Positions 1-64,000 of a stretch of 64,000 bases of DNA are shown here, piece by piece. Numbering within the stretch: position 1 is the stretch's first letter; every line of letters starts with the position of its first letter. Source of the stretch: Ruditapes philippinarum (taxonomy: Eukaryota); assembly GCF_026571515.1 (NCBI RefSeq), contig NW_026862585.1, forward strand, positions 124,001 through 188,000. Direction: 5' to 3'. The position numbers and the translations under genes were made by a program. Below the pieces are notes generated by a model. It was given only the letters and a program-made list of their open reading frames with translations. It searched no databases and was not told the origin of the DNA.

Positions 1-421
1 TGACCTTGAATGAGCAAGTGTGACCTTGACCCTGGAGGTAGGGGTCTGGTTGTTGCGCATGACACATCGTCTTATTATAGTAAACATTTGTGCCAAGTTA
101 TTTCAAATTCCTTTCATAAATGACAAAGTTATGGACCGGACACGAAAGTGTGACGGACGGACAGACGGACGTTCTCACAGGACGTGTTTGTGGGGTTATT
201 CCTTTGATCTCTTAACCCCACAAGAGCAAATTTTTTAACCCCATAAGAGCATTTTTAACCACATAATACATGTCTCTACGGAATGAACCCCATACAGAGT
301 GCCTGTACATAAACCTAAACCTCATAATGTAGCTCTCGTCTGCTCGGACAGACGGACGGACGGACAGACGGACGGAGCCTATTTCTATATCCCCCTTTTT
401 TCTTCGAAAAGGCGGGGGACA
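1..421 (-). mobile_element. Helitron/Helentron-associated non-autonomous (pearl/HINE-like) element, partial
   Basis: TGACCTTGAC core, (GACG/GACA)n microsatellite and terminal hairpin CCCCCTTTT..AAAAGGCGGGG; interrupted by a ~170-bp insert. Confidence 0.65.
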
Positions 422-1726
422 ATAAAAGTGACATAAAATTAAATCTTTTTTTTTTTAATTCTTTCAAAGCACTATTAACTAAATTTATCAGATTTCGATT
501 ATCACGGATTTTAATTGTAAAATAAAACACAAGCTACCATCGCCAAATTAACCATCTGCTATTTATATCGTCCGTGTTCGCTCTTTCTCTATAATTATTG
601 TGAGTATTTAGACTGTGCCATTGTATACACTCAAGTGTTGGGAGAATTTGTTCCTGACGTGTTAAGATATAGCCAATTCGGTGCAAGTCTATGGAAAAAC
701 AATAGGTTAGTCTGACCAGGATGCCATACCCTCGCGAAAACATATTTCAAATCATTCTGATACATATTAAAATTTTACAGGTCACAATCGGCTATTTATA
801 AATGAATGACATTACCTAACGTCAAGGAGGTGTAATGTCCAGAAACCGTTTGCATACATCCCTTTGTCCCTAAAATTAAAACATTCCGGCCAATTTTCCA
901 CATGTCTATGTGTATGTTTACATTTGTTTTCGGTCTCCCTAATTACCGACAAGAACCGCCAGGAACCGACAAGAACCGACAAGAAGTAAAAATGGGAAAA
1001 TACGAATTAATTTCACTTATTCATCATTTAATAATAACAATTCCTAATATTTTTTAACATAAAAAACATAATAAACTCGTTCTGAACCATGTTTATAGGC
1101 AAATTATGAAATATCTATACCGACAAGAAGTCAGTCTCATTTTCTCACCGTCAAGAACTCGGTCATCTTCGTATTATTGATATTACATAAAGAATTTGTG
1201 TATCAGTGTTAAATCCTAATTTATTTTTATTAAGTTTATGTTGTATTATGAATAATAATTATTATGTTAAATGTATTCTAATTCAATTAAGAATATCATC
1301 ATTAATGAATGACCTTATGATACCGACAAGAAAGTTTCATTATTGCTTTCAATGGCGTAGGTTTTTAAATGTGTTCAAATAATTTATTGTCAGCCTATAT
1401 TCAATAAATAATTTTAAAACATTTCGTTGTCATTGATTTCAAAATATCCTGCATATAATTTAGGCAATATGGGGGGTAATCCTCTTTGAAGTCATTTTGC
1501 AAAAAATTTGGTTGGCTACCACTATAACAGGACCATTTTTATGTGTCAGGCATTTCATTCTGCTAGAAAAATCACCTCTTTAGCATGAAAACTCAATTTT
1601 AAGGTAGGATTAGGGACCATTTCTTATAATGTAAGTCTATGGAAATATCAATGTGAGTGTCTGACCTGAAGAACAATAACTCTGCAGGGAATGGTGTACA
1701 CGCGGATGTAAACAAAATAGAAAAAA

Positions 1727-4700
1727 ATGGATTTCGAAGACTTAGGACTACACGACTGGTTATCCAATCAGTGTAAAACAATGGGACTTAAAAAACCTTC
1801 CGGAATCCAAGAAAATTGTATTCCTCACATATTGAAAGGTATGCATTAAAACAGTTATTTGTATAAATCATATGATTTCGCGACTTGTTTTTTTTTTTTT
1901 TGTTTTTTAATCGACTTTCTCACTGAGACGTTTGACGCCCAAGTTTTTCACTACATTGTGACATATTTATGTCAATCTGTTATTCAATAAATTTGCGTTA
2001 TTGGGCATGGCATAAAAGATTTGAAAGTGGCTAGCCGTACGGGCCCGTACTAAATATATCCCGGGACAACCAATATTCAATCAGTTAAGCTGTTGGAAGG
2101 GGAAATTATACTTTAAATTTATTTTAGCTATTAATGCATCTATTAACACTTATTCATTTTCAGGTTGGTACATTTTCAACAAGTCTTGATCTTTCTTAGA
2201 AATTCAATAAAAACAATATGACCCACTCGGGTTACTCCCTGGAATATTTTAACCCAAATTCAAACAGCAGGCTAATCACCATGGAAAATTTGTTAAAGAT
2301 AAATCAGGGCCACTAAAAATTGTATAAAACTTCACGATAGTCTATTCAACAATTTTCAACAGTTTTTTCAAGATTTTAAAAAAACTTACACTAAATGTTA
2401 TAACATATGTACAGCACAATGCATTGGTATGACTAGTGTTAATGTGTTTAAAAAGGCAGTTAAAGGTGTCACTTCTTAGTACACTATTTGGGGTGCAAAA
2501 TGATAAATGCATCCAATCTTTACAGCTATTTTACCTTCCCCATTTTAAAATATTAGCAAATATGGAAACTTGTCTAGATCTGCCGGCTGGTATCGCTTAC
2601 AAAACAATTATTCTACAATCATCACATGAAAAAATTTGATAACAATATAAGATTTTATTAATAAGGACCCCGTGTAAAGTCTGATGAATATTTAGTGGTA
2701 CATCATATAAATAAATGTTTTAAATACACCTAGGACTGAGGTACAAATGGTAAAACTCTTTAGCCAATACTTTATAAAAAATTAACTTGCTTAGAAAAAA
2801 TTTTACCACTATTTTAAACAAGTGACTATATTGATATAGTGAAAGTTGGACAATTTATATTGTGTCACTTAAAACAAACAGTTTCTTATTGTTTTTCTGA
2901 AAACATCTGACAATTAATCAAGTGTGGCATTTCTGCAAGTTTTGAAGTTAATACAACATGTGACTTTATGCAATTTAGTCAGGCATGACATCAGTGCCAC
3001 AGAATTAAGAATGTGTTTGAATTTAGGTTGTGATTGAAAATTGGTTGTTTCGGGATATATTAGATCTATATCATTTTTTTATTTTTTGTTTGAGATGAAG
3101 GTAATTGAATTAAAAGCATGTACTAACTATTAACACATGTTTAAAATGTAAAATACTACAGTTTACATGGTTTTGAGAGCTAGGAGGGTTGTAGAGTGGG
3201 TGAGGGGGAGTGGGGTTGGCCCGGGGGTAGTGACCAATCAACGCGCCGAACACCTATGATTGTGAGAGCCTTACCATAATTAACCATATTGAAACTATAC
3301 ATGTTAGCAGCATTACAATTTATGCATCACCGGAAGACGAAATTTTAACACACTAAAATTTGCATATGCAAGTTAAAAAGAGTAAAGAATTTGTCTTATA
3401 AATTTAGTTACAACAATCTTTCAATTGGCACAAGTACTGCATAAAGATCTGAGATTGTATGGGATTTCAGATTTCTGAAACTAATAATGGCACTAATATT
3501 ATATAAATATATATAAAAGGTAAAATAATATCAAGTAATTTTAGGCTATTTTTCTTTGTTTCAAAAATCATACATCGATTTCTTTCACAAAATGCTTTAA
3601 TGCCATCATACTGCCATTTTTCCAGGAAAATATGATGTCATACTGTACAACACAGTATGTTGTTCATTTTCTATCCCCAAAATTAGTGGTGCACCCTTAA
3701 CAGAAACACATTTGATAAATGTATCTCTAGATTTATTCCATTTACTCTTTATAGAACAATTCATTTGATAAGATCATGATGTCTTTGTATGACTGATTGC
3801 AGGTGAAGACTGTATTGGATGTGCTAAAACTGGAAGTGGTAAAACTGCAGCATTTGCTCTACCAATCTTACAGAAATTGTCAGAAGATCCATTTGGAATA
3901 TTTGCTCTTGTGCTTACACCAACTCGTGAACTGGCATTTCAGATTTCGGAGCAGTTTAATGTTCTAGGAAAACCAATTGGTGTGAGGGTATCTGTGATAA
4001 CAGGTGGTCTAGGTAACAGTATTTACTGTAGTTATAATAATAAAATAGATGTTTGTCCTGTTATAGCTTGGATTTAAAAATTATATACAATAAAGCCTTT
4101 CTTGCATATACAACTTGATTTTCTAGTGCTTGCAATAATGAAGGAAATGGTACAATTTTGCCACGATAATGAATATTTGTACATGTATGTCCTACTAAAA
4201 GAAAATACAGCTTGATCAAAGATGTTGCATTTTTACTCTATTATTAATACATGTAATTATGTGACATGGCCAGAAAAACAATCATTCGCTGGCTGCAGAT
4301 TCAGAACAGTATCTCCTGCTGTCTTTAATTCAGAAGAGCCTGGTAACATTAACCATTTAATTGGCCTTAAGTTGGATATTGTCTGTAAGCAGCTGTTGTC
4401 AATATAGCCTTAAGAGACTTAGATTTTGAAGTTGAAGTTTTCATTATCCTATAAGCATGATCTATCAAACTCTAAGGTCAGTAATTTTCTTTTATATTCT
4501 TTATTTTTAATGTCAAATTGAGATTGAATTTGATGCATATTTGACAAGAATATACCCCCCCCCCCCGCCCCCCAAAAAAAAAACACAAAAAAACAACAAC
4601 AAAAAAACAAACAAACAAAAAAAAACAACATTGGCATTGTCTGTGAATATGAAATATTTACACAAATCTCTATCAGACTTAGTACAATCAAGAGGATAAC

Positions 4701-7700
4701 AAATTTTGGCATTGTAGGATATATACAGGCACGTGGAATGTGATTTACCTGTAGGATATACGGCAGGTGGAATGTGATTTACCTGTAGAATATACAGCAG
4801 GTGGAATGTGATTTACCTGTAGAATATACGGCAGGTGGAATGTGATTACCTGTAGGATATACAGCAGGTGGAATGTGATTTACCTGTAGGATATACGGCA
4901 GGTGGAATGTGATTTACCTGTAGGATATACAGCAGGTGGAATGTGATTTACCTGTAGGATATACAGCAGGTGGAATGTGATTTACCTGTAGAATATACGG
5001 CAGGTGGAATGTGATTTACCTGTAGGCTATATGGCAGGTGGAATTAGATTTACCTGTAGGATATATGGCAGGTGGAATCTGATTAACTTGTCCAAAGCTA
5101 CAACCTAGGAAGAAGTAAGTTCGTCCAGCAATTATCATATTTGTAAAAGCTGCATTCTAAAAGTATAACTCATGTAATTGAAATGACTGAAATGCTATTT
5201 AGTTATTAAGTTTTAAATTTCAGATATGATGCAGCAAGGATTAGATTTGGCTGTGAAGCCACACATTGTTATATCTACACCAGGTCGGCTTGCTGACCAT
5301 CTTGAAAGCTGTGATACATTTAGTCTGAAAAAAATTAAATTTTTGGTATGTATCAATAATGTATAATTAGGCAAAATTTATTAATAGTTAAAATTCATAC
5401 TGTCTAGTAAGGTTTTAGATAACATGTCTGATTTCAATACCTCGCAAAATTTAAAATGTCCTAAAAAAATTCCTAATCTTATTAAAAGTCCATCCAAAAT
5501 TTTTGTACTAACAAACAAATCTTTGTTTGTTCTGAAGTTAATTGATTATACTCGATTAGTGGACACTATTATCTGTACCATTTCATTTTCAAATACATCT
5601 ATGTGATTTTTTTGTGTATGCCTTCCAATTAGATAGAGGATATGTTAAGCATATCAATATTAGTTTCTTGCCTTATTGGCATTTCTTACTATGATACATG
5701 TTAGAAAAGCTTGGGTATCAATATTTCTTAATTTATCTTACTATATACAGCCTTGTATATTTTGTGATGGTTGCAGGTTTTAGACGAGGCAGACAGATTA
5801 ATAGAAGATGACTATGGTGAACAATTAGAGACAATATTTAAAGTATTACCACGGAAACGTCAAACTTTGTTGTTCAGTGCCACAATGACAGACACATTAC
5901 AACAGCTCCAGGAAGTTGCTCTTAATAAACCTTTCTTCTGGCAACAACCTTCAGAGTAAGTGCTTGTTATCAAAAACTGCCAACTTACAAAATGTACATG
6001 TATCTTCAAACTTTTTGAAGCTGCAGACCTCAAAATAAGGAAACAAAAGTTAGAAAATAAATCTTCACAAAAAAGAATTGAGAGCTTGTACCTAAGAGAA
6101 TAAACTTTATACTAGAAATTTTGAATGTCACCATCTAAATGCTAATTACATGTAAAACTTAGTTAATTGAAACTGTGCTGTGAAAAGAATATAAATGTAG
6201 GACCATGCACTTGATAAACATACTTTGCCCTTTTCCAAACACCTTATGAATTGGTTGTTCATCTCTAAATTTTTCTGTAGCAGTAGTAAAATGATGTTTT
6301 ATTCTTCTTGATCCCCTTTCTGAGCATTGCTAAAGGTTTACGAAGACAATCAAAGTATGACTACCAAGGTATTTGTCAGAAATGACATGTTCGTACATGT
6401 AGTGAACTGTTTGTTTATTGTGTCGCCTCTACGGAGTAGTGGCGACATATAGGGATCACTTCCATGCGTCTGTCTGTCCGTCTGTCTGTCCGTCACAAAA
6501 CTTGTCCGGACTACTCCTCATAAACTACTGGTGCAATTTCATCCAAACTTTACAGGAATGATCAGTACCAAGTCTAGTTGTGCATATTGTCAGCATTTTC
6601 CGGTTCAATGATTTTTGGCAGAGTTATGGCCCTTTAATAATTTTTAATTTTAAAGTTTGTCCGGACTACTTCTCTTATACCACTAAAGCAATTTCAATGA
6701 AACTTTACAGGATTGATCTGTAGCTCAAGTCCTTGCGCATATTGCACGGGTTTTCCGGTTGAATGATTTTTGGCCGAGTTATGGCCCTTTGATAAAAAAG
6801 GTGAATTTTTCTGTGTGTTGCCAGATACACAAAAGCTTGTCCGGACTACTCCTCATAAACTACTGGTGCAATTTCATCTAAACTTTACAGGAATGACCAG
6901 TACCAAGGGTAGTTGTGCATATTATCAGCATTTTCCAGTTCAATGATTTTTAGCTCGACTTTTCTATGAAAAGGGGAGCTATCCTACTCGCCCCGGCGTC
7001 GGCGTTGGCGTCACACCTTGGTTAAGTTTTTCGTACCACCCCACTTTATTTCAGAAGTATTACAAGTATGGCTTTGAAACTTACCATACTTGTTCACCAT
7101 CATAACCTCCATCTACAGACAAGAGTACATAACTCTGTCAAGGTTTTTGACAGAATTATGGCCCTTTTTTGACTTAGAAAGTGTATTGAGCTTGGTTAAG
7201 TTTTTTGTACCACCTCACTTTATTTCAAAACCATTGGAGGTATTGCTTTGAAACTGACCATACTTGTTTACCATCACGACCTTCATCAACAGACAAGAGG
7301 ACATAACTCTGTCAAGGTTTTTGACAGAATTATGCCCCTTTTTGACTTAGAAAATACATTGAATATGGGTAAAATCCACTTATTGCCTTAACCCTTTGAG
7401 ATATTGCTTTGAAACTTTTAATGCTATTTCACATCATTACCCCCATCTGTACGCAAGAGAAGGTAACTCTGTCAAGGATTTGTTTTAAAAATTAAGGCCT
7501 TTTATCGACTTAGAATCTTGGTTAAGTTTTTAGTACCAGTCCACTTTTTGACTGAACTGTTTGAGATATTAATTTGAAAGTTGGAATACTTGTTTACAAT
7601 CATGATTCCCAAACATGTCCAGGAGAAGGTAATTCTGTCAAAGATTTTATTTGAATTATGGCCCTTAACTGTCAATGTTTTGTATTACTGCAAAAACTTT

Positions 7701-10700
7701 TTTTATTGGCAAGCAATAAAAAAGTCGAGCGCGCTGTCTTACGGACAGCTCTTGTTGTCAGAGTTATGGCCCTTTAATAATTTTTATTTTTAAAGTTTGT
7801 CCGGACTACATCTCTTATACCACTAAAGCAATTTCAATGAAACTTTACAGGATTGATCTGTAGCTCAAGTCCTTGTGCATATTGCACGGGTTTTCCGGTT
7901 GAATGATTTTTGGCCGAGTTATGGCCCTTTGATAAAAAGGTGTTTTTTCTGTGTGTTGCCAGATACGCAAAAGCTTGTCTGGACTACTCCTCATAAACTA
8001 CTGGTGCAATTTTATCCAAACTTTACAGGAATGATCAGTACCAAGTCTAGTTGTGCACTGTCCGTCTGTCTGTCCGTCTGTCACAAAATTTGTCCCAACA
8101 TGAAATTGGCCATCATGAGGCGACACATGTGATTACTGATCGCTCTTGTTATAAACCAATATTTTTTCACAGTATGGTTACAATCTACTAAGTATACTGT
8201 TACACTCTGACCCACACATCCCTCACTGCTACTCAGCATGCCCATTCACGCACTACAGTGCATAATTCACGCACAAAATTCTAGATGCACGCATAAAAAT
8301 TGTAAGTAGGGGGTACATGCACGCAAAGTGAAATCGTCGGAATGAATGTTTGGGATAGCCTAATTTGCATATCAACTAAATGTTGTTGCCATCTACCAAT
8401 GGTTAGGAACAGTCTAAACCCGGTCATAATTGCATGTCTGCTTTCAAAGTCATCTCAGTCTGATTCGGAAATATTTTAGTCATGTTTTGATGTCGCTGTT
8501 CTGTCTTAAGAAAAAAGTTTTGGATATTTACAACTTCCAAAAAGTATTTTGTGTTCTCTAATGATCAGCAAAAAGTTATTTACTTTATTTTTTAACAACT
8601 ACCTTCAATTGTGTCATATTGAGATTTTGAAATAAATGTACATAATTTCGGATATACAAAATTTTGTTTATGGGTAATAATCGTATGGACTTAACAAAAT
8701 ACCAATGATTGTAATGGCTGTTATATTGCTACCTTAAGTGATGGGTTTGTGTCTGTGTTAGTGGGTAGTAATACTTAGAGAAACAGCTGTTCATTAATAT
8801 CATGTTGACTAAAACGTTCTTACAAACAAAAACATGTTTAAACATATGACTATGTGTACCCCCAGATTTTGAAAACTACCCCCAATTTTCAATAACAGGG
8901 GGTTCAAGTACTCTTACGTTTGAAATTGAGTGGGCATGCTGGCTACTGTTTGAATTACTAAGCTTACAGTAGGACCAGTTTCAAAAGACATCTTTGTAAC
9001 AGAATGTTATATAATAGAACAATTTGACTGTATATTTTTGCCAAACATTTCACCAATATATTTCATAATGATATTGTGGTGATATGCCTAATAAATTCAT
9101 GTATTATCAGAATTGCGACAGTTGAGCAGTTAAAGCAGTATTATGTATTGATGTCAGCTGATGTAAAGGATGCCTACATGATGCACGTGTTAGACATGTA
9201 CTGTGAGGCCCACCCTAAATCTTCAATTATGATCTTCACATCAACATGCAAGTAAGTTTGATAAAGTTGTAGGTAATTTGTTTCACCAATATACTTTTTA
9301 TGAATTAACTTTTAAATTTGATAATGATCTATTATCGCAACTCAACCGTATTTACTTTCACCCGGATGTATAGCTTAAAAAGTGTTGAAATCGCATATAA
9401 GGCCACTCTTAAAAAATTATCTGTTTGCTATTGCCGGCCGACCTTGCGAAAAAGCCCCGACTCAAAAGTGTTTTTTTTTCAGCTTAAAAAAATCAGAATT
9501 TTTCTTATTTCCGCCAAATCAGCCAAGGCATTCGACCCAAAAAATGCCCTCGAAAACAAAAATAAATTCGGAGGAAAATCACACATTTAATATGTAAAGT
9601 AACGAGTGATCATTCACGAGGGCATTCTGTGCATAAATTAGGGTGTTACTATTTAAAGTATTTACATAAATAGCAACCAACCAGGAAAGGATATTTTCCT
9701 TAAGTCACGCAGTACTGCATGTGCGCGGCAATTAAGTTGAATTTACTAATAGTAGAACGTTTCAAATTAAGGTGTGGAAACTGGATTAAAAATAATGTTT
9801 GTTCAATTAATGAATATTTGTTAAGCATTTATATGGTCACTAGTTTACCATGTGGTAATTTTAATGTGCTTTGGGGTACATGTTTGTTTGTTTATGACTG
9901 CAGACACAGATTAAATACTTCGCCCAAGCAATAAAACATTTCTGGTAGCAGCGGGGATTCTGTCATAAAATTGACCGAAAAAATAAATTTTGGAAGCTGT
10001 AGTCCTTTCATATGCATTATTGTTTTGATAGCAGACACAAGTATTGCACAATATCTTCAAGATCATAAAAATGTAAATAAAATATCACAATCAAAATGCT
10101 TTTACGATTCGATTAATAATATGTCAATAATTGACACAATAAATATCCAACATTTTTTTTTACTTGAGCAATAATTAAACATGTGTAATCATTCCTTGAC
10201 AAAAAGAAATGACAGTTTTTTTTCTGATATATAAAAAAGACGTAGAAGTCAATTGAGTGTCGGCACTTCTTTGATGATTCGGCAACAACTACAGGTGTGT
10301 AAACATCAAAGATTCTTCAGAAGAGCCGACCAGTCATTTGTCAGAGGTCATTACGTGTGTAAATTTTGTATCTATCATTTAACAATGGAAACATTATATT
10401 CCTTTTATTTATGGATGCTACTTTTTGCGCGAGTGTTTATGTGTCTTTTAGCGTTATGGAATTTCAACAATCGGCGATAATTTTCGGTAACTAACAATTA
10501 AATATTTTAACATTTCTAAAACAGGGGTGCAAATATCTGCCATTCAGATATTATAGGAGACAAATCTTGGGTGTGTAATTTTTTACAGACGTGTGATTAA
10601 TTGAGTAATGATCAACCAAGAGAGTGAAATGTCCCGGTGATCCACTATAATTTTTCCAGGTCAACTGGAATATTTACGCAGGATTAGTTTATCACTTCGG

Positions 10701-13700
10701 TAATTTGACCATGCTTTAATTTATGTCCACATAGTCATTTTTTTATTTCATGTTATGATCCCTAGTGAACATGTTTTTGATTGTTTTTGACTGTCTTTTA
10801 CATGTCAGTTTTGTCGTCGCCGATGATGATAGTGTGTTCCAAATTTCCACAATCTGCTACAATGTACTAAGCGTATTAACTTACGTTTCGTAAAAATCAT
10901 ATATATAAAAAAAAAGAGAAAAAAAAAGTCCTCATAACTCTGGGTCGGCAATAGCAAACATATATATTATTAAGGATGGCCTAACATATGGTCATTGATG
11001 CTTGTGATTATATTTTTATATACAATTATGATTAGTTATCTAGACTCAACTAAGCACAAATTATTTTCACCCTGATAAAATATACATAATTATACAGTAA
11101 GATTTGTAAAATGTAAGGTATATTTTTACAATGAATTCCACAAATTTTCATGTTTGCAATTATCTTCTACTTTTCTATTGGCAATGGAGAGTGTATTGCG
11201 CTAAAATGTTCATGATGTTATTCTTGCACATTCAAATATGGATTAGCTTCAGTGAAATAATAATTTGATGGTAAAACGATAAAAAAAAATCACAGTCTAC
11301 TTTAAAGTATGCGGTAAAATATGACTGGAGTGCTCAAGGTCAAGTGGATAATGTAGCTGACTTTAAAGAACTTACCCCTCACCACTGTAGGTTTGAATCC
11401 CTCTTTCATTTATATGAGGAAGCTATCTAGCTTGCTTACAGAACATCCGTAATTCTACATGGGTGCTGAAATAATGCACAGAGGGAGGACACCTGAGGTC
11501 TTCCTCCACCAGTAAAGCTGGAAAATCACCATATGACCTTAGCTATGTTGGTGAAAAGTGACAATACCCCCAACCCCCAGAACAAAACTATGTTGGTGAG
11601 AAATGACAATACCCCCCATACCCCCAAAACAAACTATGTTGGCGAGAAATGACAATACCCCCCAACCCCAGAACAAAACTATGTTGGTGAGAAATGACAA
11701 TACCCCCCATACCCCAAAAAACAAAACTATGTTGGTGAGAAATGACAATACCCCCCCCCCCAAAACAAAATTATGTTGGTGAGAAATGACAATACCCCAA
11801 TACCCCAAAACAAAACTATGTTGGTGAGAAATGACAATACCCCCCATACCCCAAAAACAAAACTATTATGGTGAGAAATGACAATACCCCTCATACCCCA
11901 AAACAAAACTATGTTGGTGAGAAATGACAAAACTCCCATACCCCAAAACAAAACTATGTTGGTGAGAAAATGACAAAACCCCAAACCCCCAGAACAAAAC
12001 TATGTTGGTGAGAAATGACAATACCCCCAACCCCCAAAACAAAACTATGTTGGTGAGAAATGACAATACCCCAACCCCAAAACAAGACTATGTTGGTTAG
12101 AAATGACAATACCCCCCAACCCCCAGAACAAAACTATGTTGGTGAGAAATGACAATACCCCCTATCCCCCAAAACAAAACTATGTTGGTGAGAAATGACA
12201 ATACCCCCATACCCCCAAAACAAAACTATGTTGGTGAGAAATGACAATACCCCCATACCCAAAAATCAAAAAATGATCAATCTTGATATCATATAGATTT
12301 ATATTATAAGGTAAGTCTACTTTATTTTCCTGTTTCAGATATACACAGATACTGGGCATGATTTGTCAGGAGCTAGGGTTTGATTGTGTAGTTCTCCATT
12401 CTTTAATCAGACAGAAAGAACGTCTTGCAGCTTTAGCCAAGTTTAAATCAAACCAAGCAAAGATTCTTATTGCAACTGATGTTGCCTCCAGGTATTGTAC
12501 TTCACATGGTTTTTGTGTCACCTCTACAGAGTAGTGGCGACATATAGGGATCACTTCTCCGTCGTCCGTCCATCTGTCCGTCACAAAACTTGTCCGGACT
12601 ACTCCTCATAAATTTCTGGTGCAATTTCATCCAATCTTTACAGGAATGATCAGTACCAAGTCTAGTTGTGCATATTGTCAGCATTTTCAGGTTCAATGAT
12701 TTTTGTCAGAGTAATGGCCCTTTAATAATTTTTAATTTTAAAGTTTGTCCAGACTAGTTCTCTTATACCACTAATGCAATTTCAATGAAACTTTACAGGA
12801 TTGATCTGTAGCTCAAGTCCTTGCGCATATTGCACGGGTTTTCTGGTTGAATGATTTTTGGCCGAGTTATGGCCCTTTGATAAAAAGGTGTTTTTTTCTG
12901 TGTGTTGCCAGATACACAAAAGCTTGTCCGGACTACTCCTCATAAACTACTGGTGCAATTTCATCCACACTTTACAGGATGATCAGTACCAAGTCTAGTT
13001 GTGCATATTGTCAGCATTTTCCGGTTCAATGATTTTTGTCAGAGTTATGGCCCTTTAATAATTTTTATTTTTAAAGTTTGTCCGGACTACTTTTCTTATA
13101 CCACTAATGCAATTTCTAAGAAACTTTACAGGATTGATCTGTAGCTCAAGTCCTTGTGCATATTGCACAGGTTTTCCGGTTGAATGATTTTTATGCTCCC
13201 CGAAAAATTTCGGGGGAGCATATAGTCGGCGCCTTGTCCGTCTGTCCGTCCGTCCATCCGAGCAAACATTTGATTATAATGAGCTTCATTCCGTAGTTAA
13301 AGAAAGAACAAAAACTCATAAAATTCAAATTAAGAGCTATTTTTTTGTTTTTATGAGCTTATTTTGCTTATGGACGTTGGTCCAGGTGGTGTTTATGAGC
13401 TGATTTGCCTCACAAACATCAAAAGTTGGTACGTCCGTCCGTCTGTCCGTCCGTTGTCTTGTCCGGAGCATAACTTGAAAACCCTTGGAGATAATTTGTT
13501 GAAACTTCATACAGTGGTAGAGGGCATCGAGGGGGAGTGCAGTGTCAAAGAACCATAACTCTATTTTGCCCGGTTTTTGAATTATCTCCCCTTATAGAAA
13601 ATCTTGTCCGGGGCATAACTCTAAAACTATAACAGATATCAACATGAAACTTTGTAGGTGAATAGATCTCAATGGGTAGATGTGCAGTGCATAAGAACAA

Positions 13701-16700
13701 TAACTCTTTTCATCCTTATTTTGGAGTTATTGCCCTTTGTTAATTTTAATACTTTGAACTTTGTCCGGAACATAACTTGAAAACCCTTGGAGATAATTTG
13801 TTGAAACTTCATACAGTGGTAGAGGGCATCGAGGAGGAGTGCAGTGTCAAAGAACCATAACTCTATTTTGCCCGGTTTTTGAATTATCTCCCCCTTATAG
13901 AAAAATCTTGTCCGGGGCATAACTCTAAAACTATAAGAGATATCAACATGAAACTTTGTAGGTGAATAGATCTCAATGCGTAGATGTGCAGTGCATAAGA
14001 ACAATAACTCTTTTTGTCCTAATTTTGGAGTTATTGCCCTTTGTTTATTTTAATACTTTGAACTTGAACTTTGTCCGGAACATAACTTGAAAACCCTTGG
14101 AGATAATTTGTTGAAACTTCATACAGTGGTAGAGGGCATCGAGGGGGAGTGCAGTGTCAAAGAACCATAACTCTATTTTGCCTGGTTTTTGAATTATCTC
14201 CCCTTATAGAAAAATCTTGTCCGGGGCATAACTCTAAAACTGTATGAGATATCAACATGAAACATTGTAGGTAGATAGATCTCATTGAGTAGAGGTGCAG
14301 TGCAAAAGAACCATAACTCTGTTAAGCCTTATTTTTGAATAATCTCCCCTTTTAGAAAAATCTTGTCCAGGACATAGCTGTAAAACTATAAGAGATATCA
14401 ACATGAAACTTTGTAGGTAGATAAATTTCAATGGGTAGATGTGCAGTGCACAAGAATCATAACTCTACCTTGCCTAATTCTGGAGTTATTGCCCTTTATT
14501 TATTTTTACTTTTTGAATTGTCCAGGACATAACTCGGAAATCATAAGAGATATCATCAAGAAACTTTGTAGGTTGATAGATCACATTGATTAGAAGTGCA
14601 GTGCAAAGAACTGTAACTCTGCCTTGCCTAATTTTGGAATTATTGCACTTTGAACTTTTTCCACGGACATAACTCTGAAACTACAAGAGGTGTACTTTCC
14701 TGTGTCCAAAACCTATTCGGGGAGCATCACCCGGCTCAAACCGGGCTCTTGTTGGTTGAGTTATGGCCCTTTGATAAAAATGTGTTTTTTTCTGTGTGTT
14801 GCCAGATACGCAAAAGCTTGTCCGGACTACTCCTCATAAACTACTGGTGCACTTTTATCCAACTTTACAGGAATGATCAGTACCAAGTCTAGTTGTGCAC
14901 TGTCCGTCTGTCACAAATTTTGTCCCAACATGAAATTGGCCATCATGAGGCGACACATGTGATCACTGATTGCTCTTGTATTTAATAAAAGCTGTGATTG
15001 TTGCTGAATTTAGGTAACAAATTTGTTTTGTTTAGAATTTGGAAATGTCACTTGTTACTTTTATGGTGTTATTGAGCAGTAAATAATAAACAGCCAGATT
15101 CGACTACACAAATGTGTATCAATACTGCTGTAATGTCCAAATAATCATTACTGCTAATATTTTTAGAAGATGTAACAATATTGCTCTTGTTGTTAAGTAG
15201 AGACAACAACATTCAGTCTTCTCACTTTTGTTTGATAAATTTTTAAAACTTTAAAACTATGTTCTTTGTGTTATTATCAGCGATTTAAATTAAATGCCAT
15301 TTGGAGCTGTCATCAGTAGAAACAATATTGATGTATTGTTGATATGCTCTGCACTGAATCAATGACAGCTCTGATTTCTTCTACAATGGGTGTTTTAAAT
15401 GCTTTAATATGTATAGAATGAAGTGTTTACAAATGGTTGATACTAGAATAAAATCTATGAACTTTCTCACTAGTAGATTTCTGTAAAGTAAATAAAGTGT
15501 GCTGTAGTTAAGTATAGGAATAATGATTGTTTAATGTTACATATTGTTGTATGTCGGAATTATATATGTCCTGTTTTTGTTGTTGTGTAAACTTCCAGTA
15601 AGTTTAAAAATGATTTATGAATGTTGAAACAATATAAGTTCATCTACAGATATTGTAGAATCTGATAAAAAGATTTGCAATATTTACTTTCATCATTTCA
15701 AGTATAATATTACTTATCTTTTAATAAGTTCTTATACTTGTTATTGTTAAAGTGACATTACGCCCATTTTTACAATGTCACGCTGAGCTAAATTAGTTGT
15801 ATTTTTCAAAGTTTGATATCATAAAAGCGATTAAACAAAAATTGAACATTCTAACACTATCGTAAATTTTTCTATATAAACAAAGAAGGCCCGAAGCATG
15901 CATTATTCTACAACAATGCACTCGCCTTTATTATTATCTCCCTGTGTATTCTCACATTGAGGGCGCCATTTTGTTTGAAAAATCTGATAAATAAAAACAA
16001 TTTTTTGTCGAATTTTGTTGTTAAAACTATCTAGAATGAAAGAAAATGGTCTAAGAAAATGAATCCGAACACCAATATCTTTAATTCAGTCATAAACGCT
16101 GTACAGACGTTTAAAGTGTTGTTTACGTGACGTCACAGTGTAGCGCCAAACAGCACGTGCAAAACAATCAAATCAAGTACGCTATTTTAATGTCGCAAAC
16201 CAGTTAAGTTTGACATTTATTTCACTTTTAACCGCCTCCGTGGTCGAGGGATTAGAGTCGATTACATCTAATCCAGTTACCTCTCTGGCGTGGGTTCGAT
16301 CCCCGGGAGATGCTTTGGTAGTTTAGCGCGGAGAAAGGTAGTCTAGTACTGGTGTAACTCTCCAGGAACGATGTTTAGGAAACTACCCGCCTATATGACT
16401 GAAAGACTGTTGGGAAAAGGCGTAAAATGAAACAAACAGACAAACAAACAAACTTTTAATAATTTGTTTTTCGCTTGAAAAATTATAGTGTGAAATAAAA
16501 TAAACAAACAAAGTTTTATGAAAGTTTTCAAAATTAGTTATTCTCAAAATGTTTCTACACATGGTAGATTTAGCGACAGTTTTTTTCAACCCACTGGAAC
16601 AGCCTTTAAAGAAGGTGAAAAAAAAAATTTAACCACCAAACATAAAGTCCAACTTTATAATAACTTTATGATAAAAAATCTATTTTTTCTTGATGTGTTA

Positions 16701-19700
16701 AAATGGAAATAGATATTAATTCTTTGTGCATTATTGTATAATAATGCACGTTTTTCGTTCAAATGCTTTGTAATTAATCACATAGGCCTATCGGCCTTCG
16801 TGATTATATTACTACGCATTTGAACTCAAACTGTGCATTATTCTACAACAATGCACTCAGAATTGATATCTATTTCCTAATTACCAACATTTAGGATAAT
16901 ATACAAAAACTGCCTAAAATATTAAATTACTGCCCCACTCTTTTTATAAACTGAACATTACTGGTAATTTCCGAAGGATGTTTATAGAAAGTTTTGTGTG
17001 TCACGAGGGTTATTAATTCGAGGGTTATTGCTTATGCAGGTTATGTTTAGTATAAAATTAGAAATAAAAGTGACAAAATGTAAGGTAACTGTATATTATA
17101 TGAATACTCACCATTTACCCTTGAATGGACTTACTGTCACTTTAATGATTGTTTGTAGACTTTGTAAAGATTACAAAACCATGTGGTTACTGTGAATACA
17201 TGCACTTCTTTATTAAGATACATACATCTGAACCAGGGTAATATGATTATCGAAGTAAATCAAATTTTAGCATTTTTCATAATAAAAAACATAATGCTGC
17301 AATAAGTACAAAAAATCATTAAATTTTAGTGTGGTAGCATGGCCAAGTGGTTAACTTATTGGACTAGTAATCAATGGATTGCTGGCTGCATGGGTTCAAG
17401 CTCATCAGGGCAAGCCATTGTTTCCGTGAGTAAGAAACTTTACACTTGTTGCTCAGTACTGGTTGGTTCCAGGTATAGATTCGAGTGTTTCAATAAGCTA
17501 ATAACTTCCAATACAGTTGAACTAAAATAAATTAGTATAAACTAATAATGTTCTATTTTACAGAGGATTAGATATCCCCATGGTGGACCTCATCATAAAC
17601 CATAATATTCCTAATAAACCCAAGAATTACATACACAGAGTTGGCAGAACTGCTAGAGCAGGTATAACTATATAAATATTTTGGTTAGGGTAAAATAAAG
17701 CATTGAACGAATACAAAATAGTGTAAATCTATTTAATTTAGTTTGATTGTGAAGATGGTGTCTTTCAAGAAGACAATATGGGGTTTGCACAGGTCTTGAA
17801 AAGTTTGAATTTAGTTGACAGATTTCTGTTTGGACCCTTCAATACTACAGTGCCCTTTGGGATTATTTAAGGCATACAAATGCAGTTCAGTAACAGAGAC
17901 TTTTTAGTAATTAATTAAGATAATTTTCTAACTTCAAGGTTTTGAAAACAGCCAGTATGGGCAAGGTTTCTTAGTTATCTGTTTTAACATTTGAATTTCA
18001 GTAAATATATTAGAGATAATTTGTTATTCATATGAGATTTGTATATTTTTTTACAGGTCGTGGGGGAACTGCTGTATCCTTAGTAACACAGTTTGACATA
18101 AAACTGGTGCATGCCATAGAAGCAGAAATAAGTAAGTTTGTTGTTGAGTGTTCAGATAAAAAAAAACAAAAAAACAATACTATTAATGAAGAATTTTATC
18201 ATGGAATATGTAGAACTATTGATGTATATAGATTCATTTATATACACATTTTCTTCTTTAATTTTATTGATACGGTCTTACAGTGTTGAGTTTAAACATA
18301 TTTATTTTAATATTTTACATTATATTACATTTTATATGTATATAATTGTTACATAAATTGAAAGGGATTAGAACAAATGAAAACTTATATAGTTTCTACA
18401 GTGTTTGATACCTAACCTTGCCATTCTAATAAGCACAGTATAGTCATTAACTGAACATAATTTACTTGAACACATCCATTTAGTAAGATTGTTTATGACA
18501 TAAAGATTGGCTATATCTGTATTGTCTCGGACTCCCAAAATGTTTAAATTTGTTAAATTTGTTCAAGTGTTATTTTTATGCCTCTTAGCTGAAAGAAGTT
18601 GTATACTTTAAAAATAGTGCACATTTGTAACAGCTTTTTTAATTGGATAATTGTGACGCTTATATTACCTATATATACAGCTGCTGTCAATTTATTTTTC
18701 GTAAATAAAGACAATATGCTGAAAGGTAATATAGCCATGTATAAATGGTGGTTTGCAATATAAACCTTGCCTAACAGCTTGGGTATATAATCTATCTATC
18801 TTTTATTCTGAGCCATATAACCAATCAGGCATCTTAAGGTAGAACGCGACACTTTGCGAACTTTCGATTAGCGTCTTGAAAATTGGCATGGGAAAAGTTG
18901 ACCATATTTCTGATTAGGTTCCGTTGATTTTATGTCAATAGTTTCAGCCAATTTTTGTTCACACGGCGTCAAAGTTGACCATCAAAGCCCTTTTTTAACA
19001 TGACATTGTTACGTATCCTTGGCAACTGTTATGGGTATTTCAACGCCATTGGCGGACAAAATATCTTAAATTCTACAACATCCGACGTATATTATTTTTT
19101 CCTTTAAGCTGATATAAAATTTATCGTTTTACGCCAAATTTTTTTGAAAAATGAAAAGAAAATTGTTAATTTTGTGTAAAATTTGACGTTCAGTTTAGAC
19201 GCATTTTCAGCTTTAAATTGGCTTATTAAAAAATTCCTGAAATAAATTTTTGATTTTTTTCTTTAAACATACTTTAAAATGTATACTCAGTCTAAATGAC
19301 TAAAGAAAATAGGGGGTTACCAACTCAATTTTTTCGGTACACGTGATTTTATTTCCCCCACCCCTTTGGATAAAAGTCACGCTATCACGGGACTTTAGTT
19401 ATTTTTATGTCATTAAAACGGAACTTTACGACATTATTACCACTGCGGAAAATATATGGATACAATAAAGGGTATGGAATTCCGAATATTATAGATAGAC
19501 AGACAAAAATAAGTGAAATTTGAATACTTAGATGTATGGGACCGTATATTATTCAATAGGTATGACTAATATACCGTGATCCGTACACGCGTAAGATACG
19601 GGAACTTTGTATGATGTCCGTTTTTACTAAATACGTATTTTTTTTAATAAGAAGGTCAGATATTACCAAAATATGATTTTTTTATTCTTGTAAATATACA

Positions 19701-22700
19701 TTTTGTATATAAAACTGAGAATAAGGATGTACTTCAGAATGACCCACTTTCTACAAGAGGAAAGAAATAATAGTCTGATCTGACATTTGTCAGTATTACG
19801 TTTAAATAGTAAAACTTTGAGTAAAATGTAATATTTCCCTGTTTTATTAACATGTCAATTGCATATTGATTTAATGGTCAGTGAAGAGAACATATAAAAC
19901 ATCGACAGATCCTCGACAGTGCTCGTAGCATGTACAGACAAAAAATGACAATATTTATTGAAATATCTTTATTTTCTATAAAGATTTACAACGCAACACT
20001 CCTTTGTGCAGTATCTAGCTCAGGACCGCCTGGTTCGCTATATATGTTCTGCTAAACATCTGCAGAAGTGTATTTACAGCGTTTCATAATATTTCATGTT
20101 TAAAATACTGTTTTTAAGTTTTACTGTTCAAAATGAATTCTACCATAAATTTGGCCATACAGTGAGCAAAGACCGATTTGATAGTGATTTTTTTAATACA
20201 GCATTTATAGTGAATCCTTAAACGTTATTTTTAACATTATGATATTCTTAAATGATTAGCAAAATGAGAAAAAAATGTATTAAAGATGTTTATTTACTTG
20301 TAGAATCGAACGATCCAACACCCACTGAGCTAACGTTTCAAACATGACTGTTAAGCTTATATAATTGATTAAATTTCATTTATGAACCGTATATATTTTA
20401 ATTTGGTTATATTTTGCACAGTTATTTAGCATATACTCTGTCAAATTGTTGTAATAGTTTTTGCTTACTAATGAAATTTAAATTCTGGTTTTTAATAGGT
20501 GAAATAAAAATTATGAAATACATATCACTCTCAGTATATCACTCATAGTGTGGGTAATACAAAATGTATAGCTTTGCAGAATTTTTTGTAGACTACATAT
20601 TAATTTATGATCAAATTTCCGTAAATTTCTAAATTTAAATAAAAATATATAGTTGCTTATTGTTCCTTATGGCATATTTCTCGATTCAAGTTTATTAATT
20701 TTAATGTATTACAATATCAAAAAGTTACACCGCAATGATAACTCTCTGCTGTATTTGTTTGCGCAGCTTACGCGTTGCCATTGAACGCCTGACGTCATTT
20801 TCTGTACATTCGTCTGTTTACACTTCCATATGAAGTTATTAATCATGCTTAAAAACAAGAAGAAAATTTGTTTGTTTTTCTTACATTTTTTTTCAGCAAA
20901 ACTAAACGTCAAAAATGGAAAGGCGATAATAAATTCAATAAAATTGCACTTTGACGGAGCCCATGATAGTTAGACAATTGTTACATATCTCACTGCTGAC
21001 AGTTCCTTTTTGCTGAAGTAACATGTTATATTGAAATGTACCTGTATTTAGACTTTACTAGCCTGGGTTCCAGTCTTTGCTTCTGTTCAGAAAATCAAGT
21101 ATATATCAATCAGAAATTGTGACGTGCTGGTACAAAATAGCGCGTATGTTATGAATAAGCAAAAATATCAATGCCTAAATCCCAGGCTAAGATTTTGAAT
21201 ATAAATATGCTCTTCTCATTTTAAATTTTAAGCATTTGCAATGGAACATTGTTGTTGTTTTTTCATATGTATAAGTAAAGCTCTAGAACAATTCTCCTAA
21301 TAAGCTGAACATTATTGTCGCACTTTGAAGTCCCAAACCTATCTGCATACGTTGAATTTCGTTACAAAAATACTCAAGGTGCATACGTCGAATTCCGTTG
21401 AAAAAATACTCAAGATGTGGGGGAAATAAAATCATGTGTACCGAAAAATTTGAGTCGGTGACCCCCTAATTTTTAGCTCACCTGTCACAAAGTGACAGGG
21501 TTAGCTTTGTGATCGCTTTTCGTCCGGCGTCTGTCCGGCGTCTTCTGTCCGCACTACCGAATAGGGTTAGAGGGCCATCTAACTGTAAACAGAACAAAAG
21601 AGAACAATAGAGTTCATTCCTTAACAATAGAGTAAGGGGCCATTGGCCCAAATGTTAAACAATAGAAAATAACAATAGAAATGTCAAATGTTGCACAAAA
21701 TTGACAATTTTCTTTCCATTTTTCAAACATTTTTCGGCATAAACGATAAATTTTATATCAGCTTAGAGGAAAAAATAATTTATGTCGGATGCTGTAGAAT
21801 TTAAGATATTTTGTCTGCCAATGGCGTTGAAAAACCCGTAATAGTTGCCAAGAATACGCAACATCATGTTCAAAAACTAGCTTTGATGGTCAACTTTGTG
21901 TAATTTATTGCACAACAAACCATCTTCTTATAACCCGGATGTTCAGTTAGTTAAGATCAGGCAAGAAGTGGTACATATTTAAATAGTTTACTTACTTTCA
22001 ATGAGATTATGTGAAACAGATTTGAACATCTTGTCTAGAAGCAGGAGGGTGAAAAATGGGACAGGTTTTTATAAAGTTATTTACTTAAAATGTTTTAATG
22101 TTTTCAGATACAAAGCTTGATGAGTACCCAACCCATGAGAATGAGGTTATGAAGATATTAACAGAAGTAGCAGTAGCACGTAGGGAGGCAGAAATTGTAT
22201 GTGTATTCATATTGTTATCATATATAGATTTGTTGGCAATTATTACCCCTTAACCTGAAAGAAACGAAAAGTGACATGACTTTAAGTATTTGCCACCAGT
22301 ATGGAGCTTTGCCAGATTGCACTTTCATGCAGTAAGACCAGTGTCTATGCTCTTGGTAACTCATTGATTGTATTTTGATAATTAAATCCCTTAAAGTTTG
22401 AATTGACAGTTCCAGTTTCAAAGCAAGGCAAATTCATTACACAAATCCCGCAGTTTAAGTGTTAAGGAGGGGATTACATGGGCAGGAGGTTGATTTTGTG
22501 TCACACAGCAGTTTCTCAGGGGATTAGTATTTCTTTGATTTGTTGTGGTCATTGTTTCTACTAGGCGACAACACATATTTGTAATTAAAAATGGAGGAAT
22601 GAGGCATGTATAAATGTCACCAGAAATGACACGTGTCTTGTTTATTTGTGATACACAGATACATTTGACATAGTTTGAAATATTTGTGTCGTTTTGTGAG

Positions 22701-23763
22701 GAAGAATTTCATGACAGAGTTTAATATTTAAGTGTCAACAATTTTCAAGTCTGCAATTTGTTTCAATGACTTGATTTGATTGTTGAAATTTTTATTGTTA
22801 ACAGAGACTTGATGAAAGAGATTTTGGCCAGCAGAAAGAAATAAACAAGAGAAAAAAGTTGATTCAAGAGGGAAAGGTTGGTAATACATATAACATTAGT
22901 ATTAATTTTTCAGTTGTATACATATTATATTAATATACAGAATTTTAGTAAGATTATGTAGGAAGGTATAGGCTTATAGGCACATTCTCGAATCTGTTCT
23001 TGGAACTAACCAGTACTGAGCAATGAGTTTTGAGTTTCTTGTTCAAGGAAACAACGGCTTGCCCCTGAGAGAGTTTGGAACCAGCGCAACTAGAAACTAT
23101 TTATTACTCGGGCAGCTAGGTGAGGGTTATATATGCAAATAACCATTTACTGTATATGGGCCATATAACCTGTCAAAAATCTTGATAACAAATGTAAATG
23201 AAAATGGTATGATAAGTGAAAGTGGGTCAATTTTTTCTCAGTTCTCAATTTATTTTGTTTATTATACAATCCATTTCAGTCCATAGAGGAAGATAGTGCC
23301 AATCATTGCATTGTATTTGTTATATGTTGTACTTTTTGTCATATAAGACTTCATTAATCATATTTAATGTCACCTTAAAGTTTCAAAAATTTTGCCTTTT
23401 CACTCATCAAAAGAAAAAAAATGTATGGTTTTAAAAGTGTCCAAACTGAAAGACAGACAAGTCGGTTTTGTTTTTCATATGTATAAATTTTAAATCATAG
23501 AGTAGACACTGGTTATTGAGGAATTATGATTGATAATTGTTCTTTAGTTCAATGCTTTGTATTTTAAGGACCCAGAGGAAGAAGAGAGAAAAAGACAGAA
23601 ATTGATGAAACAAAAGTTTAGGAAACACAGAGCAAAACTGAGGGAAAAAGAAGAGAAATTGAAACAGAGAAATACAGATGATCTGCCAGAGGCATCAACA
23701 TCATCTTCCTTGTACAGAGAACAAAGACTTAGTAAAACACAAGTTAAAAACTGTAGAATCTGA
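1727..23763 (+). CDS. DDX49: DEAD-box RNA helicase DDX49 (DBP8 orthologue), 11 coding exons, 481 aa
   Basis: Exons 1727-1838, 3803-4012, 5224-5345, 5777-5955, 9111-9251, 12339-12491, 17564-17661, 18057-18131, 22108-22196, 22805-22876, 23569-23763; all GT-AG, phases match, 1446 nt total. Motifs: Q motif (FEDLGL..PSGIQ), [73 protein letters not shown] and the C-terminal EINKRKKL are typical of DDX49/DBP8. An in-frame TAG at 1718-1720 fixes the start codon. Confidence 0.93.
4713..5085. repeat. 34-bp minisatellite, about 11 copies, in DDX49 intron 2
   Basis: Unit TGTAGGATATACRGCAGGTGGAATGTGATTTACC in tandem. Confidence 0.92.
6414..8150 (+). mobile_element. HINE/pearl-like element, family A copy 1 (contains nested element B)
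   Basis: Subterminal inverted repeat GTGTCGCCTC/GAGGCGACAC, 5' (GTCT/GTCC)n, internal tandem units, 3' end CTCTTGTT; near-identical copy at 12510-14979. Confidence 0.8.
6950..7755 (+). mobile_element. Nested HINE-like element B
   Basis: Inverted repeat GCTCGACTTTT/AAAAGTCGAGC, (GGCGTC)n, internal repeats, 3' hairpin GCTGTC-TTACG-GACAGC then CTCTTGT; splits the host motif AATGATTTTT/GTCAGAGTTATGG. Confidence 0.78.
8234..8941. mobile_element. Non-autonomous TIR DNA transposon with CAG ends (hAT-like termini)
   Basis: TIR CAGCATGCCCAT/GTGGGCATGCTG flanked on both sides by GCTACT. Confidence 0.65.
9401..10981. mobile_element. Non-autonomous PIF/Harbinger-like DNA transposon
   Basis: ~36-bp imperfect TIRs (GGCCACTCTTAA..TGTTTGCTATTGCCG / CGGCAATAGCAAACA..TTAAGGATGGCC) with TAA target-site duplication at 9398-9400 and 10982-10984. 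Confidence 0.75.
11328..11555 (+). mobile_element. tRNA-derived SINE, family 1
   Basis: B-box-like GGTTTGAATCC and body GAGGAAGCTATC..GTCTTCCTCCACCAGTAAAGCTGG..CATATGACC; other copies at 24232-24458 and 62155-62390 on the minus strand. Confidence 0.7.
11543..12265. repeat. ~45-bp minisatellite, about 16 copies, at the SINE 3' tail
   Basis: Unit CTATGTTGGTGAGAAATGACAATACCCCC(A/T)ACCCCAAAACAAAA with variable C and A runs. Confidence 0.92.
12510..14979 (+). mobile_element. HINE/pearl-like element, family A copy 2 (contains nested element C)
   Basis: Same termini and internal units as 6414-8150; starts about 18 bp after the DDX49 exon 6 donor. Confidence 0.8.
13191..14752 (+). mobile_element. 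Nested HINE-like element C with an internal satellite array
   Basis: 5' hairpin ATGCTCCCCGAAA-TTTCGGGGGAGCAT, (GTCC)n, alternating ~150-160-bp units, 3' GGGGAGCAT plus hairpin CCCGG-CTCAAA-CCGGG and CTCTTGT. Confidence 0.8.
16232..16452 (+). mobile_element. tRNA-derived SINE with (AAAC)n tail
   Basis: A box GTGGTCGAGGG, B box GGTTCGATCCC, tail CCTATATGACTGAAAGACTGTTG..AAACAAACA. Confidence 0.6.
16705..16877. mobile_element. ~173-bp palindromic (fold-back) element
   Basis: GGAAATAGATATTAATTCT...AGAATTGATATCTATTTCC arms pair imperfectly along the whole length around a GGCCTATCGGCC centre. Confidence 0.7.
17328..17545 (+). mobile_element. tRNA-derived SINE, family 2 (CORE-like central domain)
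   Basis: A box TGGCCAAGTGG, B box GGTTCAAGC, central TTGTTTCC.TGAG.AAGAAACTTTAC..GCTCAGTACTGGTTGGTTCCAGG. Confidence 0.65.
18834..21898. mobile_element. Non-autonomous DNA transposon with long TIRs (Kolobok-like left end TTAA|GG); right end interrupted and truncated
   Basis: 18970-19190 is the reverse complement of 21680-21898, and 19308-19362 of 21417-21472; a HINE 5' fragment sits at about 21470-21560. Confidence 0.72.
22981..23090 (-). mobile_element. SINE family 2 fragment
   Basis: Reverse complement of the 17328-17545 central domain (AACCAGTACTGAGCAA..GTTTCTTG.TCAAGGAAACAA). Confidence 0.6.
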
Positions 23764-24231
23764 AAAAAGTCAAGTAAAGAAAGACTTGAAAGAAAAAGTA
23801 AAGCGCAAAAATGTGAAAATGAAATAGAGGAGTTCATTAAAAAAAATTATTAACATGTTTGTTTTCATTGCGAGGTCAATTTTTAGCTACTGCTTTGAAA
23901 TTGCTGTTTGACACTTTCACAACACTTATAAAGCCGAAAAAGTTGCTATATGTAAATGACAGCTCCTGTATTTTTTTGTGACACCTCTGTTTGATAGAAA
24001 GGCTGCAAAACCTGTGATCCGGTCTCAAAATGCAAGTTTAATAAGTTCTGTCCATTGACTTGTCTTAAGTGCTCACATTTTGTTGGAAACCATATTAATG
24101 GCACAAATTTATAAAGGTTCACTAATCTTTGTTTTAAGAGTCTAAATTTCACATCACTTAGATATTAAAATTTTGAAATGTGCTTAAGCAGGAAGACATG
24201 GAAATTAGTGGTTCATAAATATGCTCTTTTT

Positions 24232-24458
24232 TTCTTGTTTGGGTTTTTCAACGCACCAACACTGTAAAGGTCATATGGCGACTTTTTCATTTCTTACTGG
24301 TGGAGGAAGACCTAAATTACCCCGCTCTGCATTATTTAAGGCACAAGTAGCCCCCCCGAGTAGAACCACCAACCTTCCATAAGTTATCTGGATAGCTTCT
24401 GTGGAATTTGAACCTACACCGGTGAGGGGCAAGTGGTTTTGAAGTCAATGACCTTAAT
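24232..24458 (-). mobile_element. SINE family 1 copy
   Basis: GGTCATATGGCGACTTT..TTACTGGTGGAGGAAGACC..GATAGCTTC..TTTGAACCTAC. Confidence 0.68.
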
Positions 24459-24661
24459 CCCCTATCATAAATGCTACCTTAAACTAGGTCTGTAATATTT
24501 TCAGTTTGACCATGTTATTTCAACTTTTCACTATTCAAACATAAAGAAACTGTTGAAATTTTGTTAAGTTCTACAAAGCTTCTTTTATTGATGTTAAACG
24601 TAAATGCCAAGCATGTTAAAACTCAGATAGGCTATGGTGTCTGTCACATATTTGGGTAGTA

Positions 24662-26184
24662 ATTATACCCCCAAAAACGAAGTTTGGGGGGGTATATAGG
24701 AGTCACCCGGTGGTCGGTCGGGCGGTCGGTCGGTCGGTCCAGACGTCCGTTGCATTTTCCTTGTCCGGACCATAACTTGAAAACTAATGGTTGGAATTCA
24801 ATATAACTACATACAATGGTCAAGCACATTGAGAGGAAGTGCAGTGCACAAGAACCATAACTCTATCTTGACTAATTACAGAGTTATTGCCCTTTGTTAC
24901 TTTTCCTTGTCCGGGGCATAACTTGAAAACTACTGGTTGGAATTCAATACAACTTCATACAATTGTCAAACACAATAAGGGGAAGTGCAGTGCACAAGAA
25001 CCATAACTCTATCTAAAGTAATTACAGAGTTATTGCCCTTTGTTACTTTTCCATTGCTTTCTTTTGTCCGGACCATAACTTGAAGACTAATGGTTGGAAT
25101 TCAATATAACTACATACAATGGTCAAGCACATTGAGAGGAAGTGCAGTGCACAAGAACCATAACTCTGTCTTGACTAATTACAGAGTTATTGCCCTTTGT
25201 TACTTTTCCTTGTCCGGGGCATAACTTAAAAATTACTGGTTGGAATTCAAAACAACTTCATACAATTGTCAAACACAGTAAGGGGAAGTGCAGTGCATAA
25301 GAACCATAACTCTATCTAAAGTAATTACAGAGTTATTGCCCTTTGTTACTTTTCCATTGCTTTCTTTTGTCCGGAGTATAACTTGAAGACTAATTGTTGG
25401 AATTCATTATAACTTCATACAATGGTCAAGCACATTGAGAGGAAGTGCAGTGCACAAGAACCATAACTCCATCTTGACTAATTACAGAGTTACTGCCCTT
25501 TGTTACTTTTCCATTGCTTTTTTTGTCCGGTGCATAACTTGAAGACTAATGGTTGGAATTCAATATAACTTCATACAATGGTCAAGCACATTGAGAGGAA
25601 GTGCAGTGCACAAGAACCATAACTTCATCTTGACAAATTACAGAGTTATTGCCCTTTGTTACTTTTCCTTGTCCAGAGCATAACTTGAAAACTACTGTTT
25701 GGAATTCAATACAACTTCATACAGTTGTCAAGGACATTAAAAGGAAGTGCAGTGCATAAGAGCCATAACTCCATTTTGACAAAATACAGAGTTACTGCCC
25801 TTTGATACTTTTCCTTGTCTGGAGCATAACTTAAAACGTACTGGTTGAAATTCAAAACAACTTCATACAATGGTCAAGCACAAAAAGAGGGAGGAAGTGC
25901 AGTGCACAAGAACTATAACTCCATCTTCAGTATTTATAGAGTTATTGCCCTTTGTTCCTTTTCTTTGTATTTCTGGATTTATTACAGAGTAATTCAATAA
26001 AACTTCTTCAATGGTCAACCACATTTAAAGGAAATGCAATATACAAGAACCACAACTATCTTTAATTGCCCACAACCATAACTCTATATTTCAATTCTTT
26101 TACAAGGTATTCTGTTACTAGTAACATCCTCATTTCCGAAGCAGTCTTGTGGGGGTATTAATCACATTTAGTGATAGTTCTAGT
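24662..26184 (+). mobile_element. HINE-like element D with a ~155-bp tandem array related to element C
   Basis: TATACCCCC..GGGGGGTATA hairpin, (GGTC)n, about 8 units with GTGCAGTGCACAAGAACCATAACTC..GAGTTATTGCCCTTTG, 3' GGGGGTAT plus hairpin and CTAGTT. Confidence 0.8.
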
Positions 26185-26360
26185 TTTGTATTGCAATGAA
26201 TGAGCAATAATTGATTAACTGAAAAATAATTTTAAGACAAAGGAAGAATATAAACAGAATTGGTTTTGATAAGCTTGTTTTTTCCTGGAAAAAACCAAGC
26301 TATTGATACAGTCATGGTATCTTTTCCTGTGCATCAGCTATCAAGAAACATTGGTCATAT

Positions 26361-27290
26361 ATTTTTGTGTCCCCACTTTAGTGGCGGGCATTTAGATTTA
26401 CCCTTTTCCGTCCGTCTGTTCTCTTTTTGTGTCGCACGTAACTCGAAAAGTATTTGCCCGAGAGTCATGAAACTTTACAGGAATGTTGATCAGCATGTGT
26501 AGTTGTGCACCTGGGTATTTTCGTCAGGATATTTTTAGTATTTTTAGAGTTATTGCCCTTGACTTAGTAAAATTTTGCAATTTTCAACTTGTGTCGCATG
26601 TAACTCAAAAAATATTTGACCTAGAGTCATGAATCTTAACAGGAATGTTGAACAGCATGTGAAGTTGTGCACCTGGGTATTTTCGTCTGGATATTTTTAG
26701 TATTTTTAGAGTTATTGCCCTTGACTTAGTAAAATTTTGCAATTTTCAACTTGTGTCGCATGTAACTCAAAAAGTATTTGACCTAGAGTCATGAAACTTT
26801 ACAGGAATAATGATAAGCATGTGTAGTTGTGCACCTGGGTATTTTCGTCTGGATATTTTTAGTATTTTTAGAGTTATTGCCGTTGACTTAGTAAAATTTT
26901 GCGATTTTCAACTTGTGTTGCATGTAACTCAAAAAGTATTTGACCAAGAGTCATGAAACTTTACAGGAATAATGATAAGCATGTGTAGTTGTGCACCTGG
27001 GTATTTTCGTCTGGATATTTTTAGTATTTTTAGAGTTATTGCCGTTGACTTAGTAAAATTTTGCGATTTTCAACTTGTGTCGCATGTAACTCAAAAAGTA
27101 TTTGACCTACAGTCATGAAACTTTACAGGAATGTTGATCAGCATGTGTAGTTGTGCACCTGGGTATTTTCGTCTGGATTTATGTAGTTTTTTTAGAAATA
27201 TTGCCCTTGCTTTAGAAATTTTTTGCAATTTTCAACTTGTGTCGCATGTAACTCAAAAAGGATTTGACCTAGAGTCATGAACCTTACAAG
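26361..27290 (+). mobile_element. HINE-like element E with a 162-bp tandem array (about 5.4 units); 3' end not found
   Basis: GTGTCGCATGTAACTCAAAA recurs about every 162 bp from 26429 to 27239; 5' end TGTCCCCACTTTAGTGGCGGGCA plus CCGTCCGTC. Confidence 0.8.
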
Positions 27291-27992
27291 CATTCTTTTA
27301 GTTTTGGACCATACGCTGCTTTTCATGAAATGACACGGAAGTGTCGCATTGAATATTCATGATAACCGCCGTATGAAGACATCTACGGATGTTTTTAAAT
27401 TCAAACTTTTACCATTACCATATGATTAACTGTTAAAACATTTTTAATTTTGTCGTTTGGACTTCTTTAGGGATTTTTCTCTGTTTTTCTCTATTTTGTA
27501 CTTTGTATAATTGCCAGAGAAATTAGACTAATAGAAATTAGACTGACAAATGCGTCTAAATCAGATTTTCTCGCTGTTCGATGCTATGACATTGACTTAA
27601 AATCTCTTGTTGCTAGGTACTGAGTTTTTTAATCTTGCCAGACAGTTTTATTTCTGTCACTTGATGAAGATATTCTGCTGGCTGTTCATCGGGACTGAAG
27701 TAATACACTGTCTTCAATTTTAGTCAATTCATCATAGTCGCCAATCAGAAAAAGTTTGTACACCAAATTGGCTCGATATTGTGAGCCACAGTCTCAGACC
27801 TTTCTCCGCTAGTAAAGCTAGAAAGGTGCTGCAATAGTGCTGCAATATGACATTTACAGTATCAGTTTAGCTTAATCATTATCTTCCACATAAATACATG
27901 TATGCTAAAGTATACGACTGACCTTTCATAATAATCATCTTGAAACTTGTAATTGATGTAAATTTGAAAGCCTTAATTACGATAGACCGGCA

Positions 27993-28280
27993 GGGCCATT
28001 TCATCTTCATGAATTCACAATTTAAACTTCGTGAATTCCCATTTTCAACATACTTATTGACGAATTCACGATTTCAGCTTCATGAATTCCGGATTTCAAC
28101 TTTACGAATTCACGATTTCAACTTCATAAATTCACGATTTCATCTTCACGAACTCATGATTTTAACTTCATGAATTAACGATTTCAAATTCACGAATTCA
28201 ACCTCGTCAATTCACGATTTCAACTTGAAATCGGGAATTCGTTAAGATGAAATTTGGAATTCATGAAGTTGAAATGTCCC
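27993..28280. mobile_element. Fold-back/MITE with 24-bp TIRs and internal ~22-bp repeats
   Basis: GGGCCATTTCATCTTCATGAATTC vs GAATTCATGAAGTTGAAATGTCCC (22/24 inverted match); internal CACGATTTCAACTTCATGAATT units. Confidence 0.75.
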
Positions 28281-29185
28281 CACATGTCTTTTGTACTTAA
28301 TAGCCGATATTATCTTCACACTAAATCAACAGTTTCTGGATAATTTCCCAAAGACAAGTTTTGAAGAAAAATAGAATCAAAAGAACGTTTGAATTATATA
28401 CATCTATGGATATAACTTTGGCATTATGAATTTTTAAAAATGAATACATGCAAAATGTCAAATTTAATATAATGTTTATTGCACATATATATATATATAC
28501 ACATGTATGTTAAATACAAAATATTTTAGAAATAAAATTTACTTATTTGAGACAATAAGATACAATGTTAGAGGTGAAAATAGGTGCATGATTGGTTTTA
28601 AATGATAAAACTTTAACATGCATTGAATGACAAAAATTTTAAGACATTTTTTGTCAGCAAAAACCAATTGAAGGGTCACCATCATCATCATCTGTGTCTT
28701 ATATTTTATGTTGTACTATATCATTAGCAAACATATATTAACAATTTCCGTAAACAAGTTAGACTATTACTTTTGTTGAAAAAAAGACCGATTTGATGAT
28801 GAAAGTGCCAACCTGACATTTTGTGTAAAACACCAAAGCTGGTATGACATTTCATGTAAGACAGACCTTTGCATACATGTCTGACATTTCATGTACAAAA
28901 AAACCATAACATGTCTGTCTTTTCGTGTAAAACAGACCTTAACATGTAAAAGACATACCTAAATGGTAAAATGATAATGGACGGAAACTTAAAAATTAAG
29001 ATGAATAATATAAAATATCTTCAGAAATATACATAAAACATCAAAACATCTGTATATATTCTAATAACAATAACAGCTAAAAATTGCATAACACACTGAA
29101 CTGTTATTATATGTTATGGTTGTACATTGTTTTTTGATGTTATTATATCAGTAAAAGTTTTGTTTAATTTTTGTCTAGTTACAGT

Positions 29186-32100
29186 TTAGACTGGTATCAC
29201 ATAATCAACATAGTCCAAACTGTAGTCAAATGAATTGAGAGTAATGAAATAGCACAACTGATTCAGGAAGTTATTTGATGTCGACGGCAAATCGTTGTAA
29301 GAATTAACGTGAAGGAATTTATTGCCATGAAATGTCCTGGAAAAGTCTCTAATTGTTGGACTGTTTCCAATGGCTACAACAAAAACATCAGAAGACGTGG
29401 ACAAATCTTTAGCAGCTCTTAACGCACTGCCGTCAACGGAGTTCATATCAGAGTCGATGAACAGGATAGATGATTTAGAGGAATCGGACCTACCGCCATA
29501 CTCTGATGAAAACCCTGTACGTTTTACTTTGTTGATAAGGTCGGAAAATGTGGATACACCAATACTTGTGAAATCTGCAGCGGAGAGTCTATTGCTCAAT
29601 TGAAAGTTTCCACCAGAAGGGCAGTTGTCTGTGATTCTTCCGATGTGTAGATGTTTTGATGAGATATCGAGATTTGATACGATAGTTGCTATAAACATGG
29701 AGATCGCCTCTGATTTTTTAGGTCCGAGAGCACTGGAGTCGTAAACAAACATCATGTCCGTATTTCTCTTAACCAGGCATCCTGTAACATAAAACAAAAT
29801 GAATGTCAAAACCAAGAAAAGAGCGTTAAATTCGAAATCATCGTTTAATTTGTTTGTTTTTTTGTAAACTGGTTTAAGATTTACTAATTAAGGTCATTAT
29901 TAATACATTATCATAAAATATCAGTAACTTTATTGTATAGTAATTCAATATGAAAGCGTTATAACATGTTGGAGTCATTAAGATATTTATTTTTTAAGTT
30001 AACCAATAATTGAAGTCACTTACACATGCTTTACATAACCATTAACTATATTGTACCCTAAAAAGGAATTGAATGCGTTTTGACAAAGTGGAGTTTTAAA
30101 ATTAGAAACAATGATAAAGATATTAAACTTACTCGGCTGATCATTTGGTATTTCTTTATTTTCATCTGGTTTAGCCGAACAGGTCTTTATGGCCAGCAAG
30201 TCTTTAATTGTTTCAAGCGAGTTGAAATCATTTACTTGGAACACGTAGTTGTCATCAGGATTGCTAGCAATATTCTGTATTTCTAGCAGATCAATTCCGT
30301 CTCCAATTCCAATTGCAAATACTTTAATACCCGCAGCATGAGTAAGGAGCGCTTCCCGTCTGGTTAAGTCTTCGTTTGCCGACAGTCCATCTGTCAAAAC
30401 GATTGCGATTTTGACAACTCCAGGACGATTGTTGTCCCGTCGGAAACCATCCTGGCGAATCATTTTAAGAGCTTCAGAAGTAGTGGTACCTCCGCCTATG
30501 TGGTCAATATTTCTTATTTTGCTTAGAAGCTGTCGTTTATCGAGAGAATTTTCAAGCGGTAGAATCATTTGAGACATATGACTGAAATTTATGATTCCAA
30601 CACGAGTTTTATCGTTTGAAATATCAAACAGCTTTACTACGCTTTGTACAAACTGAAGCTCTTTGTTGAAGTCTTTACTTGTTATACTGCCCGATGAGTC
30701 AATTACAAAGAAAACATCAGCAGGTTTTCCGCCACAATCTACAAGAAAGACGTTAGATTTTGTCAACAGGTGTTACAGATATTATAAAATATGAAGTTAA
30801 TTTCTCCCCTTAAAGAAACGCATTTAATGAAAAAAAAACATTAAGACCGTCGAATGTTTGACGATGTATAGATTAATACACAATAAGTAGGACTTTTTTG
30901 AATTCTTACCTTACTTATGGTTAAGAAGTTGTGGACGTCATAAGCCTTTAAACTATTTAATGAAAATAATCGAGAATATCGTAATAACTATTCAAGGAGA
31001 CATACTTTTCAAGGACTGGTCTGATGGTATATTCGTCGGCTCAGTTGTGACGGGAACTGGTATAATTGTAGGAGTCCTTTCTGTAACTAAAATGAAATAC
31101 AAAACATGTAATTATAACATATGAATCAACATAATTAAGAGCTACGTTTCTGGTGTAAACAAGCTTTACAATTTCAATTTGTAAGACAATAAAGAATTCC
31201 TTAAATTCAACTTCAAAGCAAAACGTTACTCAAAAACCTTTATTATGACCTTTTTAAAGACCGCAAAGAACGGACACTACGTAATTGTTAAACACCAAAA
31301 GGACTTACCATCACACGCTCTGCTGGCCAGCTTTTGCACAAGTGTTTTATTCAATGCATTGAAATTATCAACCGTGTAAAGATACTCGTCATCTGGATCA
31401 CTTGCTATATCGGCTAACTCTTGATAATCAAGACGCCTTCCAACACCAAGAGCAAATGTTTTGATGCCACTGTCATGAGCTAGTTTTGCTGCTTCTCTTG
31501 TTTCTATGACGTTTTGTGATCGTCCGTCTGTGATGACCACAGCAATACGAGAAACTCCCACCCTACTTCTATCATCATCTGTAAACATAGTTTTCACAGC
31601 CGTATCAATTGCCTTCCCAGTTTTGGTCCATCTCCCTCTTCTATGGTCAATCTTTTCCACTGCTTTTACTAGTCCATTGACGTCATAGTTATTATTCAAC
31701 TGGATTTCTGGCCAAACATCATGTCCAAAAAGTAAGATGCCAACACGTGTTTGAGTCGGTCCCTGTCCTATGTCAAAATTTTTAACCACGTTGGCGACAA
31801 ATCTTGTTTGTTTTCTAAAATCATTAAGCCATATACTGTTTGAAGAATCCAAGATAAATACGATATCTGCAGGCTTGTTTGTACATCCTGTCAAAGGCAC
31901 TGCTGTTACTCCACTGACTGCCAGACACACTAGCCCCGACTAAAATATGTAAGGGAACACACATTAATCAGTGCTTTTAAACGACACATTTTAAGCAAAA
32001 CGTTGCTTTATTAAATCAGATATAAACTAAAGAACATCAATTTTACTTTAAATTCAATTATCAAAACAATAAATTTCACGATTAAGCAAAATATTTACAT

Positions 32101-32544
32101 TTTCTACTTTGAAGCTAGGACTGAACATATATCCGTGCATGGAAAAACGAGTTTAATTAGCTATTACAAATTTAATAATTTTAATTATGACATATTTCTG
32201 ATAATATCAATTATATTATTTTGTTATTTTGGTGTGAATATAAGTACAAAAAATATATTATATAAAAAGGAATTATTTATTGAATTAATCTATTTTTATA
32301 CTGATATTTTCGTACGAAAAAAAAGATTATATGTGTGATTTGAATTGATCTGAGCTTAATATAAGTGGTCACTATAAACTCATTTAATCACATTAGAAAA
32401 CATTTAAAATTTAAACAGTACATCCGATTTAAAAATAAGCAAAAATCGTGATAAAAAATTCCCATATACATATATTCAAATAATTTCTATATTTAAATTT
32501 CAAAAAATGAATAAATTAACTCTTACCACAAAAATCAAAATCAT
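29186..32544 (-). CDS. Secreted protein with three von Willebrand factor A domains (matrilin/collagen-VI-like), 643 aa
   Basis: Minus-strand exons 32544-32527, 31939-31309, 31086-31006, 30738-30133, 29781-29186; phases 0,1,1,1 match. Signal peptide MILIFVSGLVCLAVSGVTA; VWA1 DSSNS..T..TDG; Pro/Thr linker VTERTPTIIPVPVTTEPTN; VWA2 DSSGS..T..TDG; degenerate VWA3 (DSSAL). No collagen triple helix or EGF repeats. Confidence 0.9.
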
Positions 32545-32662
32545 TTCAATAGTATCACGATTTCTTTCCTTTCCCGTACTTTAGATCTACTATTCCTATT
32601 TTAGATCACGTCAAGATCGGTAAGTATTACGATCTGTATGTCTAGTAATCACGTCTGATCAA

Positions 32663-32668
32663 TTTATA
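32663..32668 (-). promoter_or_regulatory. TATA box of the 3xVWA gene
   Basis: TATAAA on the minus strand about 120 bp upstream of ATG 32544. Confidence 0.45.
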
Positions 32669-35600
32669 CTCTTCTCTTAAGTGGCTTGAATAATTTCTAA
32701 TTCCTCACCCACTCTCATCTCATAGTTAAGATACTTTAGTTTATTCGTATTCGAACTTTGAAAGGTGAAGCTGAACAAAGCACGTATTCATTATAAGTCA
32801 TTGATGTTGATATGCGCGCATCTGTTGTAACCACAAATTGCTATGATACATAAAATACATTATACCGTACAGCATTTCAACATTCGTAGCTTAGAAAAAA
32901 ACATTCACGTATAAAATTTGAAGCATCTGAAGTGGTTAATACTCAAAAAGCATCTTGAAACATGATGAAAAAATGTAACTGAGAATTACTAAAGACGTAA
33001 TTTTCATTCAGGTCGTTTGAGTTTGATTGTCCACTCATACTCCACTTGTAACTTGTTTTTGTTGTTTTGATCAGTATCAACTATGTAAAGTTGTCGTGTG
33101 ACAGTAATAGACAAGAAAGGTAGGACCAGACAACATATCGTTTGTAATATAGTGGTGTACGTGCAAAATTTACCGTTTTCAGGATACAGAAGGGAGGGCT
33201 TTTGTAATTACTGACTTACCGCCTGTTTAAATTATAATTTCTATGCAATCTTCCTGCAAAACGTTTTAAGTCTATACATACATTGATCTTGTTTGTTAAC
33301 TGTCTCGGTACTATGCCGTCCCTATTATTTTCGGCGTATTTGCCATATGGACGGCTTTTGAATAATTATTATATACTAGCAGATTTGGAAACATATATAA
33401 TTATTATAATACTAATAACAAATAATAATAATTATATTAATTAATAATATAGTAATTTCTTAGAAAATCTTCTGGCAAATAGATGATCAATAAATAAATA
33501 ACCCTCTGGCAGCGAAAGGGTTAAAATCATAATAATCATACTAAAATCTACTGATTTGCAATTAAACGAATCTTAATTAAAAACACACTTTTGACGTTCT
33601 GTAATTAATGGTTATTCATTAATATATTCATAATGTACATATAGATCATATTATAAAAGTTTCAAACCAAAGCGAATATTGCGAATGTATTTTAAACATT
33701 TGTAAGTTTTCAGTAAGTTTCTCTAATTGTGGTCAGTATAAAATCTATTAAATAGTTGATCTATCCTTATTATTATAACGAGTCGACAGGGAAAATATTC
33801 AAGTACTTGCTAATTTTCTAAATAATAAAACCAGCAAACGAAATATAGTTTATACGGGGCCCCCAAGATTTAGACCTTACTATCTACACAAAAAATACTT
33901 ACCTTTGTTTCGCATATTTTTCCGGTAAATATTAGAGCTATTATTTTAAAAAAAATTAAAATTACAAAATGATTTTTTTCTTCAAATTTGTTAGTTTTTG
34001 TAATATTGACGGTTTTACATCAATAACTTTTGAAACTAGTATTATTTACGATAATTATATGTAACATGTTTATAACAACATACATATAGTCTCCTATATT
34101 ACTTTATAAGAATGACCATTTACAGGTATTTTATGTTTTATTTAATGTGTACTTGTATTATATGTACATGTATTGGATGAGATTTAAATAAACTAATAAT
34201 AATAAAAAGAAAAATATGTTTACGTATTGATCTTTGTAAAATTGCATTACATATATTACAGAAGAACGCAAGTTAAATTTCCTGTTGTGAAAAATTCCGT
34301 TATGTACTGTTAAAATACAGTTCAAGTTTTCATTCATATATATTTTTAACAAAATATTTTATAAAATAACCCACCGATATTTATATTGCAAATTTTACTG
34401 TAATGATTTAGAAATAATTAAATTTTATTTCCGTTGCTTACTAAACGGCAGCTGCTCATTTGGAAAAACAATTAAATTATATTTTAAGCATGAATTAATT
34501 TCACCACAAAGTATGTGGAATGTGTACAGACTAAACCACAAATGTAATAATTACTATAACATTTCCCCTTTTTCATATGAAAATTAATTTTATTCATGAT
34601 AATGTGAAATATTTTAGATTGTGAAATAAAGGAAAGATTATCCGGCCATATGAACAATACCTGTCATTTTTTATTTCAAGAAGTTAAAAGCATATTGATT
34701 TTACCGAAATGAATTAGTCTTACAATTTATATAATATAATATGTTAATAAAGGGAGTTTATATTGATTGTCTTTTCAACTTTGAGAAAAATGTAGTTGGA
34801 TTTTAAGAACAGTAAAGATATTCACTGTTCAAGTATTGATTTACATGTTATTTGCAATGTATTTCTGATTTTGTAGTATTTATCAACATATTTCTACAAC
34901 GTGACTAACGCAGATTTAATCTAAATTTTATTTAATTTACATCAAAGTGCCGTCTGTAATGCTTTGAGTACTTCCTACATTCATTTGACAATATTTCAGT
35001 TTGATACATTAAGTGTAAAATCATAATTTTTCATAATATGTTTCTTCTTTTTTCAATCTATGACAGAAACATTTAATAAAACATGCATATACTATTTTTC
35101 ACATGTGAAACAAGAGCTATATTTCTTCTTTATCACTCAAAAGAAAGAAAACGTAACCATTTATTATGCGTGTTTTTTTTTAAATCAGGCAGGGTGCATG
35201 GTTTATTATTACACTGCTTCAGTTTAAGTGAGGTTTTATGCTTTTGCTATGTTATAGTGTTATAGTAAAATACCTGTAATTTGATGTTATAAATATTTTT
35301 GGCCATCATTTGATCTTAATACCGTAAATATGACACAGAATTCGGAAAGATAATCACATTAAATCTATTATGAACAGTACATCTTTGAAGAACGTTATTT
35401 ACTATGACATCATGTAATAGACATGCGTTTTATTAGACATAGAAGTTGAGTAATGTGTTTGTTTTTCTAATCATTATAAACATGCCATGAGTAAAAGATT
35501 GATTTATAACCACAGAACATACCAGCGTGAAAGAAGGGTGATTCATAAAACCAGCGATCAAATATGTACACAGAAATATATCGAAACAACAGAAAAGGGA

Positions 35601-36996
35601 TCGACAGAAACCTAATTTTGTTAAAGACGTATTAGTAGCAATCATTATGTCACTTTAAAAGAGCTTCACTGCATATGAGGTCCAAAAGCCTAAACTATTA
35701 TATTTGAAAATCTTAAACAGATCAAGTGGAGAACTTAAAACTGAAAAGAAAAATGCAAAATATATTAATGAAATATGTGCAGATTGCAGAATCAAATTGA
35801 AACTCGATATTTTGTGCGATTATGCCCGATTGAAATCGCTTCCAACCGTTTAAACGAGTGTCGTTATTACGAAATGAAGGGTCTTTGATCATAAAATATA
35901 AGTAAAAACAAACCAAGATGAATCAAACAATGTGATACACAGAAGAAGCAGATCTAAAAAAATTGTTAGGGAGTACAAAACCGGTTGGTAGTTAAACCTC
36001 ATTTTTTACCAGAAATGTCGTGAATATAATATAGGGCCTACTACATGTAACATTATCGACATACCTCTCGTAATATTACATCATTTGACTGTATTTTACT
36101 TAATATAATAAAGAAAATAAAAAGCGACCAATCGGTTTCTAAATGAATATATTACTATTTGTTGGTCTTAATGAAACACAGATGTCAGCAGATGTTTTTT
36201 TTCTGATTGCACATCACATTATGCTACATTATAATGTCGCTGAATATTTTATGTTGAAAACAATAAAATGAAATGCATAGCAGAAAACGGATTTTCCGTA
36301 TATTGAAAACAAATCAGACATAAAATGCGTATAAAATGAGACATTTATTCAAATTAGATTGAGCAAAAATAACAAGATGTTTACTAATGGATTAACCAAA
36401 AACGTATTACATATCATCTTGTATGTAAAATATCCATCGCGTTTCCATCACAACAGTAATAAGCACAAACTAATATTTTAACGGTGATACTAAAACCATC
36501 AAACCAAAACAAAACTTCTAACTTATTCAGACACGAATAAAAAATATTATTCATTTACACCTTGATTTTGGAAATTGACCCAAACTTAATAATACTTAAC
36601 ATATATAAATGCAAATGCAGTTCAAGAAAAGTAACAACATTTCATTCTAGAGTTAGTGCACAACATGTATATCTATTTAAAAATATTCATGAATCAAATA
36701 GGTAAAGAGACAGTAATTATACTTTTACTAGATAAGCTAAGCAATATGAAAACAGAATGATTACATACATACACATACAAGAAAGATTTTTACTACTTGT
36801 TGTATGAGGATAGATTTACAAAACAATGTTGAGTTTCTTCAATTTCATTATTTCCGTATTACAAGTATCATATTTGCTAATATATAATACGGACATGCAT
36901 TTTGCTCTTTTTAAAACACATGGCAAACCAACGACTTTTTTTTTATATAAATAACCCAAATTTTCAAAGATTGTAATAACGCCCTGTCTACTAACT

Positions 36997-37245
36997 ATGG
37001 TTTGCCTCAAATATGCATCTCTTAGATCAGCCATAGATATTATTAATGTTGCAATATTCAAAAAGCTTTTTTTAACTTTGATGTCAGAATCGTCAACCAC
37101 GCATTATTTATAAGTAGGTCACGACCCACTGACCATGGTTTGCCTCAAATATGCGTCTTCTAATCAACCATAGATACTAATTCAATAAGCTTATTTTGTT
37201 GCCCACCAGCGCATTATTTATAAGTAGGTCACGACCCACTGACCA
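36997..37245. repeat. Local tandem duplication upstream of the 2xVWA gene
   Basis: ATGGTTTGCCTCAAATATGC at 36997 and 37135; identical 36-mer at 37100-37135 and 37210-37245. Confidence 0.85.
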
Positions 37246-37571
37246 ATATATATATTCTTAGCAAATTGGCATGCGAATAACAAGGAGTGATACATTAAAG
37301 TGCAATGAATAATCGTTTTTTCCCATTAATTTGCTAGATAATGACAACTTAAAAACCGAGCCATTGTCAAGTGATACTTAAAAAAGTTATAAATAATAAA
37401 TTTTACAATTACGGAAACTCTCATTTACGTGTTTGCATTTCTACTTGAGAAATCGAAAATTACCTTATAAGAGAATAGTCGGGATTTTCCGCCAACACTC
37501 GAAAATAGTTGACATTCCAAGACGGTGAATTCATTCCCACGGCCCTTCATTCATACTTTATGAATGAAGGG

Positions 37572-37578
37572 TATATAA
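37572..37578 (+). promoter_or_regulatory. TATA box of the 2xVWA gene
   Basis: GGGTATATAAGC about 110 bp upstream of ATG 37686. Confidence 0.5.
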
Positions 37579-37685
37579 GCCGTAACAAATCTGATCGAAG
37601 CCATTAGACAAAACACTGTCAATTACAAACATTAACTTAGTCAAAAATAGATATTGTTCAACTATCTCAGTAGAGAAAGTAAAAA

Positions 37686-40237
37686 ATGGGAATGGCAACC
37701 ATGTATTGTAGAATTGTTTTAATTATGATGACCTATTATGTAAGTATCATTCTAAAATTAGTTTATTTTGAATTTTTTGAGCATTTTCAATTATTATGAA
37801 ATGTTTTTTATATTAATGTTGACATGCTTCACATAAAACAAACTTTGTTATTTTACAGGTTTCAAATTATGAAGCTGCACCTTCAGAACTGATAGGTGGA
37901 GATGGTACGACATTTAATTATTTTTTAAACATATTTCATCTGTTTCTTTTAAATGCATGCATCATTAGGAATACCATAACTTAAACAACACTAATCATTA
38001 AAAGAATATATGTAATATACCGTTTGTAAATTACATCAAGAGAGCGTTTGCAACGAATTAAATACGTTTAGAGCTTAATATGAATATGTAATAATCAAAA
38101 TTTATCTGAATCTATTTTAGTATGTGGGGCTAAACCGGCGGAAATATATTTCCTGCTTGACTCCTCTACGAGTATATGGTCCGTAGACTTCAAAAAACAG
38201 CTAGAGTTTGTTAAAGCCGTTGTAAACACCTTTGAGATTGGTCCAGACAAAACAAGAATTGGTGTTGCTTCTTTCTCATACACATTTCATGAACATTTTG
38301 GGCTTGATCGGTACAGTAAAATAGAAGAAATAGAAAATGCTGTCAAAAGAATACCACAATATATTGGCGGGACTCATACCGACAAAGCTTTGAATGGCGT
38401 CTTGAGTAGAGGTCTCAGCAAGGATAAAGTTCGCAAAGACATTGCAAGAATTCTAATTGTTCTGACGGATGGAGCATCTTTCAATGCCAAGAAGACCAAA
38501 GACATGGCACAAAAAGTCAAGGTAATGAGTGAAATAATTACATTCTAAAATTCATAAATATGTAAAGTCTCATAATGTATAACATCTATGAAATAGACTA
38601 GCGAAGTACTAGCGAAGACAATCAAGCATTGTATCTTTTAATACTGTTAAAAAAACTTAAAATACATGGAGAATATGGACTCTTGAAATTAAAAAAGTAA
38701 ATAGAATAAATCATTGAAAGGAATATAATAATCGTTTATTTTATGGTTATTGCTAGCTACATTTAGGATAATATAATATCACTCTTGTATTTTATAACTA
38801 TGTTTTACCTTTTCCAGGACGAAGGTATTGTCGTTTTCGCTGTTGGTATAGGCTCAAGGACAAATAAAGATGAACTTGCTGCTATAGCAAGTACTCCTAA
38901 AAATCCCGATGACAAATACTTGTTTGAAGTTGATAATTTTGATGATCTAGACAATACTGTCAAAAATAAGTTAACAACCAAGGCTTGTGAAGGTAAATTC
39001 AGCTAAATAAGTAAAACAAGAATATCTCTATCCTTTACAAGTGAATTTTTAAAATTTTCTTTTTAAAAACATTTTTCCATGTAACTATGCTTTGGTTAAT
39101 ATGTATGTAATATGAAAGGTTTCTTTTTTATTTTATAAAAGAATATTAAACATTAAAAGGGTATTTTACCTAAAAAGCAACCAATTTCAATCAATAAGCG
39201 CAATATTATTCATATGTTTCTGTTTAACTTTGATTATCTCAGACACGGAATGACTATTAAGTTAAAACTAACATATTCATTTTTATATGTTTTAAAGTTA
39301 AAGTTGAAGAAGAATCAGTGGAAACCGAGAAAGAGGATCAAAAGGATGACAATTCAGGTCCAGAATGTGGCAAACATAACATAGCCGATGTGATGTTTGT
39401 AGTCGACCCCTCTGAAGTTGGTTCATTTCACACAAAGCGCATATATGATTTCATTGGTAATGTTGTAAACGATTTCAATATGGGAAAAGACAACATACAG
39501 GTCGGATTAGAATCCCAAAACTGTGGTGCAGCAAATATTTCTTTAAATCAATACAACAACAGCAGAGATCTAGCAAAGGCATTTCGCTCTACAAAAGTAT
39601 CCCAATTACCAGATATGCTAAAACGGTTAAGGACCCATTCTTATACGAAAGAAAACGGTGGAAGAAACATTGCAAGACGCATGGCTGTTATTTTTGTAGA
39701 CGATAGCTTGTATGACAAGAAAACCGTCTTAGATGAAGCAAGAAGAACAAAACTTCAAGATGTTGAATTGTTTGTGGTTGCAATAGGCGATAGTGTTGAT
39801 GATGAACTGAAAGCCTTATGTAGCAGCCCAGTTGAACGGCACATCATCCGAGTACCTTCGTATCAAGAGTTGATGGAATCTAAACCACAATTTATGAAGA
39901 AATTCTGTCTTGGTATGTATTTATTGACTTATAGAAAATTTTTAATTTTTAAGATAAAAATGAGATAACAGTAATAGAATAATTAGAGATAATAACGGGA
40001 ATAAAATATTAAACATAGAATGATTATGGATTATTATGAAAATGATATTTCAATAATAGAATAATTCTGGTGTGTAGACGTGAGTTATTGAAAAAACGAT
40101 AATATATTTAGTAATTTAAACACAGGAAAATGATAAACAATTTATGTGTTTTGTAAGGAATGAGCTCATTCAGGAGTACATCGAGCAACAAATAAATTTT
40201 CAATATAATCCTCATTTTCTTTTTTTCAGGTCTTTAA
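37686..40237 (+). CDS. Secreted protein with two VWA domains, paralogue of the divergent neighbour, 432 aa
   Basis: Exons 37686-37739, 37859-37904, 38121-38521, 38818-38992, 39298-39912, 40230-40237; phases match. Signal-like N-terminus MGMATMYCRIVLIMMTYYVSNYEA; VWA1 CGAKPAEIYFLLDSSTS..GGTHT..LTDG; acidic linker; degenerate VWA2 (DPSEV); ends KFCLGL*. The start could be ATG 37686, 37692 or 37701. Confidence 0.88.
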
Positions 40238-40796
40238 ATACTTCAAGAAATAAATGATATCCATTGCGGAGGGCGTTTGCGGAATTTGGAATTAAAATAT
40301 AGAACATAAAAGTGCTTTGGTATAACAAGAATTTAAATGCTATTAGAACTAATCGACACTAATGCGCATATTCTTGATGGTTTTGTCCGAATTAGATAAA
40401 TCAATTGTGTATTCAAAGTAAATGACTTAAAAAAGAACATTGGAACATAACTTAAACTATAACTTAATCTGATTTACGTAATAGATCTTTGAGTTTGGAA
40501 TTCAGAGTGGTTTTATACTACATTTAATTGGAAGAAATGCTTTATGAAAAAAGTATGATAGCAATGAAGATTTTATAATGTTTGCATTATATACATATGT
40601 TTTACAATGTTTTAGCATTGTTTTCTGATATATTTTTAGATTGTTAACATTTAATGAAATTGTTATCGCTATTGTTTTGTATTATTTATTATATTGATAT
40701 TGAATAACTGCTTAATGCGAGGATTTGTGTTAGTATATTTATAAAGTCTATTTGTGTTATATTCGTTAAAAGATTATGTATTTATAATTTATTTTG

Positions 40797-40802
40797 AATA
40801 AA
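40797..40802 (+). terminator. Putative polyadenylation signal of the 2xVWA gene
   Basis: AATAAA followed by T-rich sequence, about 560 bp after the stop codon. Confidence 0.35.
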
Positions 40803-43800
40803 ACAAATTTTAGGAACGTTTTGATTTCTTTTTTAACAATCTTTGCTGAATATCTTTGTATCTTTATGCATCAAAGAGACGATTACAAGCAATATATACA
40901 TTTGTATATAAAGCTTTAACAATGCTAAATATTTTAAATGTACTCAATCATTAATCATTTTTGAGACAATTTCAAAACATGTTCTGACTGAAAAGCGAAT
41001 AATATAGACCATGATCTGACAGCGCGAAAGTACTGGCTTATCGTAGTCTGAGCTGGTTGCATTAGTAGAACCTACTGCCACCAAGAGGTTATTAGGTGTT
41101 AATCATATGATAGCTTTGAGCATAAATCTCGCAATGTTGTTATATCTTAATCACGAGATGCTGATGATTTCAAATCCCATGACAATTGTTTTTCTTTTTT
41201 TTAAATAAATATCATGGCACCGTTACGTTTAGATGGCTTGGCGTTGTGAAGTCGAGATCACATAACAATGTTAAGTCCAAATCGTGCGCCTTTGTAAAGT
41301 TTATACCAACACAAGTAAACGAGAATCCACACCGATTTTTCAAATCCTATGAAAGAGGAACTTCCAAAGTACGAGTACACTGTACCTCTAATTGCGCAAT
41401 TTCAGACACAGATTTAGGTAAAAAACAGCGACTTTATACACATCATTGCTTTATGAACTTACCATATTGCAAAAGTAAACATAAATCTGTCAAATATCAA
41501 TGAGAACCATAAAACGTACGTCTCTAGACATAATTAATTATTTGTAGAATTAGATAATTAGATAATTGCATATTGACTTATATAATGCTAAACAGCTTTG
41601 TTCAAGTAAACATGCAGTTAACTAACTTGATGCCAATCACTGTAAAACAGTAAACCCGGTATACCCTCTCAAGAAACACATGCTTCTACTTCAAGTTATT
41701 ACAACATGCGACATTCGGGTTATTTTGGTATTGATGTAAATAGGTACATTAGACAGTAACACTTACATATGGATTTTGTTTAAACGTTTTATGTAAATGG
41801 TTCTATTATTATGAAATATTCGACCACAAAAATGTAAGACTTTCGAGCTAAAGTATTTTAAGTTCATTTAATAAATAAATACTAAGTAACCTGATTTTGT
41901 AAAGAATGCATGCGCTTAAATGTTGAATATTGTTCATATTCACCAGATTTTGAGGAAATATTGACATAAAACTTTCAAAAGGAAAATCACAATAGTGATT
42001 TCTTGATCTGTCAATAAAAAAGTTAATTGCATTTAATTCGTACTGGCAAAATAAAGAAGGGCAATGAATGAAGTTCAAATGTAAAAGACAAAAGGAATCA
42101 TTTGAAGGATTATACAATCATTCAACAACGAAAATTCTCGTTTTTAATAGGCTAAGCCTTTCATGTATTAGGCTTGTAAAAGCTGATACATGTATTCTTA
42201 TGATAAAAACGTCACTGCCGCAAAATGATACGTAAATATCTGGTCAAATATATCATTGAAATAGAAAAAAAAATCAGATCAATACAAAATTTTTAATTAA
42301 TGTGCGCTCTACATGCGGTTAAAATTGAAAAGAGTGTATTAAATTCTTTGTCGTTAAACTTAATATCGATACTTGCAGAATGTTCATGTACAAAAAGAAA
42401 CATTTATTCTACTTTGATAAATTAACATTCGAGGAAAATTACTGAATCAAGATAATTCTTATGTTATAGTTTAGTGATTATTGTAGATTACCGGTACGTT
42501 AACTATATTATGCTCATTTTTTATTTTTGTAACCGCGATTTATTACGAGACGACAAAAAAAATCTAATATGGGAGAGTGTACATGTAAATGATTAAGACA
42601 TTTTGAATATTGTAATTTAACGTTGAAGCATACATTAATCTGCGATAGTACAGAAAATTAAGCAGTTTTATAAACAGTTGGTTGGTTATAAATTGCTATA
42701 GTTCTAAATCTGTCTTACACGGCTGCTGATAAAACATGAATCGTAGATATTTTATAAGTGATAAGGACCTTACTTGTTTAAATCTTAAAGAATTTCTAAT
42801 TAAGCTCATTAGTTTGAATAAATGAGTAATTAATGAGGTTTTAAAGAATGAAAACATTGTTTTAAGCAATGGAATGGTATCAAGCATCTTCTTGTATCTC
42901 GTTATATAATTAGATTTAAAAGTAGATTATCATTAAAGGAATCATAAAGTTTTCAGAACTTTTAACATTTTCAAATCAATAATGATTCTGTTTCATGAGT
43001 ATTATAATACCCTAATGGCCCTATTCAAGCAGCACTTTTCTTAAATGATAAAATCTGACAACATTTTTTTTTGTAAATTTGAAACTTTATGAAACGTAAC
43101 AGTAAAAAAAACCTTGATTTATTTGTTCAAAGCTGTACTTTTGTAAATCATCATTAAATGTCTGCAATGATTTTTTCACCCATATTTTTGAATTCTAATC
43201 GAAACAGTTCCTTTTTGTTACTTACTTCGTTTTATCTTGTATGAATAGATATTTTTCTTTTGGGTGGTAATGCACACGTCTAAAACAAAGGCTCTTCGTT
43301 CTAATGCGGAATAAACTATCCAAGTTTATTACTACAGCATATGTTAATATTAAAACCATTTTTTCTTTATCTACGTATATTTCACAGAGCAGCAACACAA
43401 TGATTATGATTCAGCTCAATTCACTTCATAAAGTACCAACATAAATATTTGTTTTATTATGTAATATGTTTTGCATTGTTGGCGAGGTAATATTAATGTA
43501 AGCAATAATAATAAAATTAATAGCATTTTTATGGTCTGCCACCATCAGTTATGATTGTATGAAACTCTCGTTAACATTTTTATTGAGTCATTTTCTTTCG
43601 TATTAATATTTTTTACAAAATGAAAGCATCAAATAGGTTTTAGTTTGCAAGACAAACAACTTAATTTGTATTTTGTTTTCATTAGCACGTATTTTTATAT
43701 CAACTCAAAACTTGATAAAAATCTCAATAAAAATGCTCTCCATTTGCTTGTATTTATTTAAACTAAATGTCGACAGGCATGGATCTGTTTAAGGCCCATT

Positions 43801-44894
43801 ATGCACCAGAAATTATTTTATTTTTCTTTCTGAAAAACTTCCTGTTTTCGTCTTCGAAAAGTTACTCATTGCCCAACTATTTGTAGCATGTTTCGCTTCT
43901 GTTGCTTTTTGAAAATAATGCAATTATAGTATTAAAGTACTGTGCTTACATGTGTACATGTGTTTACTTTTATGACAAATAACTTCGTTTGCATTGCTAC
44001 ATTCTTACATGCTCTATAACCATTATTCAAACAAAAAAATCATTTTGTCTTTTCTAAGAATTGAAAACTGTTTTGTGGGCCACAAATAATGGTTTTGCTT
44101 TAATTTTGTCTGAATACTATCAGTTGAAGGAGTCCTCTATTTTCGTTTGGTTTTTTTATTAATCGTTCTCTCTTAGTTTTCTTTTTTAGAATTTATGTCA
44201 TCACTATCATCTTTATTTTTTGACGTTTCTCTCTATATTTATCTGTCTATCAATGCCACTAACTTGAGTGTTTCCAATAAAACTTTTTTTATTTAGATGT
44301 ACTCAATGTTTTCTTGTTTGATATTCTAGACGATGTAAGATCCATAAACAGCAGTGAAACAACACTAATTTTGAAAATAAAATACTCGATTTATTTGAGT
44401 CTATTCATTAGAGATAATAAAAAATGCAAATTCTCTCAATACGGTATCGCTAATTTAAGCGGTTTTCAATTTGCAACAGTTACATGCACTAAATGACATC
44501 TTATAAAATTCCTATTAAGCATTTTAATAGTTAACGCTGTTTAATCAGATGTGATATATTTCTGAGTTCTTAAAAAAAAATCAGTGTTAAGTTTTAGATG
44601 CTATTCCCTAGTAAGTTGGTTTCAACTACATCATGCATTAACCTCTGATGTTTATGACTAGGTTTGAGCTTGTAACTTTTTGAATGATAATTAACGTTTA
44701 CATGCTAGACAACCTTCAAAGTTTAATTAAAGCACAGAAGGCGCTGAATTTGTTTGGGTCTCAAAATGTAAGAAAAGTACAGGTTGTGAGATTATAGTGC
44801 CACCAATGCTTTCTAGCGTTTTAATTGAAGTAAATTGGCTATAAGACTTATTGCAACACTGATATTCAATCCAATGTTTATTTGACTTAAACAA

Positions 44895-44985
44895 TTTGAA
44901 AAAAAAAGAGTTTTCCTTTACTGGGATTTGGACTCCAGACCTCTCGCTTCCTAAGCGAGTGCGAAAACCCCTCAGCCACGGTGAA
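44895..44985 (-). pseudogene. tRNA-like sequence (repeat-borne), copy 1
   Basis: Minus strand GTGGCTGAGGGG..CGCACTCGCT..GCGAGAGGTCTGGAGTCCAAATCCCAG followed by a T-run; acceptor stem degenerate. Confidence 0.45.
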
Positions 44986-45369
44986 TTTATGTGTGAACGG
45001 CCTGAAGAAAACAATATTATTCTAAATTAGGGCTTGTAACGACTTTAACTGTTGTTTAACACAGATGTAAATAATCCTGGAGCTTACTATAAGCATGTAT
45101 ATTTATAAAGAATCAAAGGGCTGCAAGTTCTGTGGTATTTTCTGATCTTTGCAATCTAAATCGTACTGTATATCTGTATGTATTTTCCTGTATAAGTTTA
45201 TTTTTATGTACTATAATTCATCTCGCAAGGCACCAGAGTTTGATACATACGGAATTTTGCATAACTAGAGTTGCATCAAAAAATCATTTATGTTCATTTT
45301 TTACGACAGCCACACTTTATCCTTGCATATCATGACTACTTTCTTAACAAAGACAATTAAAAAAGAATT

Positions 45370-45452
45370 TAAAAAAAAAAAGTTTTCCTCGACTGGGATT
45401 TGAACTCCAGACCTCTCACTCACAAAGCGAGTGCGTTACCCCTGCACCACTG
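45370..45452 (-). pseudogene. tRNA-like sequence (repeat-borne), copy 2
   Basis: Minus strand GTGGTGCAGGGGTAACGCACTCGCT..GAGAGGTCTGGAGTTCAAATCCCAG followed by a T-run. Confidence 0.45.
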
Positions 45453-46379
45453 AGAAGTTATACAAACAGTCTGAATAACATCAAGTCATTCTAAATTAGA
45501 ACTTCCATTGCATTTCGGTTTGTAATCCTTATTAATTACGAGGGCTTATGTTCTGGATAAACCTGTTGTTTAAAATTGAAGTAAATAATTTAGCGAAAAC
45601 CTTCTCGCCTAAACAGTCCGACATGTAGAATCTATATATTCCACTACTCCGTTTGTGTAGTATTCGGTAATTGACATCGCTAAACTTAGTATTTTCATTG
45701 ATAAAATCATATTCATCCGCGTAATTTGTGTTTGTGCATTTATTGACAATTCTATAAGCCAACGCTATTTTTAAACTTTGAATGCGTTGTAATTTGTTGG
45801 ATACTTGTAACAAAATAAAAGTATTTCTTTCTTTTAAATCGCTAGTTTTAAGCTGTTTTGAGAACTACTTGTTGTTAGGTTTTTCGTGAAACTTCTGTGT
45901 CAGAGATTGAATGTCCGCTTTGTATTTACTTATTTTCGATCAGAAAATACAATAAAACAATATTAGAAATCTTCAACCATTCGGGAATTATTTTGCTTGA
46001 AAATTAATACGTCTGTCTTTGACCATCTTAACGCAGTGATTTCCCCTGAATTTTTCGGCGTTAGTGTACATATAAAGGGAAGTAACCGCTTCAAAAAAGT
46101 TGACTACTTTCGGCATTTGCAATTAACAGCATTAGACTCTGAAATTTCGCTACCATTATTTGTTTGGTCAGACGACCCAAACAAATAAAAATTGTTATTC
46201 TGAAACATGCCTATGCTAAATTCATATCATTATTTGTGTACACAAACTTACAAATCTTTTCTTTTCTCATGTCGCCAAACGAAAGCATTTTTTTATCATA
46301 TTTTAAGATGTGCGTGAAGTTAGCCGGACAGCCGGAGCAGCCAGAACTAATTTTCGTCTACTCCGGCTGTTCTGGCTAC

Positions 46380-47808
46380 TCCGGGTATAGGTGTGTCCGT
46401 CGGGAATACACGGGTATTTTGCCGACGGTGAGCCGACAATCGTTCTAGACAGCTCATATCTGGCGAATTCCGGCTGGCCCCTGTGGGGAACAGACTCAAT
46501 TACGCAGAACCACACATGGTGGGATGGTTAGGGGGTCTGACCGGGTGTCCGCAGGTATAGGTGTGTCCGTCGGGAATACTCTGGTATTTTGCCGACGGTG
46601 AGCCGAAAATCGTTCTAGACAGCTCATATCTGGCCGATTCCGGCTGGCCCCTGTGGGGACCAGACTCAATTACGCAGAACTGCACATGGTGGGATGGTTA
46701 GGGGGTCTGACCGGGTGTCCGCAGGTATAGGTGTGTCCGTTGGAAATACTCTGGTATTTTGCCGACGGTGAGCCGAAAATCGTTGTAGACAGCTCATATC
46801 TGTCCAATTCAGGCTGGCCCCTGTGGGGACCATACTCAATTGCGCAGAACCGCACATGGTGGGATGGTTAGGGGGTCTGACCGGGTGTCCGCGGGTATAG
46901 GTGTGTCTGTCGGGAATACTCTGGTATTTTGCCGACGGTGAGCCGAAAATCGTTCTAGACAGCTCATATCTGGCCAATTCCGGCTGGCTCCTGTGGGGAC
47001 CAGACTCAATTACGCAGAACTGCATATGGTGGGATGGTTAGGGGGTCTGACCGGGTGTCTGCAGGTATAGGTGTTCGTCGGAAATACTCTGGTATTTTGC
47101 CGACCACGAGCCGAAAATCGTTCTAGACAGCTCATATCTGGCCAATTCCGGCTGGCCCCTGGTGGGACCAGACTCAATTACGCAGAACTGCACATGGTGG
47201 GATGGTTAGGGAGTCTGATCAGGTGTCCGCGGGTATAGGTGTGTCCGTCGGGAATACTCTGGTATTTTGCAAACGGTGAGCCGAAAATCGTTCTAGACAG
47301 CTCATATCTGGCCAATTCCGGCTGGCCCCTGTGGGGTCCAGACTTAATTACGCAGAACCGCACATGGTGGGATGGTTAGGGGGTCTGACCGGGTGTCTGC
47401 AGGTATAGATGTGTCCGTCGGAAATACTCTGGTATTTTGCCGACGGTGAGCCGAAAATCGTTGTAGACAGCTCATATCTGGCCAATTCCGGCTGGCCCCT
47501 GGTGGGACCAGACTCAATTACGCAGAACTGCACATGGTGGGATGGTTAGGGAGTCTGACCAGGTGTCCGCGGGTATAGGTGTGTCCGTCGGGAATACTCT
47601 GGTATTTTGCCGACGGTGAGCCAAAAAATCGTTCTAGACAGCTCATATCTGGCCAATTCCGGCTGGCCCCTGGTGGGACCAGACTCAATTACGCAGAACC
47701 GCACATGGTAGGATGGTTAGGTGGTCTGACCGGGTGACCGCGGGTATAGGTGTGTCCGTCGGGAATACTCTGGTATTTTGCCGACGGTGAGCCGAAAATC
47801 GTTCTAGA
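46380..47808. repeat. GC-rich ~170-bp tandem satellite, about 8.5 copies
   Basis: GGTATAGGTGTGTCCGTCGGGAATACTCTGG recurs near 46384, 46554, 46724, 46894, 47064 and on to about 47743, with high identity. Confidence 0.95.
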
Positions 47809-47929
47809 ATGAGATTAAATTGCAGCCCCTTGAGCAGTTATACAAAACAATAACATTTCATATCGTTTCAGAATCTGTAAAGTAATTATTCATTCAGCGG
47901 ATGAATCACGTGACGCTTACATATTTCGT

Positions 47930-48195
47930 TGCCTGCAAGGGCAACAATTTCATTTCATTATTTGCAAGGGGCAAACAATCCTATTTCATTATCAGTTCTG
48001 CAAGCTGCGACCTAGCTAAATTCTTATCTGTTAAGGGCAATACACCTACTCAATTGTCTGCAAGCGGCAACAATCCTATTTAATTATCTGCAAAAGACGA
48101 CACGCCTATTTCGTTATCTGGAATGTTTGACGATAGATTTAGTACGTTATCTCCAAGGGATGACACTCCTATTTCGTTATCATCTAGCGGCATAT
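47930..48195. repeat. Degenerate ~33-bp tandem repeat, about 8 copies
   Basis: CTGCAAGGGCAACAATCCTATTTCATTAT-like units. Confidence 0.7.
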
Positions 48196-48503
48196 GAAGC
48201 AATATTGATAATATGTAGCATAACAATAATAACATAATAATGTCAGAATTTCAGTTAGATAACAGAATCCTGTAAGATAATATTCAAAATATAGTTTCAT
48301 TAGTATTTTATTCTTTAATGAGGCCTTTTCTTAATTGTCAGCATACAGTGATATGGGCATTGTTTTCGTTTATCTGAAAATGTCATGTTAATGTCAAATG
48401 TTTAGTGATAAGCCACGAAAAAACAACAACATTTGCCAATATATTGTTGGTTGGGCGAGGAAAATGAACCGTATGAACTTAATGTAAATGAACTGAATGG
48501 AAC

Positions 48504-48505
<2 letters not shown>

Positions 48506-48538
<33 letters not shown>

Positions 48539-48620
48539 TGATAATAATAATAATAATAATAATAAAATTATGATGATGATGATGATAAAAATAACAATGA
48601 TAATAATAATAAGAAGAATA
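48506..48620. repeat. (AAT)n/(GAT)n microsatellite
   Basis: Read directly from the sequence. Confidence 0.9.
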
Positions 48621-49896
48621 ACGGTAACGATAAAACTAATGGTGATAATAACCCTAAATATTAACTACTAAAGTGGATTGGTCTACAATGAGCATATTTT
48701 TCATAAGTATTTCAAATATTGATAAAACAATTAAACAGTATTATTTGAATATTCATATTGTTCTTGAAAAAAGAAAGCTGACCGAGTGATTATGTATCCA
48801 CATTTATATGATAAAATCTAATGTTATTTTTATCGGCTATTATAAATATGAATTCTCGAATTATGTTCGCAAACATAGACATATAATTCTTTCATTGCTG
48901 TTACGTATGACACTAAATACTATCTATATAATAATATATGGTCAATTATGGTTAATTCACTTTGAAGTGATATTATATCTATCTAAGTTTATATAGCGAT
49001 TGAAAAGTTTTAAGTCAAATTCATTTTTCATTTTACCATAATTCATCGCAATTTTTACAATATATTCGCATGTCGAATGAAACTCACATGATCAAAGGAA
49101 ATTTCTGTAAATATCCATTGAAATTTACCTAATTTCAATTTCAAATATCAACTGTTAGTCAACCCCAATTACAACTGTTAATCTTTTGAAATATATAATC
49201 AATTCAGCTCATCATGACAATGAAATTTTGTGAGCAGAATTTTTATTTTTAAAACATTTAAACTAAAGCTAAGCTTCTGTGGGTATAAAGGGTATGAATC
49301 CTATGTTCGAACTGACAACCACTAAGATATATTAATTTAACTCACTACAGTGTTGGAGCAATACCTCTAGACGCTATCACGTATAAAAAATATCGCTTTT
49401 ATGCCGATCCGTACATTTTTCTTTCATGATAGTTTATAAATTTGTGCGGACGGAGAGATGAATTAGACGTATTAAAATGCTTTTAGGCGTTAGTAAAGGC
49501 AAAATATTTTAGCATCTGGTCATTCAAACGCCTTGTCTGGTATAAACCGGAATACGGTATTTAGTGTGGGACACCAACACGCTTTTTTAATCTCACTCAT
49601 GAGATATCTATATATATTGACATATACTATTATCAAGTCATCATAGTAGATATAATGGTTGTACAAAAGACTAGAACAGGAAATGTTTCAGAGACCATTG
49701 CTAAGATATTGGACGTTAATAGACAATATCGCTTATGAGCCAGTTTGGAACAAAACATTATCGCTAATTGCACATCAATTTGATATTATCTTCGATATAT
49801 GGCATAAATTACTTGCTGTAAACATGTGACAGATAATAATTATTTTGCCTGTAAAGTCTCACTATTTCATAATATTGTTACGATTGTTACAGTAAA

Positions 49897-52800
49897 ATGT
49901 TTTGGAATGTGTTTAAATATATATTTTGTTTTGTAATTTTGATATTTGCAGTGTATTCACAAGGTATTTATTTATAAATAATATTTGCTTTAAAACAATT
50001 GTGTTCGTTTTTAAAGATATACGTTAATTGCAATTTATATATAAAATACAATTAAAATGTTTATACATCAACTTGCTCGCATTGTCCGTAAAACACAGTG
50101 ATCTTTTTTTATTTTATTCATGACATTTGTAATATCGGTTTAAATAAAAAAATAAATCATTAGATGAAAGATTATGTCAAATTACTTAATATGAAACATT
50201 TAACATGTTAAATTGGCAATTCTTTCAGACTGTAACATGGGTGGGTTCACATACAAGGATTCAAAGTACATACTGTCACGTGAACCAAGGACCTTGTACT
50301 CGTCAAAGGTAAAATAAAACATGAACGCATGAAATCTAAATAATTTTCAAAAAGATAATGTATTTTAATGCTCTGCTGCGTTTGTACATTTGTCTGTACA
50401 TAATATTTTCGTTTCAGCCAAATCACGGCTTGTAAAGAACAAGAGCTTCCTCTTTCGGAGGTAAACTATAAATTGCGCTATCTCTCCCTTTGAGTTAGTG
50501 CATGTCGCTGAATTTAAGTATCAACAAAGACATTATGTTGTCTTGTTATAAAAATTTTGTAAACTCGAATATCGAAAATCAATGAAAACTATACCATGTA
50601 CATTTGATTGAAGTTTCAAGCGATGTTAATGTAATGATTTTTTTATCTGTATCCTCAGCGGCGTTTCCCGTTTAGCGAATTTAGCGTTGAAATGGACTGT
50701 TTCATCACGATAGAGTTGTAATTAGCTATCCAGAATATTATCGATTACGTTTTAAGTAAATGTTTTGTCTAGAATGTAATTTAAATCTAAATCGAAAAAC
50801 AAAAAAAAGAATAAAGTAGATTTTGATGAAGGTCTGCTCTACCGCAAATTACCTACACGAAGCCTTCTACGTACCGTCTGCGTGGAAACACGGACCCCGC
50901 AGCATTAGCAAGGTCATTTTGAAGAGAAGTTGCTGTCAAAAACAAGACATGCTTAACCGACAAAAAACCAATCCTGCGCTGGTATTGTGACCCTTTGCGG
51001 ACCTTCATCTTGCCTCCTTACGTGTGTACCATGTAGCCGGACTCCCTCCCAGGCTCTGGTTATGACGGTATGGTGTACACTAAACGCCGCACCAATCTGG
51101 CAGAAGGTGTCTCCCTGCTGTACTATCCCTACAGCCCTCCATAACTCTGCTTCTATCAAATGCCGCCTAATGTAAGCATCCGCCATATCGAAGTGACAAA
51201 TGCAAGAAATATAAGCTGAATGACAATAAGCCAGTTATGTCACTGTATAACAAAGACATATGATTGTATACCCCATCAAAAACATAAACATATTGGAGTT
51301 CATGCTTTCCATGCTACCTAGGCGAGTTGTAACGAATTAGTCAACACGGATTCATGTCAGGGGCAAGCCTCGTTACCGTCCAATGGGCGGGTCACCTCAG
51401 TACGGATATTCCGATCCGAACCGCAAAATATGACAGATATTATTATTATACTTGTATAAATATAAAAATTAACTCATGGTGCTTAGCAACGTAGCAAAAG
51501 GTAAGCAGTATATACGTGTGCATTTAATATGACAGTTATGTTTTTATAATAAATTACCAGGGGATGTGAGTGAGCGGGCATCTTTGCATTCAGCTTTTAT
51601 ACATGGCGCCCGTTCAATAAAGGTACATGCTCGCGTAATTTTATCCGTTAATGTATGCGTTATTTTCCTTAAATTTTCACGTGCGTGCTCAGTTTGTGTG
51701 CAAGAATGTTTGATATACATGTATACAATGAGAACGGATGTACAATGTCACATTATTTTAAGTTCCAAACTTCCAAAACAAGTGCAAAGATTTGAGATTT
51801 GTTGTTAATTTCTTAAACTATTTGTATCATGATCGTATTTGGTGCACTTTTAATCAATTCTCTGATTACACGTAATTTTTATAACAGATACATTGCGAAA
51901 CCATTGGAACACGTCTGGTGACAATCGGAACTGTATCGGAATACCATATTCTCCAAGGAAACAGTGAGTTTACACAAACATGCATACATTTTTTTTAAAT
52001 AATTATTTTTCTTTCCGTAAGCAATTATATACACACATAAACGGGTAGAGTTTCCTTATTACATGCCTTACATGTCACAAATGTGTTCTGTTGTTATATT
52101 TCTACCCTTTCCATATCAAGAAATATTCCCTTGTTTCTTTTTGCATAGTTATAAAGCATTTGACTTCTATGGAGATGTGATTTACAAACTTCGTAGGATC
52201 ATGGGTCATTGTAATTTTTCTGCCGTCTTCACTAAAATTATCAAACGGTTTATTAAAAGAGGTTATGACCCAATTATTATAAGGCATACCGCATGCTTGG
52301 TGTTCAACCCTTTTACAGTTTGACGCTACGCTTTCCTCTTTTAATTACATCTGACGGACCAAGTGGGAGACTCTATGATGGACAGTTTAAGATCTAGTTG
52401 GTCCTTTGGGACTGAATTGTCTAAATGTTCGTCTTCTGCCTTGCTTCGTCGGGCCATTGTAGGTAATTTTCTTGTTGCTCTGCCTTCCTTTAAGGCATCG
52501 AGTACTTTGGTAATGGTCATTAGGGTGTAACTTTTTTTACATATTTACATAATTTTGTATGTGTTTTATTTATTTCGTCTTATGTAACCATGACCATTGT
52601 TAGAATTTCACTTGGCGGGGATTAATTTTATACACATTTTCGTGTCATTCAGGAACATATTGGGGCTAAGAGTGAGGTTTGGCGCGCCTAAAACCGGTTT
52701 AAACTCGCCAGTGGTTTAACTACCACTGACCGTTCCAAGGCGGTACCCCTTTGTGTTCCTTCACGTGTTTTTCTTGTCTGTATTGTTACTTGTTTTTGGA

Positions 52801-55800
52801 TGTTTACATGTTTTTGTGATGTCTGTCTTGTTGGATTGTCGTTGACGGTAGGTTTTTTTCTCTCCCCCCCCTCTTCCATTTTTAACCCCCCCCCACCTTT
52901 TCACCCGTACAGCCCTTTTCCCTTTAATTCTCTTATGGGCCCGTTTTTGTTTATATTATTTCACATTGCGTGTCCCGCTCCTTTCGCCCTTGTGTCCGCT
53001 CCGGGTTTTTGTTTGGTGCCTTCTGGGTGTCCTGCTTGGATGTGTCCGGGGGCAGCGTCCTGTGAACGTTGCCTTTGCCTTGTTGATCTTTATTCTTGAT
53101 ATTTTACACGAAAGATGATATTCTGCCACTCTCGTAGACTAGTACTCACTGTCGCCCATTGGGCTTAAAGGGATACAACTTAAATATAAATAAAACAGTC
53201 AACTCGAGCGAAACATCATCAGACAAGAGTGGCATATTTGTCAAACTTTCTCTACATAAATTATGTTCTTTTACAGACGTTTGTGAGAAGAAGTTTTGGA
53301 TAGGATCACCGAATATTTTCAATCCGAAAACCCGATCAGTAATGTCGTCAAGTGCAATTGATCCTGATATCCTGGATAACAAGCCCCTGTGTATCATCTT
53401 GAACAAAGGATTGACAGTCACTAATTGCAGTGATAAATATCAATCTATCTGTGAAAAAAGTGTGTATCCTAAATAAAATATAATCTTCGTGTTTTGCAAG
53501 TCCACCATTTTATTCTACAAACAGTAAATTACATATGCAGACATTAATATTTGCTGGTTTTTGCCGAAGCAGTGAATTAGATCAATTCAGATTTGTGGCT
53601 AGTATTAAAATGTTTTCGAAATAAGTTTACTCATTTATAATTTCAGAGCTACATTGTTTATTGAATGTTAAAAGTTTTTTATTACCTAGTAATGAATAAC
53701 TTTAAATATATGATGTAACTCCGTATAATGAAACTTTTGCAGATGAAACCCGAAAATCTCTTTGGGTCGAGGAACTGCTCAACTTTTCACTACCTATAGG
53801 TAACACATGAACATTTTCGTGTCTCTTTAATTATATTTGTTTGGTTTTACGAAGAATGTCACCCATTTTTGGTCATTTCTCGGGGGCCATTCCACCGCCT
53901 GGCTTTTCTGGGGAGCTCAGTTACCGACAAATTATCCTAAATGTTTTCTGAATCAGTGATGAGAGACAACTTACCATTAGACTCAATGCTCGAGATCATT
54001 AGTCATGGCAAAATTACGCCTCGGTCGAGGATCGAACCAGCATTCTATGGATTTCAAATCCGATGTTATTCCTTATGAGCTAAGCGGCCTCTTAAAGTAA
54101 ACTTAAAGAAGATTTAAGAAAATCAAAAAAAATATTTTGTATAAATAAAGGCAGATAAACTGGCAAATAATATGTTTTGGATGAGGCTTTTTTATCAATA
54201 ATTTGAATTAATGTTGTCAGAATAAAATAGAAATATAAGTAGAAAGATTTGAGATGACACTCTTACAATACACGAAAAGTGGTAAAAGTAGTCAATATAT
54301 TACCACTTTATGTATCATGTTTTCATCAAATTTCAATACAGAGAAAAGCATACTGAAACAAATTGCATTTACGTCCCAATAAGAAATGATTAGGAAAAAG
54401 ACTGCATATAAAAGTATTTAGGGTCTTTAGACAATGCAACATCTAGTTTTGTTATCATCGTGTTGAAAAAGGATTACTTCGGTGAATTTTGGATACATAT
54501 AGACCTAGGATCTGTGCTAAAGACGACAATTTAAGGTTTATCAAGGTAGTAATATCTAGCCAACCTGTACATACTGTTCACTCCTCAGTTTTGAAATACT
54601 GCCATTGAATTTTGCACAAGAGCAAAGAGATATTTTAATACCTTTCTTATACTTGTTACAGGTTATGATTTAAACAATGCCATTGCATGTGTTGTCAAAA
54701 TAGTGGATGATTTTCTAACTTTACTTTCAGATGAAGTGTCGAGGAATTGCGAATACCTACAAAAGAACAAGCAAAAGGAGTATGTGAAATCAAATGTGTC
54801 AGTTGAAGACCTATACGATAAGGTCAGGCTTCTCTTACTCAACAAGCTGATTTGCCATTATGACTACTTCATTTGTTGCTGTTAAAATAGAAGAAGAAAA
54901 AACAATAAAAAACTATTTTGAAAAGTTATATAATTATGTACATACAATGTCCTCTGTTACTCTGTAAAAATACAGTTTAAAACATTGAACTTCTTTACAT
55001 TAACTTTTTGATTCTGAATAAATCTGATTTTTAGATCATTTAAGAGATTCATAACAAAGTCATTTCTGATGGATTAAGAAATTATTCCATGTATAATTGA
55101 AGATATGACGATTTCAGATAATATACATAAATATAAGGTAAAGTTAGTAGAAAATAAACTAGCTTTATTCATACATTTTTCAGGTGTTTAACTCGTCAGA
55201 TTATGACCCAGTGAATGTTTTAAAACAACTTAAGAACGCAACATATGCATGTAAAGAAACCAATGAAACATTTCAAGCCGTAAGACTAATAAAGGTCGTG
55301 AAAATGATGACAAAACTTGCAGAATTGGATTTAAACAACTCAAAGGCATTGGCAGAAGACAGGCTAAAGGTAAATATGTACCAGCTCTGAAGATATTTTG
55401 TACTTATATATTACTTTGAAAACAAAATGATTAAATTGAAATAAATAAAATTTGATATTGAGCTTGTCATATCAAAATATGGCTTGTTATCTCTCATTTA
55501 TTTGTTGCTATAACAAAAAGACTTAAGATATTTCAAGAAATATAGATTTAACTGCCTACCTAGATACGACTTGTATAAGATACCATAATTATTAATAATT
55601 TAATGCAATTACAAGAAATTGAAACCAATTCTTCTTTATTATATCTGCCTTAATTATATATTACTTTGCATTTGTATGTCGGTCGGTTGGTCGGTCCATA
55701 GACCAAATGGTTTCCGATCAATAACTGAAGAACGCTTAAGCCTAGAAACTTAAAACTTGGCATGATGATTATCCATGACCAGTATATGATCTCTATTGAT

Positions 55801-58800
55801 TTTGGTGTCAAGGGTTCAAAGGTAAAGGTCACATTGACCTTTCCGGTTAAAATGGTTTTTTATTAATAACTAAAGAATGTTTTAGCCTAGAAACTTCAAA
55901 CTGGGTATGATAGTTGTTAATGACCAGCAAATGACCTCTATTTATTTTGGAGTCAAGAGGTCAAAGGTTTAGGTCACATTTACCTTGAAGGTACAAACGG
56001 GTTCCGATCGATAACTTTATAACCCAGAAGTTGTTGGCCCTCAAACTTCATAGTTGAATTCGACTTCCCAAGTAGATGACCCCTGTTGATTTTGGGGTCA
56101 AGTGGTCCAAAGTACTCGTAAAGGTCATATTGACCTTGTAGGTAAAAACTGTTTCCGATCAATTACTTGACAAGACATGTGCCTTTGGGCCTCAAACTTT
56201 GTAGGTGCATTGTTCTTAGGAAGTAGTGACCACTTTTGATTTTGGGATCAAGGGGTCACAGGTCAAGGTCACATTGATCTTGTATGTCAAAACGGTTTCC
56301 TAACAATAACTGGACAACTCATGGACCTTTGACCTTCAAACTTCACAGAAGCATTGCCTTCGGTCAGAAGATGCCCTCAATGGATTTTGGGGTCAAGGGG
56401 TCAGAGGTCAAGATCATATTGACCTTATAGTAGAAAACCGTTTTTGATCAATATTTCAACAACTCATGGGTCATTTACCTTCAATCTTCACAGTTGCATT
56501 GATCTTGGCCAATAGATAACCGATATTGATTTAAGGGTCAAAGGTCAAAGTCACATTGACCTTGCCTTGGCCAGTAAATAACCGCTATTGACTTAAGGGT
56601 CAAAGGTCAAAGTCACATTGACCTTACACGTAATGACGGTAAATATATGCATATATTATTTGGTAAGATTCGTGATAACTTAATCATAAAATTGCTATAC
56701 ACAACCTTAAAAGTCACAATTACCTAGTGACTAGTCATGACCATTAGATAACCCCTATTGATTTTTTATTCATTAGGTTAAAAGTCAGTTACAATTACTT
56801 ACCACATGACTAATTGGCTGCTGATAGGGGGCATACATGTTTTATAAACATATCTTGTTTGTATGGATAAAATGGTCAAAAGATCTTCTTTTATGAATTG
56901 ATAATTAACCAATAGTTCAGTAATGTTAAAATAAGTAACAACTTTAGAAGAAAAGACTCGACGTTTTAGTAAAAAGACTAAACCGTTTATAAATCTTGTT
57001 TACGGGAGCCATGCCAAATTTTGCAAGAAACATGACTTTAATTATATTTAAAATCAAAACTTTATTTTGTATCTTTATTATTCATAATTCAACTGTAAAA
57101 GAAAACGCATAATGGTTAATAATATTTGACCTTCATGTTTCATTGTTTTATATTGGTTTTTGTATAATTGCATTGCAGCCATATCTGGATATCATGAGTA
57201 ATCTCGTCGGGGATCATACAATTTACAGTTGGATTGTTACGATAAACCAGGTATCAATGCTTATTTTACGTTTTAAAAGTTTATAAATTTAAGGTCAATA
57301 TGTTGTTCAACTTAAATCTGTCATATTCGAAACTACTAGCTTGACCAACACGTCAATGCCTCAAGAAGAGAAAAAAGGATATCTTCCTATTTGAAAAATA
57401 GTATATGTGAAATCAAATGTGTCAGTTGAAGACCATAATGATAAGCTAAGATAAGTAGAAGATAATATAATACAATTCTAAAAAAGTATATGTACATAAA
57501 ATGCCCTAGGTTGCTCTGTAAAAAGAAAGTTTAACAAATATTGAGTTTTTTAAAAATTTCATTACATGAACTTTTTAATTCTGAATAAATCATCTGGTTT
57601 TTCGATCATTTAATTGATTCACTACAAAGTAATTTCTTAGGGATTAACAAAATATTCCATGTAACATTAAATATACAACGATTTCAAATAATATACATAT
57701 ATTAAACTGAGGCGAAAGAAAAAAATCGAAACTTATTCACACATTTTTTTTCAGGATTTTAATGCGCCAGATAATGCGAACATTTACATTTTTAGTCCGC
57801 TTGAGAACGCAATATATGCTTACAAAGAAAATAATGAAACGATACAATATGACATATTAATAAAGATCTTGGACATTTTTGCGACACAGGCAGGTGTGGA
57901 TTTAAATGCCCAAAATTCCTTGACAAAAGAAAGTCTAAAGGTAAACTTGTGTAACTTCTTTAAAGATTAAACTGTAAATCGTGACATTTAAATATTTAAA
58001 TATTATTTATAAAATATTAAACAAAACAGGTAAGACCCAAGGCAACTTATATAATTCTTTTTTTATTCGTTAAAACATAGAACAAGTAATATTCTTGATG
58101 TCAGTATACAAAGTAAACCAATTATGAATGGCAAATGCAAATGGTTATTTATTTATCTAAATAGTCATTCATAAGAAAAGAAAAAGACAATCTGTGTAAA
58201 AATTGGTATTTCTTCGGTTCATGTTTCAATTGACTGATTTCTAAATATAGATATAAGTGTAGTCTTGTTATATCATCTATACTTAGTCTTCTTTTTAGAT
58301 AAAATGTTGAAAGGTGTAAACATATGAGATATGCCCGATTCATTGTTTTATATTGGTTCTTGTATAATTTTATTGCAGCCATTTCTGGAGATCAGGAGTA
58401 ATCTCCTAGGGAATCATACAAAAGAAAGTTGGGTTATGATAGTATACCAGGTATCAATGATTTTACGATTTAAAAGAATATAAATTTCAGGTCAATTAAG
58501 AAATATTTTGTTCACCTTAAAACTATCACTACTGAAAATACTAGCTTGACCAACATGCCAATGCCTCAAGAAGAGAAATAAGCATATTTTCCTATTGGAA
58601 AATAGAGTAAGAATCCATTTTGCATAAACTCCCTTATCATTTATGTATTTTTTGTATATATTTCCTGCTTGACTTATTATAAAGTTATATCACTTTTAGG
58701 AATAAAAACTAAGTTATTACATTTTAAAGAATGAACAAGTTTAGTTTTTATCGATATCTACCATTTTGTTGATTATTTTGGTGATGAATAAACTTTTCAC

Positions 58801-61800
58801 ATTAACGGTTTTGATACTTTTTGCATTTTTCAGACAGGCAATAGCGGATATGAATTTAGCTATGACTTTAAAAGTATCACGAATGCAGAAGATGAATCTG
58901 GCAAGAAAGCTTGTATGTATGTATGTATGTATGTATGTATGTGTGTATGTGTGTGTGTGTGCGTGTGAACTCCTAGTATGATATCTTCTATATAAACGAA
59001 AAACATGATAAATTTTATGAATATTCTTTTGTTAAAGAAAAATATAGAAGCTGTTAATAATACTAATTAATAATACGAAAATTATACGAATATTTCTTTC
59101 ACCTATACTTGATAGCTTATAGTAGGAATAGATTCTAAAGTTTTATGCCATCAAGTCAATGTCACTTCTTTTCTAATATTTCATGTTTTAGTTTTTTTTC
59201 TCGAACAACTGGATTTGAAAAACGAAGACAAAGAAATTAATTTCATTTTAGACCATTGGTGTACGCGATGTGTATATTTTTTAAACCACATTGGATACAT
59301 TTTTTATGTGCACATATAGGCACATTTTTGCAAGCGATGGCAGTATAAGGTATTTGTAAGTGGTGAATATCCAACCAATCCGTAAACACCGTTAACTTAT
59401 CTGTAATAGAATATTGACAAAAAAAATTGATTTGTTTGTTTCTTTATAGTTTTTTAGTTATTCAGTAGAGTAATTCAATTGAATAATGACATTTTAAATG
59501 TTGCAATAAAGTATCATTATATTTTGTCTTTAACATTTCTTTTAATTAAAGTTGCGAAGGATTGTGAGTATCGACCAAGGGATGAACAAATGGAACGTAT
59601 GAAAACAAATGTGTCAATTGATGATTTGTATTACCAGGTTTGTCCTGATTAACAAAGCAAAATCGTAACCTAAATTTTTCATGTATTATAACTTACGTGC
59701 TTTTTGTGTGTGGAGTCGGTAAAATAAGACAACTGAATATCAATAAACATTATGCAGCAAACCGTTTTGTATCCTGTAAAGAGTTTTGTATTACGCTTTG
59801 TGAATATTGTAAATCGAAACATGTATATATATTTTAAGAAATAGAACATGTTTAAACTTAGTATAATGATCATATATATTTTCCGATTTGTTAAGTAAAA
59901 AACATAACATAATATAACATAACATGACATGACATGACATAGTTCTATTTTAAATGTATTTTCTACTTAGAAAAAATATATATACATACCTAACTTAGTA
60001 TTATATTTGAAAAACATGAGACAATTTTTTCACATAGATCAATTTCGTATATGTAAAGTCAATGTTTAATATAGTTGGCATTAATTTGATGTTAAGCAGG
60101 AACCAAAGTCGTAGAAATTTGTCAATTTAGATCCTCACAAAATGTATGTAAAAATATATTGTTTCATTCATTTTTTTGAGGATCTAAATTGACAAATTTC
60201 TATGTCTTTGTTATATATATATTTCAGGTCATTAACTCGTCAGATTATGATAAAGTGTACGTTTTAAATCATCTGAAGAACGCAACAACTGCTTTTAATG
60301 AAAATAATGAAACGATACCATCTGACACAATAATAATGACCATGAAAATGATTACAAAACTTGCAGAAGGTGTGGATGTAAATGACCAAAGGTCCTTGAC
60401 AAAAGAAAGTCTGAAGGTAAACGTGTGTCACTTCTTTAAAGATTAAACTGTGAATCGTGACATCTTAATATTTAAATACTATTTATAAAAGATTAAACAA
60501 AACAAACAGGGAAGACCCAAGGCAACGTATATTATACTTATTTCATTCGTTAAAAACATAGAACAATTGATATTACAATGTAAACCAATTAAGAATGGCA
60601 AATATTTTCTTTCCATTTTATTTTTATACTTATATCTTTTTTTATCTTTCACTTATTTATCCACATATCATCATTTAGATATGACTAGTTAATTTCTCAG
60701 TATATACTATTTACCTCTATGTTATAACAAAAATACTAAATATATTTCCTTAGAGAAATATCCGCTTTAATTATTTATTTTTTATGATATACTACACGAA
60801 AGATCTTTTGATGTGATGATAATTTTACGTTTTAAGTATTTCGGTAATTGAAAATGTAAAAACAACTTTTATCACGTTTTAAATAATATGTAATGTTAAC
60901 CGTTAACACTGATGTATTATTAGTTGTATATGTGTTGTATATGAATATGTATGTGCTGTTCTAAACTTATTATTCGTCTTCATCCTATAAGCTAGAACCC
61001 AGCATATATCTGTACAAGAACTTTAATTTGATGTATTGAAACTTGACACTGACCTCGAAACGCAATCATGGTTTACTATCCTAAGTTAAACAGTTAAGAC
61101 AATTTCTCTTCGACTTTCATACACATTAACAAATTTTGAACAAAATCATTTGTGTTTTCTTATATGTACTAGTCTTTTTAATTAATTATTTATTTACATA
61201 TACATATGTATGTCTTTCAAAAGATAAAAAGAAAATGGTAATCTGTGTAAAAATCGGTATTTCTTCGATTCCTGTTTCCATTGACTGTTTCTAGCTGTTG
61301 ATAAAAGTTTAATACTAGATATAGTACTTATTATATCATTTATACTATAGTATTCTTATTAGATAAAATGTTGAGAGGTTTAAACATATGATACATGTCC
61401 GATTCACTGTTTTATATTTGTTTTTGTATATTTTATTGCAGCCATATCTGGAGGTCGTGAGTAATATCCTAGGGGATAATACAAAAGAAGGTTGGATTGT
61501 TATAATAAACCAGGTATCTATGCTTGTTATAAGGTTCAATCATATAGATAAAAGCTCGATTGTGAAATCGAATAAGCTTATATAAATCGTTTTCAAAATC
61601 GCTAACACTAACAAGACTTAAATTATATGCTGTCGTACTAAACAACATATGTTTTCTTTGTAAGAATTCAATAGCAAATCTCAAAGTTAAGAATAATTTT
61701 GATCAATTGACCACGAAATCCGTACCATCTATGCAAATTTGTCATATTGTCCTATAAAACCATGATAAGATACTCAACAAAATGAACAGATTAAAAACAA

Positions 61801-62971
61801 CAACATTTATCCGAATCTGTCCTTTTATTTATGTTATTTCTTAACACTTTATTTTCAGACAGGCAGTGGGGCAAATGAATTACTCGATGGCGTTGCAAAA
61901 TTCATGACAAACTTAAATGAAACAGACGTAGTTGAATCACTAAATAACACATGTATGTATGGTATACTATTTCACAATTATTTCATTAAGATAACTTATC
62001 CTTCTATATCTTTTTTGTTTGTCAAATGTAAAATATTGTATACTTCGATTAAAAGGGTGAAGAATAAATCATATTCATCTATACGGATGAAAAATAGCTA
62101 AGGTTAACAATGATTTTATTCTTAAGTTAAATAGTCTATACTTTAAATAATCATGTTTTGGTTAGATTGTCGTCGCATTAACACTGTAAACGTTATATGC
62201 AGTCTTTCCAGCTTAACTGGCGGAGGAACTTCAGTGCACTTTCGAGCAATTTCTTCAGACACAAACGGGCACCTGAGTAGAACCACTTACGTTGTATAAG
62301 CCAGCTAGGTAGCTTCCTCACATAAAGAAATCCAAATTCCCTTTAGGGATTCGCACCTACGGTTGTAAGGGACAAATGGTTTGAAGCTACTCTGCTCAAA
62401 TAATTCACATTTAGTTGTGAAACACTCATCTTCTATTAATACCGATTAATGTTATTGGTGCAACAAATAAATCAGGGGAAGTGCAGAAACTTATGTTTTG
62501 ATACGCTTATTTCTCTTATTCTGTTTCAAACAGATGCATTATTTAGTCAAAATAAAATGAGGTATATATCGCAAACATACGTATTCAATAACATGGAAAT
62601 ACTGGTTAAGTGCTTAGTAACTTTTGTAAACTTTTAAATTAAAAGGAAACTTTTTGAAATATTTTTATCGCTTTAGAAGATATGACGTGCATGAGAGGTG
62701 CTGTGCTTTCTTTTATCTCATAAAAAGTTAACGTAAGACACTATCTATTGTCATTGTTTAAGTTACTTTAAAAGGCATTCATTTTCCAGAAAGGTTTTAC
62801 TCATAGCAGCAGCTGTTATACTTTTCTTTGTAACATCTTTTTTTACAGATGTCGCGAAAGCATCAATACGTGATTGCGATAATGGTATTCATTTCCCGAA
62901 CCATACTGACATGGAATTGCCAGATTGGCTAGCAAAGCCCAAGAACAAGTTATCTCTAAACTGTGACAAAG
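49897..62971 (+). CDS. 5' portion of a probable adhesion-GPCR-like receptor (signal peptide, C-type-lectin-like domain, repeated GAIN-like exons); continues beyond the window
   Basis: Phase-compatible chain: 49897-49963 (MFWNVFKYIFCFVILIFAVYSQ), 50229-50308, 51888-51963 (IHCETIGTRLVTI), 53277-53459 (FWIG..C..NCSDKYQSICE), 53743-53799, 54662 or 54731-54822, 55184-55369, 57179-57250, 57755-57940, 58379-58450, 58834-58912, 59552-59637, 60228-60416, 61442-61513, 61859-61952, 62849-62971. SNLL.....SW and GIHFP....PDW segments resemble GAIN subdomains. GPS and 7TM are not in the window, so the family call is inferred; a polycystin-1-like protein is an alternative. Confidence 0.68.
50830..51186 (-). 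mobile_element. Decayed Tc1/mariner transposase N-terminal fragment
   Basis: RAVGIVQQG...IGAAFSVHHTVITRAW...GPQRVTIPAQD, then (frameshifted) FLTATSLQNDL..GVRVSTQTVRRRL: the paired-like HTH region of Tc1, with stops and frameshifts. Confidence 0.8.
52160..53105 (+). mobile_element. 3' fragment of a Penelope-like retroelement (ORF C-terminus plus structured 3' region)
   Basis: FYGDVIYKLRRI..F...F.KIIKRF.KRGY...IIRHTACLVFNPFTV*RYAFLF resembles, from memory, the C-terminus of abundant invertebrate PLE-type RT ORFs; followed by a GC-richer, T-rich tail. Element boundaries are approximate. Confidence 0.62.
52651..52760 (+). ncRNA. Candidate twister ribozyme, type-P5 permutation
   Basis: P5 52651-52665/52746-52760; P2 GAGT 52670-73/ACTC 52703-06; GAGG 52674-77; UAA 52700-02; P3 CAGTGGT/ACCACTG; P4 ACCG/CGGT with loop TTCCAAGG. 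P1 is not canonical and pseudoknot T2 has one mismatch. Confidence 0.55.
53865..54090 (-). mobile_element. tRNA-derived SINE-like element
   Basis: Minus strand GGCCGCTTAGCTCATAAGG...GGTTCGATCCTCGACCGAGGCG (A and B boxes) followed by a non-tRNA body. Confidence 0.55.
55633..56859 (+). mobile_element. HINE/pearl-like element with GGTCAAAGGTCAAGGTCAC tandem units
   Basis: (GGTC)n start, repeated units TTTCCGATCAATAACT..GATTTTGGGGTCAAGGGGTCAAAGGTCA, 3' GGGGGCATA plus hairpin ATGTTT..AAACAT and CTTGTT. Confidence 0.72.
58913..58966. repeat. (GTAT)n(GT)n microsatellite starting at a splice donor
   Basis: Read directly from the sequence. Confidence 0.9.
62155..62390 (-). mobile_element. SINE family 1, degenerate copy
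   Basis: CTTTCCAGCTTAACTGGCGGAGGAA..AGAACCAC..TAGCTTCCTCACAT..GGGATTCGCACC. Confidence 0.55.
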
Positions 62972-64000
62972 GTATATATACCTTTTTTACAGTTAAATGA
63001 AAAGATAAGTGTTGTCTCGTCATTATGGCTTGTACATCTCGAATTCGCTATTCCTTTCATTATCCGTTTATATCAATATTGACAAATAGGGCATGCTATT
63101 TATCAACCACCTAAATAATAACCCATTTTTAAGCCGTTCGGCGTAATAGCGTAGTGGTTAAGCGTTTGTTATAGATGTGTACAGACTCTGGTTCGAATCC
63201 TGAAAAAATGCATTTTTCTTTTCTTGTTTGTTTTTAGATATTTTCAAAGAACTAGATTTTAGTTCATCGTGATTTTCATTCATTATAAAACGTATTCGGA
63301 AATCCAAAAAGCATGGTAAATTGCAGATTTGCATCCGACCTTTAGAAACTCCGTAACCACTACGCTACTGGGATTTACGTATCCAAATGTAATAAATGAA
63401 CAATTGCACAATCTATCATATCACAATGACACGATCGATTATTGCAAACCTTGTCGTGTTCATCATTTAAAAAGCTACACGCGCAGCAATACAATGGCAG
63501 GAAAGACAATCACGAGAGCACGTGCCGTTGTATAATATGTATGATAAGCGTCACTATTGGCGCCATGCAATGACGGTCTGCAACATATCTGTCATCGCAC
63601 TAGCACGTGATAATAATGACACAGCCGTATACTTTATACGAAAACACAGATAAGGAAATCCAGATCTTTCGAATCATATGCATCATTTAATTCTACACTT
63701 ATCAAATCACTCGCTATGCTGACTCGGGCTCTAAATGCGTTCTGTAGCCTCTGAAGCTGTTTATGCACGAGAAAAATGTGTACCAACTAACTAATGACCT
63801 CTGGACGGCAATTTACTACTTTCATTTTGGAATAAAGAGGCAAAATGTTCTCTAAATGAGTTGAAAATAAAACTTACCTCGACCACGTACAATATCATTT
63901 ATGCACCTATATAAATGGCTGTTTGGCTATATTACAAATATATTCGAGTCATCTAACATGTTACCTTAATTATTCATGTATTATAACTTTCGTGCTTTTT

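Follow-up and report, generated by a model that had tools for sequence, protein, structure and literature searches.

Penelope-like elements (PLEs) are the class of retrotransposons most tightly linked to small ribozymes. Hammerheads are known from every PLE clade, the exceptions being Naiad and most of Chlamys (Craig et al., 2021, PMC8557442). The Naiads are the one EN+ metazoan clade reported without hammerheads, and the authors who described them read this absence as a sign that the ribozyme is perhaps dispensable or parasitic (PMC8557442). The literature searched held no paper joining Naiad with twister. What appears to be new here is a twister-type motif in this PLE clade reported to be hammerhead-free; the twister class and the Naiad clade were already known. 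The probable explanation for the observations below is that a conserved type-P5 twister ribozyme fold resides in the 3' UTR, or pseudo-LTR, of Naiad elements, and that the copy described first is a decayed and probably inactive one.

This copy lies in the window, a stretch of 64,000 nucleotides from Ruditapes philippinarum. The original prediction had proposed a type-P5 twister carried in sense orientation by a Penelope-like fragment inside a receptor intron. All of the motif elements that it listed (P5, P2, GAGG, UAA, GC, P3, and P4 with its loop) are present in the sequence where it placed them. The element and the parts of its motif are as follows.

52161..53108, + strand: 5'-truncated copy of a Naiad-type Penelope-like retroelement of a high-copy family (last part of the RT ORF, 3' UTR and tail)
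52161..52323, + strand: C-terminal remnant of the RT ORF, matching the end of the 398-aa RT ORF in longer copies
52374..52435, + strand: SECIS-homologous position, approximate, placed by offset from copy L002
52651..52665, + strand: P5 5' strand, AGGAACAUA-UU-GGGG; pairs with 52746-52760, in the MFE structure
52670..52673, + strand: P2 3' strand, GAGU; partner 52703-52706
52674..52677, + strand: GAGG, with candidate catalytic G52674 and T1 strand G52676-G52677; compare GAGGG of the Rfam twister-P1 consensus
52681..52688, + strand: Pal1, GGCGCGCC, a perfect palindrome where P1 would be expected; palindrome at the same position in relatives
52691..52700, + strand: Pal2, self-complementary AAACCGGUUU, its last nucleotide 5' of the predicted scissile bond; second palindrome also in relatives
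52700..52702, + strand: U^AA, predicted cleavage U52700/A52701; lines up with UAA in the Rfam twister-P1 consensus
52703..52706, + strand: P2 5' strand, ACUC; supported by pair counts across relatives
52707..52708, + strand: T2 strand, GC; C52708 pairs with G52739, G52707 is a private substitution (copy counts, pair counts)
52709..52728, + strand: P3 hairpin, CAGUGGU / ACCACUG; covariation, in the MFE structure
52729..52744, + strand: P4, ACCG/CGGU; covariation, in the MFE structure, partial Rfam twister-P1 alignment over 52709-52745
52733..52740, + strand: 8-nt P4 loop UUCCAAGG; T1 partner CC 52735-52736, T2 partner GG 52739-52740
52746..52760, + strand: P5 3' strand, CCCC-UU-UGUGUUCCU; closes P5

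The block common to the window copy and other copies (blastn) spans 52161-53106, making this copy 946 bp long. Copies of its family have variable 5' ends and a 3' end fixed about 383 nt past the core. The 19-nt core itself occurs 3430 times in the genome with at most two mismatches, against a single occurrence of the reversed control. The ORF at 52063-52323, which translates as ...FYGDVIYKLRRIMGH...NPFTV, overlaps the RT remnant, and the Rfam search detected no SECIS in the window copy itself. The window copy is one decayed, 5'-truncated, dead insertion of a Naiad-type Penelope-like retroelement, and its motif belongs to the element's 3' UTR, or pseudo-LTR.

The carrier is assigned to the Naiad clade of Penelope-like elements by motifs inspected by eye in longer copies and relatives. 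Upstream of the RT, in one frame, relative L160 has a GIY-YIG region (...LIYVIT*EARGCGAQYVGET... and ...NWIKRLQTPYPLGLN...), and the window's own family has its counterpart (FIYVLT*NAPGCGIQYVGQT in L076), although Pfam gave no match on the GIY-YIG pieces. A DKG to DKA change is a Naiad criterion (PMC8557442), and L160, L076 and L077 all read PADKAANN. The CxC site between EN and RT appears in L160 as *SC at the expected place, TGA coming first, as read without alignment to published Naiads. Every in-frame stop of the L160 ORF, including the terminal stop at 4234, is TGA, and TGA falls at Cys-like positions. With Rfam SECIS_1 (cut-off 35 bits), L160 reaches 42.1 bits and L076 35.6, the range over L002, L076 and L077 being 34.6-35.6; in-frame TGA with a SECIS after the ORF is the mark of the selenoprotein-encoding Naiad subgroup. 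Tandem or inverted copies form pseudo-LTRs, as in Naiads. Rfam hammerhead families had no match at E<=1 in L160, L076, L077, L002 and others. The GIY-YIG, the DKA, the in-frame TGA and the SECIS thus not only uphold a Penelope-like carrier, as originally predicted, but place it in Naiad. RT homologues found by sequence search numbered 5221.

Is the motif a regular part of these elements? The relatives are related loci on metagenome and genome contigs whose RT identity is 42-80%. Among the 38 whose downstream flank extends for 600 nt or more, a covariance model finds the motif in 32, the median distance past the RT match being 342 nt, and detects none in the other six. It is always on the RT strand. 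A strict descriptor gave 10 matches on that strand and 0 on the opposite one. The motif is often found on both sides of the ORF, in tandem or partial-tandem copies: two motifs are 3838 nt apart in L160 (a tandem unit) and 4181 nt apart in L096, while L147 contains an inverted copy.

The next question is whether the predicted pairs are conserved as pairs. The covariation set consists of 41 distinct sequences, aligned by Infernal to a seed of 11 gap-free ones. A MAFFT alignment was unsuited as a seed, as it misplaced the GGGG-GAGGG group by one column. Across the set, 95.1% of cells are paired, compared with 74.1% in shuffles and 32-44% with a slid partner, and the covariation score is 0.504 against 0.145, a value that 0 of 500 shuffles attain. 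P2 has 96.6% of its cells paired and two of its four pairs changed on both sides, with a bulge or mismatch in many families. In P3 the figure is 96.5% and all five modelled pairs are changed on both sides; in P4 it is 98.2%, with two covarying pairs. P5 keeps its complementarity though its sequence varies between families, and at 37 loci the native flank duplexes average -22.1 kcal/mol versus -9.6 for cross-locus pairs. In the window copy, the 110-mer folds at -45.3 kcal/mol (shuffles -30.5 +/- 3.5; z = -4.26; 0/200 as good), and its MFE structure contains P5, P3 and P4.

The two pseudoknots were absent from the search model. T2 column 47:121 reads C-G in 20 sequences, A-U in 11, G-U in five, G-C in two and U-G in one, and its only unpaired row is the window copy. 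T1 column 7:117 has 34 G-C and six A-U pairs. Column 9:115 is more mixed (G-C 13, U-A 3, U-G 3, A-U 2, other 17), the third T1 pair being U.U in 17/41 sequences. The family has the double pseudoknot of twister (T1 plus T2), and only the window copy's T2 is mismatched. P2 and P4 follow the canonical twister order about the internal loop and the L4 loop of 8 nt. Covariation in P2, P3, P4, P5 and both pseudoknots therefore argues that the family has a real type-P5 twister fold. On this comparative evidence from sequence, the family-level fold is a circularly permuted (type-P5) twister. The architecture of the original prediction is borne out for the family, with covariation in P2, P3, P4, P5, T1 and T2; P2, P3, P5 and T2, the parts that it had named for a covariation check, all covary across related elements.

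The conserved letters tell a similar story. The GA of GAGG is invariant in the 41 distinct sequences. The AA after the predicted cut is conserved in 40 of them, preceded mostly by U and in a few by C or A. C-AAG of the loop, GA and N^AA are invariant or nearly so in alignments A3, A4 and A6, and they match the capitals of the Rfam consensus. Judged from these alignments, the family keeps unchanged the nucleotides known from established twisters as catalytic or invariant.

What if the resemblance to twister arose by chance inside a repeat, with no selected structure? Rfam scores far under the cut-off speak for this. None of the Rfam twister models reaches its cut-off, the partial twister-P1 alignment scoring 16.9 bits for the window copy and 24.1 for L104, versus 67.2. 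RF02684 (type-P5) has no match in the window or in related copies, nor any, on a whole-genome scale, among the 80 of 14721 candidates scored. The Rfam check proposed with the original prediction thus went against it (16.9 bits vs 67.2; RF02684 no match). Nevertheless, the motif order and letters match the Rfam twister-P1 consensus once permuted. Chance resemblance is contradicted by the covariation, which extends to five helices including the two unmodelled pseudoknots, together with the native P5 duplex energies. It also does not fit with P5 complementarity kept despite sequence differences between families, with a constant strand and position relative to the RT, or with the strict descriptor's lack of opposite-strand matches. 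An origin by chance is hardly credible.

One aspect in which the family departs from other twisters is P1. Canonical P1 pairing is absent, and two covarying palindromes are found instead. At the Pal1 position there is a perfect palindrome of 6-10 nt in 37/37 distinct relatives, in about 19 different sequences. Pal2, the second palindrome, measures 6 nt or more in 20/37, and is centrally interrupted in others. The non-canonical P1 that had been predicted is hence real, in the form of two palindromes with no P1 pairing. In twisters generally, P1 is phylogenetically conserved yet dispensable for cleavage (PMC5408937, PMC11662667), and imperfections in P1 and P2 were tolerated in the twisters tested (PMC11662667, PMC5408937).

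The preferred reading, a conserved type-P5 twister, comes with a proposed mechanism. A long P5 helix closes the motif and encloses P2, GAGG, U^AA, P3 (which is optional) and a P4 with an 8-nt YCCAAG loop. The RNA would cleave itself between the last nucleotide of Pal2 and AA, and such cleavage would cut transcripts that are tandem or read through down to single units, as has been suggested for the hammerheads of PLEs. GGUUU may pair with AAACC, which would sequester the T1 guanines. Because palindromes replace P1 and GGUUU/AAACC could hide the T1 guanines, a single unit may be restrained from cleaving while a dimer or tandem cleaves more readily, a scheme already put forward for PLE minimal hammerheads. 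Self-cleavage of the family RNA is a candidate activity.

RNA reads bear on this activity. In two runs, of each of which 4-5% was read and whose library is apparently unstranded, read ends do not pile up at 52700/52701, nor does the depth dip there. Depth over the predicted site equals that of the flanks, at about 70-80 reads with both orientations summed. The element RNA is expressed, with C at position 52707. These even reads across the site therefore give no sign of efficient cleavage in vivo. The genomic 5' ends of truncated copies are likewise not enriched at the site (about four copies at 0 to -3 and about eight at -7 to -12).

Perhaps, then, the fold is real and not catalytic. It might be a 3' UTR structure for RT recognition, template dimerisation or packaging, derived from twister or twister-like by chance. 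The reads without ends or a depth dip, the genomic 5' ends not concentrated at the site and the missing P1 are all consistent with this, and the two covarying palindromes suggest that RNA-RNA dimerisation could be a function in its own right. However, the positions that carry the chemistry (GA of GAGG, the AA that follows the cut and C-AAG of the loop) are near-invariant in 41 divergent sequences, canonical PLEs have a ribozyme at the same place (PMC4209133), and PLE hammerheads too show low activity as monomers. A non-catalytic role is accordingly judged unlikely.

A further possibility, to be held tentatively, is that the twister is gated by dimerisation. In this hypothetical scenario P1 would form between two RNA copies via the covarying palindromes, and self-cleavage would be coupled to dimerisation or to tandem transcripts. 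This would account for monomeric transcripts that appear uncut in RNA-seq. If true, other Penelope-like elements would have arrived convergently at a like solution, the one suggested for their minimal hammerheads. In RNAcofold, homodimers come out ahead by 8-20 kcal/mol, but this is not counted as evidence because any hairpin-rich RNA shows the same without pseudoknot terms.

For the window copy itself, a G52707:G52740 mismatch had been listed as a deviation, along with the self-complementary stretch at 52691-52700, and both are real. The mismatch is private to the window copy; 163 other copies have the pairing C. In detail, the 25-mer around 52707 has C in 163/171 copies, T in five, A in two and G in the window copy only. 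With G52707 facing G52740, the T2 of the window copy is reduced to a single pair. The pseudoknots are the part of twister most sensitive to imperfections and least tolerant of mismatches (PMC11662667). Since the private G52707 breaks T2, the window copy is probably crippled, and on sequence grounds it is most likely inactive or strongly impaired. A G in 1/171 copies is as expected from decay after insertion.

Could this copy still be active and cut a host pre-mRNA from within an intron? Its 110 nt differ from the commonest natural variant solely by the G at 52707, a shifted T2 register (G52707-C52741 plus C52708-G52740) is conceivable, and twisters tolerate many imperfections (PMC11662667). 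Against this stand the single remaining T2 pair in a pseudoknot intolerant of mismatches, the rarity of the G, and the RNA reads, about 98% of which carry C over 52707 and therefore derive from other copies. In addition, the lectin exon and the strand of the host gene lack confirmation: Pfam and PDB sequence searches found no lectin or other domain in the flanking + strand ORF pieces. The idea that this copy is active and would cut a receptor pre-mRNA found no support, with T2 broken and no read ends at 52700/52701, and activity of this copy is very improbable.

If the preferred reading of a conserved twister in Naiads is true, a twister at the hammerhead's position would mean that the requirement for self-cleavage holds and only the class of ribozyme was swapped. 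The case for cleavage as part of the PLE life cycle would be stronger. Thousands of eukaryotic type-P5 twisters missed by the Rfam models would be added, and nature would be seen to hold a twister that has palindromes and lacks P1.

How does the Naiad motif compare with known systems? The type-P5 twister (Rfam RF02684; clan CL00120; Roth et al., 2014, via PMC5408937) likewise has its termini in P5 and the same order of P2 3' strand, GAGG, P1 region, U^AA, P2 5' strand, 2-nt T2 strand, P3 and P4. Also shared are a P4 loop with CC (T1) and its last two nucleotides (T2), and conserved letters as in the Rfam consensus. In contrast, the Naiad motif has two palindromes for P1, a T2 in which CC/GG or AC/GU mostly takes the place of GC/GC, a third T1 pair that is often U.U, a P2 that is often bulged and a long P5 of 10-23 bp. 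It scores far under the Rfam cut-offs, resides in a eukaryotic retroelement and is a candidate for cleavage only.

Twister-class ribozymes of an RTE-type LINE also lie in a retrotransposon transcript and have a non-standard P1. However, they sit at the 5' end, the target-site duplication completes their P1 and cleavage has been demonstrated, whereas the Naiad motif is of type P5, belongs to the 3' part of a PLE and is only predicted to cleave. Published Naiads, including selenoprotein-encoding ones of clams (PMC8557442), have the same N-terminal GIY-YIG, DKA, in-frame TGA and SECIS after the ORF, tandem and inverted copies, copy numbers in the thousands, and no canonical hammerhead. No ribozyme was reported in them, whereas the present element has a twister-type motif between the SECIS and the 3' end.

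The minimal hammerheads in the pseudo-LTRs of PLEs (Cervera and de la Pena, 2014, PMC4209133) are likewise small ribozyme motifs on the sense strand of a repeat flanking the ORF, in high copy number and many covarying families. There, too, a short palindrome replaces the helix beside the cleavage site, and activity of the monomer is low or undetected. The Naiad motif differs in that it is of the twister class and has palindromes of 6-12 nt, two of them.

The motif at 52651-52760 had been proposed from its sequence as a type-P5 twister ribozyme, and its layout agrees with that description exactly:

P5, the helix closing 52651-52760: AGGAACAUA-UU-GGGG pairs with CCCC-UU-UGUGUUCCU
3' of the first P5 strand: CUAA, GAGU, GAGG and a 22-nt segment, in that order
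After the 22-nt segment, cleavage-side block: U52700, AA, ACUC and GC, in that order
3' of GC, P3 hairpin: CAGUGGU/ACCACUG
3' of the P3 hairpin, P4 and its loop: ACCG-UUCCAAGG-CGGU

The RNA folds at -45.3 kcal/mol, where dinucleotide-shuffled controls give -30.5 +/- 3.5 (z = -4.26), and the minimum free energy (MFE) structure includes P5, P3 and P4. Rfam gives no recognition of the window motif, since the twister-P1 model aligns only over P3 and P4 and scores 16.9 bits, far below the cut-off of 67.2.

The motif is carried by a mobile element. With up to two mismatches allowed, the 1.4-Gb genome contains 3430 matches to a 19-nt core around the P4 loop and a single match to the reversed control. 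The closest copies share 98-99% identity with the window copy, which spans 52161-53106. Copies have ragged 5' ends and a constant 3' end about 383 nt past the core, the signature of 5'-truncated retrotransposition. Longer copies contain a reverse transcriptase (RT)-like ORF (YDFSTLYTTLPH, GIPMGTNCA, RYLDDIF), preceded in the same orientation by GIY-YIG motifs (FIYVLT*NAPGCGIQYVGQT) and PADKAANN. At L160, a related tandem locus, GIY-YIG, a KR-rich block, *SC, ADKAANN and RT follow one another in a single frame, all in-frame stops are TGA, and a SECIS 3' of the ORF scores 42.1 bits. The window family gives 35.6, 34.6 and 33.6 bits in three copies.

SECIS elements in copies and related loci (Rfam SECIS_1, 33.6-42.1 bits, cut-off 35)
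L002, 1235-1296
L076, 1851-1913, minus strand
L077, 8028-8090
L160, 387-449 and 4225-4287
Window, about 52374-52435, equivalent position placed by offset

These features match those diagnostic of Naiad Penelope-like elements (PLEs) and their clam selenoprotein-encoding subgroup (PMC8557442), and the window family looks like a selenoprotein-encoding Naiad of the kind described for clams. Naiads are reported to be without canonical hammerheads (PMC8557442), and none was found in full-length copies at E<=1.

Several further observations concern the element. The ORF stop is followed by the SECIS and then by the twister motif, and TGA codons interrupt the ORFs in frame at cysteine-like positions. 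RNA depth at 52400-52480 is about 500-600 reads, some 10x that from 52500 onward (about 40-80), and many reads at 52400-52500 extend into unlike sequence. Probably only that part of the 3' UTR is common to other expressed subfamilies. The recurrent sequence TTCTGTATTTATCTA abuts the element at three or more distinct internal positions, each time at TTT(T)A (L009, L038, L042, L054; a shorter or slightly variant form at G000:C5829:197172-197206 and G000:C14257:61223-61257). Such junctions may have arisen by tandem arrangement or template switching of the element. A 170-nt unit is repeated in tandem at 46384-47808 (8.4 copies, 92% identity), some 4.4 kb upstream of the Naiad fragment.

Copies of one young family cannot show selection on the fold, so relatives were sought independently of the motif. 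The RT ORF had 5221 homologues, and an RT alignment led to 86 loci, 39-80% identical in RT, on contigs of metagenomes and genomes. A strict descriptor (GAGG, TAA, four pairs in P2 and two in T2, and a CCAAG loop with 3 or more closing pairs) matched at 10 loci, always on the RT strand and downstream of RT, with 0 matches on the opposite strands. A covariance model built from 11 sequences and holding P2, five P3 pairs and P4 only located the motif in 43 places. The motif is present in 32 of the 38 loci whose sequence extends 600 nt or more past the RT match, at a median distance of 342 nt; the six in which none was found are mostly those with the most distant RTs. Several loci have it on both sides of the ORF (spacing 3838 nt in L160 and 4181 nt in L096), three have it upstream of RT (L105, L129, L164) and in L147 it is present as an inverted copy. 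PLE pseudo-LTRs are arranged likewise, and in other clades they carry hammerheads (PMC4209133).

Do the helices covary, as the original prediction implied? In 41 distinct sequences, 95.1% of cells are standard pairs, compared with 74.1% when partners are shuffled and 32-44% when they are slid by 1-3 columns. The covariation score is 0.504 versus 0.145 in the control, and 0 of 500 shuffles reach the observed score. The T1 and T2 pseudoknots weigh most because they are absent from the model, so the alignment could not be fitted to them. At the first T2 pair, 20 sequences have C-G, 11 A-U, 5 G-U, 2 G-C and 1 U-G, and only the window copy is unpaired. At the inner T1 pair, 34 have G-C and 6 have A-U (GAAG with a UCCUAAG loop); at the outer one, 21 have G-C, U-A, U-G or A-U and 17 a non-standard combination, mostly U.U. 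Two-sided changes are seen at two pairs each of P2 and P4 and at every one of the five P3 pairs. P2, P3, P4, T1 and T2 thus covary. P5 differs wholly in sequence between families and always keeps its complementarity; native flank duplexes have a mean of -22.1 kcal/mol, and cross-locus pairs and shuffles one of -9.6. Invariant or nearly so are the G and A of GAGG, the AA past the predicted scissile bond and the C-AAG of the loop. The Rfam twister-P1 consensus (ccuuUAAcgCcGCC...cCGGUCCCAAGCCCGg.UAAAgGcgGAGGG) agrees with the motif in order and letters once permuted, and the relatives L143 and L156 have a fully canonical twister UCCCAAGC loop with a GC T2 strand. From these comparisons we conclude that the element family carries a genuine type-P5 twister fold.

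Known twisters have P1, whereas the Naiad motif does not. Just past T1 lies a perfect palindrome of 6-10 nt (Pal1; 52681-52688 in the window), present in 37 of 37 distinct versions as about 19 different sequences (e.g., GGCGCGCC, UGGUGCACCA, UGAGAUCUCA, UGGGUACCCA, ACGCGCGU). A second (Pal2; 52691-52700 in the window), ending at the nucleotide before the scissile bond, is found in 20 of the 37 (AAACCGGUUU, AAACAUGUUU, AACCGGUU); in other versions its centre is interrupted. Because the bases at the centre of a perfect palindrome have no use in a hairpin, their conservation suggests RNA dimerisation through an intermolecular duplex, or a DNA-level site. GGUUU, which contains the T1 guanines, pairs with AAACC in the MFE fold, and this pairing would compete with T1. 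A close parallel exists in the minimal hammerheads of PLEs, in which a short palindrome replaces the cleavage-site helix and which cleave poorly as monomers and are thought to act as dimers (PMC4209133). Twisters can cleave without P1 and tolerate imperfections in P1 and P2, but not in the pseudoknots or catalytic bases (PMC5408937, PMC11662667). P2 has one bulged or mismatched nucleotide in many families.

Two other forms occur in the clam genome. At G000:C11174:5480-5514 and G000:C7664:130408-130442 the entire P1 region is deleted between two GGTTT repeats, joining GAGG directly to TTTAAACTCC, a natural twister without palindromes. A second subfamily (L052:1446-1520 and 2830-2907, L042:870-947) has compensatory changes in P3, Pal1 GGUGCACC instead of GGCGCGCC, and one C.A pair in P2. 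It is also transcribed, as loose read ends at 52631 run on into its P5.

Over the 110 nt, a single position separates the window copy from the commonest natural variant. The mismatch noted at 52707 is real, and its G is unique to the window among exact 25-mers (C 163, T 5, A 2, G 1). C at 52707 gives a clean CC/GG T2, doubly compensated with respect to the canonical GC/GC, and G costs T2 one pair. The mismatch is therefore attributed to decay of a 5'-truncated dead copy after insertion, and since the pseudoknots are the sensitive part of twisters, the window copy is probably inactive. The motif had also been placed in the lectin-domain intron of a receptor. Plus-strand ORF pieces with exon-like repeats do surround it; Pfam and PDB sequence searches of these pieces gave no match, and so confirmed neither a lectin-bearing receptor nor the strand of its gene.

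Is the RNA cleaved in vivo? In two RNA runs with the same species label, of which 4-5% each was read, combined depth over the region is about 70-80, and read orientations are roughly equal, so the library looks unstranded. About 98% of reads have C at 52707 and therefore derive from other copies. Depth is flat over the predicted site (X21, four bins over 52652-52735: 40.9/36.6, 42.6/39.4, 39.4/31.3 and 48.1/35.3), these reads show no pile-up of molecule starts or ends in the region, and truncated genomic copies show no clustering of their 5' ends at the predicted site. Together these give no evidence of efficient constitutive cleavage and count against a fast monomeric ribozyme. They are compatible with a gated ribozyme, active as a dimer or in tandem, and also with a fold whose role is non-catalytic.

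Twisters are known from eukaryotes, and 5'-terminal variants in Perere-3 LINEs have been shown to cleave (PMC8501958). A large survey tested type-P1 forms only and made new predictions in species groups including bivalves, none of them tied to retroelements (PMC11662667). In the literature searched, no paper has both 'Naiad' and 'twister', and papers mentioning twister and Penelope draw no connection between them. The Naiad motif would represent an established class of ribozyme whose host element is new and whose P1 region is non-canonical.

What the first reader, a model, noticed from the sequence alone, without database searches (positions are those of the whole stretch)
54662..61952. Triplicated GAIN-like exon cassette with interchangeable splice phases in a lectin-bearing receptor
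Seen: three homologous exon sets. Copy 1: G 54731-54822, H 55184-55369, I 57179-57250. Copy 2: H' 57755-57940, I' 58379-58450, J' 58834-58912. Copy 3: G'' 59552-59637, H'' 60228-60416, I'' 61442-61513, J'' 61859-61952. All are stop-free with intact AG/GT. H and I exons are phase 0-0, J is 0-1 and G is 1-0, so the whole array reads through in frame and any H, I or J copy can replace another. Established: adhesion GPCRs normally have a single GAIN domain. Inference: this is either a receptor with three stacked GAIN-A-like helical modules (an extendable stalk) or a Dscam-like combinatorial cassette system that diversifies the ectodomain.
Basis: partly seen in the sequence, partly recalled or inferred. 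Interest (0 to 1): 0.78.

Follow-up and report, generated by a model that had tools for sequence, protein, structure and literature searches.

The report
Clam receptor with repeated GAIN-A modules
A Manila clam adhesion receptor gene has duplicated the block of exons that encodes the helical half of its GAIN domain, and RNA shows that all the copies are spliced one after another into a single message, so the receptor has a longer outer part, not a set of alternative versions.

Summary
All ten exons lie at the stated coordinates, with AG/GT borders, one open frame each and the stated phases. The window is from Ruditapes philippinarum.

The gene is an adhesion GPCR. A GPS motif and 7TM exons lie 1.6-8 kb past the window end.

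One G-H-I-J block encodes a whole six-helix GAIN subdomain A. In the model of the RefSeq protein P0003, residues 7-292 align with the BAI3 GAIN crystal structure (Z 21.9).

The array is not three equal copies. It is two old units, A and B, which a tandem paralog 35 kb downstream also has. Unit A here carries an extra inner H'-I' pair, a mosaic with a half-G remnant.

Spliced contigs from three studies join I→H'→I'→J' and G''→H''→I''→J''→next exon. One 1,649-nt contig carries the whole series. So the stacked-module reading is supported, and I saw no mutually exclusive splicing. RefSeq wrongly splits the gene at J'/G''.

The block was found in no other species. A Mercenaria homologue has one GAIN. 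The function is inferred. This is a new variant of a known kind, of moderate interest.

The parts
49897..49965 (+). first coding exon (start codon and signal peptide) of the receptor, RefSeq model P0002 residues 1-23
   Evidence: tblastn of P0002 on the window, 100% over residues 1-22
50228..50311 (+). exon 2, start of the CTLD-like region (approximate borders)
   Evidence: tblastn of P0002 residues 23-50, 96%
51885..51965 (+). exon 3, CTLD-like region (approximate borders)
   Evidence: tblastn of P0002 residues 49-75, 93%
53138..53473 (+). open frame holding exon 4, the C-terminal half of the CTLD-like region (exon borders inside it not determined)
   Evidence: The open frame contains the P0002 sequence. 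No Pfam hit at E<=1. Homologous to the second CTLD-like region of paralog P0001.
53742..53798 (+). exon 5, linker before unit 1 (approximate borders)
   Evidence: tblastn of P0002 residues 136-154, 95%
54731..54822 (+). exon G, unit 1 (A type): helix 1 of a GAIN-A-like bundle; phase 1-0
   Evidence: P0002 residues 155-185; G-to-H joint seen in contigs of X1, X4 and X9
55184..55369 (+). exon H, unit 1 (A type): helices 2-3 and the start of helix 4; four N-glycosylation sequons
57179..57250 (+). exon I, unit 1 (A type): helices 4-5
   Evidence: spliced to H' in X1, X4 and X9
57404..57445 (+). remnant of the 3' half of a G exon (not an exon now); marks the breakpoint of the inner duplication
   Evidence: 87% identical to 54781-54827 (D9); tblastn 12 of 14 residues; lies in the intron removed by the I-to-H' joint
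57755..57940 (+). exon H' (extra copy; 3' third of B type, 5' two thirds strongly diverged; 2 of the 3 conserved sequons lost)
   Evidence: present with 0 mismatches in X1 and X4 contigs
58379..58450 (+). exon I' (extra copy, B type)
   Evidence: H'-to-I' and I'-to-J' joints in X1 and X4
58834..58912 (+). exon J' (A type, closes unit 1/2): helix 6; phase 0-1; donor lies at the start of a TGTA microsatellite
   Evidence: (54% identical to the paralog's JA)
59552..59637 (+). exon G'', unit 3 (B type): helix 1 of the canonical GAIN subdomain A
   Evidence: contiguous with J' in the X1 contig by exact length
60228..60416 (+). exon H'', unit 3: helices 2-3
   Evidence: P0003 residues 17-79
61442..61513 (+). 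exon I'', unit 3: helices 4-5; aligns with the ADGRL3 GAIN sequence
   Evidence: (alignment starts at P0003 residue 78)
61859..61952 (+). exon J'', unit 3: helix 6
62849..62971 (+). next exon (K): start of GAIN subdomain B. The later exons (GPS, 7TM) lie beyond the window at G000:C11072:188549-195856.
   Evidence: J''-to-K joint GT..AG in X1, X4 and X9; P0003 residues 134-175; GPS 48.9 bits and 7tm_2 82.5 bits on P0003

Best explanation
This is one adhesion GPCR gene of the Manila clam.

SHOWN: The four-exon block G-H-I-J encodes the six-helix GAIN subdomain A, and that block has been duplicated in tandem. The A/B duplication is older than the duplication that produced the neighbouring paralog. 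In this copy, unit A later gained a further inner H'-I' pair through duplication plus exchange with B-type sequence. All copies are ordinary exons spliced in series. The protein therefore reads: signal peptide, CTLD-like head, ten-helix A module (G-H-I-H'-I'-J'), six-helix canonical GAIN-A (G''-H''-I''-J''), GAIN-B with an intact HL|T GPS, then 7TM.

INFERRED: Only the last unit packs on subdomain B, as in solved GAIN domains. The upstream helices form a separate glycosylated bundle. It lengthens the stalk between the head and the autoproteolytic, tethered-agonist part, so it changes the reach and the force path of the receptor rather than its signalling core. H'-I' may be a tolerated passenger that is drifting fast.
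For: - Exon anatomy and phases.
- Serial splicing. One X1 contig (1,649 nt, depth 22.7) has GT..AG joints I>H', H'>I', I'>J', G''>H'', H''>I'', I''>J'' and J''>K. Exactly 237 nt (72+79+86) lie between H' and H'', so J'>G'' is contiguous. X4 (a second study) has I>H'>I'>J'. X9 (a third study) has I>H' and J''>K.
- RefSeq P0002 reads G-H-I-H'-I'-J' in series, and paralog model P0001 reads JA>GB in series.
- Receptor identity: GPS 48.9 bits, 7tm_2 82.5 bits; phmmer to ADGRL3 gives E 7.8e-38 over P0003 residues 78-458.
- One unit equals GAIN-A. The AlphaFold model of P0003 has six helices in residues 10-119, with pLDDT about 66-85. Residues 7-292 align with 4dlo_A (BAI3 GAIN) at Z 21.9, rmsd 3.5 Å, 267 residues, and also with BAI2, GPR110, CELSR1 and latrophilin GAIN domains. 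Foldseek gives E 1.9e-10.
- Upstream units are paralogs of that unit. They hit the N-terminal part of Pfam GAIN: unit A alone covers profile positions 2-80 (20.1 bits); G..J' of this gene gives two stretches (23.1 bits); P0001 gives two stretches at 40.6 bits, above the cut-off of 26.5.
- History. The paralog has A and B units only. Unit 2 has A-type flanks and a B-type core. In the tree, H'I' sits with the B type (support 92/97) on a branch of 0.66, against 0.07-0.17 for the others.
- Sequons are conserved in units 1 and 3, and 2 of 3 are lost in H'.
Against: - The model of the upstream part (P0002) is poor: mean pLDDT 38, alignment of 3 sequences. Its fold, and whether it is a separate bundle, are not shown.
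- The Pfam GAIN scores of the single upstream units are below the curated cut-off.
- The J'>G'' joint was not listed by read laying, because a repeat at the donor was skipped. It rests on the exact spacing in one contig.
- The runs are labelled only 'RNA?'. Low-depth contigs (3.7-4.6 against 22.7) lie in the I'-J' and J'-G'' introns.
- The one raw polyA run laid (X17) had no reads on the exons, so there are no junction counts, and contigs drop rare isoforms.
- X4 also holds an I-like>J'-like joint and an I-like>H''-like joint with divergent exon ends.
- No experiment bears on the function.
Confidence: 0.62

Rival explanations
1. The repeated helical units are a recognition surface under selection for change, not a passive spacer. 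Haplotypes in the population carry different numbers or orders of H-I blocks and different residues. The ectodomain is then diversified at population level, as in other bivalve immune-type receptors.
For: - Non-synonymous differences exceed synonymous ones in all 10 pairwise comparisons of I exons, although the counts are small.
- Unit 3 against paralog unit B: 31 non-synonymous and 3 synonymous differences, pN/pS 2.7, one-sided p = 0.05. The ratio is 0.42 in 238 GAIN-B/7TM codons and 0.45 in unit 1 against A.
- The 5' two thirds of H' differ more from every other copy (55-64% identity) than the flanking introns differ from their relatives (76-91%).
- X4 holds joints of other block arrangements with divergent exon ends.
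Against: - The excess comes from a low pS (0.033), not from a raised pN. pN is 0.08-0.09 across the whole gene.
- The test is borderline and the exons are short.
- The X4 variants could be paralogs, alleles or skipping. I could not separate these.
- No ligand or expression data are available.
Confidence: 0.2
2. A Dscam-like or other alternative-exon system: in each mRNA only one of the H, I or J copies (or one whole unit) is used, giving combinatorial ectodomains.
For: The copies have matching phases, so any exchange or skip stays in frame. X4 has an I-like>J'-like joint without H'-I', and an I-like>H''-like joint.
Against: - In X1, X4 and X9 the reference-like contigs include the copies in series.
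- The odd X4 joints differ from the reference in the exon ends themselves, so they do not come from the same pre-mRNA as the reference allele.
- The RefSeq models include the copies in series.
- No docking/selector pattern stands out among 69 inverted-repeat pairs (25 listed). The one strong pair is a local hairpin.
- The units are not equivalent: only the last one adjoins subdomain B.
Confidence: 0.05
3. There are two genes or two products, as RefSeq annotates. One is a secreted CTLD-like protein with helical units 1-2 that ends in the J'-G'' intron (P0002). The other is a separate receptor that starts at a Met inside G'' (P0003).
For: RefSeq models XP_060559240.1 and XP_060559239.1 are split there. 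Low-depth X1 contigs lie in the J'-G'' intron at 59027-59183 and 59218-59372.
Against: - The X1 contig carries H' and H'' exactly 237 nt apart, which equals I'+J'+G''.
- The split codon at J'/G'' gives the same residue as the paralog's JA/GB junction in P0001.
- P0002's tail is a translated microsatellite.
- P0003 would lack a signal peptide.
Confidence: 0.08

Closest known systems
Canonical GAIN-domain adhesion GPCRs (latrophilin/ADGRL, BAI/ADGRB; structures 4DLQ, 4DLO)
   Same: The 7tm_2 core, the GPS with HL|T, and a GAIN domain with a six-helix subdomain A on a beta-sandwich subdomain B. The best sequence match is ADGRL3 and the best fold match is BAI3 GAIN.
   Different: Those receptors have one subdomain A, of 2-6 helices (PMC11697300, passages read), usually after a HormR domain. 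Here a second A-type unit with an inner partial repeat, about 230 residues of extra GAIN-A-like helices, stands before the canonical one. The head is CTLD-like, not HormR.
Mercenaria mercenaria 'adhesion GPCR L3-like' (P0008), the closest protein of another species found
   Same: 46% identical over 97% of P0003. It has the same GAIN-B, GPS and 7TM, and its GAIN-A aligns with unit 3.
   Different: It has a weak HRM hit (22.8 bits) and one GAIN stretch (residues 193-386), with no second unit and no CTLD.
Tandem paralog in the same clam (RefSeq P0001 + P0009, about 35 kb downstream)
   Same: The same architecture and two GAIN-A units, A and B. Its exons are 88-96% identical in DNA to units 1 and 3 here.
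   Different: It has two CTLDs instead of one, and no inner H'-I' pair.
PKD1-type GAIN domains with extra subdomain-A helices
   Same: More than six helices before subdomain B. PMC11697300 reports up to eight, with unindexed helices (passage read).
   Different: That is reported as a few extra helices in predicted models, not as a repeat of the whole six-helix unit encoded by a duplicated exon block.
Dscam-type mutually exclusive exon clusters (from my own knowledge, no call)
   Same: Tandem homologous exons with the same phase.
   Different: Here the copies are all included in one mRNA.

Membership tests
Adhesion GPCR (class B2) | Secretin-type seven-transmembrane domain | tested here: met
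   Pfam 7tm_2 82.5 bits on P0003. Exon hits of 21 and 28.7 bits downstream of the window. phmmer to ADGRL3 gives E 7.8e-38.
Adhesion GPCR (class B2) | GPS motif with the H-L-S/T cleavage triad directly before the 7TM | tested here: met
   Pfam GPS 48.9 bits at P0003 residues 241-285. The sequence reads C-x-C-T-H-L-T-S-F. Cleavage itself was not tested.
Adhesion GPCR (class B2) | GAIN fold (helical subdomain A plus beta-sandwich subdomain B) | tested here: met
   Model of P0003 (pLDDT 69.6): residues 7-292 against 4dlo_A give Z 21.9, rmsd 3.5 Å, 267 aligned. The six other top non-7TM rows are GAIN domains at Z 18.3-21.4. The Pfam GAIN score on P0003 is only 20.1 bits, below the cut-off of 26.5.
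GAIN subdomain A (claim for the upstream units 1 and 2) | Sequence homology to subdomain A of GAIN domains | tested here: met
   The units are paralogous to unit 3/B (H copies 39-56% identical, E down to 6e-15). Pfam GAIN is the best family: unit A alone covers profile positions 2-80 at E 4.6e-4; G..J' of this gene gives two stretches at E 5.7e-5; P0001 gives two stretches at 40.6 bits, above the cut-off. The single-unit scores are below the curated cut-off.
GAIN subdomain A (claim for the upstream units 1 and 2) | Folds as a helical bundle like subdomain A | tested here: inconclusive
   The AlphaFold model of P0002 is all-helical over residues 154-400, but its mean pLDDT is 38, so I did not use it for a fold search. 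The Atlas look-alikes are GAIN-A clusters at scores of 0.78-0.87, which is a lead only.
GAIN subdomain A (claim for the upstream units 1 and 2) | Packs against subdomain B and helps hold the tethered agonist | not testable with these tools
   In the chain only unit 3 adjoins subdomain B.
Mutually exclusive (Dscam-like) exon cluster | Tandem homologous exons of equal phase | tested here: met
Mutually exclusive (Dscam-like) exon cluster | Only one exon of a cluster in each mRNA | tested here: not met
   One X1 contig carries H, H' and H'' and the three I copies. X4 and X9 contigs carry I>H'. Rare isoforms cannot be excluded from contigs.
Mutually exclusive (Dscam-like) exon cluster | Docking site paired with selector sequences in the introns | tested here: inconclusive
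   Of 69 inverted-repeat pairs of 16 nt or more (25 listed), none forms a one-to-many pattern. All but a local hairpin are 70-83% complementary and AT-rich. No comparative test was done.
   There is no Lectin_C hit at E<=1 on P0002 or on the frame 53138-53473. The region aligns with the second CTLD-like region of paralog P0001, whose Lectin_C score is 67.6 bits with 2 stretches. It is therefore a diverged CTLD-like region at most.

The most novel reading that the evidence does not exclude
GAIN subdomain A can exist as a free-standing, duplicable module. In this clam it has become a hypervariable part of the ectodomain that varies in copy number. Different haplotypes would carry different numbers or orders of H-I blocks, and selection would favour amino-acid change in them. 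The receptor's outer part would then be diversified at population level for recognition of non-self. The odd pattern of silent sites (pS 0.03 in unit 3 exons against 0.18 elsewhere and 14-28% divergence in the introns between them) would be the trace of exon-limited exchange among copies.
Probability: 0.15. Interest if true: 0.65.

Novelty: new variant of a known kind. Interest (0 to 1): 0.4.

Why it matters
GAIN domains are described as having one helical subdomain A of two to six helices that caps subdomain B (PMC11697300, passages read). A natural receptor that carries a second complete A unit and an inner partial repeat, all expressed, would show that subdomain A can be repeated without subdomain B. 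It would also be a natural test case for how the length and mechanics of the stalk affect force-dependent activation of adhesion GPCRs. Magnetic-tweezers work shows that GAIN domains respond to forces of a few pN (PMC10607210, passages read).

For clam genomics the practical point is that RefSeq splits both this gene and its paralog into two models each. The correct gene joins LOC132719487 to the 'ADGRE3-like' model.

The limits are plain. The family is a two-gene, species-restricted one as far as the databases show, and nothing is known of its function.

Tried and rejected
- Exon-by-exon Pfam scan of the ten exon peptides: no family except a chance COX5A hit at E 0.047. The exons are too short, so I used database proteins that contain them.
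- AlphaFold of P0002 with a 3-row alignment: mean pLDDT 38. I used it only for secondary structure and not for a fold search.
- Raw polyA RNA run X17: no reads on any exon, so no junction counts.
- Homologues of the unit in other species. The H profile searched against 1.84 billion representatives gave 7 proteins at E<=0.001. Four are from this clam. P0005-P0007 match only profile positions 4-34 in several stretches. I read only P0006 of these, a repeat protein that looks unrelated. A word-indexed search of P0001 residues 305-610 gave 3 proteins among 2,639 candidates, all from this clam. Both searches can miss fast-evolving relatives.
- Literature. A search on GAIN domain / subdomain A / adhesion GPCR / tandem duplication found 22 papers, 15 listed. 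A phrase search for tandem, duplicated, second, two or multiple GAIN domains found 14 papers, none about receptors. A search on adhesion GPCR / bivalve / expansion / C-type lectin found 196 papers, 15 listed, none on this gene by title or abstract. I did not see supplements. The supplementary figures of PMC11697300 on unindexed helices, and its 916 unmatched GAIN models, could hold similar cases.
- Inverted repeats as docking/selector pairs: nothing convincing.
- tRNA scan of 54000-64000: none.
- Earlier findings by words: none.
- Assembly artefact: rejected, because independent RNA contigs carry the extra copies.
- The VWA exons at 38-40 kb as part of this gene: rejected, because the start exon with the signal peptide lies at 49897.
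- Whole-region gene conversion as the cause of the low pS in unit 3: rejected, because the introns are diverged.

Full report
**The observation**

I read window 54600-62100 and checked each exon by script. All ten exons have AG before and GT after. Their lengths are 92, 186, 72, 186, 72, 79, 86, 189, 72 and 94 nt, and each has one stop-free frame.

The copies are homologous both as protein (tblastn; alignment A1) and in parts of the introns. With the local composition (A+T about 71%), a 62-codon frame stays open by chance with p = 0.005, and all ten exons together with p about 1e-14.

A remnant of the 3' half of a G exon lies at 57404-57445, just before H' (family D9).

**Where the window lies and what the gene is**

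The window is G000:C11072:124001-188000 of a 1.4-Gb assembly. I fetched 60 kb downstream.

Open frames past the window end carry a GPS motif (Pfam GPS 38 bits on the exon frame) and 7tm_2 pieces (21 and 28.7 bits).

A profile of the five H exons, searched against 1.84 billion representative proteins, returned 7 proteins at E<=0.001. Four of them are real matches. They are RefSeq models of Ruditapes philippinarum:
- P0002 (XP_060559240.1, 401 aa): signal peptide, CTLD-like region, G-H-I-H'-I'-J', then a tail translated from the intron microsatellite.
- P0003 (XP_060559239.1, 'ADGRE3-like', 462 aa): starts at a Met inside G'', then H''-I''-J'', GAIN-B, GPS and part of the 7TM.
- P0001 (XP_060559238.1): from the neighbouring paralog.
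- P0004 (94 aa): an H-type exon read on into its intron; I did not look up its source.

Pfam on P0003 gives 7tm_2 at 82.5 bits, GPS at 48.9 bits and GAIN at 20.1 bits. phmmer against the PDB sequences gives ADGRL3 at E 7.8e-38, and the alignment starts in exon I''. The gene is an adhesion GPCR.

Its first coding exon is at 49897-49965. The VWA exons at 38-40 kb therefore probably belong to another gene.

**One G-H-I-J block is a whole GAIN subdomain A**

The AlphaFold model of P0003 used an alignment of 10 proteins and has a mean pLDDT of 69.6, with about 66-85 over residues 11-100. It has six helices at 10-19, 25-41, 48-63, 75-88, 91-104 and 107-119. These correspond to G'' (helix 1), H'' (helices 2, 3 and the start of 4), I'' (helices 4 and 5) and J'' (helix 6). 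A beta domain and the 7TM helices follow.

VIA-align puts model residues 7-292 on the BAI3 GAIN domain (4dlo_A, Z 21.9, rmsd 3.5 Å, 267 residues). It gives similar matches to BAI2, GPR110, CELSR1, Gpr126 and latrophilin GAIN domains at Z 18.3-21.4. Foldseek agrees, with 4dlo_A at E 1.9e-10.

The upstream units are paralogs of this unit, and Pfam GAIN is their best family:
- Unit A of the paralog alone covers profile positions 2-80 (20.1 bits).
- G..J' of this gene gives two stretches (23.1 bits).
- P0001 gives two stretches at 40.6 bits, above the cut-off of 26.5.

The single-unit scores are below the curated cut-off. The model of P0002 is poor (pLDDT 38, helical throughout residues 154-400). 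So the fold of the upstream part is inferred from homology and is not shown. The ESM Atlas look-alikes of P0001 residues 305-610 are 'GAIN subdomain A' clusters at scores of 0.78-0.87, which the tool rates as leads only.

**The array is two units plus an inner repeat, not three equal copies**

The assembly holds only five H-type exons (5 matches among 22 candidates scored). Three are here. Two are in a tandem paralog about 35 kb downstream, which has two complete blocks: GA-HA-IA-JA and GB-HB-IB-JB.

- Unit 1 here (G, H, I) is of the A type. Its DNA identity to GA/HA/IA is 0.88-0.91.
- J' is also of the A type: 0.79 to JA, against 0.62-0.63 to J'' and JB.
- Unit 3 is of the B type, at 0.90-0.96.

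So the A/B duplication predates the gene duplication, and G-H-I...J' is the old unit A, interrupted.

The insert is a mosaic:
- The first 150 nt after I resemble the start of the I-to-J intron.
- Next come the half G and an A-type G-to-H intron (76% identical to that of unit 1).
- The 3' third of H', the H'-I' intron (80% to that of unit 3) and I' are of the B type.
- The I'-J' intron is A type again (76% to the paralog's).

In a tree of the H+I stretches, H'I' groups with the B type (support 92/97). Its end branch is 0.66, against 0.07-0.17 for the others. All clam units stand apart from the single Mercenaria unit, which is on a long branch. At least two events are needed: a duplication from mid-G to the I-J intron, and an exchange with B-type sequence.

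**Are the copies used together or as alternatives?**

The look-up of sequencing runs listed 24 runs. Ten hold part of the stretch, and the best hold 0.15 of the sampled words, which is about the exon share of the stretch.

I laid X1, X4 and X9 (contigs from three studies) and X17 (raw polyA reads) on 57000-62999.

- X1: contig 1 (1,649 nt, depth 22.7) shows GT..AG joints I>H', H'>I', I'>J', G''>H'', H''>I'', I''>J'' and J''>K. H' lies at contig positions 839-1025 and H'' at 1262-1451. After correcting for the cut offsets, 237 nt remain between them, exactly I' + J' + G'' (72+79+86). So J'>G'' is contiguous, although the tool skipped the microsatellite at that donor. The same contig shows G>H and H>I of unit 1. 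These appear as mis-placed joints on the G remnant and on H'', because G and H lay outside the laid stretch.
- X4: a 593-nt contig carries I>H'>I'>J'.
- X9: contigs carry I>H' and J''>K. One further contig carries G>H>I>J of B type with 5-12 other letters per exon, which I take for the paralog.
- X17: no reads on the exons.

The spliced joints show that these 'RNA?' runs contain cDNA. The split codon at J'/G'' gives the same residue as in the paralog's model. The RefSeq split into two genes is therefore most likely an annotation error at the microsatellite.

I saw no joint that swaps one reference copy for another.

**Results against, or not explained**

1. X4 also holds an I1-like>J'-like joint without H'-I' (depth 17.7) and an I-like>H''-like joint (depth 15.2). 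Their exon ends differ from the reference. They could be other haplotypes with a different block number, unassembled copies, or skipping in a divergent allele. With one read-laying run I could not tell which.
2. Low-depth X1 contigs lie in the I'-J' and J'-G'' introns. A minor unspliced or short form is not excluded.
3. Between the paralogs, pN is 0.08-0.09 everywhere. pS is 0.18 in 238 GAIN-B/7TM codons and 0.195 in unit 1 against A, but only 0.033 in unit 3 against B, with 3 synonymous against 31 non-synonymous differences. That gives pN/pS 2.7, one-sided p = 0.05. The introns between those same exons differ at 14-28% of aligned sites, and Fisher's test of silent sites against the best-aligned intron gives p = 0.002. 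All ten I-exon pairs have dN above dS, but the counts are tiny. This agrees with the sister note s1-804645. I have no settled explanation.
4. The first 130 nt or so of H' are 55-64% identical to every other copy, less than the neighbouring introns are to their relatives. H' has lost two of the three sequons that H, H'', HA and HB share.

**How it most likely works**

Shown: one mRNA and one protein chain, in this order: signal peptide; CTLD-like head; ten helices of the A type (h1-h5 from G-H-I, then h2'-h5' and h6 from H'-I'-J'); a six-helix canonical subdomain A; subdomain B with an intact H-L-T site and a Stachel-like strand; then the 7TM.

Inferred: only unit 3 caps subdomain B, as in the solved structures. 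The upstream helices form their own glycosylated bundle or bundles. Units 1 and 2 carry 7 sequons and unit 3 carries 7. These bundles lengthen the link between the head and the force-sensitive GAIN-B.

Magnetic-tweezers work shows that GAIN domains unfold partly, and the NTF and CTF separate, at forces from a few pN to about 20 pN. It also suggests that the A/B interface may break first (PMC10607210, passages read). An extra helical module in series would change the reach and compliance of the tether. That is my inference and has not been tested.

H'-I' may be a tolerated passenger under relaxed constraint. Its dN/dS against the B copies is 1.2-1.3.

**Comparison with what is known**

The closest protein of another species that I found is from Mercenaria mercenaria (P0008, 46% identical over 97% of P0003). 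It has a weak HRM hit, one GAIN stretch, GPS and 7tm_2.

Searches for the two-unit region in other species found nothing. Phrase searches of the paper library found no report of tandem or duplicated GAIN domains in receptors. I saw those papers only as listings, apart from the two named above.

**Verdict**

This is a member of the adhesion GPCR family with an unusual, lineage-restricted repeat of GAIN subdomain A, so a new variant of a known kind. Interest is moderate (0.4). The anatomy and expression are solid. The function, the fold of the upstream part and the population variation remain open.

Noticed in passing
window 38084-39003 and 39261-39965 (+): Two von Willebrand factor A domains in large open frames (Pfam VWA 97.7, 28.9 and 78.7 bits). 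They lie about 10 kb upstream of the receptor's start exon and probably belong to a separate gene.
   Followed up: partly
window 55705-56625: A tandem array of a 145-nt unit (about 6 copies, 73-77% matches) plus a 62-nt repeat, inside the H-to-I intron. It accounts for most of the extra length of this intron compared with the paralog's (1,809 against 907 nt).
   Followed up: partly
window 58912-58958: A (TGTA)n microsatellite begins exactly at the J' splice donor. RefSeq model XP_060559240.1 reads through it as a Cys/Met/Val tail and ends there, which splits the gene into two models. The paralog is also split into two models (P0001 and P0009).
   Followed up: yes
window 60104-60210: A hairpin with 39-nt arms, 92% complementary, and a 29-nt loop ends 18 nt before the H'' acceptor. 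The matching 60 nt of the paralog's intron are only 51% identical. It may be a small inserted element. Any effect on splicing is unknown.
   Followed up: no
window 62154-62386: A dispersed repeat with at least 40 other genomic places at 77-79% identity (3,129 first-look candidates). Summed RNA-contig depth in that bin is about 900-5,800. This is an abundant, transcribed short interspersed element in the J''-to-K intron.
   Followed up: no
window 59665-59705 and 63960-64000 (continues into L005): A 90% identical repeat in two different introns of the gene. The open frames over it are also alike. This is a second dispersed element.
   Followed up: no
G000:C11072:209469-237928 (L007-L010): A tandem paralog of the receptor with two CTLDs and two complete G-H-I-J units. 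pN is about 0.08-0.09 along the whole gene pair, but pS drops from about 0.18-0.20 to 0.03 in the unit 3/B exons alone, while the introns between those exons are 14-28% diverged.
   Followed up: partly
run X4 laid on window 57000-62999: Contigs with an I1-like exon joined directly to a J'-like exon, and an I-like exon joined to an H''-like exon. Both have exon ends unlike the reference. This hints at haplotypes or copies with other block arrangements.
   Followed up: no
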